From an uncultured delta proteobacterium (GTDB taxonomy: Bacteria > Desulfobacterota > RBG-13-43-22): a stretch of 64,000 nucleotides of DNA. Below the pieces are notes generated by a model. The model ran no database searches. It saw only the letters and a list, made by a program, of their open reading frames with translations, and was not told the DNA's origin. The stretch covers positions 796,663 to 860,662 of the forward strand of contig CAWBOS010000006.1 in the NCBI GenBank assembly GCA_963790475.1, given 5' to 3'. A program made the translations under genes and the position numbers. Of the stretch, positions 1-64,000 are shown piece by piece. Positions within the stretch are counted from its first letter, which is position 1, and each line of letters begins with the position of its first letter.

Positions 1-2
1 AG

Positions 3-545
3 GCCGTTATGGAAGCGTTGAATCAGGTCTTGACCGAAAAGGATCTGGTGGTCTGTGACGCCAGCCTGTCCTCCGGTTGGGCCTCCGCTTATCTGAAACT
101 AAACACGACCGGGCACCGGTTCATAGCTCCAAGAGGATTGGCCGGAATAGGCTGGGGTGCCCCGGCCGCTGTTGGGGCGGCGCTGGCCGCAAACAAAGAA
201 AATAGAATTCTGACTATCGCCGGGGATGGGGGATTCAGCTACTCCGTCCAGGAACTCGAAGTCATGAGTCGATTAAAATTGCCGGTGGTCACCATTGTAC
301 TCAACAACAACGTGTTGGGCTGGATAAAGCACGCTCAGAAGTTCGGGTATCAGGAGAATTATATCTCCACCGACTTTTCCCAAGTGGATTTTGCCACCGT
401 AGCCAAAGGTTTCGGAGCAAGAGGGTATACCGTTCGTTCGCTGGGAGAATTAAAAGATTGCCTGGCCAGGGAGAAATCACCTCAGGGCCCGGCCGTCATT
501 GACGTCATAGTCGATCAATGGGAATCCCCGGTTCATCGCCTGTAA
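3..545 (+). CDS. Thiamine pyrophosphate-binding enzyme (acetolactate synthase-like), C-terminal part; 5' end outside window
   Basis: TPP-binding motif GDGG...NN (IAGDGGFSY...VLNNN); frame open to window start. Confidence 0.85.
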   Translation, partial: AVMEALNQVLTEKDLVVCDASLSSGWASAYLKLNTTGHRFIAPRGLAGIGWGAPAAVGAALAANKENRILTIAGDGGFSYSVQELEVMSRLKLPVVTIVLNNNVLGWIKHAQKFGYQENYISTDFSQVDFATVAKGFGARGYTVRSLGELKDCLAREKSPQGPAVIDVIVDQWESPVHRL

Positions 546-799
546 TCAAAATACTTGGCGCGAAAATACCGTTCGTCGTTGAGCGTTCGGCGTTCGGCGA
601 AAAGTTTTTTTTGATAGTTCGTTCGTGCACACTTCAGGCGGGGATGAGGGCTTAACAAGAAAATAGGATTTGGGTATTCCTTCCCGCTGTAGGCGGAACA
701 CAGGTCCAAGTGATTTAAATTCCATGCCTTTCACTCCGTCCTGCGGTCCTCGACCCCTTGAATCCTATTTTCATATTAATAGATAAGGGAGATTTTTAT

Positions 800-1657
800 A
801 TGGGTGAAAAGAAATTAATCGGCAAAGTGGCCATGATCACCGGCGGCGCCCGGGGACTTGGGAGGGGCTATGCCCTGCGTTTGGCCGGATTAGGGGCCGA
901 TATTGCTATTGTAGATAGGAATCTGCATTCAGCAGATGTCTATAACTTTGAGAGAAAGCAGATGACGGCCCCTACCGTCATGGAAGAGTGCCGGGCCCTC
1001 GGGGTCCGGGCGATCGGCATCGAGGCGGATTTAACGGACCGGGCCGCCACAGAAAAGGCGGTGGCCGATATTGTCGACCAGCTGGGAGGTATTGATATCG
1101 CCATCTGTAACGCTGGGGGCGGCACAGTGACTTTTGCCGATGAACGCGAACCGGAAACGGATGCCTCCGGGAAGCTGGTAGGGGGAAAGTTAAAAGATAT
1201 CGGACTGACGGGAACCCCTGCGGATTGTCCCCAGCATATGTTGACCAGAGTGCTGGATATCAACCTGATGACCTGTATGTACACCTGCATGGCCGTGGCC
1301 CCCTATATGAAAGCTCAGCGATCGGGGAAAATCGTTACCGCGTCTTCCACCGCCGGCATTCAGGCCAGGGGTGCCTACCATCCTTATGGAGTGGCTAAGG
1401 CAGCCATTATTCATTACACCCGGTCACTCGCTCAGGAGCTGGGGCCCTACAACATTAATGTGAACAGTATTGCTCCGGGCATAATACGCACCGGCAGGCT
1501 TGGCGACCGAAGCCAGTTGGCTAACCTCATACCGTTAAGAAGAGAAGGAACGATTGAAGATTGTGCCAAAGTGGTCGAGTTCCTGGTGACCGATCTTTCC
1601 GATTATGTGACCGGGAAAACAATTTCGATCGACGGGGGAGTTTGCGATCAAAGGTAA
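800..1657 (+). CDS. SDR family NAD(P)-dependent oxidoreductase
   Basis: TGGARGLG, NAG and YxxxK (YGVAK) motifs; RBS AAGGGAG before ATG 800. Confidence 0.92.
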   Translation: MGEKKLIGKVAMITGGARGLGRGYALRLAGLGADIAIVDRNLHSADVYNFERKQMTAPTVMEECRALGVRAIGIEADLTDRAATEKAVADIVDQLGGIDIAICNAGGGTVTFADEREPETDASGKLVGGKLKDIGLTGTPADCPQHMLTRVLDINLMTCMYTCMAVAPYMKAQRSGKIVTASSTAGIQARGAYHPYGVAKAAIIHYTRSLAQELGPYNINVNSIAPGIIRTGRLGDRSQLANLIPLRREGTIEDCAKVVEFLVTDLSDYVTGKTISIDGGVCDQR

Positions 1658-1780
1658 AATGACGGGAATGTATCACTAAATGGCCTTTAAAGTTTCACAA
1701 TGTGATAGTTGGCTGTTTATTTCCAAAGAGCATTGGTGCCTCTGAGGATTATTTTTCAACTTGTCTAGTAAAGGAGCTAC

Positions 1781-2788
1781 GTGATTATGGAAGAGATTTT
1801 GCCGAGGTTGTACCGAATTGTTGTTCCCCTGCCCGGGAACCCACTTAAAGAGATCAACTCTTATGTCCTCACCTCCGATGACCGGAACCTGGTCATCGAC
1901 ACCGGGATGAACCGCCCGGCCTGTAAACAGGTTCTGGAGCCGGGGCTGGAAGAACTGGGAGTGGATTTGAGGAAGACCGACTTTTTTATCACCCATTTGC
2001 ACGCCGATCATCAGGGGATGGTGGCCGGTTTGATGAGAGAGGGATCAAGGGCCTATATGGGAGAAGATGATGCTTATCGATTAAAGGCGGGCACCACCCC
2101 TCATGCCCGTCGCTCTCCCATGGGGGATTATGCCGCCCAAAGCGGTTTCCCTGACGAGGTACTCCAATCCGCCATGGTCAACCATCCCGGTTTCAAGTAT
2201 GGACCGGAATCTGTGGTCGATTACCAGATTACCCGGGCTGGAGATATTTTTAAAGTTGGGGATTATACTTTGGAAGTGGTGTCCACACCCGGACATACCT
2301 TAAGTCATGTGTGTCTGTATGAGCGGGATAAAAAGATCTTTTTCTCAGGGGACCATGTGCTGGGTGACATCACCCCCAACATTCAGAACTGGTCCGATGA
2401 AAACGATCCTCTGGACTTGTATATCAAGAGTCTGAAAAAAGTTTATGATATGGAGGTAACCTTGTGTCTTCCGGGTCATCGGAGCTTTATCAAAGACTTC
2501 AAAAAAAGGATCTTGGAATTGCTCGAACATCACCGTATCCGGGCCAATGAGGTGATTGACATCCTGGAAAAGGAAACCCTGACCGCTTACTGGACAGCCT
2601 CGAAAATGACCTGGGATATCGTGGCCAAATCCTGGGACGATTTTCCGGTCATGCAAAAATGGTTTGCAACCGCCGAAGCTATCTCCCATTTGATCTATCT
2701 GGAGAATAAGGGTCTGATCCAAAGAGAGCACAGGGACGGGCTGATCTATTTTTACAGCGATGGAAAGAAAAAATTGCAGACCGTATAA
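1781..2788 (+). CDS. MBL-fold metallo-hydrolase
   Basis: THLHADH (HxHxDH), PGHT, SGDH, PGH motifs; RBS AAGGAG. Confidence 0.92.
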   Translation: MIMEEILPRLYRIVVPLPGNPLKEINSYVLTSDDRNLVIDTGMNRPACKQVLEPGLEELGVDLRKTDFFITHLHADHQGMVAGLMREGSRAYMGEDDAYRLKAGTTPHARRSPMGDYAAQSGFPDEVLQSAMVNHPGFKYGPESVVDYQITRAGDIFKVGDYTLEVVSTPGHTLSHVCLYERDKKIFFSGDHVLGDITPNIQNWSDENDPLDLYIKSLKKVYDMEVTLCLPGHRSFIKDFKKRILELLEHHRIRANEVIDILEKETLTAYWTASKMTWDIVAKSWDDFPVMQKWFATAEAISHLIYLENKGLIQREHRDGLIYFYSDGKKKLQTV

Positions 2789-2837
2789 TGAGATATTCAC
2801 AACAACAGATTAACAGAACCGAAAAATTCTTTTTTCA

Positions 2838-2962
2838 CAGATTGCTCAAAAAGGCCCAGATACAAGGCGCCCGAAATCGTGAGGAGTGAGGCGTACAGAG
2901 AAGTACGCCGCAATGACGAGGGATGAGGGCAACGAAGTAGATGTGACTTTTTCAGCAATCTG
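2838..2962. mobile_element. MITE-like element (125 bp) with 16 bp terminal inverted repeats
   Basis: CAGATTGCTCAAAAAG ... CTTTTTCAGCAATCTG (1 mismatch); internal hairpin GCGTAC-N6-GTACGC. Confidence 0.7.
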
Positions 2963-2977
2963 ATAAGGAGTATCGTT

Positions 2978-3310
2978 ATGTTTAGCCATTTAACCTTCTC
3001 ACAACAGCAGCTTATCTATTTGGGTCTCAAAGCGCTCATCGAGAGCAAGGCCGGATACGGCTTTCTTAAAGGGGATTTGGGACACCCGGTTTATCGGGAT
3101 GGCGCCCTCGGAAAAGATGCTGAAAAGGCGGGCTACATTGATTCCCCCCAAAAGAACACTCTCTTTATCATGCTTTCTGAATTGACCGAGGAGTTGAAAA
3201 AAAGCGGGATTGAGGATATGGATTACAAGTGGTGGTATGATTTCAGTACCTGGGAAAATTTCTGCAAATTTGCCGTTGCCGTGTTTGACGGAGACAGTCC
3301 TGTCTCCTGA
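2978..3310 (+). CDS. Hypothetical protein
   Basis: 110 aa ORF with RBS AAGGAG; no recognised motif. Confidence 0.7.
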   Translation: MFSHLTFSQQQLIYLGLKALIESKAGYGFLKGDLGHPVYRDGALGKDAEKAGYIDSPQKNTLFIMLSELTEELKKSGIEDMDYKWWYDFSTWENFCKFAVAVFDGDSPVS

Positions 3311-3763
3311 TCACGATAGACAGGTATATCTTTGGAAATTATGAACCTTGAACCGGACCTGCCACTCAGACTAAAGTTAAAGAGAAATGGATGTGCCTTT
3401 TTGCATTTTCGATTTTTTGTGATGGTCTGCCTGGCGGGGGTAAAAAATATTTTTTGACCATTTCCTTCCTATTTATTAAAAGGTAATATCTCCCAGGAAA
3501 AAATATCAGCCAAGATCCCCGGCCGGAAGTTGAGGGTTCTCGGCCAGAATGATCTCCTTTTCGTCCCGACAGCTTAAAAAGAGGCGGGGTCAGGAAATAC
3601 AAAGGGGAGAGAAGAATCCTGTTTTCATTGTGGCAGGAGAACAGCCGGGACTGGATAGGGCTTATCCTCTGATAACCAATTTTCATGAGACTATCGAGGT
3701 GGAGAATCAAGAAGGAAGGGACGCTGCCTTAAAAAGGCTTTTCCAGACTCAGAGGAGAGCAAG

Positions 3764-4774
3764 GTGAGTAAAAAGATCTTAGTAGTAGTTGATGAAGAGA
3801 TCGATCGGAGGGTCATTCGACTTCATTTGGAGCGGGAAGGATGGATGGGGATCAAAGCAGTGGACGGGGTCGAGGCCCTGGGAATTCTGGAAAAGGAATC
3901 AATCGCCCTGGTGCTTTATGATATCAAGATGCCCGGGATGGACGGGATCACCTTTTTGACCCGAATAAAAGAAAAGGGGATTACGATCCCGGTGATCATG
4001 CTCTTGAGGTTTGTGGATATGGAAACAGTCACCCAAGTTCTACGAAAGGGGGCCTTTGATGTTCTGACCAAACCGATTCAGAGGGAGAGTTTGATCTTGG
4101 CAGTGAACCGGGGGGTGGAGTATCAGACGCTTTGGGAAGACAATAGAAGACTGAAAGAAGAAAATCAAAAATACCAAGAGAATCTGGAACAGGTTGAAAC
4201 GGTTTATCTGGAACTGGTCAAAACACTGGCCGAGGCCATCGAGACCAAAGATGCCTATACGCGGGGACACTGTGAACGGGTCCCTGAGTTTTCGCTTAAC
4301 ATAGCCAAAACCATGGGCCTTTCCCTTAATGAAATACGTGACATTCTCTTAGCCGGCATCCTCCATGATGTTGGAAAAATCGGCATTTCGGAAGCGATTT
4401 TGACCAAACCGGGTCCTTTGGATCAAAGGGAATGGGCGATGATTCAAGAGCACCCCGCCCTGGGACTTAACATCATTCAACATGTGGGCTTTCTGGGTAA
4501 AGCCCGGGAGATCATCGCCCAACATCATGAACGCTATGATGGGATGGGTTATCCCAAAGGATTGCAAGGGGAAGCCATACATCTGGGTGCCCGTATCCTG
4601 GCGGTGGCCGATTCTTATGATGCCATGAGTTCGGAACGTCCCTACCACCCGTCAATGAATAAGGAAACGATCATCAAAGAGATTCGTAAACAGGCAGGGC
4701 TCCAATTCGATCCCCGGGTTGTGGAAATTTTTTTAACCCTGTTAGCTCAAGAAGGAAAAGAAAAATTCGACTGA
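3764..4774 (+). CDS. Response regulator with HD-GYP cyclic dinucleotide phosphodiesterase domain
   Basis: REC domain (DIKMPGMDG, KP) followed by HDVGK and HHERYDGMGYP motifs. Confidence 0.92.
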   Translation: MSKKILVVVDEEIDRRVIRLHLEREGWMGIKAVDGVEALGILEKESIALVLYDIKMPGMDGITFLTRIKEKGITIPVIMLLRFVDMETVTQVLRKGAFDVLTKPIQRESLILAVNRGVEYQTLWEDNRRLKEENQKYQENLEQVETVYLELVKTLAEAIETKDAYTRGHCERVPEFSLNIAKTMGLSLNEIRDILLAGILHDVGKIGISEAILTKPGPLDQREWAMIQEHPALGLNIIQHVGFLGKAREIIAQHHERYDGMGYPKGLQGEAIHLGARILAVADSYDAMSSERPYHPSMNKETIIKEIRKQAGLQFDPRVVEIFLTLLAQEGKEKFD

Positions 4775-5136
4775 GTCCGGACGAATTTAAGGATTTGGTA
4801 AGCCGGGCCTTGGATGAAATCCCCGAGGAATTCCTGGAGAAGCTGGAGAATTTAGATATCTTCGTGGAAGAGGTCCCCTCCCCGGAATTATTGGAGGAAT
4901 TGGGTTTGACCGAGGAGGGCCTTCTTTTCGGATTGTATCAGGGCGTCCCCATTTCGGGAAAAAGTTTTTTCCAGGGCCAAAGCCTCCCGGACCGCATTAT
5001 AGTATTTCGACAGCCCATCCTTTCCATCTGCCGCACTGAAATTGATATCCTGCAACAAATTAAGAAGACCCTGATCCATGAAATAGCCCATCATTTCGGC
5101 CTGTCTGAAGCCAGGATACGTCATCTGGGGTATTAG
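4771..5136 (+). CDS. Zincin-like metallopeptidase (Zincin_1/DUF1025-type); start uncertain (CTG 4771 or TTG 4795)
   Basis: LFGLYQG, LPDRIIVFRQP and HEIAHHFG (HExxH) motifs. Confidence 0.85.
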   Translation: MSPDEFKDLVSRALDEIPEEFLEKLENLDIFVEEVPSPELLEELGLTEEGLLFGLYQGVPISGKSFFQGQSLPDRIIVFRQPILSICRTEIDILQQIKKTLIHEIAHHFGLSEARIRHLGY

Positions 5137-5166
5137 ACTCAACCTTAGTGGAACGATTCATTGGGC
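5137..5166 (-). other. Collapsed attC remnant closing the methyltransferase cassette
   Basis: Minus strand (CA)GCCCAAT (8/9 complement of the cassette start GTTGGGCTG) ... GTTGAGT (GTTRRRY), abutting the zincin stop. Confidence 0.5.
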
Positions 5167-5184
5167 TGTTCTTGTGCGTGCTGC

Positions 5185-5949
5185 TCATTTCTCTCCCCGT
5201 ATCATCCCCATAGTTCCCAAAATAAAAGGCGCTTTCAACAGGCGTGGGATAAAGGGCGAGTTTCTGGTTTGAATGAATTCCACATTGGCTATTCCCCAGC
5301 TCTTAATAGTGGTGATTAACGAGTCTATATCGCCGTACATATTCTTGATGAGGAACTCGTCTTGAAAAGCGAACCTGCCCCCTTTCTTAAGAACCCGCAA
5401 CGCTTCATGAATAACTTCACGTTTGTCTCTGACACCGCCGACCTCATGGAAGACGAAATTGCTCACCGCTGCATCGAAATACTCGTCAGCGAATGGCAAT
5501 GACGCGGCACTGCCTTTCTGGAACGCTACTCGGTTACTGACTCCCTCAATTGCCGCGTTGCGTTCACAGACCTTCATCGAGTAATCCCACTTCTTTCCCC
5601 AATAGTCTATTCCGAGGACGCGTGCCCTTCCGTGTCTCTGAGCCAGTTTGATGGCGAGGGCACCGTTCCCGCACCCTATGTCCAAGGCTCTCCCTTCTCC
5701 ATTCCAGTCTAAATGGTCTAACAGGAGCCTCCAAATGGATTCTTGCACATTTCCCGCTTTGGGAGAAAGCCTGAAACGAACATACGACAGAAAGGCAGCG
5801 ACCAGCAAAAAGAATACAGATGGAATCAACAGGAAAGACCATATCAGACTCGATGCCAGGAACAGGAGCGCTATTGCGAGGGGAACATAAATCATTAGTT
5901 TTGGTGTCCAATTGCCATAATCTGGATTCTCTCTGATCTGCCCGTTCAT
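5185..5949 (-). CDS. Class I SAM-dependent methyltransferase with N-terminal membrane helices (integron cassette)
   Basis: ALDIGCGNG motif I, SLPFADEYFD, LKKGG; starts just after attC R' GTTGGGC. Confidence 0.9.
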   Translation of the reverse strand: MNGQIRENPDYGNWTPKLMIYVPLAIALLFLASSLIWSFLLIPSVFFLLVAAFLSYVRFRLSPKAGNVQESIWRLLLDHLDWNGEGRALDIGCGNGALAIKLAQRHGRARVLGIDYWGKKWDYSMKVCERNAAIEGVSNRVAFQKGSAASLPFADEYFDAAVSNFVFHEVGGVRDKREVIHEALRVLKKGGRFAFQDEFLIKNMYGDIDSLITTIKSWGIANVEFIQTRNSPFIPRLLKAPFILGTMGMIRGEK

Positions 5950-5980
5950 ATGCTCCAGTCCTTCATGTTTATGTGTTGCA

Positions 5981-6037
5981 GCCCAACGTCTTCATTCAGC
6001 GGCCAGCGAAGCTGGTCCCTGGCACGAAATGTTAGGC
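5981..6037 (-). other. Integron attC site (57 bp)
   Basis: Minus strand GCCTAAC (RYYYAAC) ... central palindrome CCAGC-TTC-GCTGG ... GTTGGGC (GTTRRRY); TGCGGCCTAAC is the perfect 11 bp complement of the tsaA cassette start at 6510-6520. Confidence 0.85.
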
Positions 6038-6044
6038 CGCATCA

Positions 6045-6461
6045 TTATGAGTCTACTGATTGTGGGAGCACCGGCTTGATATCGACTACGGGCGTTCCAT
6101 CAATCGCTTCTACCGGTGTCACCTTTAATCTATTGCCAGCGATTTCGAGAACCGTAACTCGATGTAAGCCAAGTGGATTGGGTCTATCGGGAGACCGTGT
6201 CGCAAAGACGCCCGTCAGAGGCATGTTCTTGTCCCCGCGGGGGTGCAACTTCAATATGTCGCGATGAGCCTTATGAAACCATGTGATCAAAATAATTTCA
6301 TTGCCCGCTGCAATACCCTCAAGCCCCTCCGCAACCGTCGAATTTACTTCGAGCCAGGCATCGGGAGCACCTTCGTATCCCTGACGAGGTGCCGCTTCAG
6401 GATTCGTCAGTTCGGAGCGTATGACCCCTATGGGGTCGATCGTATAGATGGTTTCGGCCAT
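6045..6461 (-). CDS. tsaA: TsaA/TrmO-like SAM-binding protein (integron cassette)
   Basis: PIGVIRS, APRQG, GVFATRSPDRPNPLGL, DGTPVVDIKP motifs. Confidence 0.88.
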   Translation of the reverse strand: MAETIYTIDPIGVIRSELTNPEAAPRQGYEGAPDAWLEVNSTVAEGLEGIAAGNEIILITWFHKAHRDILKLHPRGDKNMPLTGVFATRSPDRPNPLGLHRVTVLEIAGNRLKVTPVEAIDGTPVVDIKPVLPQSVDS

Positions 6462-6517
6462 ATCTTTTTCCTATGAGATTGTCGTGCTTCTTCCTTCACC
6501 GCAGTAGATTGCGGCCT

Positions 6518-6650
6518 AACAAGTTATTCTAAAGTTCATAACTTGACAAATCTGAAGTTTCATTCGGTGAAATCAACCCCGTCCTTTGTTTTTTTTGATG
6601 ACATCAGGGTTGTTTAGCTCCTCAGATTCTTTGTAACCCATTATAAATGA
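6518..6650 (-). repeat. attI-like site, copy A
   Basis: Close homologue of 12404-12535; homology ends at the AAC/GTT where the tsaA cassette begins (GTTAGGC). Confidence 0.7.
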
Positions 6651-6687
6651 GGAGTATTTAAATAGAAATTGCGCAAAAGATCACTCT

Positions 6688-7026
6688 TCACCGGTGATTG
6701 GACACTGTGGGGGCAGGGACTAACGACGGCTTGCGATTGGTTGACTTCATTTTTTCAGGTTTCTCCATCCATGAAGGAAGTCTGGTTCCTGTTGCCTCCG
6801 CATAGAGGGTTTCGGGAGCGATATCGAGGTCATTGCCCCAGGTTAATACGCCGAGTTCTTTGTTAATCTGAAAAGCACGAAAATATTCGATGTTTTTAAA
6901 TTTTTTAAAGACACCGCCACGTTTTAAATATTTTGAAAAATCAACAACCCCGTGCTTGCCGTCATCGAAAAAAAGTTCTATTAAATAATCGCCTTTGTAC
7001 TCAGTACCGATAATATCATGAATCAT
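6688..7026 (-). CDS. DUF2442 domain protein (putative antitoxin), without its usual DUF4160 partner
   Basis: Y.IELFFDDG..GVVDF...GVF...LTW.N.LDIAPETLY pattern. Confidence 0.8.
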   Translation of the reverse strand: MIHDIIGTEYKGDYLIELFFDDGKHGVVDFSKYLKRGGVFKKFKNIEYFRAFQINKELGVLTWGNDLDIAPETLYAEATGTRLPSWMEKPEKMKSTNRKPSLVPAPTVSNHR

Positions 7027-7138
7027 GTTCTATCCTCAGCCCAAAACATAGCTTAGACGATTTTATTTTAACCCCTTCGCGTGGTCCGACCCCTATACCC
7101 CCATTTGGAATCATTCACGTCCACAGCTCGGCGGCAAA

Positions 7139-7435
7139 TTAGGGGTGAGCAAGGACCTGTATATCAGCAAGGCGTTTACCAATGTTCGCATTCGCGATTT
7201 TTAAGTCGTAAGACGCCTGAAGATTGAGCCAGTATTGCGGTGACTGGTTGAATACACACCCGAACAACAATGCCAGTTCCGCTGTCACCGGACGATCGCC
7301 CTTGACAACATGGGAAATCCGCATAGGCGATACCCCAATAGCACGCGCGAACTCAGCTTGAGATAACTTCATTTCACCTAAAATCTCTGCCAAGAACTCT
7401 CCTGGATGAATTGCAGGCAAACCATTTTCAACCGT
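7139..7435 (-). pseudogene. higA: HigA antitoxin copy 1 with start codon changed to ACG
   Basis: AIHPGEFL...HTH...YWLNLQASYDL; same length as 8413-8709, with ACG at 7433-7435 where copy 2 has ATG. Confidence 0.75.
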
Positions 7436-7462
7436 CTTTGTGTCTCCTTTAGTGATAATCAA

Positions 7463-7671
7463 GGATTTATATCAAGGAGTGCCCATATCGGGGAAAAGTT
7501 TTTTTTCAGGGACAGAGCCTTCCGGACTGGATCATCCTATTTCGACACCCCATCCTTTCAATCTGCCGCACTGAAAATGATATCCTGAAACAAATCAAGA
7601 AGACCCTGATCCATGAAATAGCCCATCACTTCGGCCTGACCGAGGCCCGGATACGTCATTTGGGGTATTAG
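7463..7671 (+). pseudogene. 3' fragment copy of the zincin gene
   Basis: Aligns by eye with ~4930-5136 through the HEIAHHFG codons to the same TATTAG end; contains indels. Confidence 0.9.
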
Positions 7672-7928
7672 AAGAATCGTTCATACTCGTTATGACTACC
7701 AACCCAGAACCACGTTAAGGTATCTTTATCCAGAACACCCAGGGCACGGTACCCAAGTGTAATCCTTACCGCCCAGATATTTTCATCCCGGTTTATGCAC
7801 TTAAAACGCAAAGAAGGATGAAAAGGATCGTCAGCCCAAAGACGATATGCCTTTTTGGCCTTGCCTCTGATTTGGCGATTGAGATTATGATAACGTTCCC
7901 AGAATGATGGTACTGTGGCAGATTTCAT
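7668..7928 (-). CDS. RelE/ParE-superfamily toxin
   Basis: DPFHPSLRFK, WAVRIT..YRALG, WFWVGSH.EYER pattern; 4 nt overlap with upstream partner. Confidence 0.8.
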   Translation of the reverse strand: MKSATVPSFWERYHNLNRQIRGKAKKAYRLWADDPFHPSLRFKCINRDENIWAVRITLGYRALGVLDKDTLTWFWVGSHNEYERFF

Positions 7929-8155
7929 AGCTTGTCGATATCCAAAGGGGTTGCCAGGCCCTCTGCAATTTCCTTACGTACTTGCCGAGCTGCTGTTACA
8001 AGATTGGTTTGAGTTCGGGAGAATGACTCATTCCACAATACTTCATCCCGAAGATCTTCGATGTATTCGCGTAAATGCTCGAGCACCCGATCCTGAGCTT
8101 GCGCCGGCAGTGTTTCAAGCATTTTAATGATTGTCATCGTTGCTTCTGAAGTCAT
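7925..8155 (-). CDS. Putative cognate antitoxin
   Basis: 76 aa acidic ORF with RBS AAGGAGG, translationally coupled to the toxin. Confidence 0.75.
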   Translation of the reverse strand: MTSEATMTIIKMLETLPAQAQDRVLEHLREYIEDLRDEVLWNESFSRTQTNLVTAARQVRKEIAEGLATPLDIDKL

Positions 8156-8179
8156 AGGTTCCTCCTTATGTTATCTATT

Positions 8180-8238
8180 TATCAACGAAAAGTTCACCGG
8201 GAGCGGTAGCGATCCGGTGGGATGAAGTATTGTGAGAT
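8180..8238 (-). other. Degenerate attC-like site preceding the TA cassette
   Basis: Minus strand ATCTCAC ... CACCGG/CCGGTG stem with central GCTACCGC ... GTTGATA; 59 bp; core boxes non-canonical. Confidence 0.5.
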
Positions 8239-8412
8239 TCATGACATTTTTTTAAAAGTATTTTGCTTAAGAGCCTTTTTTTGAAAGCAAAAAGGTGCCC
8301 TTAGCCAATTTCTTGCCTCCGTTTTCAGACAATTCTATTTTAACTCCTTCGCGTGGTCCGACTCCCCTATACCCCCATTTGGAATCATTCACGTCCACAG
8401 CTCGGCGGCAGA

Positions 8413-8709
8413 CTAGGCGTGGGCAAGGGCATGTATATCAGCAAGGCGTTTACCGATGTTCGCATTCGCGATTTTTAAGTCGTAAGACGCCTGAAGATTG
8501 AGCCAGTATTGCGGCGACTGGTTGAACACAAGCCCGAACAACAATGCCAGTTCCGCTGTCACCGGACGATCACCCTTGACAATATGAGAAATCCGCATAG
8601 GCGATATCCCGATAGCACGCGCGAACTCAGCTTGGGATAACTTCATTTCACCTAAGATCTCTGCCAAGAACTCTCCTGGATGAATTGCAAGCAAACCATT
8701 CTTAACCAT
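8413..8709 (-). CDS. higA: HigA antitoxin copy 2 (orphan)
   Basis: IHPGEFL, XRE HTH, WLNLQASYDL; RBS AAGGAG before ATG 8709. Confidence 0.88.
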   Translation of the reverse strand: MVKNGLLAIHPGEFLAEILGEMKLSQAEFARAIGISPMRISHIVKGDRPVTAELALLFGLVFNQSPQYWLNLQASYDLKIANANIGKRLADIHALAHA

Positions 8710-8722
8710 TTTTGTGTCTCCT

Positions 8723-8764
8723 TTAGTGATAGGAGACGATTTCAACATCATAAGCATCTCCGTC
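8723..8764 (-). pseudogene. higB: 3' remnant of HigB toxin
   Basis: Translates as DGDAYDVEIVSYH*, the typical HigB C-terminus; copy 1 keeps only DYH*. Confidence 0.7.
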
Positions 8765-8784
8765 GCTGCCTCTCGGTGAGGCAG

Positions 8785-8939
8785 GAAATAGGTCCTTCCC
8801 CTGAACTGTTAAAGGAATTGGGGATGTCCGACCGCGACCTTCTTTTCGGATTATATCAGGGAGTACCCATTTCGGGAAAATGTTTTTTCCAGGGCCAGAG
8901 CCTCCAGGACCGGATTATACTATTTCGACAACCTATCCT
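8785..8939 (+). pseudogene. Internal fragment copy of the zincin gene, cut next to the RAYT element
   Basis: PSPELLKELG...LLFGLYQGVPISGKCFFQGQSLQDRIILFRQPIL matches ~4870-5021. Confidence 0.9.
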
Positions 8940-8946
8940 ATAAAAT

Positions 8947-10017
8947 GGGACGTTGTTCACTTTATTCACTGTTGATAGTTTTTTGCCTCTATTCTTTTAA
9001 TGGCCATGGCCACTCCCGTAGTCCCAATTCCAACCAGGCGAGCGATTTCGGCCATTGGAATCCCGAGATCTCGGTTAAAATAGAAACAGAGTCTTTTCCG
9101 TAGTTCCGATACTGCTTTTCGTTGGCCCCCTGATATTAACTCGATTTCCTTGACCCCGGCTTCATGACATCTTTCTTTGATAATCTTCGATAACGATCCA
9201 GCTTTCTTTCGAGCTCGTATTTGGCGGGTCAACTTTTGATCTGCTTCTTCCAGAATTCCCTGGACGAAATCTCCATCTCCTAATATCCGTTCATCATAAG
9301 TCTCGGATTCGCCCTTCTTTCTTAGAGATAAAACTCGCGACCATCCCCCCAGACTCCGAATCAATCCGCCACCGACCAATTCTGGCCTTTGTCCAAGGCC
9401 CTTTCCTGCCGCCACAAATTCCCGGTAAGCTTGAACGGCCTTTCTCTTTTTGGACCCAAAAAACCCGAGCACAAAATCTTTTTCCTGAAAATCGTTTGTC
9501 CGCTTGCCGGATAAAATCCCGTGGCCGCACCAGGGGTAGTTTTCCAATTCTTCAAGATCATTAACCAATCTAGCCCTAAGAGGATTCAGGTGGATATATC
9601 GGACCAGTTCCAGAAGGTACGGATCCAGGTCACAAATAATTGATTTGTATCGGTTCTGAAACAGATGCCCGAATCTCCGATATTTCCGGTTATACCCAAT
9701 GGCATAACCGGTTAACAAACGTCGCATAAAGGTTGGAAGACCCGCCGGTCCGCTGATTAATAACAAATGGACATGATTATCCAACAGCGCCCAGGCCAAA
9801 ATAAGGGTTCCGGTTTCCTTAACCAAGGAATTGATCCTATCGAGAAAATCCTTTCGATCTTCCGCATCCTGGAAAATATTACTTCCTTCTATCCCTCGTA
9901 CCATAATATGGTGCAGGGTTCCGGGGATATCTAACCGAGCTTTTCGAGGCATAATTCTTTATAAACAGTTTTGCTCTTAATGTCAAAATTAATTGTGAAT
10001 TAAATGAACAACGTCCC
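8947..10017. mobile_element. Y1/RAYT transposase element bounded by 23 bp inverted repeats
   Basis: GGGACGTTGTTCACTTTATTCAC (8947-8969) versus GTGAATTAAATGAACAACGTCCC (9995-10017), 2 mismatches. Confidence 0.75.
8966..9952 (-). CDS. REP-associated tyrosine transposase (Y1_Tnp/RAYT) with C-terminal HTH
   Basis: MPRKAR..PG..HHIMVRG, HUH motif NHVHLL, GHLFQNRYKS, YIHLNP. Confidence 0.9.
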   Translation of the reverse strand: MPRKARLDIPGTLHHIMVRGIEGSNIFQDAEDRKDFLDRINSLVKETGTLILAWALLDNHVHLLLISGPAGLPTFMRRLLTGYAIGYNRKYRRFGHLFQNRYKSIICDLDPYLLELVRYIHLNPLRARLVNDLEELENYPWCGHGILSGKRTNDFQEKDFVLGFFGSKKRKAVQAYREFVAAGKGLGQRPELVGGGLIRSLGGWSRVLSLRKKGESETYDERILGDGDFVQGILEEADQKLTRQIRARKKAGSLSKIIKERCHEAGVKEIELISGGQRKAVSELRKRLCFYFNRDLGIPMAEIARLVGIGTTGVAMAIKRIEAKNYQQ

Positions 10018-10031
10018 CCTTTAGAGAAGCC

Positions 10032-12356
10032 TCAAACGCCTTCACGCAGTGTCCAGAACATCTCCCGCACTTGGTCATCCGTGACGAGGTCTTGCCGAAC
10101 GGGTATCCGGTCCCGCCAGTGCCCGCTGCCCTCTTCATGATTCCGCGATCCCTCTTCGCGCTCGGCGATATCCTCATCGAGCCGCCTAATCTCATACTCA
10201 AGATCGAGGCCGTACTCAGTACTGAGTCTGTCGAGTGACTCCCGCAGCCCTGTCAGCTCATCAACGGTCGTACAGTCGAAACGCTCATCCCTAGCGCCGT
10301 TCTGTACGTAGTGCCGAAGCGCCGTCTCTAGTTGCTTTTCATCGGCATCGCTCCATTCGAATGCCTTCGCGGGGAACGCGAGGAGGTCGAGCCAGTCGTC
10401 TGCCCTCGCGTAGTCGAGTGCATCTACGACCCCGGTCAAAAGCCTGCGGTACACTTCGTGCCCACCGTGGTCGAGGAACCAGCGATTCTCCGCAATCGCG
10501 GCCAGTAGGCGTAGCACTGGTCCGAAATCGACGCCCTGCTGCTCCCACTCTCGGACAAGTTTCCCCGCCAGTTGAGAGGCCATCGCGGCAAGCTGTGTTG
10601 AATTATGAACTGCGGCGATTTTCGCAAGGAACCCCACCTTGCCTTCATAGCTCATATCAATCGGGTAGCCCCTATGAGTACCGTCCGGCATCTTCTCCCA
10701 GCGCATGGAGGGGCCCTCCAGCAGGCGTGACAACGGTCGACAAAGAAGATCGGTATTCGTCGTTAGAACATTGCTGAGTTCGCTGTCAGGTTGGGCAGCG
10801 GCGAGTTCCCAGAGATTCACAATCTGCTTGAATCGAGCGGCCGAATTAAGAAGGTCTTCGGCGATTTCGCGCTCGTTGCTGATCATCGAGGCCACGAAGT
10901 CCCGAACAGAAGGGTTAAGGAAGCTCGCGTACCCCTTGCTATACGAGAGAAAGGCGCCTTCCAGCTCCTGAAGAGCCCGGTGGAAATCTCCTGCACGAAT
11001 CTGCTGATGGTACTTGGCGGCACTGTACCGGTGGAGCGCTATGAAGGCCGGTTCTAGGTCGACCGTATCCGACCATCCGCCGAACGTGTTGAAGCTGAGG
11101 AGAACGTGGCGCGCCGCGCCCGAGATTTGGTTGTGGAACGCGTGGGCCCAGATGGTGTCCGGTGACTCTATCAGGGCCAAGACGTGTGTCCTGTAGCTAT
11201 CCGCCGGAACTTGTCTCAGGCGCGAATAAGCTGATAGCCACTCGATCAGTCTAGGATTGAAGTGCTCGTGCTTGATAATATCGAGGAAGAAGTCCTCCTT
11301 CAGCAGTTCGTCTTTGTACTCCTGTGGGAGGTCACTGAAATAGAGATGGTTATAGAGAAGCCGGGCTCGGGTCCCATACGAATAGTCGCCCAGCTGGAGG
11401 ATGCAGCGATGGTCTAAGATCGGACTGTGGGCAAGCCGCTCCGAGATTTGGAGAGCCCCGCTCAGGATATGTTCCCGCGTAGTGAGAATGAATCGAGACT
11501 GGGGGGACCGGCGGACCATCTCCATGAAATCCACCATCGCTGTATCTTGATTTCTGCCAAGGTATTCGCGGCGGTCGCCCAAGAATGTCTGGCCGAGGAA
11601 GTCGTCGTAGTAGAAGATTTGCTTGCGCGCGGACTTGAAGAGATCCTTCGCCTCGGAAATCTCCGCTTTGATCGCGACCGGCTCGTATCCGTCTTCCAAA
11701 TGTGAGTAGAGGAGCATCTCGGCCAGTGTGGTCTTGCCGATCCCTGGGGGGCCCGTCACAACGACAATGCGGGTTTCGTTGAGGATCTCAGTCGCCCGCG
11801 GGTAAGCATCGCTCTTGACGAACAGAGGAAGCTTGCGACGTAGGCGATCAACCTCGAAATCTGTCTGGCACAACGTTGCATTGTGAAGCACTCGATCGAG
11901 AACGCTCGTGCTGGTGAGCCATAGTTTAAAGTTGGCGCGCTCGACCTCCGAATGGCGGCTGAGCAGGCCTTCGATATCGTCTGCGCCGAGGACGTCCCGA
12001 ACACTCAACACGAACGGCTGAAGCGCTGTGACGATTTCGTCCTTATTGCCGGGAGTGAGGCTGACAGAGGTTGCTACCACATAACGGGTCGGGCCCAAGC
12101 GCTGGATCTTTGGGAGTTCTCCGGCACGCAGATTCGCCAGCAACTTGGCGAACCCAGAGTTCGCGAAGTGCTTGCACTGGATGATTGTCGCACCATCGTC
12201 TGCCGGCGCATACCGCAAGTCGATCCCACGATCACGGCCGCTGCGGAAGGCTTCGAGCGCGATCTTCCACTCCGCCTGTAGAAGATCGCGGATCAACTCC
12301 TCAAAGTCCTGACCTGAGAGAGATTTGAAGTCGTAACGTGGCATTCGCTGCACCAT
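10032..12356 (-). CDS. Mrr-like restriction endonuclease fused to an nSTAND3-like P-loop NTPase (putative anti-phage protein; first cassette after attI copy B)
   Basis: N-terminal DFEELIRDLL...DRGID...IIQCK (PD-QxK); Walker A GPPGIGKT; Walker B YYDDFLG; FILTTRE, FNPRLIE; visibly GC-richer than flanks. Confidence 0.85.
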   Translation of the reverse strand: MVQRMPRYDFKSLSGQDFEELIRDLLQAEWKIALEAFRSGRDRGIDLRYAPADDGATIIQCKHFANSGFAKLLANLRAGELPKIQRLGPTRYVVATSVSLTPGNKDEIVTALQPFVLSVRDVLGADDIEGLLSRHSEVERANFKLWLTSTSVLDRVLHNATLCQTDFEVDRLRRKLPLFVKSDAYPRATEILNETRIVVVTGPPGIGKTTLAEMLLYSHLEDGYEPVAIKAEISEAKDLFKSARKQIFYYDDFLGQTFLGDRREYLGRNQDTAMVDFMEMVRRSPQSRFILTTREHILSGALQISERLAHSPILDHRCILQLGDYSYGTRARLLYNHLYFSDLPQEYKDELLKEDFFLDIIKHEHFNPRLIEWLSAYSRLRQVPADSYRTHVLALIESPDTIWAHAFHNQISGAARHVLLSFNTFGGWSDTVDLEPAFIALHRYSAAKYHQQIRAGDFHRALQELEGAFLSYSKGYASFLNPSVRDFVASMISNEREIAEDLLNSAARFKQIVNLWELAAAQPDSELSNVLTTNTDLLCRPLSRLLEGPSMRWEKMPDGTHRGYPIDMSYEGKVGFLAKIAAVHNSTQLAAMASQLAGKLVREWEQQGVDFGPVLRLLAAIAENRWFLDHGGHEVYRRLLTGVVDALDYARADDWLDLLAFPAKAFEWSDADEKQLETALRHYVQNGARDERFDCTTVDELTGLRESLDRLSTEYGLDLEYEIRRLDEDIAEREEGSRNHEEGSGHWRDRIPVRQDLVTDDQVREMFWTLREGV

Positions 12357-12403
12357 CCCCGGGCATTATGTCACGGGATACCTACTCGTGTGCGGTCGCC
12401 GAG

Positions 12404-12535
12404 AACAAGTTGTTCTAAGGTTTTCGTATAACTTGACAAATCAAAAGTTTCGTGAAATCAACCCCCGATCCTTTGTTTTTTGATGACATCAGGGTTGCCT
12501 AACTCTTCAGATTCTTTGTAACTCATTATAAATGA
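12404..12535 (-). repeat. attI-like site, copy B
   Basis: Homologue of 6518-6650 sharing CATAACTTGACAAATC-like block, TGATGACATCA palindrome and CATTATAAATGA; diverges right after GTT. Confidence 0.7.
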
Positions 12536-12553
12536 TAAATATTATCATAACAA
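12525..12553 (-). promoter_or_regulatory. Candidate cassette promoter overlapped by a Fur-box-like palindrome
   Basis: Minus strand TTGTTA-N17-TATAAT; ATGATAAATATTATCAT at 12532-12548. Confidence 0.4.
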
Positions 12554-12657
12554 CTGTATAATATTGCTTAAAATTTGAGGCAGGTATATTCTTCAAAACA
12601 ACATGATATACAGAAATAGATGGATTCATCCTTCTGGTTGTACCTTTTCCTTGGTAG

Positions 12658-13632
12658 CTATTCCCGCTCAAACGGTTTCCCAAGACCTGAGGGAGGGGCC
12701 AGGCGCAGGAATCCGGCCAGGGACCTGCCGATCGGTCCTGGTAAGAGTTCCACCACTCGTTCCAGTCTTTGATTACTTACCAGGGCCAGGACGACGATCA
12801 TGAAAACAAAAGGAGCCACCTGAAAGACCTGGATGGGCATTGAAGGTAATACCCCCTGAAGGAGGATACCCAGGGATTGAAGCCCGCCGAACAGATAGGT
12901 GCCCAGTGCTGCTTTGAAGGGATGCCAGCCGCCGAAGATGACGATGGCCAGGGCGATCCAGCCGATCCCCAGGGTATGCTGATAACTCCATCCCAGCTTG
13001 ACGCTCAAGGAAAAATTGGCCCCGGCCAGGCCCACTAGGCTTCCGCCGATCAGGGTGTAAAGGTAGCGGACACCTCTGACAGAAATCCCCCGGGCATAGG
13101 CCGCTTCCGGGCGTTCACCCACCCCGCGCATGGCCAGGCCCGGTCCGGTCTTGAATATCCAGAACCAGGCCAGAAATATCAGTAGAAAACTGCCATAGGT
13201 AAACAGGTTATGGTTAAAGAAGAGAGGACCCAGAACCGGTATGTCTTTTAAAATCGGTATGGCCAGGTGCGGCATCTCCGGCCCGGGTTTTCGGACAAAG
13301 GGGTTCCCCAGGAAGGAACTGAGATCGGTGGCCAGCAAAGTCATAATGAACCCCACCGCCACCTGATCTTGACGGAGTTCGATACCGGCCACTACCACAA
13401 TGAGGGCGACCAGGGCCCCAATCCCCATGGCCGACAAGAGGCCAAGGACCAGGCTGCCTGAGCCATAGGCCACGGCAAATCCGGTCATGGCCGAAAGCAA
13501 AATACTTCCGTCCAGGGAAAGGTTGATGACCCCGGCCTTCTCGGTTATGGTCTCCCCGATGCAGGCATAGACCAGAGGAGATGAATCAGCCAGGATGGAG
13601 GCCAGCATCCGTATCAGAAAATCCCAGTCCAT
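12658..13632 (-). CDS. BMP/nucleoside-type ABC transporter permease
   Basis: GETITEKAGVINLSLDG, GERPEAA, GWIALAIVIFGGW. Confidence 0.92.
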   Translation of the reverse strand: MDWDFLIRMLASILADSSPLVYACIGETITEKAGVINLSLDGSILLSAMTGFAVAYGSGSLVLGLLSAMGIGALVALIVVVAGIELRQDQVAVGFIMTLLATDLSSFLGNPFVRKPGPEMPHLAIPILKDIPVLGPLFFNHNLFTYGSFLLIFLAWFWIFKTGPGLAMRGVGERPEAAYARGISVRGVRYLYTLIGGSLVGLAGANFSLSVKLGWSYQHTLGIGWIALAIVIFGGWHPFKAALGTYLFGGLQSLGILLQGVLPSMPIQVFQVAPFVFMIVVLALVSNQRLERVVELLPGPIGRSLAGFLRLAPPSGLGKPFERE

Positions 13633-13700
13633 ATTTTAGTCCCTTGAGTAAATCAACATCAACAAAGCTTTGTCGATCAGATCCTAAAATCCTCTTTCCT

Positions 13701-13779
13701 GTCACCCCGGCGAAAGCCAGGGTCCAGTCCCGCCAAGGCTAAATTAAATTCCTGGATTCCGGGTCAAGCCCGGAATGAC
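13701..13779. repeat. REP-like palindrome doublet
   Basis: GTCACCCCGGCGAAAGCCAGGGTCCAG ... CTGGATTCCGGGTCAAGCCCGGAATGAC. Confidence 0.7.
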
Positions 13780-13921
13780 GAAAAGGTGCTTTTGTTTTTT
13801 AAACAACGTCGTCTACCTTGAAGTTGAACCGTTTACAATTTCAAAAAGGTGTAATAAGAAAACAGGATTCGAGATTCATCCTTCGATTATTCCTATTTTC
13901 ATGCATTGTGGTGTCACGCCC

Positions 13922-14980
13922 CTAAGCGGGGTATGACGGTTTGGTGTGTTTCTGCCTCCACACCCTGGCCTGTATTCCTCGGGCCAGGATGACGAAAAGG
14001 ACTAAAGCTTCCTGCAGGACCCCTCCCAATGAGGAATCGATGTGCATGACCATCGGTAATTGGAGACTGCCCTTATTGGCGGCCGCAAAGAAAAAGGCCA
14101 CCGGGGCGATCCAGAGGGTCTGATTCCCGGTCAGCAGGACCACCAGGATAGCCAGGTAGCCGTACCCGCTGGAAATCGAGGGGACTAAACGATGATACAG
14201 TCCGATGGCTTGAATGGCGCCGGCCGCGCCAGCCAAGGCCCCGGCCAGCCCAAAGGCCAGGAGGATATTCCTTTCCACCTTTAGACCCAGAAAGAAGGAA
14301 GCGGAAGGATTATTACCCACGGCCTTCAGTTTGAGGCCCCACATGGTACCCCGCAGGGCAAACACCGACCCCAAAATAGCCAACCCGGCCAGGATTATCT
14401 CCACCGGCCCTAAAGACAGGTTGAAAAGACCGGGAAGCAGGGCGGAAGATCGAAAAAACTCTGTCCCGCTCATGGTGGCCGTTCCGGGTTGTTTCCAGGG
14501 GCCGAAGATGAGAAAGTTTGTGGCCCCCACGGCCACAAAATTGAGTCCCAAACCGGCGAATATCTCATGCACCCGGCCGTAGATCCGCAGAAAGCCGGTC
14601 AGGCAGGCCCAGAGAGCACCACCGGCCATGCCGGAAAGGATTATCAAAGGGATGAGCCCATAGGAGGGCAGGTCTAAGGACCTGGCCGCCCAGGTCGCGC
14701 CAATCGCCCCCATAATCATCTGCCCCTCTATTCCTATATTCCAAAGGCCGGCGGCAAAGGTGAAGGACAAACCAACGGCACATAAAACCAAAGGCACCCA
14801 GGCCACAAAAACATCGGCCCATTTATTGACACTGCCGAAGGCCCCCTTGAGCATATTCCCATAGGCCTCGATCGGCGAGGCCCCCATGGCTACTAAAATC
14901 ACCATGGTAAAGAGCAGGGCCAGGGCAACAGCTAGAGTGATCATGACCCAGGGGGCTGAGTGGTTCCTTGGAGGCGTCAT
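13922..14980 (-). CDS. BMP/nucleoside-type ABC transporter permease
   Basis: AGLWNIGIEGQ, AVGNNPSAS; many TM segments. Confidence 0.92.
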   Translation of the reverse strand: MTPPRNHSAPWVMITLAVALALLFTMVILVAMGASPIEAYGNMLKGAFGSVNKWADVFVAWVPLVLCAVGLSFTFAAGLWNIGIEGQMIMGAIGATWAARSLDLPSYGLIPLIILSGMAGGALWACLTGFLRIYGRVHEIFAGLGLNFVAVGATNFLIFGPWKQPGTATMSGTEFFRSSALLPGLFNLSLGPVEIILAGLAILGSVFALRGTMWGLKLKAVGNNPSASFFLGLKVERNILLAFGLAGALAGAAGAIQAIGLYHRLVPSISSGYGYLAILVVLLTGNQTLWIAPVAFFFAAANKGSLQLPMVMHIDSSLGGVLQEALVLFVILARGIQARVWRQKHTKPSYPA

Positions 14981-16440
14981 AATCCCTTTCCGCCGATCAT
15001 TTCTGCTAACTGCTGAGCATTCGTTTCTTCGGCTTTCAACAGCCGGGAAACCTGACTGCCGGAGAAGACCAGGATAAAGTCGCTATGCTCCATGATCTCA
15101 TCCAGGTCGGAAGAGATAAACAGGATGGCTGTCCCTTGTTCACAGCGGGTCATCAATTTGTCCCAGACCCATTTGGCCGAGTCGATGTCCAAGCCCCTGG
15201 TGGGGTGTTCCATCAGCAGAAGGGAGGGATGATCCGGAAGGAGGGCCAGTAAGGTCCGCTGCTGGTTACCGCCGGAGAGGGCCTCGACCCTGGTTTCCGG
15301 GGTCCCGATGATATTAAAAGCCTGGATGCGGGAAGCGGCTCTGGCTCCGGACTTTGCCCAATCAATGACAAAAGTGGGGTCCTCTTCCGTCAGCAGGAAA
15401 TGTTCGGTCAGATTAAGCCCTCGAATCATTCCCTCTTCCAGCCGGGCGGCCGGTACATAGGCCATACCAAAAGACCGGAACCTTTGATAACCCTGACCGG
15501 TCAGATCGGTCCCGCAAAGCCGGATTTTTCCTTCCCGGATCTTCCGCAAACCGGCGCATCCCTGGAGAAACAGCCGGCGGCCGCTTCCTCCAGTGCCGGC
15601 CAGGCCGATCACCTCTCCCTGCCGCACCGCCAGGCAAAGGTTGGAGATACAAATTCTTTGTTCTTCCAGACAGAAATCGGAAAGTTCCAATACCAAAGCC
15701 CCCGAACAGCCTTTTCTGCCGGTTTGCATATCAGGCAACCGGCCAAACATCAACTGGACCAGTTGGTCGATATCAAAAGGAGACTGCACTTCCCCGGCCA
15801 CCCTTCCCTGACGGAGAACAATGACCTGTTGACAGAGATCCTGGATGTCTTCCAACTTATGTGAAACGAGGATGATGATGTGACCTTTCCCGGCTAAGAG
15901 CCGGAGACCGGCGAAGAGGGAATTTTTCTGGGAAGCGGATATGCCGGTGGTGGGTTCATCGAGAATGAGCACCTTAACACCCGAGGCCAGCAGGCCTATG
16001 ATTTCGGCCTGCTGTCGTTCGCCGACGGACAGGGTTCGCTCCAGGGCGTCGGGATCGAGGTGAAAATGAAGAAACCCGGCCTGTTCTTTCAACCAGAGTT
16101 TAGCTTTTTTTCGATTGATGCGCCAGCCGGCATTCCTTCCCAAAAGAAAATTATCCAGAACAGTAAAAGGAAGGAAATCGAAAGGGTCCTGCTGAAGCAT
16201 TCCGATGCCCTGGTCAAGGGCCTGGGCCGGAGACTTAATACGGACCGGACGGCCGTCAATGAGGATTTCCCCGGCGTCGAGAGAAAGAAAGCCGGCCAAT
16301 ATCTTCATCAGGGTGGTTTTGCCGGCCCCGTTTTCACCCAGGAGTCCATAGATGCGGCCGCTTTCAAAAGTGACCCCCAGGCCGTCAACGGCCCGGACCG
16401 GTCCGAAGGATTTGTAGATGTCCCGCAGCTCAACCTTCAT
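14977..16440 (-). CDS. ABC transporter ATP-binding protein (two fused ATPase domains)
   Basis: GENGAGKT, LSVGE, ILDEPT, LSGGNQQ, PTRGLD. Confidence 0.95.
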   Translation of the reverse strand: MKVELRDIYKSFGPVRAVDGLGVTFESGRIYGLLGENGAGKTTLMKILAGFLSLDAGEILIDGRPVRIKSPAQALDQGIGMLQQDPFDFLPFTVLDNFLLGRNAGWRINRKKAKLWLKEQAGFLHFHLDPDALERTLSVGERQQAEIIGLLASGVKVLILDEPTTGISASQKNSLFAGLRLLAGKGHIIILVSHKLEDIQDLCQQVIVLRQGRVAGEVQSPFDIDQLVQLMFGRLPDMQTGRKGCSGALVLELSDFCLEEQRICISNLCLAVRQGEVIGLAGTGGSGRRLFLQGCAGLRKIREGKIRLCGTDLTGQGYQRFRSFGMAYVPAARLEEGMIRGLNLTEHFLLTEEDPTFVIDWAKSGARAASRIQAFNIIGTPETRVEALSGGNQQRTLLALLPDHPSLLLMEHPTRGLDIDSAKWVWDKLMTRCEQGTAILFISSDLDEIMEHSDFILVFSGSQVSRLLKAEETNAQQLAEMIGGKGL

Positions 16441-16442
16441 AG

Positions 16443-16585
16443 TGAGACCTCTGAAAAATGCCCCTTTTGCCCAATCTCCTCGTCAGGCTTAAATTTCAAT
16501 CCTCGAAATATTTCATATATTCCTGCGGTTGAAATTTTCGCCTTGCTTGACCTTGGCCAAAATTAAACATCTTTCAAAGGTCTCA
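16443..16585. mobile_element. MITE-like element (143 bp) within the ABC operon
   Basis: TGAGACCTCTGAAA ... TTTCAAAGGTCTCA terminal inverted repeats; internal ATTTCAA/TTGAAAT stem. Confidence 0.7.
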
Positions 16586-16617
16586 TGGCAAGGTCTGGTT
16601 GAAAGTGAACTGCTTCT

Positions 16618-17808
16618 TTATTTACTTGGCCCGGTCATGCCTTCAAGCAGTTGAGGAAGATACCAGACCTGTTTGTCGTTGGCCGTCTGGCCGTCTTTTA
16701 AAAAAACCGAGCCGTCTTGAAACTTGAGCGGACCTTTGAACAAGACGATCTTTCCGGAGGCCAGTCCTTTGATAAATTCTTCCACCTTGGCCAGGGCCTC
16801 TCCCTTAAGGGCCGGACCCGGCAGGAAGCCGACGGCGCTGGTGTCCGGGTTATTAATATTTTTCCAGTCCGGACCGGCCCATTCGAAGGCCTGTTTCCAG
16901 GTCCCGGTCCGCCAGGCCTTCACCAGCTTCAGATATGCGGGCCCCCAGTTAAAGTAAGGCACACCCAGGCAAACCCCGGGGGCCTCTTTGCAGGCCTCCT
17001 TGAAGTCATAAGGAACGGCCGATACCTTCATTCCCTCTTTGGACTTCTTGCCGGCCTGAACCAGAGCCTCGTTGGTGTCGAGCCCGGACATGAGCACGTC
17101 GGTCCCCCCGGTGAAGAAATCATTGGCCACCTTGGTGGGATCGAGGGTTACACCCGGGATGTTGAACCAGAATCCGATCCATTTGACGTCGAATTTAAGA
17201 TCACTTTCCTTTTTCCCCCGATAATGGGTCCAGGCGTATCGGGCCCCCAGGTAGGCCGCTGCAACCAGCCGCCGGGTTTCATCATTGATAAGGGGACCCA
17301 GGTAGCCGATCTTGCCGGTCTGGGTGGACATGGCTGCCGCACATCCGGCGATCATCTTGGTATATTCCATGCGCCCCATATAGTTGCCTAAATTTTTAGG
17401 GGCCTTGCCGGTCCAGACATCATCCCCGGAAACCTGAATAAAGGTAACTTCCGGGTATTTCTTTGCCGCCAGGCGGGTCTCATCCTTGAAATCATCAGAG
17501 GTGGTAAAGATCAACTTGGCCCCTTTGGCAATCATATCGCTGACCACCTGATCCAGTGTGGTCCCTTTGCGGTCGGCCGGGTTGAGCTTGTCTAACCAGA
17601 TCATTTTGGCCCCCGGCATTTTTCCTTCCACATACTTGCCAGCGGTGAAATGAGCCTCGCTCCAACCGTGGTCATTGTAAGGACCCACCAGCACCACGCC
17701 AAAAGTAAACGAGCCTGAGGTGGCCGCCAAAGCGCCTCCCATCAGGAAGAAAACCAACAGAAGAGTCCCCGCAAGAATCAATCCCGTAATAGATTTTTTC
17801 CTTTTCAT
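16618..17808 (-). CDS. BMP family ABC substrate-binding protein
   Basis: Signal peptide; VGPYNDHGWSEAH, WIGFWF, FNWGPAY; RBS AAGGAGG before ATG 17808. Confidence 0.92.
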   Translation of the reverse strand: MKRKKSITGLILAGTLLLVFFLMGGALAATSGSFTFGVVLVGPYNDHGWSEAHFTAGKYVEGKMPGAKMIWLDKLNPADRKGTTLDQVVSDMIAKGAKLIFTTSDDFKDETRLAAKKYPEVTFIQVSGDDVWTGKAPKNLGNYMGRMEYTKMIAGCAAAMSTQTGKIGYLGPLINDETRRLVAAAYLGARYAWTHYRGKKESDLKFDVKWIGFWFNIPGVTLDPTKVANDFFTGGTDVLMSGLDTNEALVQAGKKSKEGMKVSAVPYDFKEACKEAPGVCLGVPYFNWGPAYLKLVKAWRTGTWKQAFEWAGPDWKNINNPDTSAVGFLPGPALKGEALAKVEEFIKGLASGKIVLFKGPLKFQDGSVFLKDGQTANDKQVWYLPQLLEGMTGPSK

Positions 17809-18142
17809 GTTCCCCTCCTTGAGCAATAGCTGGTTCATTTTGATTTAGAGAAGCAGTGAACAGAGAAAAGCAAAACCTTCTTTTTTATATAATAATTTTA
17901 ACAAAAAGAAAAGAAGAGTTCAAAAGCGGGTTGACAATAAAGAAAGGCTTGGGTTGGCAACCCTGAATAAAATCCCTTCCCCCTGATTAAATAGGGAGTT
18001 AGCTGGATGACTTAAAGCAAAGTGAAGGGGGGCAGCTAAAGAAAGGTGGTTGCAAAAAGGATTTTTACTTGATATGTAGAAAGGAGTCTTTGAAACACAA
18101 TTCCTGAATCAGTATAGTTTTAATAAAAAAGGAGGCTATTGG

Positions 18143-18727
18143 ATGCAGATACTTGCTTTTAACGGAAGCCCGCGGAAAACCGGAAATACCTCGGCCATCA
18201 TCAAGGCCATGCTCAAAGGGGCAAAATCAGCGGGTGCTAAAACCACAGAGGTCCGACTACACGATATCATTCTCAAAGGATGCATGGGATGCCTGACTTG
18301 CCGAAAAAGGCCGGGAAAATGCAAGCAGCAGGACGATCTGAGCCCTTACCTGGAAGCGATCAAGACCTGTGACGGGGTCATTTTCGGCACACCGATTTAC
18401 ATGTACCATGTGACCGGACAAATGAAGATGTTTATCGATCGATGTTATTCCCTTTATGTCAGTAAGCAGGACGGCTCAGGTTATACTTCCGCTGTGCCGG
18501 CAGGCAAGACCTTCGCCCTGGTGACCTCGCAGGGACATCCTGATGTGGAGCGTTTTCAAAAACCGATCCGCTGGTTCGCCGGCATGACCGGGGGCGGTTT
18601 AGGGATGATAGAGGTCGGTAGAATTATTCAAGGAAACAGCCATCTGGCGCCGGCCAAGGCCGATGAAGCCCTTTTGGAAAAGGCTTATAACATCGGACGG
18701 CGGCTGGTGAAACGGGATGAGAGTTAA
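18143..18727 (+). CDS. Flavodoxin/iron-sulfur flavoprotein
   Basis: NGSPRKTGNT; CxxCxxC-x6-C cluster; TPIY...MKMFIDR. Confidence 0.9.
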   Translation: MQILAFNGSPRKTGNTSAIIKAMLKGAKSAGAKTTEVRLHDIILKGCMGCLTCRKRPGKCKQQDDLSPYLEAIKTCDGVIFGTPIYMYHVTGQMKMFIDRCYSLYVSKQDGSGYTSAVPAGKTFALVTSQGHPDVERFQKPIRWFAGMTGGGLGMIEVGRIIQGNSHLAPAKADEALLEKAYNIGRRLVKRDES

Positions 18728-18763
18728 GAGGGTCAGAATCTAAGGAGCGCTTTAATGGTATTT

Positions 18764-18804
18764 CAAGAAAAAGAGGGCCATTCCTTCGGGCCCTCTTTTT
18801 CTTG
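18764..18804. terminator. Bidirectional intrinsic terminator
   Basis: CAAGAAAAAGAGGGCC/GGCCCTCTTTTTCTTG stem between convergent genes. Confidence 0.8.
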
Positions 18805-18815
18805 GTGAACCGTGC

Positions 18816-20111
18816 TTAATTTAAGGCCTCTATAATAGTCGTGGCCCCTTGCCCTCCTCCGATACACTGGGTAGCCACACCATAACGTTTCCCGCTGCGC
18901 CGCAGTTCTTTGGCGACCGTGAAAACGAGCCGATTGCCCGTTGCGCCAATAGGATGTCCGATTCCCAGCGATCCTCCATTGACATTCACTTTTTCCTCGG
19001 AGATGCCGAGCTCCTTCAATGAGCCAATAACCTGACAGGCGAAGGCCTCATTAAATTCAATCCGATCGACCTGGTCGATCGTTATTCCTGCATGTTTAAG
19101 CGCTTTTTGGGTTGATACGACCGGCCCCATACCCATGATTTGCTGTTTGACCCCTCCGTTTCCCCAGCCGATGATTCGGGCCAAGGGCTCCAGGCGCAAT
19201 TTAATGGCCATCTCCTCACTCATGATCAGGCTGGCCGTGGTCCCGTAGTTGGTCGGGCAGGAATTCCCGGCCGTGATCCTGAGCTCCTGACCGCCGTAAC
19301 TGACGATATCCTTGACCACCGGCAATTTAGCCAGGGAGGCCACGGTCGTGTCCGGCCGCAGACACTCATCACGGTCGAAGACCATCATAGGACCTCTGGC
19401 CTCTTCCACCCATTGCTTTTTCTCATCGAAAACCGGAGTCTCGATTTCCAAAGGGATGATCTCATCTTTATAAATGCCCTTTTCGTAAGCGGCCGCCAAC
19501 TTTTTATGGCTCCTTTCGGCGAAGGCATCCATCTCTTCCCTGGTCATGTTATACATCTCGACCACGTTCTGGGCCGTCTGGACCATCGAGGCGTTTGGGG
19601 GAGAATCAAGGAGATAGTCCGGGATGGGGGTGGAAAAATACTCAAAATGGTCGTGGGCCATATCCCGTTGGATTCGGTTCTTCTCCAATGTTCTGGGGTT
19701 GAAGTCGCCCACTCGGGTTGTATTCACCGAGGAGCCTCGAGGACCGAATTGACGCTCAACACCAAAAGAAATCCCGCACTCATACTGCCCAAGAGAGATG
19801 GCCATGGCAATTCGCAGCAGGGCTTCCATGCTCGAGGCGCAATGGCGGTCGGTATAGAAATTGGTCACTTCATAGGGCAAACCGGCCAAACGGGAGATAA
19901 AATTCAGAGAGGAAAGATCCATGGCCCTACGCCCGTTTCCAATCCCGAATTCAGCGATCATAGTCGGCTTGACCTTGGGATTCCGGGCCAGCAAAGCCTG
20001 GACGATTTTGGCCCCCAATTCATCCATGCGGGTTGCTTCCAGCTTTCCTTTGCCGCCGCGGGAAAAGGCCGATCGGCACCCATCAACAATTACTACATTT
20101 CTTGCTTTCAT
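18816..20111 (-). CDS. Thiolase (acetyl-CoA C-acyltransferase), paralog 2
   Basis: CASS, NEAF, GHPIGATG, CIGGG. Confidence 0.95.
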   Translation of the reverse strand: MKARNVVIVDGCRSAFSRGGKGKLEATRMDELGAKIVQALLARNPKVKPTMIAEFGIGNGRRAMDLSSLNFISRLAGLPYEVTNFYTDRHCASSMEALLRIAMAISLGQYECGISFGVERQFGPRGSSVNTTRVGDFNPRTLEKNRIQRDMAHDHFEYFSTPIPDYLLDSPPNASMVQTAQNVVEMYNMTREEMDAFAERSHKKLAAAYEKGIYKDEIIPLEIETPVFDEKKQWVEEARGPMMVFDRDECLRPDTTVASLAKLPVVKDIVSYGGQELRITAGNSCPTNYGTTASLIMSEEMAIKLRLEPLARIIGWGNGGVKQQIMGMGPVVSTQKALKHAGITIDQVDRIEFNEAFACQVIGSLKELGISEEKVNVNGGSLGIGHPIGATGNRLVFTVAKELRRSGKRYGVATQCIGGGQGATTIIEALN

Positions 20112-20127
20112 CGCTTAACCTTTCATT

Positions 20128-20156
20128 AAAAAAAGAGGGCCTTTCCCAAGGCCCTC
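20128..20156 (-). terminator. Intrinsic terminator between the two thiolases
   Basis: GAGGGCCTT-GGGA-AAGGCCCTC followed by T7 on the minus strand. Confidence 0.75.
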
Positions 20157-20180
20157 CTTAATAAACATCCAATGTATTTT

Positions 20181-21485
20181 TTAGTTAAGGGCCTCTAAAA
20201 TGGTCGTAGCTCCCTGGCCGCCGCCGATGCACTGGGTGGCCACCCCGTAACGCTTTCCGCTACGCCGGAGTTCCTTGGCTACCGTTAAAACGAGACGATT
20301 GCCTGTGGCTCCGATGGGATGCCCGATGCCCAGCGAACCGCCGTTGACATTCACCTTTTCTTCAGGGATGCCGAGTTCCTTCAAGGAGATGATCACCTGG
20401 CAGGCGAAGGCTTCATTGAATTCCACCCGATCGATTTGATCGGCCGTTATGCCGGCATGCTTGAGGGCCTTTTTGGTGGAGACGATCGGTCCTATCCCCA
20501 TGATCTGTTGTTTGACCCCGCCGTTTCCCCAACCGATGATCCGGGCCAGAGGCTCCAATTTCATTTTAAGGGCCATTTCTTCACTCATGATCAGGGCTGC
20601 CGTAGCCCCTGAATTGGTCGGGCAGGAATTGCCGGCCGTGATTCGGAGTTCCTGATTCCCGAAACTGACGATCCCCCTTACCGGTCCCAATTTGGCCAGA
20701 CCCTCCATGGAACAGTCAGGCCGAACGCATTCGTCACGGTCGAAGGTGATCATCGGTCCATGGGCATCCTCCACCCATTGACGTTTGTCATCAAACACGG
20801 GTTCCTCGATTTCCACCGGAATAATCTCATCCTTATAAATGCCTTTCCCATAAGCCGCAGCCAGCTTTTTATGGCTCCTGACCGCGAAGGCATCCAATTC
20901 TTCCCGGGTCATATCATACATTTCCACCACATTCTGGGCGGTCTGGACCATGGAGGCCATCGGGGTGGAATCGAGGATATAATCAGGTATCGGAACGGAA
21001 AAATATTCAGAGTGGTCATAGGCCATGTTGCGTTGAATCTCGTTCGGCTGAGCCACCTTGGGATTGAAACTGCTGACTCGAGTCGTCGGAGGGGGAACGC
21101 GCCCGCCGCCGATTTCCCTGGTCATCCGCTCCACACCAAAGGAAATGCCGCATTCATACTGGCCGAGACTGATGGCCATAGCAATGCGAAGCAAGGCTTC
21201 CATGCTGGAGGCGCAGTGACGGTCCGTGTAGAAATTGGTTACTTCATAGGGCAGGCCGGCCAACCGGGAGATATTATTCAGATTGGAAAGATCCAGGGCC
21301 CGGGCACCGTTGCCGATGCCGAATTCGGCGATCATGGTCGGTTTGACCTTGGGATTTCGTTCCAAAAGGGCTCGGACAACCGTTGCGCCGATTTCGTCCA
21401 TACGAGTCGCCTCGAATTTTCCCACTCCGCCGCGGGAAAAGGCTGATCGACATCCATCTACGATTACTACATTTCTTGCTTTCAT
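20181..21485 (-). CDS. Thiolase (acetyl-CoA C-acyltransferase), paralog 1
   Basis: CASS, NEAF, GHPIGATG, CIGGG; highly similar to 18816-20111. Confidence 0.95.
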   Translation of the reverse strand: MKARNVVIVDGCRSAFSRGGVGKFEATRMDEIGATVVRALLERNPKVKPTMIAEFGIGNGARALDLSNLNNISRLAGLPYEVTNFYTDRHCASSMEALLRIAMAISLGQYECGISFGVERMTREIGGGRVPPPTTRVSSFNPKVAQPNEIQRNMAYDHSEYFSVPIPDYILDSTPMASMVQTAQNVVEMYDMTREELDAFAVRSHKKLAAAYGKGIYKDEIIPVEIEEPVFDDKRQWVEDAHGPMITFDRDECVRPDCSMEGLAKLGPVRGIVSFGNQELRITAGNSCPTNSGATAALIMSEEMALKMKLEPLARIIGWGNGGVKQQIMGIGPIVSTKKALKHAGITADQIDRVEFNEAFACQVIISLKELGIPEEKVNVNGGSLGIGHPIGATGNRLVLTVAKELRRSGKRYGVATQCIGGGQGATTILEALN

Positions 21486-21768
21486 TAAGTCACCTCTCGT
21501 TTTTTAGTATTATACCTCGAAGGGATTTGAAAACAAACACCGGGGTTTTCAGAAACCTGCGTGTAAAACCTTATGTGAAGGTTATATAAAAGTTGGATTT
21601 CCAATGTCAAGGGGAAAAAAGATAAGGGGCATCAATCCCGTTAAGGTTATTAAGACCGGTTATGATTATTGTCTTGACACAAAACCAGCTTGTGATAATT
21701 TTGGAAGCTGTAATACGTATGTAATTAATCAACACTTGTTGAACTTGTGAAAAAAAGGAGGAAATAAA

Positions 21769-23853
21769 ATGACAAAGATTACCGATGTGGTTGATCTGGA
21801 AAAGCAAGGTGAGATTGCCGTGCTGATGATCAACAATCCCCCTGTTAATGCCCTCAGTGTGGGGGTTCGAAAGGGAATGGCCGATGGCGTAAAGGCGGCC
21901 ATGGAGGACGATTCAGTCAAGGCGGTAGTGATCGCCTGTGCAGGACGCACCTTTATTGCCGGGGCCGATATCACCGAGTTTGGAAAACCGCCCCAGGAAC
22001 CAGGGTTAGAGGTCTCTTTTGGATTAATTGAAAACGGCAAAAAGCCGGTTATCGCCGCCATTCATGGCACTGCGTTGGGAGGTGGTTTGGAAACGGCCCT
22101 GGTCTGCCACTTTAGGGTGGCCGTGCCTTCAGCCAGATTTGGTCTGCCTGAAGTCCTTCTCGGGCTATTACCCGGTGCGGGTGGTACGCAGAGATTACCC
22201 CTGGTCGTCGGGGTTGAAAAGGCCATCCAGATGATTGCCACCGGGAACCAAATCAGCGCCCAGGATGCCCTGAAAGAGGGTTTGATTGATGAAATTATCC
22301 AAGGGGATCTGTTGTCCGGAGCCGTTGCCTTTGCCAAGAAGGTTCTTGCCGAAAAGAGACCTTTGCGAAAAATCCGGGACCGTCGGGAAAAAGTTGATGC
22401 GGCCAAAGGTAAACCGGAGATATTTGCCGAAGCGCGGAAGGCCTTCGCCCGGTCAAAACGGGGATTTGAAGCCCCTCAGGCCTGTATTGATGCTGTAGAA
22501 GCGGCAGTAAACCTTCCCATTGAGGAAGGGCTGAAAAGAGAGAGGGAACTTTTCGTTAAATTAATGATGGGTTCTCAATCTGCGGCCCAGCGGTATGCGT
22601 TCTTTGCCGAAAGAGAGGTGGCCAAGATCCCGGATGTGCCCGCAGACACACCGCAGATACCCATTAACAAGGTCGGTATCGTCGGAGCAGGGACCATGGG
22701 CGGAGGCATAGCCATGAATTGTGCTAACGTCGGGATCCCGGTGCTCATCATGGAGGTCAACCAGCAGTTGCTGGACAAAGGTTTGGGTATTTGCCGCAAG
22801 AATTATGAAAACACGGCGGCCAAGGGGCGAATCACCAAGGAAGATGTGGAAAAACGCATGTCACTCATCAAAGGTACTCTGACCTTGGATGACTTTAAAG
22901 ATGTCGATCTGGTTATCGAGGCCGTATACGAAAATATGGATCTTAAAAAAGAGATCTTTGCTAAACTCGACAAGATCTGCAAACCGGGTGCCGTTCTGGC
23001 CTCCAACACCTCGGCCTTGAATATCGATCAAATTGCTTCGGCAACCAAGCGACCGGAGAGTGTGATCGGCCTACACTTTTTCAGCCCGGCCAATGTCATG
23101 CGCCTTCTGGAGGTCGTGCGTGGAACCAAGACTGCAAAAAATGTTATTGCCACCTCAATGGCCTTCGGGAAAAGGATTCAGAAGATTGCCGTACTGGTCG
23201 GAGTATGCCAGGGCTTCGTTGGTAACCGAATGTTGTATGAACGCTCGCGTGAAACCCAAAAGTTGATCCTGGAGGCGGGTTCGCCGCAACAGATCGACAA
23301 GGTCATCTTCGATTTCGGATTCCCCATGGGGCCTTTCACCATGAGTGATCTGGCCGGACTGGATATCGGCTGGAACAAGGCCGCCTCCAAGGGAGCAACC
23401 CTTCGGGAACGTCTCTGTGAAGCCGGACGATTGGGCCAAAAGACCAGTGCCGGCTTCTATGATTACCAGCCGGGGAACAGGACACCGATTCCCTCGCCGA
23501 TTGTCGAGAAAATGATCAAGGAATTCGCAGCAGAACGCAACATCCCCCAGAGAAAGATTACTGATGAGGAGATCCTGGAAAAGAGTCTTTACCCGATGAT
23601 CAATGAAGGGGCCAAGATTTTGGAAGAAGGGATCGCCATCAGGCCAAGCGATATTGATGTCATCTGGATTTACGGTTATGGGTGGCCCATCTATCGCGGC
23701 GGTCCCATGTTTTATGCCGATCTGGTTGGGGTCAAGAAGATCTACGACAAGATGGTGGAATTCCAAAAGAAGGAAGGCGATGTTTGGAAACCGTCAGCCC
23801 TGTTGGAAAAGTTAGCCAAAGAGGGTAAGGGGTTCAAGGATTTTCGAAGATAA
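21769..23853 (+). CDS. Enoyl-CoA hydratase / 3-hydroxyacyl-CoA dehydrogenase (FadB/PimF-like)
   Basis: Crotonase AGADI, GGGLE, LPE; dehydrogenase GAGTMG, SNTS, HFFSP, GFVGNR. Confidence 0.95.
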   Translation: MTKITDVVDLEKQGEIAVLMINNPPVNALSVGVRKGMADGVKAAMEDDSVKAVVIACAGRTFIAGADITEFGKPPQEPGLEVSFGLIENGKKPVIAAIHGTALGGGLETALVCHFRVAVPSARFGLPEVLLGLLPGAGGTQRLPLVVGVEKAIQMIATGNQISAQDALKEGLIDEIIQGDLLSGAVAFAKKVLAEKRPLRKIRDRREKVDAAKGKPEIFAEARKAFARSKRGFEAPQACIDAVEAAVNLPIEEGLKRERELFVKLMMGSQSAAQRYAFFAEREVAKIPDVPADTPQIPINKVGIVGAGTMGGGIAMNCANVGIPVLIMEVNQQLLDKGLGICRKNYENTAAKGRITKEDVEKRMSLIKGTLTLDDFKDVDLVIEAVYENMDLKKEIFAKLDKICKPGAVLASNTSALNIDQIASATKRPESVIGLHFFSPANVMRLLEVVRGTKTAKNVIATSMAFGKRIQKIAVLVGVCQGFVGNRMLYERSRETQKLILEAGSPQQIDKVIFDFGFPMGPFTMSDLAGLDIGWNKAASKGATLRERLCEAGRLGQKTSAGFYDYQPGNRTPIPSPIVEKMIKEFAAERNIPQRKITDEEILEKSLYPMINEGAKILEEGIAIRPSDIDVIWIYGYGWPIYRGGPMFYADLVGVKKIYDKMVEFQKKEGDVWKPSALLEKLAKEGKGFKDFRR

Positions 23854-23864
23854 ATCAGCAAGGG

Positions 23865-23890
23865 AGAGGGGCCGAAATCGGCCCCTCTTT
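23865..23890. terminator. Intrinsic terminator hairpin
   Basis: AGAGGGGCCG-AAAT-CGGCCCCTCT between convergent genes. Confidence 0.7.
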
Positions 23891-23901
23891 GACTTCCCTG
23901 T

Positions 23902-24567
23902 TTAATCTTGAGAAATTTTGGATCGTTTAACCTGCTCTTCCAGCCAGGATACCCAGGCCACAAGACCTTCACCGGTCCTGCAGGACACCTCAAAAATAAT
24001 CATATCCCGATTTAACTGGGACACCGCCTTTTTGATATTGTCGACGCTGCAATCCACATAAGGGAGCAGGTCAATCTTATTGATGATCAGAACCCGGCTT
24101 TCCTGAAACATGAGGGGATATTTCAAGGGCTTGTCATCCCCTTCAGTGACGGACAAAAGCATGACCTTCATATCTTCCCCCACCTTGAATTCCGCCGGGC
24201 AGACCAGGTTGCCTACATTTTCTACAATGAGGAGATCCAGGGCGGACAGGTCAAGTTGATTCATCGCTTCCCGGATCATATTCCCGTCCAGGTGACAGGC
24301 CCCGTCGGTGTTGATCTGTATGGCCTGAACCCCTTTTTTGGCGATCCGTTCGGCATCAAAGCTGCACTGGATATCTCCTTCTATAACTCCCATATGGAGA
24401 CGGTCTTTCAATAGTTCAATGGTTTTTTCCAAAAGACTGGTCTTGCCGGCCCCGGGACTGGACATGAGGTTGATCACAAACAGGTTGTTCCGGTCGAATA
24501 TCTCCCGATTCTGATCGGCGATCCTATCATTGACCTCCAAAATATTACGCACTACGGGTATCTTCAC
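23902..24567 (-). CDS. hypB: Hydrogenase nickel incorporation GTPase HypB
   Basis: SSPGAGKT, ACHLD, ENVGNLVCPAEF, EGDDKPLKYP, NKID. Confidence 0.95.
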   Translation of the reverse strand: MKIPVVRNILEVNDRIADQNREIFDRNNLFVINLMSSPGAGKTSLLEKTIELLKDRLHMGVIEGDIQCSFDAERIAKKGVQAIQINTDGACHLDGNMIREAMNQLDLSALDLLIVENVGNLVCPAEFKVGEDMKVMLLSVTEGDDKPLKYPLMFQESRVLIINKIDLLPYVDCSVDNIKKAVSQLNRDMIIFEVSCRTGEGLVAWVSWLEEQVKRSKISQD

Positions 24568-24642
24568 AATGGCCTCCTAATATCTAAGCTATGGTAATGC
24601 CGGACCCGGAAAAAGATTCTCCGGCCGGCAGTGATAAATCTT

Positions 24643-24987
24643 TTAATCCGATACCTCGATGGATTCAATTTTCAACTCCCGGCCGAACACCAATTCAGGA
24701 TCTTCTCCGCCACAGAATGGGCACTTAAATGATATTCCTTCTGAGGTAAATTCCTGATCGCAATTTGGACACCGATAAGTTATAGGGACCATTTTAATAT
24801 CCAGGGCAGTACCGGCCAGTCTCGTTTTAGAGGTGAGAATTTCAAAACATAGGGTCAACTGCTCAGGTACGACAGCGGACATCCGGCCTACGGCCAGGTG
24901 GATGGCTTTAAGGTTTTCTACGCCGTGGCGATTCATCTCCTGTTCAACAATGTCGATTATATTCTGGACCAGGGACATCTCATGCAT
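24643..24987 (-). CDS. hypA: Hydrogenase maturation nickel metallochaperone HypA
   Basis: MHEMS start, two CxxC pairs, GREL. Confidence 0.95.
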   Translation of the reverse strand: MHEMSLVQNIIDIVEQEMNRHGVENLKAIHLAVGRMSAVVPEQLTLCFEILTSKTRLAGTALDIKMVPITYRCPNCDQEFTSEGISFKCPFCGGEDPELVFGRELKIESIEVSD

Positions 24988-25221
24988 ACTTTTTTTCCTG
25001 AAGGATGTGTTATTCTGATAGAAATGACAGGATTCCGGATCAATGCCTTATCTGTTCACCGTGAATTATGCTGCAATAAAGCTTAACTTTTTGTCAAGGT
25101 AAAAATGATTAAGAGGAATTAGCAGAGGGATTAGGGCTATCGAGTAATGAATAGATCGTTTCTGTAGCGGGATAGGATTTTTTGAAAGAAACCAGATCCC
25201 GCCACTTTTTTATAAGGTCAA

Positions 25222-28200
25222 TTATTTTCTTATACCTGTAAACTTGGTTTTAAAACTCCTATCCGATCCATAGGTGGTTCCAGCACTATTGGTAGCTACA
25301 AGGCGGTAATGATATACGGTATAAGAACTCAGTCTGGTAATACCGGCAGACACCGCCATATTGCTTGTGCCGCTTCCAGATGAGGTAACGGTCGTGTTAT
25401 TACCATAAGAAGTAGTCCGCCCCCACTGAAAAACATAAGTCGTGGATAAGCCGTTGGGATTGACCGTCCCGTTCAGAGTGGCGGAACTCCAGGGTACCAA
25501 GGTGGCTGAGCCGGTTACGACCATAGGCTGATTTATTCCCGTACTTAAACTAAAGGTTGCGGTAACACTCACATTCGCGTTCATGGTCACCTGGCAGGTA
25601 GTCGACATCCCGGAACAGCCGCCTGACCAACCGTTGAATACGGAATTGGAATCCGGTGAGGTCGTCAAGGTGACGGCAGTGCCGGAAGGAAAGGTGGTCC
25701 CGGTCGGATTGACGGAAACACTTCCGCTCCCCGTCCCGACTTTGCTTACTGTTAGGGTATAATTGGTAATGGTAGAAAATGTTGCGCTTATAGTATGGTT
25801 GGCGCTAACCGCAGAGAAAGTATAGGAAGCAATCGCCCCCTGAGACACTTCGTCCACGGTTACATTGGCAATCTTGTAACCGGCATTGGCTGCGATCGTA
25901 AAGGTCTGGTTAGCCCCGGACTGGACACTGATCCCTCCCGAGGGAGAAATAGCCCCGCCCGTTCCGGCCGTGGCGGTGATGGTGTAGATTTGGTTGTTGT
26001 TATTGGTAAAACTTTTATCTACTCCATAGGTGGTCCCTGCACTGTTGGTGGCCTTAAGGCGATAATGATAAACGGTATTAGACCTCAGCCTGGTTATATT
26101 GGCCGAAGAGGCGACATCGCTTGTGCCGCTTCCGACCGTGGTAACGGCCGTGGTACTACCGTAAGAAGTGGTCCGCCCCCATTGAAAAACATAGGTCGTG
26201 GATAAACCCTTTGGATTGACTGTACCGTTCAACTGGGCGGAACTTGAGGGTATCAATGTGGCTGATCCGGTAACAACTGTCGGTGGATTAGTTGCCGTAC
26301 TGGAATTGAATATCGCGGTAACACTCACATTCGCGTTCATGGTCACCTGGCAGGTAGTCGACATCCCGGAACAGCCGCCTGACCAACCGTTGAATACGGA
26401 ATTGGAATCCGGTGATGCTGTCAGGGTGACCTGGGTGCCGGCGGGAAAGGAGGTTCCGGTGGGGTTGGAAGAGACACTGCCGCTTCCCGTCCCGGCATTG
26501 GTTATTGTAAGAGTGTATGTGTTGGAAACAAATGACGCAACGATAGTATGGTTGGCGTTTACGGTCGAGAAGGTATAAGAACTGATTGCTCCCCGAGAAA
26601 CGCGGTCCACAGTCAGGTTGGCAATCTTGTAACCGGCATTGGCTGCGATCGTAAAGGTCTGGTTAGCCCCGGACTGGACACTGATCTCTCCCGAGGGAGA
26701 AATAGCCCCGCCCGTTCCGGCCGTGGCGGTGATGGTGTAGATTTGGTTGTTGTTATTGGTAAAACTTTTATCTACTCCATAGGTGGTCCCTGCACTGTTG
26801 GTGGCCTTAAGGCGATAATGATAAACGGTATTAGACCTCAGCCTGGTTATATTGGCCGAAGAGGCGACATCGCTTGTGCCGCTTCCGGCCGGGGTAACGG
26901 CCGTGGTACTACCGTAAGAAGTGGTCCGCCCCCATTGAAAAACATAGGTCGTGGATAAACCCTTTGGATTGACTGTACCGTTCAACTGGGCGGAACTTGA
27001 GGGTATCAATGTGGCTGAGCCGGTAGCGACCATGGGCGGATTTAATACAGCGCTGAAGGTTGCGGTAACACTCACGTTCGAGTTCATGGCCACCTGACAG
27101 GTGGTCGTGCTCCCGGAACAGGCCCCCGACCAGCCTCCGAAGGTGGAATTGGCGTCAGGTGCGGCAGTCAAGGTGACTTTGGTGCCGGCCGGAAAAGAGG
27201 ATCCGGTAGGGTCGGTAACAACACTACCGCTGCCCGTCCCATTTTTGAATATGTTCAGGGTATAGTTGGGAATGGTTGCGAAGGTTGCGTTGATAGTATG
27301 GTTGGCGGCCACCGTTTGAAAAGTGTAAGAGGTGATCGCCCCTTGGGATACGCTGTCTACCAGGACACTGGAAATTGTATAGCCGGAATTAGGGGCGATG
27401 GTAAAGCTTTGATTGGCCCCGGACTGGACACTAACCCCCCCCGAGGGAGAAATGGTTCCGCCGGTTCCGGCCGAAGCGGTGATGGTGTAGGTTTTAAGGT
27501 TGAAAGTTGCCGTGACGGAGACAATGGAATTCATCATTACCTGACAGGTAGTCGAATTCCCGGAACAACCGCCGCCGGACCAGCCGCTGAATACGGAATT
27601 GGCATCCGGTAAGGCGGTTAGGGTAACCTGCGTCCCGGAGGAAAAGCTGGCCCCCGTCGGACTGGTCGAAACCGTGCCGCTGCCCGTCCCATTTTTGAAT
27701 ATGTTCAGGTTATAGTTGGGAATGGTCGTAAAGGTCGCGCTTATGGTGTGATTAGCAGTCACCCCTGTGAAGGTGTAAGAGGAGATCACCCCTTGGGATG
27801 CGCCATCGACCAGGACGTTGGAAATTGTATAGCCGGAATTAGGGGCGATGGTAAAGCTTTGATTGGCCCCGGATTGGACATTGGTCACCCCCGATGGGGA
27901 AATGGATCCACCCGTTCCGGCCGAGGCGGTGATGGTGTAGGTCTTAAGGTTGAAAGTTGCCGTGACGGAGACAATGGAATTCATCATTACCTGACAGGTA
28001 GTCGAATTCCCGGAACAACCGCCGCCGGACCAGCCGCTGAATACGGAATTGGCATCCGGTAAGGCGGTTAGGGTAACCTGCGTCCCGGAGGAAAAGCTGG
28101 CCCCCGTCGGACTGGTCGAAACCGTGCCGCTGCCCGTCCCATTTTTGAATATGTTCAGGTTATAGTTGGGAATGGTCGTAAAGGTCGCGCTTATGGTGTG

Positions 28201-29901
28201 ATTAGCAGTCACCCCTGTGAAGGTGTAAGAGGAGATCACCCCTTGGGATGCGCCATCGACCAGGACGTTGGAAATCGTGTAGCCGCCATTCGGAGCGATG
28301 GTATAGATCTGATTGGCCCCGGACTGGACACTAACCCCCCCCGATGGGGAAATGGATCCACCCGTTCCGGCCGAGGCGGTTATGGTGTAGGTCTTAAGGT
28401 TGAAAGTTGCCGTGACGGAGACAATGGAATTCATCATTACCTGACAGGTAGTCGAATTCCCGGAACAACCGCCGCCGGACCAGCCGCTGAATACGGAATT
28501 GGCATCCGGTAAGGCAGTTAGGGTAACCTGCGTCCCGGAGGAAAAGCTGGTCCCCGTCGGACTGGTCGAAACCGTGCCGCTGCCCGTCCCATTTTTGAAT
28601 ATGTTCAGGGTATAGTTGGGAATGGTTGCGAAGGTTGCGTTGATGGTATGGTTGGCGGCCACCGTTTGAAAAGTGTAAGAGGTGATCGCCCCTTGGGATA
28701 CGCTGTCTACCAGGACACTGGAAATTGTATAGCCGGAATTAGGGGCGATGGTAAAGCTTTGATTGGCCCCGGACTGGACACTAACCCCCCCCGAGGGAGA
28801 AATGGTTCCGCCGGTTCCGGCCGAAGCGGTGATGGTGTAGGTTTTGGGATTGAAGGTGGCGGTCACACTAACATTGGAACTCATGGTCACCTGGCAGGGA
28901 TTTGTATTCCCGGAACAACCGCCGGACCAGCTGCTGAAAATGGAATTGGCATCCGGTGTGGCGGTCAGGGTGACTTTGGTGCCGGCCGGGAAAGAGGATC
29001 CGGTAGGGTCGGTAACAACACTACCGCTGCCCGTCCCGGCTTTGCTTGTCGAAAGGGTATAATAAGTGAGGGCGGCGAATGTTGCGCTTATGGTGTGGTT
29101 GGCACTTACCGCCGAGAAAGTATAGGAAGGGATCGTCCCCTGTGACACCCCGTCCACGGTTACACCAACAATCTTGTAGCCGGAATTAGGAGTGATGGTA
29201 AAGGTCTGATTAGCCCCGGACTGAACGCTGACTCCCCCCGATGGAGAAATGGACCCACCCGTTCCGGCTGAGGCGGTGATGGTGTAAGCAGCCAGGCCGG
29301 TTTCAGTTACCGTGAATACACTCCCGGCGATGGTCAAACTTGCTATCCGGGTGGTCCCGGTGTTGGGAGAAACCGTGTAACTCATCGTCCCGTTTCCCAT
29401 ACCGGACCCGGAATTGACCGTGATCCAGGAGGGAGCCGTCGATGTCCCCCAATTGCAGCCGGCTTGGGAGGTGACCAGGACACTCCCCGATCCCCCGGAA
29501 GCGGCAAAGGAGGCACTTGAAGGGGAAATGGTAAAAGTGCAGGAGGGAACGGAATAGACCACTTCATTGGAGAACCCGCTCGATAGTCCTTGTGTATTAT
29601 AAGCGGTTGCGGCGAAATAGTACGTCGCTCCAATGTTGAGGCCGCTTTGGGTGTAAGTAGTGGCATTACCAACATCAGTTTTCCACTGATAGTTTCCGGA
29701 TGCCGTTCCGTAATAGATGTCATATCCGGCCAAATCCGGTTCGGTGTTGGGGTCCCAGGTGAGCGTAACCTGACTACAATGGCCTTTAGGATAAGGAAAG
29801 ACCAGGAGAACGGCAATAAGGAAAATTGAAAGAAGTGTGGAAAGAAGAATCGACCCGCGGTAATAGGAGCGGTTGGTGAGACAACATTTTTTTGGTATCA
29901 T
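25222..29901 (-). CDS. Large secreted/surface repeat protein (Fn3-like, BACON-like and InlB B-repeat-like domains); putative adhesin
   Basis: Hydrophobic N-terminus; VTLTWDPNTEPDLAGY; repeated YTITASAGTGG.ISPSG and FSGWSGGCSG...CQV units; Ser/Thr/Gly rich. Confidence 0.88.
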   Translation of the reverse strand: MIPKKCCLTNRSYYRGSILLSTLLSIFLIAVLLVFPYPKGHCSQVTLTWDPNTEPDLAGYDIYYGTASGNYQWKTDVGNATTYTQSGLNIGATYYFAATAYNTQGLSSGFSNEVVYSVPSCTFTISPSSASFAASGGSGSVLVTSQAGCNWGTSTAPSWITVNSGSGMGNGTMSYTVSPNTGTTRIASLTIAGSVFTVTETGLAAYTITASAGTGGSISPSGGVSVQSGANQTFTITPNSGYKIVGVTVDGVSQGTIPSYTFSAVSANHTISATFAALTYYTLSTSKAGTGSGSVVTDPTGSSFPAGTKVTLTATPDANSIFSSWSGGCSGNTNPCQVTMSSNVSVTATFNPKTYTITASAGTGGTISPSGGVSVQSGANQSFTIAPNSGYTISSVLVDSVSQGAITSYTFQTVAANHTINATFATIPNYTLNIFKNGTGSGTVSTSPTGTSFSSGTQVTLTALPDANSVFSGWSGGGCSGNSTTCQVMMNSIVSVTATFNLKTYTITASAGTGGSISPSGGVSVQSGANQIYTIAPNGGYTISNVLVDGASQGVISSYTFTGVTANHTISATFTTIPNYNLNIFKNGTGSGTVSTSPTGASFSSGTQVTLTALPDANSVFSGWSGGGCSGNSTTCQVMMNSIVSVTATFNLKTYTITASAGTGGSISPSGVTNVQSGANQSFTIAPNSGYTISNVLVDGASQGVISSYTFTGVTANHTISATFTTIPNYNLNIFKNGTGSGTVSTSPTGASFSSGTQVTLTALPDANSVFSGWSGGGCSGNSTTCQVMMNSIVSVTATFNLKTYTITASAGTGGTISPSGGVSVQSGANQSFTIAPNSGYTISSVLVDSVSQGAITSYTFQTVAANHTINATFATIPNYTLNIFKNGTGSGSVVTDPTGSSFPAGTKVTLTAAPDANSTFGGWSGACSGSTTTCQVAMNSNVSVTATFSAVLNPPMVATGSATLIPSSSAQLNGTVNPKGLSTTYVFQWGRTTSYGSTTAVTPAGSGTSDVASSANITRLRSNTVYHYRLKATNSAGTTYGVDKSFTNNNNQIYTITATAGTGGAISPSGEISVQSGANQTFTIAANAGYKIANLTVDRVSRGAISSYTFSTVNANHTIVASFVSNTYTLTITNAGTGSGSVSSNPTGTSFPAGTQVTLTASPDSNSVFNGWSGGCSGMSTTCQVTMNANVSVTAIFNSSTATNPPTVVTGSATLIPSSSAQLNGTVNPKGLSTTYVFQWGRTTSYGSTTAVTTVGSGTSDVASSANITRLRSNTVYHYRLKATNSAGTTYGVDKSFTNNNNQIYTITATAGTGGAISPSGGISVQSGANQTFTIAANAGYKIANVTVDEVSQGAIASYTFSAVSANHTISATFSTITNYTLTVSKVGTGSGSVSVNPTGTTFPSGTAVTLTTSPDSNSVFNGWSGGCSGMSTTCQVTMNANVSVTATFSLSTGINQPMVVTGSATLVPWSSATLNGTVNPNGLSTTYVFQWGRTTSYGNNTTVTSSGSGTSNMAVSAGITRLSSYTVYHYRLVATNSAGTTYGSDRSFKTKFTGIRK
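27190..28990. repeat. About four tandem 450 bp near-identical intragenic repeats (boundaries approximate), plus a 753 bp-period duplication at ~25.6-27.0 kb
   Basis: Shadow ORFs recur at 27298/27748/28198/28648 (450 bp period) and 25795/26548 (753 bp period). Confidence 0.9.
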
Positions 29902-29967
29902 GACAGCATCCCCATTCTCAAGCAAGAAGGTTATTATTCAAACACCAGCTACAGCATGAGGATGCTG

Positions 29968-30062
29968 TGCCTGGCAACCCTGCTGCCATGTCTTACTTAA
30001 TGTAAGACTTAGGCCAGTGGCTTTGCGTCCCACCCTTTCGAGTGGTTTGCCCTTTTCAGACT
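29968..30062 (-). ncRNA. c-di-GMP-I (GEMM) riboswitch
   Basis: Minus strand GGGCAAACCACTC-GAAA-GGGTGGGACGCAAAGCCACTGGCCTAA...ATGGCAGCAGGGTTGCC, P1 GTCTG/CAGGC; in the 5' leader of the surface protein. Confidence 0.92.
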
Positions 30063-30082
30063 TGGATTCCAGTATTCATTAA

Positions 30083-30098
30083 AGCAAGTAATATGCCA
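30083..30098 (-). promoter_or_regulatory. sigma54 (-24/-12) promoter
   Basis: Minus strand TGGCAT-ATTAC-TTGCT matches TGGCAC-N5-TTGCW, ~20 bp upstream of the riboswitch. Confidence 0.75.
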
Positions 30099-30487
30099 AG
30101 AATGATAACCGGTAATCGATTGAAAACATAAAAAGTATTATTTTTACTAAGATTAATAAGGCAAATAATTGGTCAAAACCTGACAAAATTCGTAATTTTT
30201 CTATCTAAAATGCTCCCTTCAAATTCTTTTATCTTTGAAATCAGATTACCATGGTCATAAACCCAAGTATAAAAACAAAGAGTATACCCGTCCTTTGCTT
30301 CCATCGATCTTCTTGAGGAAGAGATAAATATTTTTTAGAAGGGAGGGTTGGTGTGAATAATCGTTGGATTAAACCTGCAGGGATGCGGAGAGGTTGCCCC
30401 TTATTAGAGTCTTATAATAGGTTTGATATGAGAATTAAGAGTCCCCACTCAATGGGATCGGGATCCAAAACCTGTTAAAGACAACGG

Positions 30488-31738
30488 TCATAATCGCTGA
30501 AGGAGATAGAGGTAGAGAGGCCGGAGGCTTCTCATCTTCAGTTCCTTAAATCGCCGCAATAGTTCTGTACGGCCTTCACGGCTTAAAGGGGACAAGTAGA
30601 GGGCCCCTTTATCAAAATAATGAGGAAAATAATCTTGCGTGAGCCGGGATAATGCTTCCCAGTGTCCGGATGGTAATTTTGTGTCAATCACGAAATTGGC
30701 GGTTATTTCCAGACGATCATATTTTCGGTTGATTTCCGACAGGTGGAGAAAAGCCTCCTCCACCTTCGCCGCCCTCAGCGGTTTCCCCAACAGGTCAAGG
30801 GTCTCCTGGTCGGCTGATTCCAATCCCAGGTTCAAATAGGTCCGGTAGGGTAATTGGTTTAAGGCCTCAAAAACGTTTTCTTTGGATTTCAAAAACGAAT
30901 CCACACTGCCGAAGAGAAAAAGAAAGCACTCCTCCAGGTAGGACCGTTTGAAATCCAGTCGTTCATAGGCTTGCAGGGCGGCACTAACAATCCGGTCGCA
31001 GCCGCAGTTCAGGGCATCATGCTGGCCTAAAAAGAGACTGTTGTAATTGCGAAGATCCGGCCCGTAGAGGTCTTTGAGCTTGGTGAGCTGTTCCAGGATA
31101 TCCTGGCTGGAACGGACTTGAAAACCCTGATTGGACTTGACCCGGCAAAAAGAGCAATGATACAGGCACCCATCGGAAATATTCAAGGGAATGCAATCAT
31201 AATCCACATGCCGGCTATCCGGAGGAAGAACGCTGACGCATCCTTTAAGCAGGGCTCTCAGCTGTGCCGCCCTTTCTGTCAGCATCGGGTCATCCATGGT
31301 TATGGCTTTTAGCAGAAACGTTTTTTCTTCTGTCGTCCAGTGATTTGTTTCTAAGGCATTCCTCAATTCCTTTGACAGGTGATGGAAAGCTGAAAGGGCT
31401 CTCTGCACCGAGGCCTCCTGGAAAGGGTCGGCCTTCCCAAGATGGTTTGATTGATAGGTAAAATAAGGAAGGTAATATTCTCCCAGGTAATCAAGAACCT
31501 GGTTATAGCCATCGCTGTCATAATATACCCAATGGTTCCCGGCGGTTCGTTTCAGCCATTCGGAAGGATGAGGCCAGTTCCGCCCGGTTCCCTGGAGATA
31601 CTTGATTTCTCCATTGAGATTGAATTGAAAACAATGGTCGGGGGTGGTGATCTCCGCTAACCGCCCATAACGGATCGGATAGCTGACCTTGTCGTACTTC
31701 GTGGCCGTAGGGATATTCAGTTTGAGATCAATTTTCAT
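30488..31738 (-). CDS. Radical SAM protein
   Basis: CxxxCxxC (CLYHCSFC), LNLGLESAD. Confidence 0.85.
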   Translation of the reverse strand: MKIDLKLNIPTATKYDKVSYPIRYGRLAEITTPDHCFQFNLNGEIKYLQGTGRNWPHPSEWLKRTAGNHWVYYDSDGYNQVLDYLGEYYLPYFTYQSNHLGKADPFQEASVQRALSAFHHLSKELRNALETNHWTTEEKTFLLKAITMDDPMLTERAAQLRALLKGCVSVLPPDSRHVDYDCIPLNISDGCLYHCSFCRVKSNQGFQVRSSQDILEQLTKLKDLYGPDLRNYNSLFLGQHDALNCGCDRIVSAALQAYERLDFKRSYLEECFLFLFGSVDSFLKSKENVFEALNQLPYRTYLNLGLESADQETLDLLGKPLRAAKVEEAFLHLSEINRKYDRLEITANFVIDTKLPSGHWEALSRLTQDYFPHYFDKGALYLSPLSREGRTELLRRFKELKMRSLRPLYLYLLQRL

Positions 31739-31836
31739 AAAAAATTACAGCGAAAATTCCGGCCGGGGATCTCCCTGACTGCCGAAACATCGGAAAAGAA
31801 AGGGATGCTGTTCCTGGACGATGGTCCGCGCGGTTA

Positions 31837-32313
31837 TTAACCTCGGTCTTCGAATTCATAGAGTTTGTCAATCGCAAATTCCAAGGCCTTATTGCACTTC
31901 TCCCGCCAGATATTGGATTCCCGGAATTTTTTATTCTCCTCGGGATCAGAGGTATTGAAGCCGATCAGGTCCCGGCAGATGATGGTGCCGAATTTCTGTT
32001 CAAACCCTTTGACCAGTTCCTGAGTCAAGGCACGGATTTTGGTCCTGGCCGGTTTGGCCTGTTCCTTGTCCTGAAGGGAACAGCGATGCCGCAGTCCCAG
32101 AAAGACGGCTGAAGAAGAGACCACGCCGCAGGGGGCTTGTTGCTGACCGGCGATACCTCCCAGAAAGGGGATGCCGGCCCAGAGAAAATCCTCATTTCTA
32201 AGGTCACAAGTTTCCCACATAACTTGCAGGATAGCCGGGCCTCAATGGTATCCTTTGGGCATAAGTTCCAGGGCACGGGCTTTGGCCTCATCGCCGGATA
32301 ATTTAAGGGTCAT
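31837..32313 (-). CDS. C-GCAxxG-C-C family redox protein, predicted selenoprotein (158 aa, UGA at codon 24)
   Basis: RBS GGAGG and ATG 32313 in frame with ORF 31837-32220; reads ...GYH-UGA(32242-32244)-GPAILQVMWE; GG...PCG, CRDL and late Cys motifs; hairpin downstream of UGA. Confidence 0.8.
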
Positions 32314-32566
32314 TAATCAATCCTCCCTCTTGAATTTCCAAAAGTAACATGGAATTTGCCAAGTATAGGAGATGAATCAAGAAGGATCAAGAGGAATAAT
32401 CTCTCCGGTGTCAGGTAAGCCGGAATGATCTTTTTCCCTTGACATGAAAAGAGAGATGGGCGTCAATTAAACCGGTGTAGTTGTCACTATTCCGGGTGCA
32501 GCAATCAATCAGTAAATGAATCGAAAGAAAGATCCGGGTATCGGATTATAACGAGGAAAGAAGCTG

Positions 32567-33271
32567 ATGGCTCACAAAAATTTACATGGCGGCTCAACTA
32601 ACTGGTGGCCGCCCTGCGGGGACCATGTGATCTTGTATAGGGCTAATCCGCTTCGTTTCGAACATTTTGACCGATACCTGAAAGGCTGGGACGGCGTTAA
32701 AGTACTGGATGTGGGCTGCGGCGGAGGGTATGCCTGTGAATATCTTGCCAGACGCCAGGCAGAGGTCTTCGGCACGGACATCCTGGCAGAATCCCTCCAG
32801 GAGGCCGACGACCATGCCGCACAGGAAAATCTTGAAATCGATTATCGCCTGTGCACCCCTGAACGACTGCCTTTCAACGATCAGGAGATGGATGTCGTCA
32901 CCTGTTTTGATGTGTTGGAACACATACCCGATAAGAGGCATACCCTCAGCGAGATTCACCGGGTGCTCAAGCCGGGGGGATGGTTGTTTTTTGATACGCT
33001 GAATAAAACCTTTTGGTCCAAGGTGGGTGCGATCTGGCTTGGTGAAATCCTGCTCAGATTCATCCCTCGAGGGACTCATCATGGGCATCTTTTTATCCGC
33101 CCGGAAGATCTGAAAATTCTTTTGGAGAGTTCAGGATTTGCAAGCGTAGAATTTGGCGGGGTGAGATTAGCCTGGGGCGCCCGGTCGAAGAACGGCTTTC
33201 CCGCACGAATTGTACCTCAAGGTAACACTACCATCATTTATTTCGGAGCGGCCAGGAAGCCGACTTCTTGA
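32567..33271 (+). CDS. ubiG: UbiG-like O-methyltransferase
   Basis: NPLRF, VLDVGCGGG, DVLEH, LKPGG, PRGTH, FIRPE. Confidence 0.7.
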   Translation: MAHKNLHGGSTNWWPPCGDHVILYRANPLRFEHFDRYLKGWDGVKVLDVGCGGGYACEYLARRQAEVFGTDILAESLQEADDHAAQENLEIDYRLCTPERLPFNDQEMDVVTCFDVLEHIPDKRHTLSEIHRVLKPGGWLFFDTLNKTFWSKVGAIWLGEILLRFIPRGTHHGHLFIRPEDLKILLESSGFASVEFGGVRLAWGARSKNGFPARIVPQGNTTIIYFGAARKPTS

Positions 33272-33374
33272 GACAGAATTAATAGATCATCAGTCGCCCT
33301 GGCCCTGTTCTTATCCATCAGCCATAGCTTTCACTTCAGATAGGACATCAAAAAAGCTAGAAAATAGAAATATC

Positions 33375-33417
33375 TTGACATAACATAAATGTTTAGTAAT
33401 ATAAAAACATATATGTG
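33375..33417 (+). promoter_or_regulatory. sigma70 promoter with paired operator palindromes
   Basis: TTGACA-N16-TAATAT; AACATAAATGTT in the spacer and AACATATATGTG downstream. Confidence 0.55.
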
Positions 33418-33444
33418 TTTATAATTACTTCCAAGGAGAAAAAA

Positions 33445-34077
33445 GTGAATTATAATACCAAGGCGGTTTCTAAAATCATCAGCTTGACTCCAAGGCAAAT
33501 TGATTATTGGGATAAAACCCATTTTATTAAACCTTCAACAGAGGAAGCCTCGGGGTACGGAAGCGTCCGATTATATTCTTTTGAAGATCTCGTCCGGTTA
33601 AAAATTGCCAAGACCCTTATCGACAAAGGAATCAGCCTACAAAAGATCAGAAAAGCCATAACCTTTCTGAAGAAAAATATGCCTAATATTGAAAATCCTC
33701 TTTTTGATCTAAAATTTTTGACGGACGGGGAAACCATTTTTGTCCTGACGAAGAATTCCCGGGAAATTATCGATACCCTGAAAAACGGGCAATTGGTTTT
33801 TTCAGTGTCCCTTGGGGCAATCATTGAGGAGCTGAAGGGGGAAGTCAAAGCCCTTCACGATCAAAGAAATTATCAGGTTACCGTTGGGAAAAAGAGATAT
33901 CCGGTCGTCCTTCATGCTGATGTCGAGGATGGGGGATATTGGGTGGAGTGTCCCGAAATACCTGGATGCGCCTCTCAGGGGGATACAGTCGAAGAGGCTC
34001 TTGCCATGATAAAGGATGCCATCCAAGGATGCTCGGAGTGTAAACCCAACAAGAAGAGGTTAGCCAAGGTCTCATGA
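33445..34077 (+). CDS. MerR-type HTH protein fused to a C-terminal HicB-like antitoxin domain
   Basis: LTPRQIDYWD...GYGSVRLYSFEDL...GISLQKIR; C-terminal EDGGYWVECPEIPGCASQGDTVEEAL; RBS AAGGAG before GTG 33445. Confidence 0.85.
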   Translation: MNYNTKAVSKIISLTPRQIDYWDKTHFIKPSTEEASGYGSVRLYSFEDLVRLKIAKTLIDKGISLQKIRKAITFLKKNMPNIENPLFDLKFLTDGETIFVLTKNSREIIDTLKNGQLVFSVSLGAIIEELKGEVKALHDQRNYQVTVGKKRYPVVLHADVEDGGYWVECPEIPGCASQGDTVEEALAMIKDAIQGCSECKPNKKRLAKVS

Positions 34078-34358
34078 CGGACCTGCATAACCTTAAACCG
34101 GAAAGGGTTATCAGGGCTTTTATACGGGATGGATGGCAAAAAGAAGGACAGACCGGAAGCCATGTAATTCTATCCAAAGAGGGACATCCCTGTATCTTAT
34201 CGATTCCTGTTCATAAGGCAAAACCGGTTAAGCAAGGTTTAATGAGAAAATTGATAGAGATGTCAGGGATGACAGCCCGGCATTTGGGGCAGGTCCAGGG
34301 GATCAACCTTCCCGGATCATGTCCGGGACAGGCTGTGTCAAAGACCGGAGAGTCTTAG
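34074..34358 (+). CDS. hicA: HicA family toxin with an aberrant C-terminus
   Basis: GW...QTGSHVIL...IPVH...K.G motif; ATGA overlap with the upstream gene. Confidence 0.8.
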   Translation: MTDLHNLKPERVIRAFIRDGWQKEGQTGSHVILSKEGHPCILSIPVHKAKPVKQGLMRKLIEMSGMTARHLGQVQGINLPGSCPGQAVSKTGES

Positions 34359-34456
34359 CCCCAATAAAGTTTTTACCTTTACAACCAAAATAATCCGGTT
34401 ATAATTATTACCGGATAACCCCATAACTGGTAATAATTTCGATCGGAGTGAAACGA

Positions 34457-35630
34457 ATGCTCGAGACAATTAAATCACTCATCCTGGATTTCCAGCGGTG
34501 TCTCCAAAGAGAATCTCCTTTATCTGAATTTTTTCGATGACCGGCTTCACCCTTTACGCTGGGAGAGGCTGGGTTTGATCAGCGAGGCTTATTATTTCCT
34601 CTATCCGGAAAAGGAAAATACAGAAACGGTCTATTGCTTTTTCGATGAAATTCAGTCCATTTCGGATTGGGAACCCTTTATCGACCGGCTATTGCGGACG
34701 GGAAAATGCGAGATCTATATTACCGGTTCTTCCGCCCGGATGCTTTCCAGGGAAATCGCCACCCAAATGCGCAGACGGGCCTTATCATGGGAATTGTTTC
34801 CCTTTTCCTTCCAGGAATTCCTGGATTATAAAGGGATCACCGGGTCAGGTTTCCTGTCTACTAAAAAACAACTCCTAATCCGTAAGGCTTTCGATGAGTA
34901 CTGGGAAAAGGGTGGGTTTCTGGAAGTGACCGGCCTTAGTCGCAACCTGAGAATCAAGATCCACCAGGAATATTTTAACACCATTCTGTTCAGGGACCTG
35001 GTAGAGCGTCATGATATTCCCCATCCTAAGGCCGTGTCTGATCTCGGCCATTGGCTGGTGGACAATACGGCCTCACTGTATTCCGTCAATAATCTTACAG
35101 GATATTTAAAATCATTAGGCCATAAAGTCCCCAAGTCGTCGGTCTCAGACTATCTGGTTTGGTTCGAAGATGCCTATTTTTTATTCAAAGTCCGATTATT
35201 TGATGCCTCATTGGTCCGCAGTAATACCAACCCTAAGAAGATCTATTGCGTCGATCACGCCCTGATCACTTCGGTGTCGTCGGGGATACTCCTTAACTAT
35301 GGACACCTTCTCGAAAACCTCGTATTCACAGCCCTCCGACGTCAATATCCAGAGATCTGCTACTATAAGACAAAATCCGGACGGGAGGTTGATTTTATCG
35401 TCCCCCAACGAAGCCGTTCACGAATGCTGGTCCAGGTTTGTGAATCCCTGGTTGAACTGCAAACCAGAAAACGTGAGATATCGTCACTAAGCGAAGCGAT
35501 GTCCGAGTTGGGCCAAAAAACCGGCACCATCGTAACAAAAAACGAAGACGATCGGATTAAGATCGAGAGCGGCGTCATTGATGTGGTTCCGATATGGCAC
35601 TTTCTGTTCGCCCTATCGGAGCAAGGCTAA
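34457..35630 (+). pseudogene. AAA_14/DUF4143 ATP-binding protein with an internal deletion removing Walker A
   Basis: ATG 34457 MLETIKSLILDFQ jumps out of frame to GVSKENLLYLNFFDDRL; keeps FDEIQ, ITGSS, LLEN, EVDF but has no GxxxxGK(S/T). Confidence 0.75.
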
Positions 35631-35644
35631 ACTCGAGGACGGCA

Positions 35645-36271
35645 GTGAAGATCAGAGTCGATTTTCGAGAAAGGGTATCAGGGATCATTGATTTACTCCG
35701 AGGGGAGGAAGTCACTCTGGAAATCAGCAAAATACCTTATGGTGATTACATTATCAATGAGGCTATTACTATCGAGAGAAAAACCGCACGAGATTTTCTC
35801 ATTTCAATAATCGACGGCCGACTATTCAATCAGCTTTCCAATCTTAAAAAAAACTGTATTCATCCCTTGCTGCTTATTGAGGGTAACCCCTTTGAAACCG
35901 ATTTGCAATTCGATCCCATGGCGATCAAGGGGGCATTGGTATCCACTCAGGCCATATGGTACATTCCCATTGTATCTTCCGAATCCATCCAGGAAACAAA
36001 AAATATTCTTTTGATGATGGGCCGACAAGTTGAAACCTATTCGGATGTGGTACCCCTCCGGGGTGGGTATCGGCCAAAGCGATTAAAATCCCGACAACTG
36101 TATATCCTGCAAGGACTTCCACAAGTGGGGCCTACGGTGGCCAGGAGGCTTTTGGAGCATTTCGGTTCTGTCTCAAAAATGATGCAGGCCTCGATTGAGG
36201 AACTAATGAGGGTGGAAGGGATAGGAAAGGCCTCCGCCAAGAAAATCAGAGACATCTTGGATGCGGAATGA
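35645..36271 (+). CDS. ERCC4/XPF-like nuclease domain with C-terminal helix-hairpin-helix
   Basis: VDFRE, GDY, ERKT..DF..SIIDGRL..Q; HhH motifs LPQVGP and VEGIG. Confidence 0.88.
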   Translation: MKIRVDFRERVSGIIDLLRGEEVTLEISKIPYGDYIINEAITIERKTARDFLISIIDGRLFNQLSNLKKNCIHPLLLIEGNPFETDLQFDPMAIKGALVSTQAIWYIPIVSSESIQETKNILLMMGRQVETYSDVVPLRGGYRPKRLKSRQLYILQGLPQVGPTVARRLLEHFGSVSKMMQASIEELMRVEGIGKASAKKIRDILDAE

Positions 36272-36513
36272 AATACGAGTGATTTAGGGACACCGATTAA
36301 AAGGTCATGGCCAGCGAAAATTTTTTCTCCATAAAAATAAGCACTTGGCAAAGATTAAATATTCGACCCCAAAATCGAAGTCACCGTTTTTTTGAGTCCG
36401 GTAGGCTTTGCCAAAGGGTTAATTGGGAATTCCTATTCTTCTTTCTCTAAAATCAATTCAGAAACTACGTCCCTTTCGGTCCTCATGTGGGACGGCTTTA
36501 AAGGGAGACTCTT

Positions 36514-52989: not shown

Positions 52990-54086
52990 TGGCCCCCCAA
53001 AAATGGCGCCAGATGGGCCTTAAACCGTTCCCGATTTTTTTCCAGGGACAGGTCTCTCAGCCTTTCTTTCTGACCCTTAACAATGGTTTCTCGAAGGCCC
53101 TGATCCTCCAGGATCAGGGCCATCAACTCGGCGATCTCTTCGAAATTTTTTTGGGCCAGGCCGACTCCCGCCCCTCCCAGGGTTTCCGGGATCCCTCCGG
53201 TCAGGTAGGCGATAACCGGGACCCCGAAAAACATGCTTTCCATCAGAGGGACGCAAAACCCTTCGTGCTCGCTCAAACAAAGATAGAGATGGGCCGTGGA
53301 GTAATAGGTGATCAGTTCCCGAAAGGAAGCAAAACCGGCAAAAAGCACCTTATCGGTTAAGGCCAGCTCTTCCACCATTTTTTTAACAGCCCGGCTGTAA
53401 TTGCGCACCCCGCTGTCGCTGCCGACCAAAACCAGGCGGCTTTCAGGGCAAAGACGTTTCTGAAAAAGAAAAAAAGTCCTGATTAAATCCTCGATCTTTT
53501 TCTGGGGCACCAGCCGGCCCACATGAAGGATGTTGACCTTGCCGTCCTGGAGGTTTTTTTTAAGGTCCTCTTCCGGGGCCAGATAATAATTCTTGAAATC
53601 CAAAAAAATCGGTAACACGCCGGTCTTTTGAAAACCGGCCCGTGAAAGTTCCCGGCGATTAAAATCCGAGACCCCCAGGGCCAGGTCAAAATGGGGAGCC
53701 AGTTTTTTTAATTCCTCATAGCCCCAGGCACAGCGCCTTTCCACTTCAGCATTAATCCCTTGGAAAAAATGGGGAGGGGTGATGTTGTGATAGATTAAAA
53801 TCTTGCGGTCCGGCAGGCGTTTCACAAATTCCGAAAGCTCCGAGCCGATGGAAAAATGAAAGATCAGGATATTCTCTGGATGACTGATTTCCTTATATTC
53901 CCAGAAGGGGCGGGCGATCCCGCTGAGCTTGGAATGGACATGCTGGGCGTATATTTCCGAGTCATAGCCCCAGCCTTTCAAAACCTTCTGGATTCCCAGG
54001 ACATCATTGCCGATGGCGTCCCCGTAACTGAAATCTGGGAGCATCTGATGAATAGAGACCGCGGCCTTTTTTTGACGACTTTTCAC
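52986..54086 (-). CDS. GT4 glycosyltransferase
   Basis: YGDAIGN, YHNITP, VGRLVPQK, SEHEGFCVPLMESM. Confidence 0.9.
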   Translation of the reverse strand: MKSRQKKAAVSIHQMLPDFSYGDAIGNDVLGIQKVLKGWGYDSEIYAQHVHSKLSGIARPFWEYKEISHPENILIFHFSIGSELSEFVKRLPDRKILIYHNITPPHFFQGINAEVERRCAWGYEELKKLAPHFDLALGVSDFNRRELSRAGFQKTGVLPIFLDFKNYYLAPEEDLKKNLQDGKVNILHVGRLVPQKKIEDLIRTFFLFQKRLCPESRLVLVGSDSGVRNYSRAVKKMVEELALTDKVLFAGFASFRELITYYSTAHLYLCLSEHEGFCVPLMESMFFGVPVIAYLTGGIPETLGGAGVGLAQKNFEEIAELMALILEDQGLRETIVKGQKERLRDLSLEKNRERFKAHLAPFLGGQ

Positions 54087-54145
54087 GATTTCATCCTTCC
54101 GGCCCGATTCTTGGGTGCCGCCCAGGATCTTCCAAGTCTGTTGGA

Positions 54146-55306
54146 TCAACGTTGGATATATTTTTGGCTGATCAACTCCCAATTAAAATGGGAGAGGCAA
54201 TATTCCCGGCCATTTCGGGCCATTTCCCGGGCCATTTCCGGGTGATCCAGTATCTGCAGAAGACATTCCTCAAATTCCAAATAATCGTTAAAATACAATC
54301 CTCCCTGACTCTTTTGACAATGTTCCACCGTTACCGGACACCGGCCGTTGACCAGGACCGGGGTCCCGCAGAGCCAGGATTCCATGATAACGATGGAAAA
54401 ACTTTCCATCACCGAAGGCTGGCAAAAGAGGACGGCTCCGTCATAGGCGTCATATTTGTCCTGTTTGGGAACAAAGCCGAAGTCCAGGATGTCTTGCCGC
54501 CCGGCCAGGGGAATCTGAACCGGCAGGTTGCCAATTAAAACCAGTTTCAGGTCGGAGGGATGGCGTTTTTTAAATAAGGCAAAATAATTCATCAACAAAG
54601 GGGTATTTTTCCCGGAATCCCTCCGGCCGGCATAAAGGAGAAAGGGGTCTTTTATCTGATATTTCAGCCGAAACCTCTCGGCATCGGATTGGATCTCCGT
54701 ATCGATCCCTTCGCCGAAAAGATGGGATTGGGCCTCGGTCAGAAAATACAATTCCCGCCCCAAATTCATCTCGAATTGGGTGTGAAAGATGAGTCCCCGA
54801 ACCCGGTGGAACAACTCTTTCAAAAGCCCCATTCGGGCATAGCCTTCATCATGGAGACAAGGGATAATGAAGGAACGGTCCGGATAGAGCCTGGCCCCAT
54901 AATAGGTGGTACTGAAGAGATAGGGGATAAAAAACAGGAGATACCCCATACCTTGATTCCGGATATGTTGGTAGAGCAAGGGGCTGTTGATCATGTGCTG
55001 AAAAAAGAGGTCTTCCTCCTCCCGGGAAAGGGTTTCTCCGGAAAGGATTCTACGATTCAAGGTTGCAAAAAGCTCTCCGTTTCGAGGGCTCACCGGAAAC
55101 CGTTTGACCAACACCCCGTTGACTTGATAATCCCCGGCCGGGTAGTAATTATGCGACCAATCCCCTTCAAAATCCTTGACACAGGTCGTCCAGACCTCTA
55201 CCGGGATCCCCCTTTGGGAGAGATTTTCTACAGTACGGCGGGCCTCGGCTTCAGCCCCACCGGGGATATCCGGACCGTACCACGGGCAGATAAAAGCGAT
55301 TTTCAT
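54146..55306 (-). CDS. GT4 glycosyltransferase
   Basis: PGGAEAE, YAGRRDSGKN, PSVMESFSIVIMESW. Confidence 0.9.
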   Translation of the reverse strand: MKIAFICPWYGPDIPGGAEAEARRTVENLSQRGIPVEVWTTCVKDFEGDWSHNYYPAGDYQVNGVLVKRFPVSPRNGELFATLNRRILSGETLSREEEDLFFQHMINSPLLYQHIRNQGMGYLLFFIPYLFSTTYYGARLYPDRSFIIPCLHDEGYARMGLLKELFHRVRGLIFHTQFEMNLGRELYFLTEAQSHLFGEGIDTEIQSDAERFRLKYQIKDPFLLYAGRRDSGKNTPLLMNYFALFKKRHPSDLKLVLIGNLPVQIPLAGRQDILDFGFVPKQDKYDAYDGAVLFCQPSVMESFSIVIMESWLCGTPVLVNGRCPVTVEHCQKSQGGLYFNDYLEFEECLLQILDHPEMAREMARNGREYCLSHFNWELISQKYIQR

Positions 55307-55413
55307 ATTAGTTTGTCGGATCTATTATTTGTTTGGTTTGCTCGTGGATCAAGCCCAAAGTCATCCGCAAGGTTTAAGTCTCTCCTTGAACCTTAAACCT
55401 TAACCTTGAACCG

Positions 55414-56694
55414 TTATTTATACCCTAATACCGCATAATCCTGAAAACCGTACAGCAGGGCATTGAGACGTTGAACGTTTTCATTTAAAATACGGGCCAA
55501 TTCATCCTCATAGGAATCGTCTTCCCGGCGGACCATTTCTTTTAGCTTCATTTCCTCGGGAAATGGGGAGACATAGAGGATTTCCACCTTCCTGAAAGCC
55601 CAGGGATTCCAAGAGGAAGCGGGCCGCTTCGGGATGGATCGGGTTATAATGGGAAAGATCCAGATAGAAGGCCCCACTGAAGGTGCTCAGGCACTGGGGA
55701 TTAATGGTCTCAGCCAGAAGTATCCCGCCGGGTTTCAGCTTGGCGAAACTCACCCGGACCAATTCCCTGAGGGCCTCGGGCTTTAGATGTTCGATGACCT
55801 GGGACAAAAAAATCCCCCCCAGGCTCTGATCCGACAAACGATCTTCAAAAAAACCATCCCTTCTCCGTGGGTGACTTCCAATCCTTTGGCCTGGCATTGA
55901 CGGATCATCTCCTTGTTGGTATCCACTCCCGAGGCAGGAATTCGGGCCTCTCGCAACAGTTCCAAAAATTCCCCCCGGCCGCAGCCGATATCCAGGACCG
56001 GCCCCTGATCTTTAAAATAGGGCAGATAGCTTTTCTGCTTCCACTTAATCTCTTCTTGGCTGCCGCGGTGCAGGTCTTCAAAACGCACATATTCCGGCTC
56101 TCGAACCCTTGATTTCAGGTCCTCTATCTGACTACCCGTCTCCACGGATCGGATTTTCATTTCGTTGATTTGGGATAAGGCCTCTTCAAAAACATTTTGA
56201 TGGGTTCTTAGTTCCTGGGGGATGGCTTCCAGGGACTGGGCCATCTGGGCCCATTTTTTTTCCATAAGGGCCAATTGTTTTTCTTGAAGGGACCAGCGAT
56301 AACGGACATCCAAGGCCATTTGATTTAACAAACGCACCAGTTCCACATTAAACTCTACCTGACGTTTAAGGACCATCTGAATATAAGGCTCGGTCAGTTT
56401 ACGAATGGCCTTTTTGAATCCAATAACCATGGACCCCAAGACCTTGCGATGCGAAGAGAGCTCCGGCGGTCTTCGGGTGTCACAGAGATAATTGACCTGG
56501 GATAAATGGTACTGGATATCCCCTTCTTGAGGTTCCCCGTTTTCGCTTTGGATCTGAAGGGTCATCCGATCAATTTCCTGCAACTCTTCCGGGGAATAGT
56601 GACCGGTCTTTTTTTTCTCATCGATACGAGAGCGTATCTGCTCCATAATTCGATTCACATCGATGGATGACTCCACTTTATCTTCTGGTTCCAT
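55414..56694 (-). CDS. Coiled-coil plus class I methyltransferase (glycan chain-capping candidate), split by apparent frameshifts
   Basis: FEDLHRGS, VLDIGCGRGEFL, QVIEHL, LKPGG, ETINP, QDYAV. Confidence 0.8.
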
Positions 56695-56833
56695 AGAGTA
56701 CCTGCTTTCTATTAAAAGAGAGGCCTGATACGAAATTCAGGATGCCCGATGAAAAACAATGGTTTTCAATTGTTCCATCTGCATCCGGCATCCTGGTCCT
56801 GTATCGGACATCCGACCTCCTGCCTCTTGTTTT

Positions 56834-58072
56834 TTAATCAATAACCCAGCGGTGGGGTATCCGGTAGATCCCGGTATCTTTCATGGCCGAACGAACGGCA
56901 AAGGAGGTGCAACCCTTCTGATAATCGTAGGCATGGCCGTCCCGGGCATGGACCGCCACATCCAGGGAATAGGTCCCTTCGATCAGATGGACCTTTTCAA
57001 AATTCACCCCGATTCGACCGGTTTCCGGAAGTGAGGGGAGGGTTATCCCGTCCGAATGCGTATTGGTGCCGTAACAACAAATCCCCTTTCCATCAAAAAC
57101 GGCTATCCCGAAAATGACCTCCGGAACAAGACGATTAACCTTAAAGTCCATCTCCAAAAATAGGTCCTCTCCATCTTGAAAGACATGCTTTTCGATACCC
57201 TGACCATCCAAGAGCCGGACCCGGGTGATTTCTATATCCCCATTGCCCCAACGGCTTTGGGAAATAAATCTTTCCTCTCCCTTACAGGCGTTGGTCTGTT
57301 CTTCTTCATATCGGGCATCGTCTCTGCGGGCCACCTCCTGACGATAGGCGTCAATGACCTGCCGAGGTTCGCCCTGGGCCTGGATACATCCCGATTCCAA
57401 CCACAGGGCCTGATCGCAGAACCGCTCCACGGTCGGCAGGTCATGGGTCACCAGGACAATGGTCTTGCCGGCTTTTTTAAAGGCCGTCATTTTATCAAGA
57501 CATTTACGGGAAAAAGATTCATCTCCCACCGCCAGGACTTCATCGACCAGCAGGATATCCGGGTCCACATTGACGGCCACGGAAAACCCCAGGCGCACAT
57601 ACATGCCCGAAGAATAGGTTCGGACAGGAATATCGATAAAAGATTCCAATTCGGCAAAACGAACAATCCGGTCAAACCGTTTTTCGATCTCCTTTCGGCT
57701 TAAACCCAGAATCGTCCCGTTGATAAAAACATTTTCCCGGCCGGTGAATTCCGGGTGAAAACCTGCGCCCAATTCGATCAAGGAGGAAACCCGGCCATTG
57801 GTCTTGACCGTCCCGGAATCCGGTTTATAAATCCCGGTCATTACCTTAAGGAGGGTGCTCTTACCGGATCCATTACGTCCGATGACCCCCAGGCTGATCC
57901 CTTGAGGAATCTCCAAATCCAGATTTTGAAAAACGACCCTGGTGCTTTCTCTTGAGCCGCCCTTCCAGGAAAAGGGGTTCAGGAGAAGGGATTTCAAGGT
58001 GATATAATCCCGGCGAAGCGTGGTTTGTCTAAATTCTTTGGAAATCCCTTTTAAAATGATGGCTGGGGGCAT
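56834..58072 (-). CDS. wzt: Wzt polysaccharide ABC exporter ATPase with C-terminal domain
   Basis: GRNGSGKST, LIELGAGF, YSSGM, DEVLAVGD; SRWGNG C-domain. Confidence 0.92.
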   Translation of the reverse strand: MPPAIILKGISKEFRQTTLRRDYITLKSLLLNPFSWKGGSRESTRVVFQNLDLEIPQGISLGVIGRNGSGKSTLLKVMTGIYKPDSGTVKTNGRVSSLIELGAGFHPEFTGRENVFINGTILGLSRKEIEKRFDRIVRFAELESFIDIPVRTYSSGMYVRLGFSVAVNVDPDILLVDEVLAVGDESFSRKCLDKMTAFKKAGKTIVLVTHDLPTVERFCDQALWLESGCIQAQGEPRQVIDAYRQEVARRDDARYEEEQTNACKGEERFISQSRWGNGDIEITRVRLLDGQGIEKHVFQDGEDLFLEMDFKVNRLVPEVIFGIAVFDGKGICCYGTNTHSDGITLPSLPETGRIGVNFEKVHLIEGTYSLDVAVHARDGHAYDYQKGCTSFAVRSAMKDTGIYRIPHRWVID

Positions 58073-58076
58073 GGGT

Positions 58077-58865
58077 TTATATCTTTTCAGCAAAGGTTTC
58101 TTTGTAGCGTTCAAAAAAGAACATGCCGATCCCCCATAAGAATAAAGACAAGACCAGAAAAACCAGAAGAACCCTTAACTCTGGGTTTCGGTTATAAAAA
58201 AAAATATTCTGGTAAGCCAGGGTGATTTGGGCCATGGGATTGAGCAGGACCCACTTGTTAAAAGGAGATGGTACCTGGGAAAGGGGATAGAGGATGGGGG
58301 TCAAAAAAAACCAGAGGGTCAGGAGATTGGCCAGGATATGTTGGACATCCCGGAAAAAAACATTGATCGTAGCCAGCATTAATACCAGACCTTCGATAAA
58401 CAGCAGATGCATAGCGATAATCACCGGCAACCAGCAAAGAGGCCATCCCGGATAGATCCCCATGGCCCACAGGAACCCAAAAAGAACCGGCAAACTCAAC
58501 AGATAATTTAAAAGATTAGCTAAAATCTTAACCGCCGGCAAAACCTGACTGGGAAAAAGGACCTTGGTTACCAAACTACCGCCAGCGGTAATCGAATAGG
58601 TCCCCTCCAACAGCGATGAAGAAAACCATATCCAGGGCAAAAGTCCGACAAACATGAATCCGGCATAATGCTCTATCCGGATTCGCAGATAGATATTGAA
58701 GACCAGGGCATAGACCCCTAAGAGCAAAAGAGGGTTCAAGAAGGTCCATAAAAACCCGAGGAATGACCCTCGATAACGGGCCTTCAATTCCCTGACCACG
58801 AGACTGTTTACCAGGCTTCGGTAACGAAACAATTCCTGGATATGTTGACGGATCAATAAAAACAT
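58077..58865 (-). CDS. wzm: Wzm polysaccharide ABC exporter permease
   Basis: RELKARYRGSFLGFLWTFLNPL, FFLTPILYP, LNPM. Confidence 0.92.
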   Translation of the reverse strand: MFLLIRQHIQELFRYRSLVNSLVVRELKARYRGSFLGFLWTFLNPLLLLGVYALVFNIYLRIRIEHYAGFMFVGLLPWIWFSSSLLEGTYSITAGGSLVTKVLFPSQVLPAVKILANLLNYLLSLPVLFGFLWAMGIYPGWPLCWLPVIIAMHLLFIEGLVLMLATINVFFRDVQHILANLLTLWFFLTPILYPLSQVPSPFNKWVLLNPMAQITLAYQNIFFYNRNPELRVLLVFLVLSLFLWGIGMFFFERYKETFAEKI

Positions 58866-58984
58866 AAAATAGAGCTTTAGCTATCAGCGATCAGCTCTCA
58901 GTCCAAAAAAGTTCAGCGGAAGAAATGATTCTGTTAATTCCTGCTTTTTGCTGACCGCTGAAAGCTGACCGGCTATTTCGCTTC

Positions 58985-60382
58985 TTAATAGGCCTCCTTG
59001 CTGAATATCCCCTTCCAAAAGGTCTTGATCAAAATCTTTACATCCATGAGGAGAGACCAGTTTTCAATATAATGCAAATCAAACTCGATCCGTTTTTCCA
59101 GGGAAGTATTCCCCCGCCAGCCGTGAATCTGGGCCCATCCGGTCATTCCGGCCTTCATTTTATGGCGTAACATATATTTGGGGATCTTCTCCTTGAAACT
59201 ATAAATCAGCTCCGGCCTTTCAGGTCTGGGTCCGACCAGACTCATCTCTCCCCTTAAAACATTGATCAATTGCGGCAATTCATCTAAACTTAATTTTCTT
59301 AAGATCCGGCCCAAAAAGGTCCGCCGTGGATCTTTCTTTTGGGCCCAAACCGGGCCGGTCTCCTTTTCCGCTCCCACCACCATGGAACGAAACTTCAACA
59401 TTTCAAAGATGCGGCCGTCCAGACCCATCCGCACCTGGCGGTACAATACCGGGCCCGGTGAAGTGATCTTTACGGCCAAGGCGATCAATAAAAACAAGGG
59501 GGAAAGCAGGATCAGTCCCAGGCAGGCCAGAAGGATGTCGAAAAATCTTTTCAGTATCCGATTCCATCCCACCATGGGGGATTCCCTTAAGTTGATAAAG
59601 GGCAGCCCCTCAAATTCCTCCACGCCACCCCGCAGACTGATAAACCGATATAAATCCGGAACGATCTTAATGTCCACCATTTCATCGCGAATCCGGTTTA
59701 GAAGCTCTTCCAGTTTCTGATGGGCGGTTAGCGGCATGGCAAAAATAACCAGATGGATCCCCTGGGTCTGAATCACCTGATCAATTTCTTCATAGACTCC
59801 CAGCACCTCAATCCCTTTAATTTGCGTCCCGACTTTTTGGGGCAATCGACTCAAAAACCCGCCTATGACCAGCCCCAATTCAGGATGTTTGCGGATCGTT
59901 TCAGCTACCCCCTGAGCCAGTTCCCGGGCCCCGACAATCAGAACCCGTTCGGAAATGAGATGTTTTTTTTGTAAAGAGATGTAGTATTTTTTAAAAAATA
60001 TCCGGCTCAAAGAAAGGGAAAGAAAACTTAAAAGACCGAAATAGAGAAAGACCAGACGGGAAAAATCGGTCCTTTGAAAAAAAAAGGTAATAAAGACCAA
60101 GATCATCAAGGCGATGAAATTGGCCTTAAATATGGCCTTTACTTCCTGGGTTCGATTAAAAAAACGATGATATACCCCGGTTAAATGAAGGGTCCCTATC
60201 CAGATGGCTAAGACAAAAACAAGGAGAAACAAATAGTCTTTAAGAAGAGGGACGCCCTTGGTTACCGGAATGATGGGGGCACTAAATCGCAGATAAAAGG
60301 CCGCGATCCAGCAAGCCGTTAGAATGAAAAGATCGTTGAAAAGGATTAAGGACTGGAATAACTGCAACCTTTTTTTAAACAT
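58985..60382 (-). CDS. wcaJ: Undecaprenyl-phosphate glucose phosphotransferase (WcaJ-like)
   Basis: KFRSM, LDELPQL.NVL.GEMSLVGPRPE, GMTGWAQI. Confidence 0.88.
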   Translation of the reverse strand: MFKKRLQLFQSLILFNDLFILTACWIAAFYLRFSAPIIPVTKGVPLLKDYLFLLVFVLAIWIGTLHLTGVYHRFFNRTQEVKAIFKANFIALMILVFITFFFQRTDFSRLVFLYFGLLSFLSLSLSRIFFKKYYISLQKKHLISERVLIVGARELAQGVAETIRKHPELGLVIGGFLSRLPQKVGTQIKGIEVLGVYEEIDQVIQTQGIHLVIFAMPLTAHQKLEELLNRIRDEMVDIKIVPDLYRFISLRGGVEEFEGLPFINLRESPMVGWNRILKRFFDILLACLGLILLSPLFLLIALAVKITSPGPVLYRQVRMGLDGRIFEMLKFRSMVVGAEKETGPVWAQKKDPRRTFLGRILRKLSLDELPQLINVLRGEMSLVGPRPERPELIYSFKEKIPKYMLRHKMKAGMTGWAQIHGWRGNTSLEKRIEFDLHYIENWSLLMDVKILIKTFWKGIFSKEAY

Positions 60383-60449
60383 GTTTTAAAGGCCTCATCA
60401 GGGCTTTAAGGAAAAGAGGAATATAGGCAGGAAAATAAAGGTCGCCTTT

Positions 60450-60812
60450 TTAGTCCCCGCGGGCCTTTTCCAGGACTTCTTCCCTTTTCTTGCAGTCGAT
60501 ACAGAGTGTTGTAACCGGCCGGGCCTTTAACCGCTGTTCGGATATGTCTTCACCGCACTTTTCACAGGTCCCGAAGCTCCCATCCTCAATCCGTTCCAGG
60601 GCCTCCTCAATCTTCAAAATAAGCTTTCGTTCCCGTCCACGAATCCTGAGCATAAAATTTCGGTCCGATTCCAGAGAGGCTCGATCGGTCGGATCGGGAA
60701 AATTCTCTTTACTGTCGGTCATTCCGCTGACCGTTTTTTGAGCTTCCAGAATCAAGGCATTCCGTTGTTCGTGCAGAAGCTTTTTAAAAAATGATAGCTT
60801 TTTTGCATTCAT
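60450..60812 (-). CDS. dksA: RNA polymerase-binding protein DksA
   Basis: DPTDRA tip; CxxC...RLKARP...CxxC zinc finger. Confidence 0.93.
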   Translation of the reverse strand: MNAKKLSFFKKLLHEQRNALILEAQKTVSGMTDSKENFPDPTDRASLESDRNFMLRIRGRERKLILKIEEALERIEDGSFGTCEKCGEDISEQRLKARPVTTLCIDCKKREEVLEKARGD

Positions 60813-61396
60813 TGCTTCTCTCCCATCCCTTTACTCACTTTTTTGCCGGAGTACATCCCCTTCTTAAGGAAAACCCCACTCTTTCCACCCGATTTTTTGA
60901 TCAAACCGATATCGGTAATCTGAATTTCTCGATCGATCGCCTTGCACATATCATAAATCGTCAGTGCGGCTGCGGCTACGGCCGTTAAAGCCTCCATTTC
61001 GACTCCGGTTCGGTCTCTGGCCTGGACTTTAGCCAAAATACCCACCTGAGGGGGTTCTTGAACCAAAGAAAAACTTAGTTCCACCCCAGTAATCTGAAGG
61101 GGATGACACATGGGGATAAGGTCAGAGGTCTTCTTTGCCGCCATAATCGCCGAAACCTTGGCGACATTTAATACATCCCCTTTTTTTAAAGAATTATCCT
61201 CGATCTTTTTTAACGTTTCGGCCTTCAGCAAGACCCTTCCGACAGCCAAGGCCTCCCGCAGGGTTATCCTCTTGGTACTGACATTGACCATCCGGGCTCG
61301 CCCCTGAGGATCGACATGGGTCCAATCCTTCAAGGCCGGAAATGGATCCCGATCTTTCGCTTTTTGAGGAGAGCGCCCTCCTGTTTTTTTGCTCAA
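60809..61396 (-). CDS. moaC: Cyclic pyranopterin monophosphate synthase MoaC
   Basis: KKGDVL, LIPMCHP, TGVEMEAL, YDMCKA, KSGGKSG. Confidence 0.95.
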   Translation of the reverse strand: MSKKTGGRSPQKAKDRDPFPALKDWTHVDPQGRARMVNVSTKRITLREALAVGRVLLKAETLKKIEDNSLKKGDVLNVAKVSAIMAAKKTSDLIPMCHPLQITGVELSFSLVQEPPQVGILAKVQARDRTGVEMEALTAVAAAALTIYDMCKAIDREIQITDIGLIKKSGGKSGVFLKKGMYSGKKVSKGMGEKQ

Positions 61397-61608
61397 TCCC
61401 CGTTCCTGAGGTTTAATTCACTTTCGAAAGGAAAATTCACTTTCCCGGCGGCGATTTCCCGGAGGGCCACCACCACCTCCTTGTTCTTGGATTGGACCAA
61501 AGGGTCCGCACCGCTCCGTAATTGCTTAATTCTTTGAAAAGCCAAATGAATCAGGGAAAACCGGTTGGGCACCTGCTCAAGGCAATCTTCAATAGTTACT
61601 CTGGCCAC
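61393..61608 (-). CDS. rpoZ: RNA polymerase omega subunit
   Basis: ARVTIEDCL...NRF...ALREIAAG. Confidence 0.93.
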   Translation of the reverse strand: MARVTIEDCLEQVPNRFSLIHLAFQRIKQLRSGADPLVQSKNKEVVVALREIAAGKVNFPFESELNLRNGD

Positions 61609-61798
61609 AGTCACTCCTTTTTTAAAAGTTATCCAAATGAAACTTAGTTTTATAACTCATTTATTGAAAAAAGTAAATTATTTTATTTATTATAAATCGA
61701 CCGACTTAAAATGAATCAATAACTTTTCTTGAAAAAATTTCTACATTTTTCTATAATTTGCCCATTTAGACCAAAGGCGAATAAAGTGGCTTAAAATC

Positions 61799-63328
61799 AT
61801 GATCGCTAAAACTTACAGCAGCGCCATCTCAGGGATCGATGCCTATGTCGTTCAGGTTGAGGTTGATATTACCAGGGGTTTGCCGGCCTTTGCCACGGTA
61901 GGCTTGCCGGAAGGGGCCGTCCGGGAAAGCAAAGATCGGGTAAAATCGGCTATTAAAAATTCCGGTTTCGAATTTCCCAGCCACCGGATCACCGTCAATC
62001 TGGCCCCGGCGGATATTAAAAAAGAAGGGTCGGCCTTTGACCTTCCGATAGCCATAGGGATTCTTGCCGCTACAGGTTCATTTACCTCTTCTGCTATTTC
62101 ATCCTACCTCATCTTGGGGGAACTTTCCTTGAATGGGGAAATCAAGCCGATTCGGGGTACGTTACCGACGGCCTTATCGGTCAAGAATAACGGTTTCCGC
62201 GGACTTATCGTCCCTGAGGCCAATGCCCTGGAGGCCTCGGTAGTGGAAGGGATTGAGATCATTCCTGTCAAAACCTTGGGACAGGTGGCCGAATTTTTGA
62301 ACGGTTCCGCGCCCATCCTCCCCTTGAGTCAGGAACGAGACCGTATTTTTCCACCTCTTCAAGGCTATCCTTTTGATTTTAATGAAGTTAAAGGACAAGA
62401 ACAGGTCAAACGGGCCCTGGAAATCGCCGCCGGCGGAGGTCATAACATCATCATGGTTGGGCCTCCCGGTTCCGGGAAAACCATGCTGGCCCAAAGGCTT
62501 CCTTCCATTTTGCCCGACCTGACTTTTGAGGAGGCCCTGGAAACCTCGAAGATTTACAGCGTCATGGGTCTGATGCCGGCCGATCAAGCCCTGATTACCG
62601 TTCGGCCTTTTCGATCCCCCCACCATACGGTTTCCGATGCCGGGCTTATCGGCGGCGGCCAAATCCCCCGCCCCGGCGAAGTCAGCCTGGCCCATAACGG
62701 GGTCCTTTTTTTGGATGAATTGCCCGAATTCAAAAAAAACGTCCTGGAAGTCCTTCGACAGCCCCTTGAAGATGGAAAGGTGACCATTTCTCGGGCCATC
62801 ACCTCTCTGACCTATCCGGCTCGTTTTATGCTGGTAGCGGCCATGAATCCCTGCCCTTGCGGATTTCTCTCCGATCCTCAGCGGGAATGCCGTTGTACCT
62901 ATCCCCAAATCCAACGCTACAAATCAAAAATATCCGGCCCCCTCCTGGATCGTATTGATCTGCATGTGGAGGTCCCCTCGGTTAAATTCAAGGACCTGGC
63001 CGGCCAATCAGGGGGAGAACCATCGGAAACGATTCGGAACCGGGTCAAGTCCTCCCGAGAAAGACAAAAAAACCGGTTTCAAAGCAAAACTATCTTTTGT
63101 AATGCCCAAATGGGACCAAGGCAAATAAAAAAATATTGTTCCCTTTCTCCTGATTCGCAAGGCCTTCTGGAACAAGCCATGGAATATTTAGGATTGAGCG
63201 CCAGGGCTTATCATCGCATTTTGAAGATCTCCCGAACCATTGCCGACCTGGAAAACATGGAGGATATCGGACCTCATCATGTTTCAGAGGCCATCCAGTA
63301 CCGGAATTTAGACCGTCGTCTCCTCTAA
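61799..63328 (+). CDS. comM: YifB/ComM Mg-chelatase-like AAA ATPase
   Basis: [40 protein letters not shown]. Confidence 0.9.
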
Positions 63329-63331
63329 GTA

Positions 63332-64000
63332 ATGCCTGCCCACCGTTCTCGGCCCATGCCTAAAAAACGCTTAAGCTTCCCGACGAGGCTCTTCCTTTTA
63401 TCGATAACCCTACTGGTGGTCACCTTTTTACTGATGGGATTTTTCTATATAACCTTGTTGTTCCAGTTACCGAACATTAAAACTTTAGAAGATTACAACC
63501 CCCCTTTGGCCACTCAGATTCTGTCCGACGACGGAACTCCCATCGGGTACCTTTATAAAGAAAAAAGGATCCTGGTCCCCCTTTCCGAATTACCTCCCCA
63601 CTTAATTCAGGCCTTTGTGGCCTCGGAAGATGCCCGTTTTTTTAAACATCGGGGATTGGATTTTTTAGGCATCATAAGGGCCCTTTGGAAAAACATTTGG
63701 GCCGGTGAAATCGTTCAAGGCGGGAGTACCATTACCCAACAGGTGACCAAATCCCTCCTTCTCTCTCCGGAAAAGAGCCTTTCCAGAAAGATCAAAGAGG
63801 CCGTCCTGGCCTATCGGTTGGATCAAAATTTGTCCAAGAACGAGATCCTGTATATCTATCTTAATCAGATTTACCTCGGGTACGGGGCTTACGGTATCGA
63901 AGCAGCGGCCCAGACCTATTTCGGGAAAAAGTCCCATGATCTTACTTTAAGCGAAAGTGCCCTTCTGGCCGGCCTCCCCCAAGCGCCCAGCCGATATTCA
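63332..64000 (+). CDS. mrcA: Penicillin-binding protein 1A, partial (runs off window; start 63332 or 63356)
   Basis: TM anchor; transglycosylase motifs EDARFFKH.G, GGSTITQQ, RKIKEA, YLNQIYLG. Confidence 0.9.
   Translation, partial: MPAHRSRPMPKKRLSFPTRLFLLSITLLVVTFLLMGFFYITLLFQLPNIKTLEDYNPPLATQILSDDGTPIGYLYKEKRILVPLSELPPHLIQAFVASEDARFFKHRGLDFLGIIRALWKNIWAGEIVQGGSTITQQVTKSLLLSPEKSLSRKIKEAVLAYRLDQNLSKNEILYIYLNQIYLGYGAYGIEAAAQTYFGKKSHDLTLSESALLAGLPQAPSRYS

Follow-up and report, generated by a model that had tools for sequence, protein, structure and literature searches.

An integron, as it is taught, consists of one integrase gene (intI), one attI site and one promoter, and expression of the captured cassettes fades along the array. 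In class 1 integrons, attI1 is laid out as the integrase-binding boxes DR1, DR2, L and R; beyond the clinical classes, to our knowledge, attI sites are for the most part not known.

Several described systems lack part of this organization or rearrange it. A CALIN consists of clustered attC sites that have no integron integrase and, in the definition given by Cury et al. (2016, PMC4889954), is recognized by attC alone. A recent study (2026, PMC12901181) reports that IntI1 both excises and inserts attI1-ORF-attI1 units, and that delta-attI-type cassettes carry attI-derived sites in place of attC; those described there are rare, mostly 14–18 nt, and lie in clinical mobile integrons that have intI. 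Sedentary chromosomal integrons of Xanthomonas and Treponema degenerate, as their abstracts describe it, by decay of intI while the array persists at a fixed locus (10.1101/2025.06.18.660453, PMC3607928).

The window analysed here is a 64-kb stretch of one contig from an uncultured delta proteobacterium, whose genome is called G000 below. Segment 5137–12652 of the window is most probably (probability roughly 0.78) a chromosomal integron that has lost its intI, and the element that occurs in it twice is identified as the attI and cassette promoter (Pc) of the "type A" IntI of related species; this reading is drawn from sequence comparison. All genes lie on the minus strand, so the array reads from 12652 down to 5137 (Table 1).

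Table 1. Features of the array and its flanks, in reading order (window positions; R1 and R2 are covariance models described in the text)
Feature	Position	Strand	Basis and remarks
ABC permease gene, conserved flank	12658–13632	-	
Relic of intI 5' leader and first ~7 codons	12557–12652	+	ATG changed to CTT; aligned to intact intI leaders in L071, L072, L075
attI-B/Pc module	12404–12556	-	Heads cassette array; R1 96.6 bits; sharp GTT edge; element adjoins intI in 4 relatives
Pc-like promoter TTGTTA-17-TATAAT	12525–12553	-	Directed into cassettes; promoter scan 10/12
Pint-like promoter TTGTAA-18-TATTAT	12516–12545	+	Faces intI side of relatives; promoter scan 9/12
Putative crossover G/TT of attI-B	12406/12405	-	
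Mrr_cat + nSTAND3 NTPase gene, defence-type	10032–12356	-	Pfam; first gene after attI-B, start codon 47 nt past GTT
RAYT-like Y1 transposase gene (8966–9952) with 16-bp inverted repeats (10002–10017, 8947–8962)	8947–10017	-	Pfam Y1_Tnp
attC upstream of toxin-antitoxin cassette	8178–8237	-	R2 26.1 bits, E 2.8e-4 (filters off)
Toxin-antitoxin cassette	7668–8155	-	Antitoxin 7925–8155, ParE-like toxin 7668–7928 (Pfam)
DUF2442 gene	6688–7026	-	Pfam; directly upstream of attI-A; also in G004 and G011 arrays
attI-A module	6518–6672	-	Inside array; R1 91.8 bits; putative crossover 6520/6519
Cassette 1 of attI-A	6045–6519	-	TrmO_N-domain gene 6045–6461 (Pfam); begins TTAGGCCGCA
attC of cassette 1 (GCCTAAC...GTTGGGC)	5979–6043	-	R2 match 5979–6039, 24.4 bits, E 7.5e-4; strict motif-plus-fold scan also finds the site
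Cassette 2, class I SAM methyltransferase	5185–5949	-	Pfam
Truncated attC (GCCCAAT...GTTGAGT), array end	5137–5166	-	Read from sequence; abuts Zincin_1 stop codon
Zincin_1, conserved flank	4795–5136	+	

The two copies of the element, A and B, are ~81–83% identical in pairwise alignment, and a BLAST search of the genome with 12404–12535 returns 6518–6650 at 83% identity (E 4.8e-33). The initial annotation had described two homologous stretches ending at a GTT triplet, which is what these comparisons find; on the far side the homology runs longer than was given there, to ~6672 in A and ~12556 in B. On the plus strand the edge is the AAC at 6518–6520 and 12404–12406, or GTT on the gene strand. 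Each of the 11 full copies that the genome contains has this sharp edge, and other copies of the repeat also end at GTT/cassette junctions. The proposal that A and B are solo attI docking sites stands as far as their attI identity goes; they are not two sites, however, but members of a set of ~29 attI-like ends in the genome, made up of the 11 full copies of ~160 bp and ~18 shortened ones, many of which retain the last 40–70 nt only and have no promoter. Nor are they independently loaded platforms as had been supposed: copy B heads a single array, and copy A lies within that array, 5.9 kb downstream in the same orientation.

Copy B would be the original platform, with Pc firing into the cassettes, the Pint-like promoter pointing toward intI, and the intI leader remaining on the far side. 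The −35 box, spacer and −10 box of Pc form the best conserved block of a 36-copy alignment. The Pint-like promoter overlaps a palindrome, GATAA-N3-TTATC, read from the copy alignments, which is a candidate operator (the idea that it is of Fur or LexA type was dropped). The intI relic at copy B stops 6 nt short of the stop of the ABC permease gene, and a longer intI relic adjoins the element copy at C10:587k. That Pc, the Pint-like promoter and the intI leader are retained, together with mutated forms of a few codons from the start of the gene, indicates that copy B heads an integron whose intI was deleted. The gene is indeed absent there, as had been stated, but copy B is not simply a solo site. 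The TTGACA (6543–6548, 12433–12438) and palindrome TGATGACATCA (6597–6607 and in B) singled out in the initial annotation are present, but neither is conserved across the 36 aligned copies; the promoter pair that is conserved sits at the element's opposite end.

The reported absence of an integrase gene is borne out for the region, where Pfam finds none, and for the assembly, where no sequence scores above 105 bits with TIGR02249 (cut-off 265) and the tblastn matches for intI are limited to Xer-like relatives and a single short intI relic. In a metagenome bin such as this one, with 20 contigs and 9.7% contamination, an overlooked intI is possible. As assembled, G000 holds no complete integron in the IntegronFinder sense (intI plus at least one attC).

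The related genomes provide the missing partner. In four of the seven intI loci fetched from relatives (G002:C47, G001:C166, G007:C174 and G004:C14), intI is the immediate neighbour of the element in the canonical divergent arrangement, the element lying at most ~100 nt from the intI start and facing away, and the integrases score 354–386 bits against TIGR02249. The remaining three loci have a different intI type and lack the element. In four species the element occupies the same position relative to intI, next to a conserved intI leader, and the cassettes of intI-linked arrays begin exactly at its terminal G/TT (the slash marks the crossover). The divergent intI, the back-to-back promoters and the G/TT crossover followed by RRRY-type cassette starts liken these loci to the canonical platform. 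The attI region of ~125 nt, with terminal boxes AGTTATAC ... GAATAAC-TT-G/TT, also resembles attI1 in its inverted box ending in AAC 2 nt before GTT and its upstream GTTA-type direct boxes (boxes read here from the alignment). The differences from the canonical platform are that the present locus has no intI, that the site has a variable, often hairpin-forming middle, and that a genome carries the site in dozens of copies and not singly, with a sequence conserved across species. The hairpin in the variable middle is left unexplained by the attI reading. Two other ways of drawing the element were dropped: as a large attC, since its ends lack the kind of complementarity that attC ends have, and with a second crossover point at a 5' pseudo-core (AATAATTTGT compared with AATAACTTGT), as the homology edge lies ~12 nt outside it.

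The multiple, dispersed copies and their strong conserved promoter also fit another reading, in which the element is a mobile module of promoter plus leader RNA (a regulatory RNA or a small non-autonomous repeat) that propagates on its own and by chance neighbours intI in some genomes. The 5' edge of the element is consistent in seven copies, and coding sequence follows closely: an ORF of at least 60 aa begins within 75 nt downstream in nine of the 11 full copies, and in the remaining two a ribosome-binding site with an ATG is found at 15–20 nt. Central hairpins are frequent as well, with differing sequences. Such a module is nonetheless very improbable. An Rfam scan of 4000–14000 at E ≤ 1 gave one chance-level snoRNA match and no family for the element; with RNAalifold, the 36-copy alignment yields no consensus structure and an 11-copy alignment only a 7-pair terminal hairpin. 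An all-against-all column scan pairs mostly the repeated GTTA-type boxes with one another, which is read as a sign of putative binding-site repeats and not of an RNA fold. Many copies are promoterless, the position relative to intI and its leader is constant in four species, and cassette junctions and attC sites lie past the GTT.

The junction behind copy A illustrates this last point. On the minus strand, copy A is followed by GTTAGGCCGCA (plus-strand 6510–6520), and its exact complement, 11 nt long, recurs on that strand past the first gene (plus-strand 6031–6041); it is the sole match in the 6 kb downstream, where ~0.0014 would be expected by chance by our own arithmetic. The complementarity between this junction and the R'' of an attC, already pointed out in the initial annotation, is thus exact over 11 nt. 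The attC itself, placed there at 5981–6037, has RYYYAAC...GTTRRRY-type motifs and folds as a hairpin whose folding energy is unremarkable (z −1.2 and −2.4). Lying within the array, copy A is read as a further attI from this family; no promoter in it reaches the scan threshold, and its −35 region has degenerated.

Two models were used. R1 is a sequence-only covariance model of the element. R2 is an attC covariance model with an R box, an L box and 3 pairs with compensatory change, trained on 9 sites from other genomes; its E-values are rough, and the training sites were picked by the junction rule, which makes it independent of the window and not of the hypothesis. In the 64-kb window R2 has exactly two matches at E ≤ 1, both inside the array and on its strand, and one of them is the attC behind copy A. 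With this match, the GTT/cassette junctions of other copies and the adjacency to intI in relatives, the docking-site idea withstands the refuting conditions named in the initial annotation. Genome-wide, 5 of its 11 matches have an attI-like end no more than 3.4 kb upstream on their own strand, where an estimated ~0.1 would be expected by chance. Over all sequences analysed, an inverted junction 7-mer occurs downstream of 17 of 59 testable attI ends against 6.4 expected, and in 15 of the 17 the match reaches 8–11 nt. In the intI-linked array of L073, the element terminates in GTTAGCGAG; the first cassette finishes with CTCGCTAAC and an attC ending GTTGGGC, and the next with AGCCCAAC...GTTACGT; the junction complement is 9 nt there and 11 nt at copy A. 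Among the 11 full copies of G000, only copy A has an exact junction complement with an attC at cassette-sized distance. An 8-nt match at the C10:1812k copy, 3.4 kb away and without R', looks like chance. A relaxed motif-plus-hairpin scan for attC was unusable, with 582 matches mostly in coding DNA; its strict version gave 52 scattered ones.

The other cassettes show varied ties to related arrays. The Mrr-STAND gene directly follows copy B, as first described, and occurs in 1 of 21 family genomes, that of G000; no attC is recognized behind it, by R2 or otherwise, and copy B shows no junction complement. The intI-linked L073 array contains a copy of the RAYT-like (REP-associated tyrosine transposase) gene at 82% identity, flanked in the same way, and the G011 array a copy of the toxin-antitoxin cassette at 88–92% identity. 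The start of cassette 2 recurs in L108 behind another first cassette. The 5' half of the truncated attC that ends the array resembles an L073 attC; the remnant has no fold and no R2 match. The two R2 matches (8178–8237 and 5979–6039), 2.1 kb apart with no intI nearby, give the locus the composition of a CALIN (two or more attC sites, no intI close by) by our own model, which is not IntegronFinder's. The array differs from a CALIN in retaining attI, a cassette promoter and an intI relic; because attI and Pc are retained, it is predicted to be still expressible and able to capture cassettes.

The locus is fixed in related species. In G012, G011 and G004, too, the ABC permease is followed by attI-B, a variable array and Zincin_1, so that the two flanking genes enclose a variable array in four species; the arrays range from 1.6 to 8.4 kb, and no intI is found at the equivalent loci of these three. 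The comparison of first cassettes proposed earlier gives three forms in four genomes (G000; G004; G012 and G011 alike), which diverge at or 1–2 nt after the GTT. The positional counterpart of attI-A in G011 has a different first cassette, and R2 matches attC sites in the G004 and G011 arrays too. These comparisons support cassette capture after loss of intI at this locus, a process which would proceed by IntI-catalysed attI x attC recombination at G/TT, with transcription from Pc. The IntI that kept exchanging cassettes would have come from elsewhere, possibly from a second integron, as in the relative G004, or from an incoming mobile element. Differences between species might instead reflect deletions or transfer routes other than IntI. 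Joints from 6536 to ~12500 in the short contigs that four DNA runs gave were left unused, since their sides are 20–22 nt and they most likely derive from other element copies in other organisms. As in the Xanthomonas and Treponema integrons, the chromosomal locus is fixed, intI has decayed and the array is kept; those integrons have one platform per genome, and their abstracts mention no multiplied attI.

Alternatively, the copies could be dead relics of many integrons, or of duplications of one, in which recombination ceased with the loss of intI and the differences arose by deletion and ordinary horizontal transfer. The want of intI in G000, the intI relics beside two copies, the decayed promoter of copy A and the duplicated neighbour-gene fragments that flank some copies (the C12 array; Zincin_1/HTH fragments in the window) agree with this, and the cassette hallmark appears at only 17 of 59 attI ends. 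We consider it unlikely, since at one locus in four species the element is kept with its promoter and terminal boxes and the DNA past the GTT differs. Copies inside one genome are 20–40% divergent and keep the same blocks, which argues for selection. The genomes with the highest copy numbers, G000 (26 matches), G008 (25) and G005 (21), are moreover without intI, so copy number is not tied to the number of integrons.

Beyond this locus, 17 of the 20 genomes sampled from the taxonomic family carry members of the element family, and conservation of its sequence extends over many species and several Desulfobacterota orders. Some two dozen or more dispersed sites suggest, from the sequence evidence, a gene-capture system distributed over many sites and not confined to one. 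A fuller form of the intI-deleted integron reading is tentative: a movable, multiplying attI-Pc module of ~160 bp, spreading mainly as attI-type cassettes, may have set up 20–30 sites with their own promoters, often before defence genes, that are served in trans by one resident or transiently visiting IntI. Such service would account for the absence of intI from the most copy-rich genomes. The service in trans first suggested for A and B does not hold for a resident enzyme, since no intI found in the assembly means that nothing can act on the G000 sites now; it could hold for an IntI from elsewhere. The ~29 sites of G000 would at present be idle, promoter-equipped docking sites.

The mobilization of attI1-ORF-attI1 units described for IntI1 offers a possible route for attI multiplication. 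Where DUF2442 is followed by attI-A, the downstream limit of an ORF is an attI-derived site, an arrangement that resembles a delta-attI-type cassette and would make a putatively mobile unit. The sites found here differ from the delta-attI sites described so far in that they range from full-length, with promoter, to short, and are chromosomal, numerous and mostly far from intI. No paper among those listed by our literature searches deals with dispersed attI sites that lack intI. What sets this family apart is an attI recognizable by sequence, in ~29 copies in one genome, mostly intI-less across the family and kept at fixed loci with changing cassettes. If the sites do work in trans, cassette capture and expression would be spread over many promoter-equipped sites, and surveys by intI or attC alone would miss much of the system. 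In anaerobic sediment bacteria, the conserved attI could serve as a probe for integron platforms and for their cassettes, whose genes are often of defence type or have no known function. Shorter attI ends also occur inside other arrays, one of 22 nt in the C12 array and others of 10 nt in the G004 array.

The two repeats of the window, copy A and copy B, lie on the minus strand, as do all genes of the region. A BLAST search of 12404–12535 against the genome under study (G000, in which the window is C6:796663–860662) matched 6518–6650 at 83% identity (E 4.8e-33), confirming the homology claimed in the initial annotation. Their likeness starts at AAC on the plus strand (6518–6520 and 12404–12406 by pairwise alignment), so that GTT closes each repeat when it is read in the direction of the genes; this edge had been placed correctly, while the far side had been set too near, the homology reaching about 6672 and 12556. 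The minus strand continues directly past copy A with GTTAGGCCGCA, and the exact 11-nt complement of this junction lies 479 nt on, just past the TrmO_N-domain gene, where it marks the start of a 57-nt site, GCCTAAC...GTTGGGC (5981–6037), the attC to which it had been assigned. The predicted Mrr-STAND neighbour of copy B, a gene with Mrr_cat and nSTAND3 domains, starts 47 nt past it, and a Pfam search found no integrase gene in the region, also as annotated.

The repeats belong to a family of ~160-bp elements with a common plan (Table). A profile search of G000 found 11 full-length copies (E ≤ 2e-25) and shorter matches. When profile matches reaching the GTT are pooled with exact 11-mers from the same end, 29 attI-like ends are counted; a few of those known by the 11-mer only may be chance, with 13 observed against 2.3 expected. 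For the 13-mer AGAATAACTTGTT, 10 occurrences compare with an expectation of 0.1. A same-strand ORF of at least 60 aa begins within 75 nt of 9 of the 11 full copies, and the remaining two have a ribosome-binding site and ATG 15–20 nt downstream. The genes behind the copies are mutually unrelated and often of defence type: they encode a TrmO_N-domain protein, Mrr-nSTAND3, a full Mrr, a staphylococcal-nuclease/HhH protein, a zinc-ribbon protein, DUF2283 and an S4 protein, besides several ORFs without Pfam match, and a SAVED + SMODS (CBASS-type) pair lies a short way downstream of one copy. About half of the 36 copies in the element alignment carry a strong hairpin just upstream of the attI boxes, with widely differing sequences (stems such as CUUCUCU/AGAGAAG and CCUCCCC/GGGGAGG); it is weak in copies A and B. 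In one compact copy the attI end is reduced to its last 14 nt, which adjoin the promoter directly.

No integron-integrase gene (intI) was found in G000, a 20-contig bin whose best TIGR02249 match scores 105 bits against a cut-off of 265; the weak matches include rows of adjacent tyrosine-recombinase genes at three loci. Six of the 21 family genomes exceed the cut-off. In four of the seven intI loci fetched from these six (G002:C47, G001:C166, G007:C174 and G004:C14) the element lies directly beside intI, facing away, an adjacency that had been proposed as a check on the attI reading. These four genes are of one type (type A, 485–491 aa) with a ~170-aa N-terminal extension starting MLAIPS and a conserved leader carrying AGGAGG ahead of the ATG; the other three are of a second type, without the element. 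The extension is unusual for IntI and has no Pfam match, Pfam covering residues 173–470.

At the intI locus of G007 (L073), GTTAGCGAG terminates the element; the first cassette finishes with CTCGCTAAC and an attC closing in GTTGGGC, and the second with AGCCCAAC...GTTACGT. Cassettes are therefore inserted at the last G|TT of the element and, since such an insertion point defines an attI, the element is an attI. An inverted box, GAATAAC, stands 2 nt ahead of the GTT, and direct GTTA-type boxes stand at about −30 and at the transcript start, a layout that we take to be that of attI by comparison with attI1. GGTTAC, AGTTATAC and GAATAAC-TT-GTT are the candidate boxes for IntI binding. The attI identity first given to the repeats stands; their number, put at two, falls short.

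Across all sequences collected, 59 non-redundant attI ends could be tested for the same junction pattern; 17 have the inverted junction 7-mer no more than 2.5 kb downstream, where random tails would give 6.4, and 15 of these matches extend to 8–11 nt. An attC covariance model (R2) built from nine junction-matched sites, all in genomes other than G000, shows both R and L boxes by RNAalifold, with compensatory change in three of its pairs. With filters off it gives exactly two matches at E ≤ 1 in the 64-kb window, the E-values being rough and the training sites picked by the junction rule. Both fall inside the interval originally delimited for the integron, and one covers 5981–6037, where a covariance-model match had been called for; this attC (5979–6043) is unremarkable by folding energy. 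Across G000, 5 of 11 R2 matches (E ≤ 0.01) have a same-strand attI-like end no more than 3.4 kb upstream, where we estimate ~0.1 by chance. R2 also has four matches in the L073 array, including one site on which it was trained, and three and one in the related arrays of G004 and G011, respectively; it has no match in that of G012.

Copy B is an integron with a deleted intI, and copy A lies inside its array (Table). Beyond the promoter, copy B is homologous to the intI leader of intact loci, a homology that runs ~7 codons past the start codon, where ATG has become CTT, and breaks off 6 nt short of the stop codon in an ABC permease gene. The predicted start of the cassette transcript is ~7 nt past TATAAT, near 12518 on the minus strand. 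Another copy, at C10:587k, retains ~50 intI codons, and most others, including copy A, lose homology ~10 nt outside the −35. The array also holds a Y1 (IS200-like) transposase gene, whose 328-aa product has a DnaA-type HTH tail; inverted repeats of 16 bp, GGGACGTTGTTCATTT and AAGTGAACAACGTCCC, lie on either side of it. In another species, the intI-linked L073 array carries an 82% identical transposase between the same flanks (8334–9320 plus flanks), and the flanked gene may be a mobile unit travelling within integron arrays. A module of an HTH gene and a partial copy of the Zincin_1 gene next to the array occurs twice in the array, 84–94% alike; its families also take in 4876–5137, and no attC was found at the module edges.

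Table. Coordinates and sequence features of the element, the copy B array and related loci (window positions unless a contig or locus is named)
Feature	Location	Strand or orientation	Sequence or remark
Element promoter	every full copy	gene orientation	TTGTCA-N17-TATAAT, spacer with palindrome GATAA-N3-TTATC, a possible operator
Element middle	every full copy	gene orientation	about 125 nt, variable centre
Conserved element end	every full copy	gene orientation	...AGTTATAC-AGAAACTTTAGAATAAC-TT-GTT
Hairpin	6540–6585; 12425–12470		alignment columns 112–160
Compact copy	G000:C10:875008		TTGTCA-N17-TATAAT
Type A intI genes	L071 5246–6703; L072 2544–4019; L075 12403–13977		fetched loci
Tyrosine-recombinase rows	G000:C10:824457–826020; C13:39964–41528; C13:166296–167859
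intI leader homology	about 12557–12652
Predicted Pc (cassette promoter)	12553–12525		TTGTTA-17-TATAAT; promoter scan 10/12
Opposing predicted promoter	12516–12545		TTGTAA-18-TATTAT; promoter scan
Array 1, attI-B	12404–12556	minus	copy B
Array 2, Mrr-nSTAND3 gene		minus
Array 3, Y1-transposase (RAYT-like) gene	8947–10017	minus	including 16-bp inverted repeats
Array 4, Zincin_1 fragment + HTH gene	8327–8943	minus
Array 5, attC	8237–8178	minus	R2 26.1 bits, E 2.8e-4
Array 6, antitoxin + ParE-like toxin		minus
Array 7, second Zincin_1 fragment + HTH gene	7055–7672	minus
Array 8, DUF2442 gene		minus
Array 9, attI-A	6518–6672	minus	copy A
Array 10, TrmO_N-domain gene		minus
Array 11, attC	6043–5979	minus	R2 match 5979–6039, 24.4 bits, E 7.5e-4
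Array 12, methyltransferase gene		minus
Array 13, truncated attC	5166–5137	minus
Array 14, stop codon of intact Zincin_1 gene		plus
G000 junction			GTT|CTCGGCG, then Mrr-nSTAND3
G004 junction			ATTA|CTTAAAA
G012 junction			GTTA|GAAGCA, then NYN/OST-HTH gene, end carrying TTCTAAC
G011 junction	L081 (G011:C27) oriented 1179–1242		first gene as in G012; attI part deleted between GGTTA and TTGTTA

The same locus can be compared across species. Close orthologues of the ABC permease (92–97% identical) occur in 3 of 20 other family genomes, and at all three loci the element lies ~100 nt behind the permease, separated from the conserved genes beyond Zincin_1 by variable DNA whose length ranges from 1.6 kb in G012 to 8.4 kb in G004. 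None of the three loci has an intI; G004 has two such genes elsewhere in its genome, one of type A. Just past the GTT the four genomes show three different sequences, and the Mrr-nSTAND3 gene is found in only one of the 21 family genomes. In G011 the attI part is precisely missing, from GGTTA at the transcript start to TTGTTA at the crossover, and the promoter consequently abuts the first cassette; the loss could have come about by recombination between two GTTA boxes. G011 also has a positional counterpart of attI-A, behind the same DUF2442 gene and with a different first cassette, and the toxin-antitoxin pair of the window recurs there. The methyltransferase cassette recurs in another fetched locus (L108), behind a different first cassette. 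Judged by sequence, the transposase unit, the toxin-antitoxin pair and the methyltransferase are cassettes common to arrays at different places. From these junctions and shared cassettes it follows that the site was kept while its load changed after local loss of intI. Such retention with a changing load suggests service in trans, for which it is the main support, a comparison of this kind leaving the mechanism unproven. Copies A and B are 81% alike, against 62–79% for copy B and its positional counterparts in relatives, which suggests exchange or conversion between sites.

Arrays with more than one attI also occur at other loci. One on C12 holds three full same-orientation attI copies and a 22-nt end, and in G004 10-nt attI ends stand directly behind stop codons. 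These arrays resemble the delta-attI-type cassettes of class 1 and 2 integrons, for which IntI1 is reported to excise and insert attI1-ORF-attI1 units (PMC12901181). An array that outlives its intI is already known as a CALIN (PMC4889954), and rare attI-derived sites inside arrays are known as well. A literature search, with supplements and most full texts outside its scope, returned no report of a dispersed, mostly intI-less attI-promoter module. To judge by that search, what is new is an attI-promoter module recognisable by sequence and conserved across the family and beyond, with dozens of mostly intI-less copies per genome at fixed loci with cassette turnover.

A covariance model of the element (R1, used in sequence-only mode) finds it in 21 of 61 sampled genomes, including 12 of 13 of the same genus and 17 of 20 of the same family; a single genome has as many as 26 matches. 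In the species-representative collection, 71 stretches contain an exact 20-mer of its end, and nearly all of them come from metagenome bins labelled Syntrophaceae, Syntrophales, Smithella, Desulfobacterales, Desulfomonilia or 'delta proteobacterium'. The 20-mer also occurs outside Desulfobacterota, in the fetched stretches L088, L094, L141 (Psychromonas), L090/L143 (Algoriphagus) and L119 (Methanobacterium bin). These records have no profile match to the remaining element and no intI in the fetched stretch; chance, misbinning or transfer could explain them.

Two other features of the window lie apart from the integron. Between two ABC permease genes, 13700–13790 is a short GC-rich palindromic repeat (…CCCCGGCGAAAGCCAGGG…, …CCGGGTCAAGCCCGG…) on which metagenome contigs stack to summed depths above 600–1200, which marks it as a small repeat of very wide occurrence. 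Tandem repeats of 450 and 750 nt, 62–90% alike, form a long run at 25251–29369, presumably inside a large repetitive gene.
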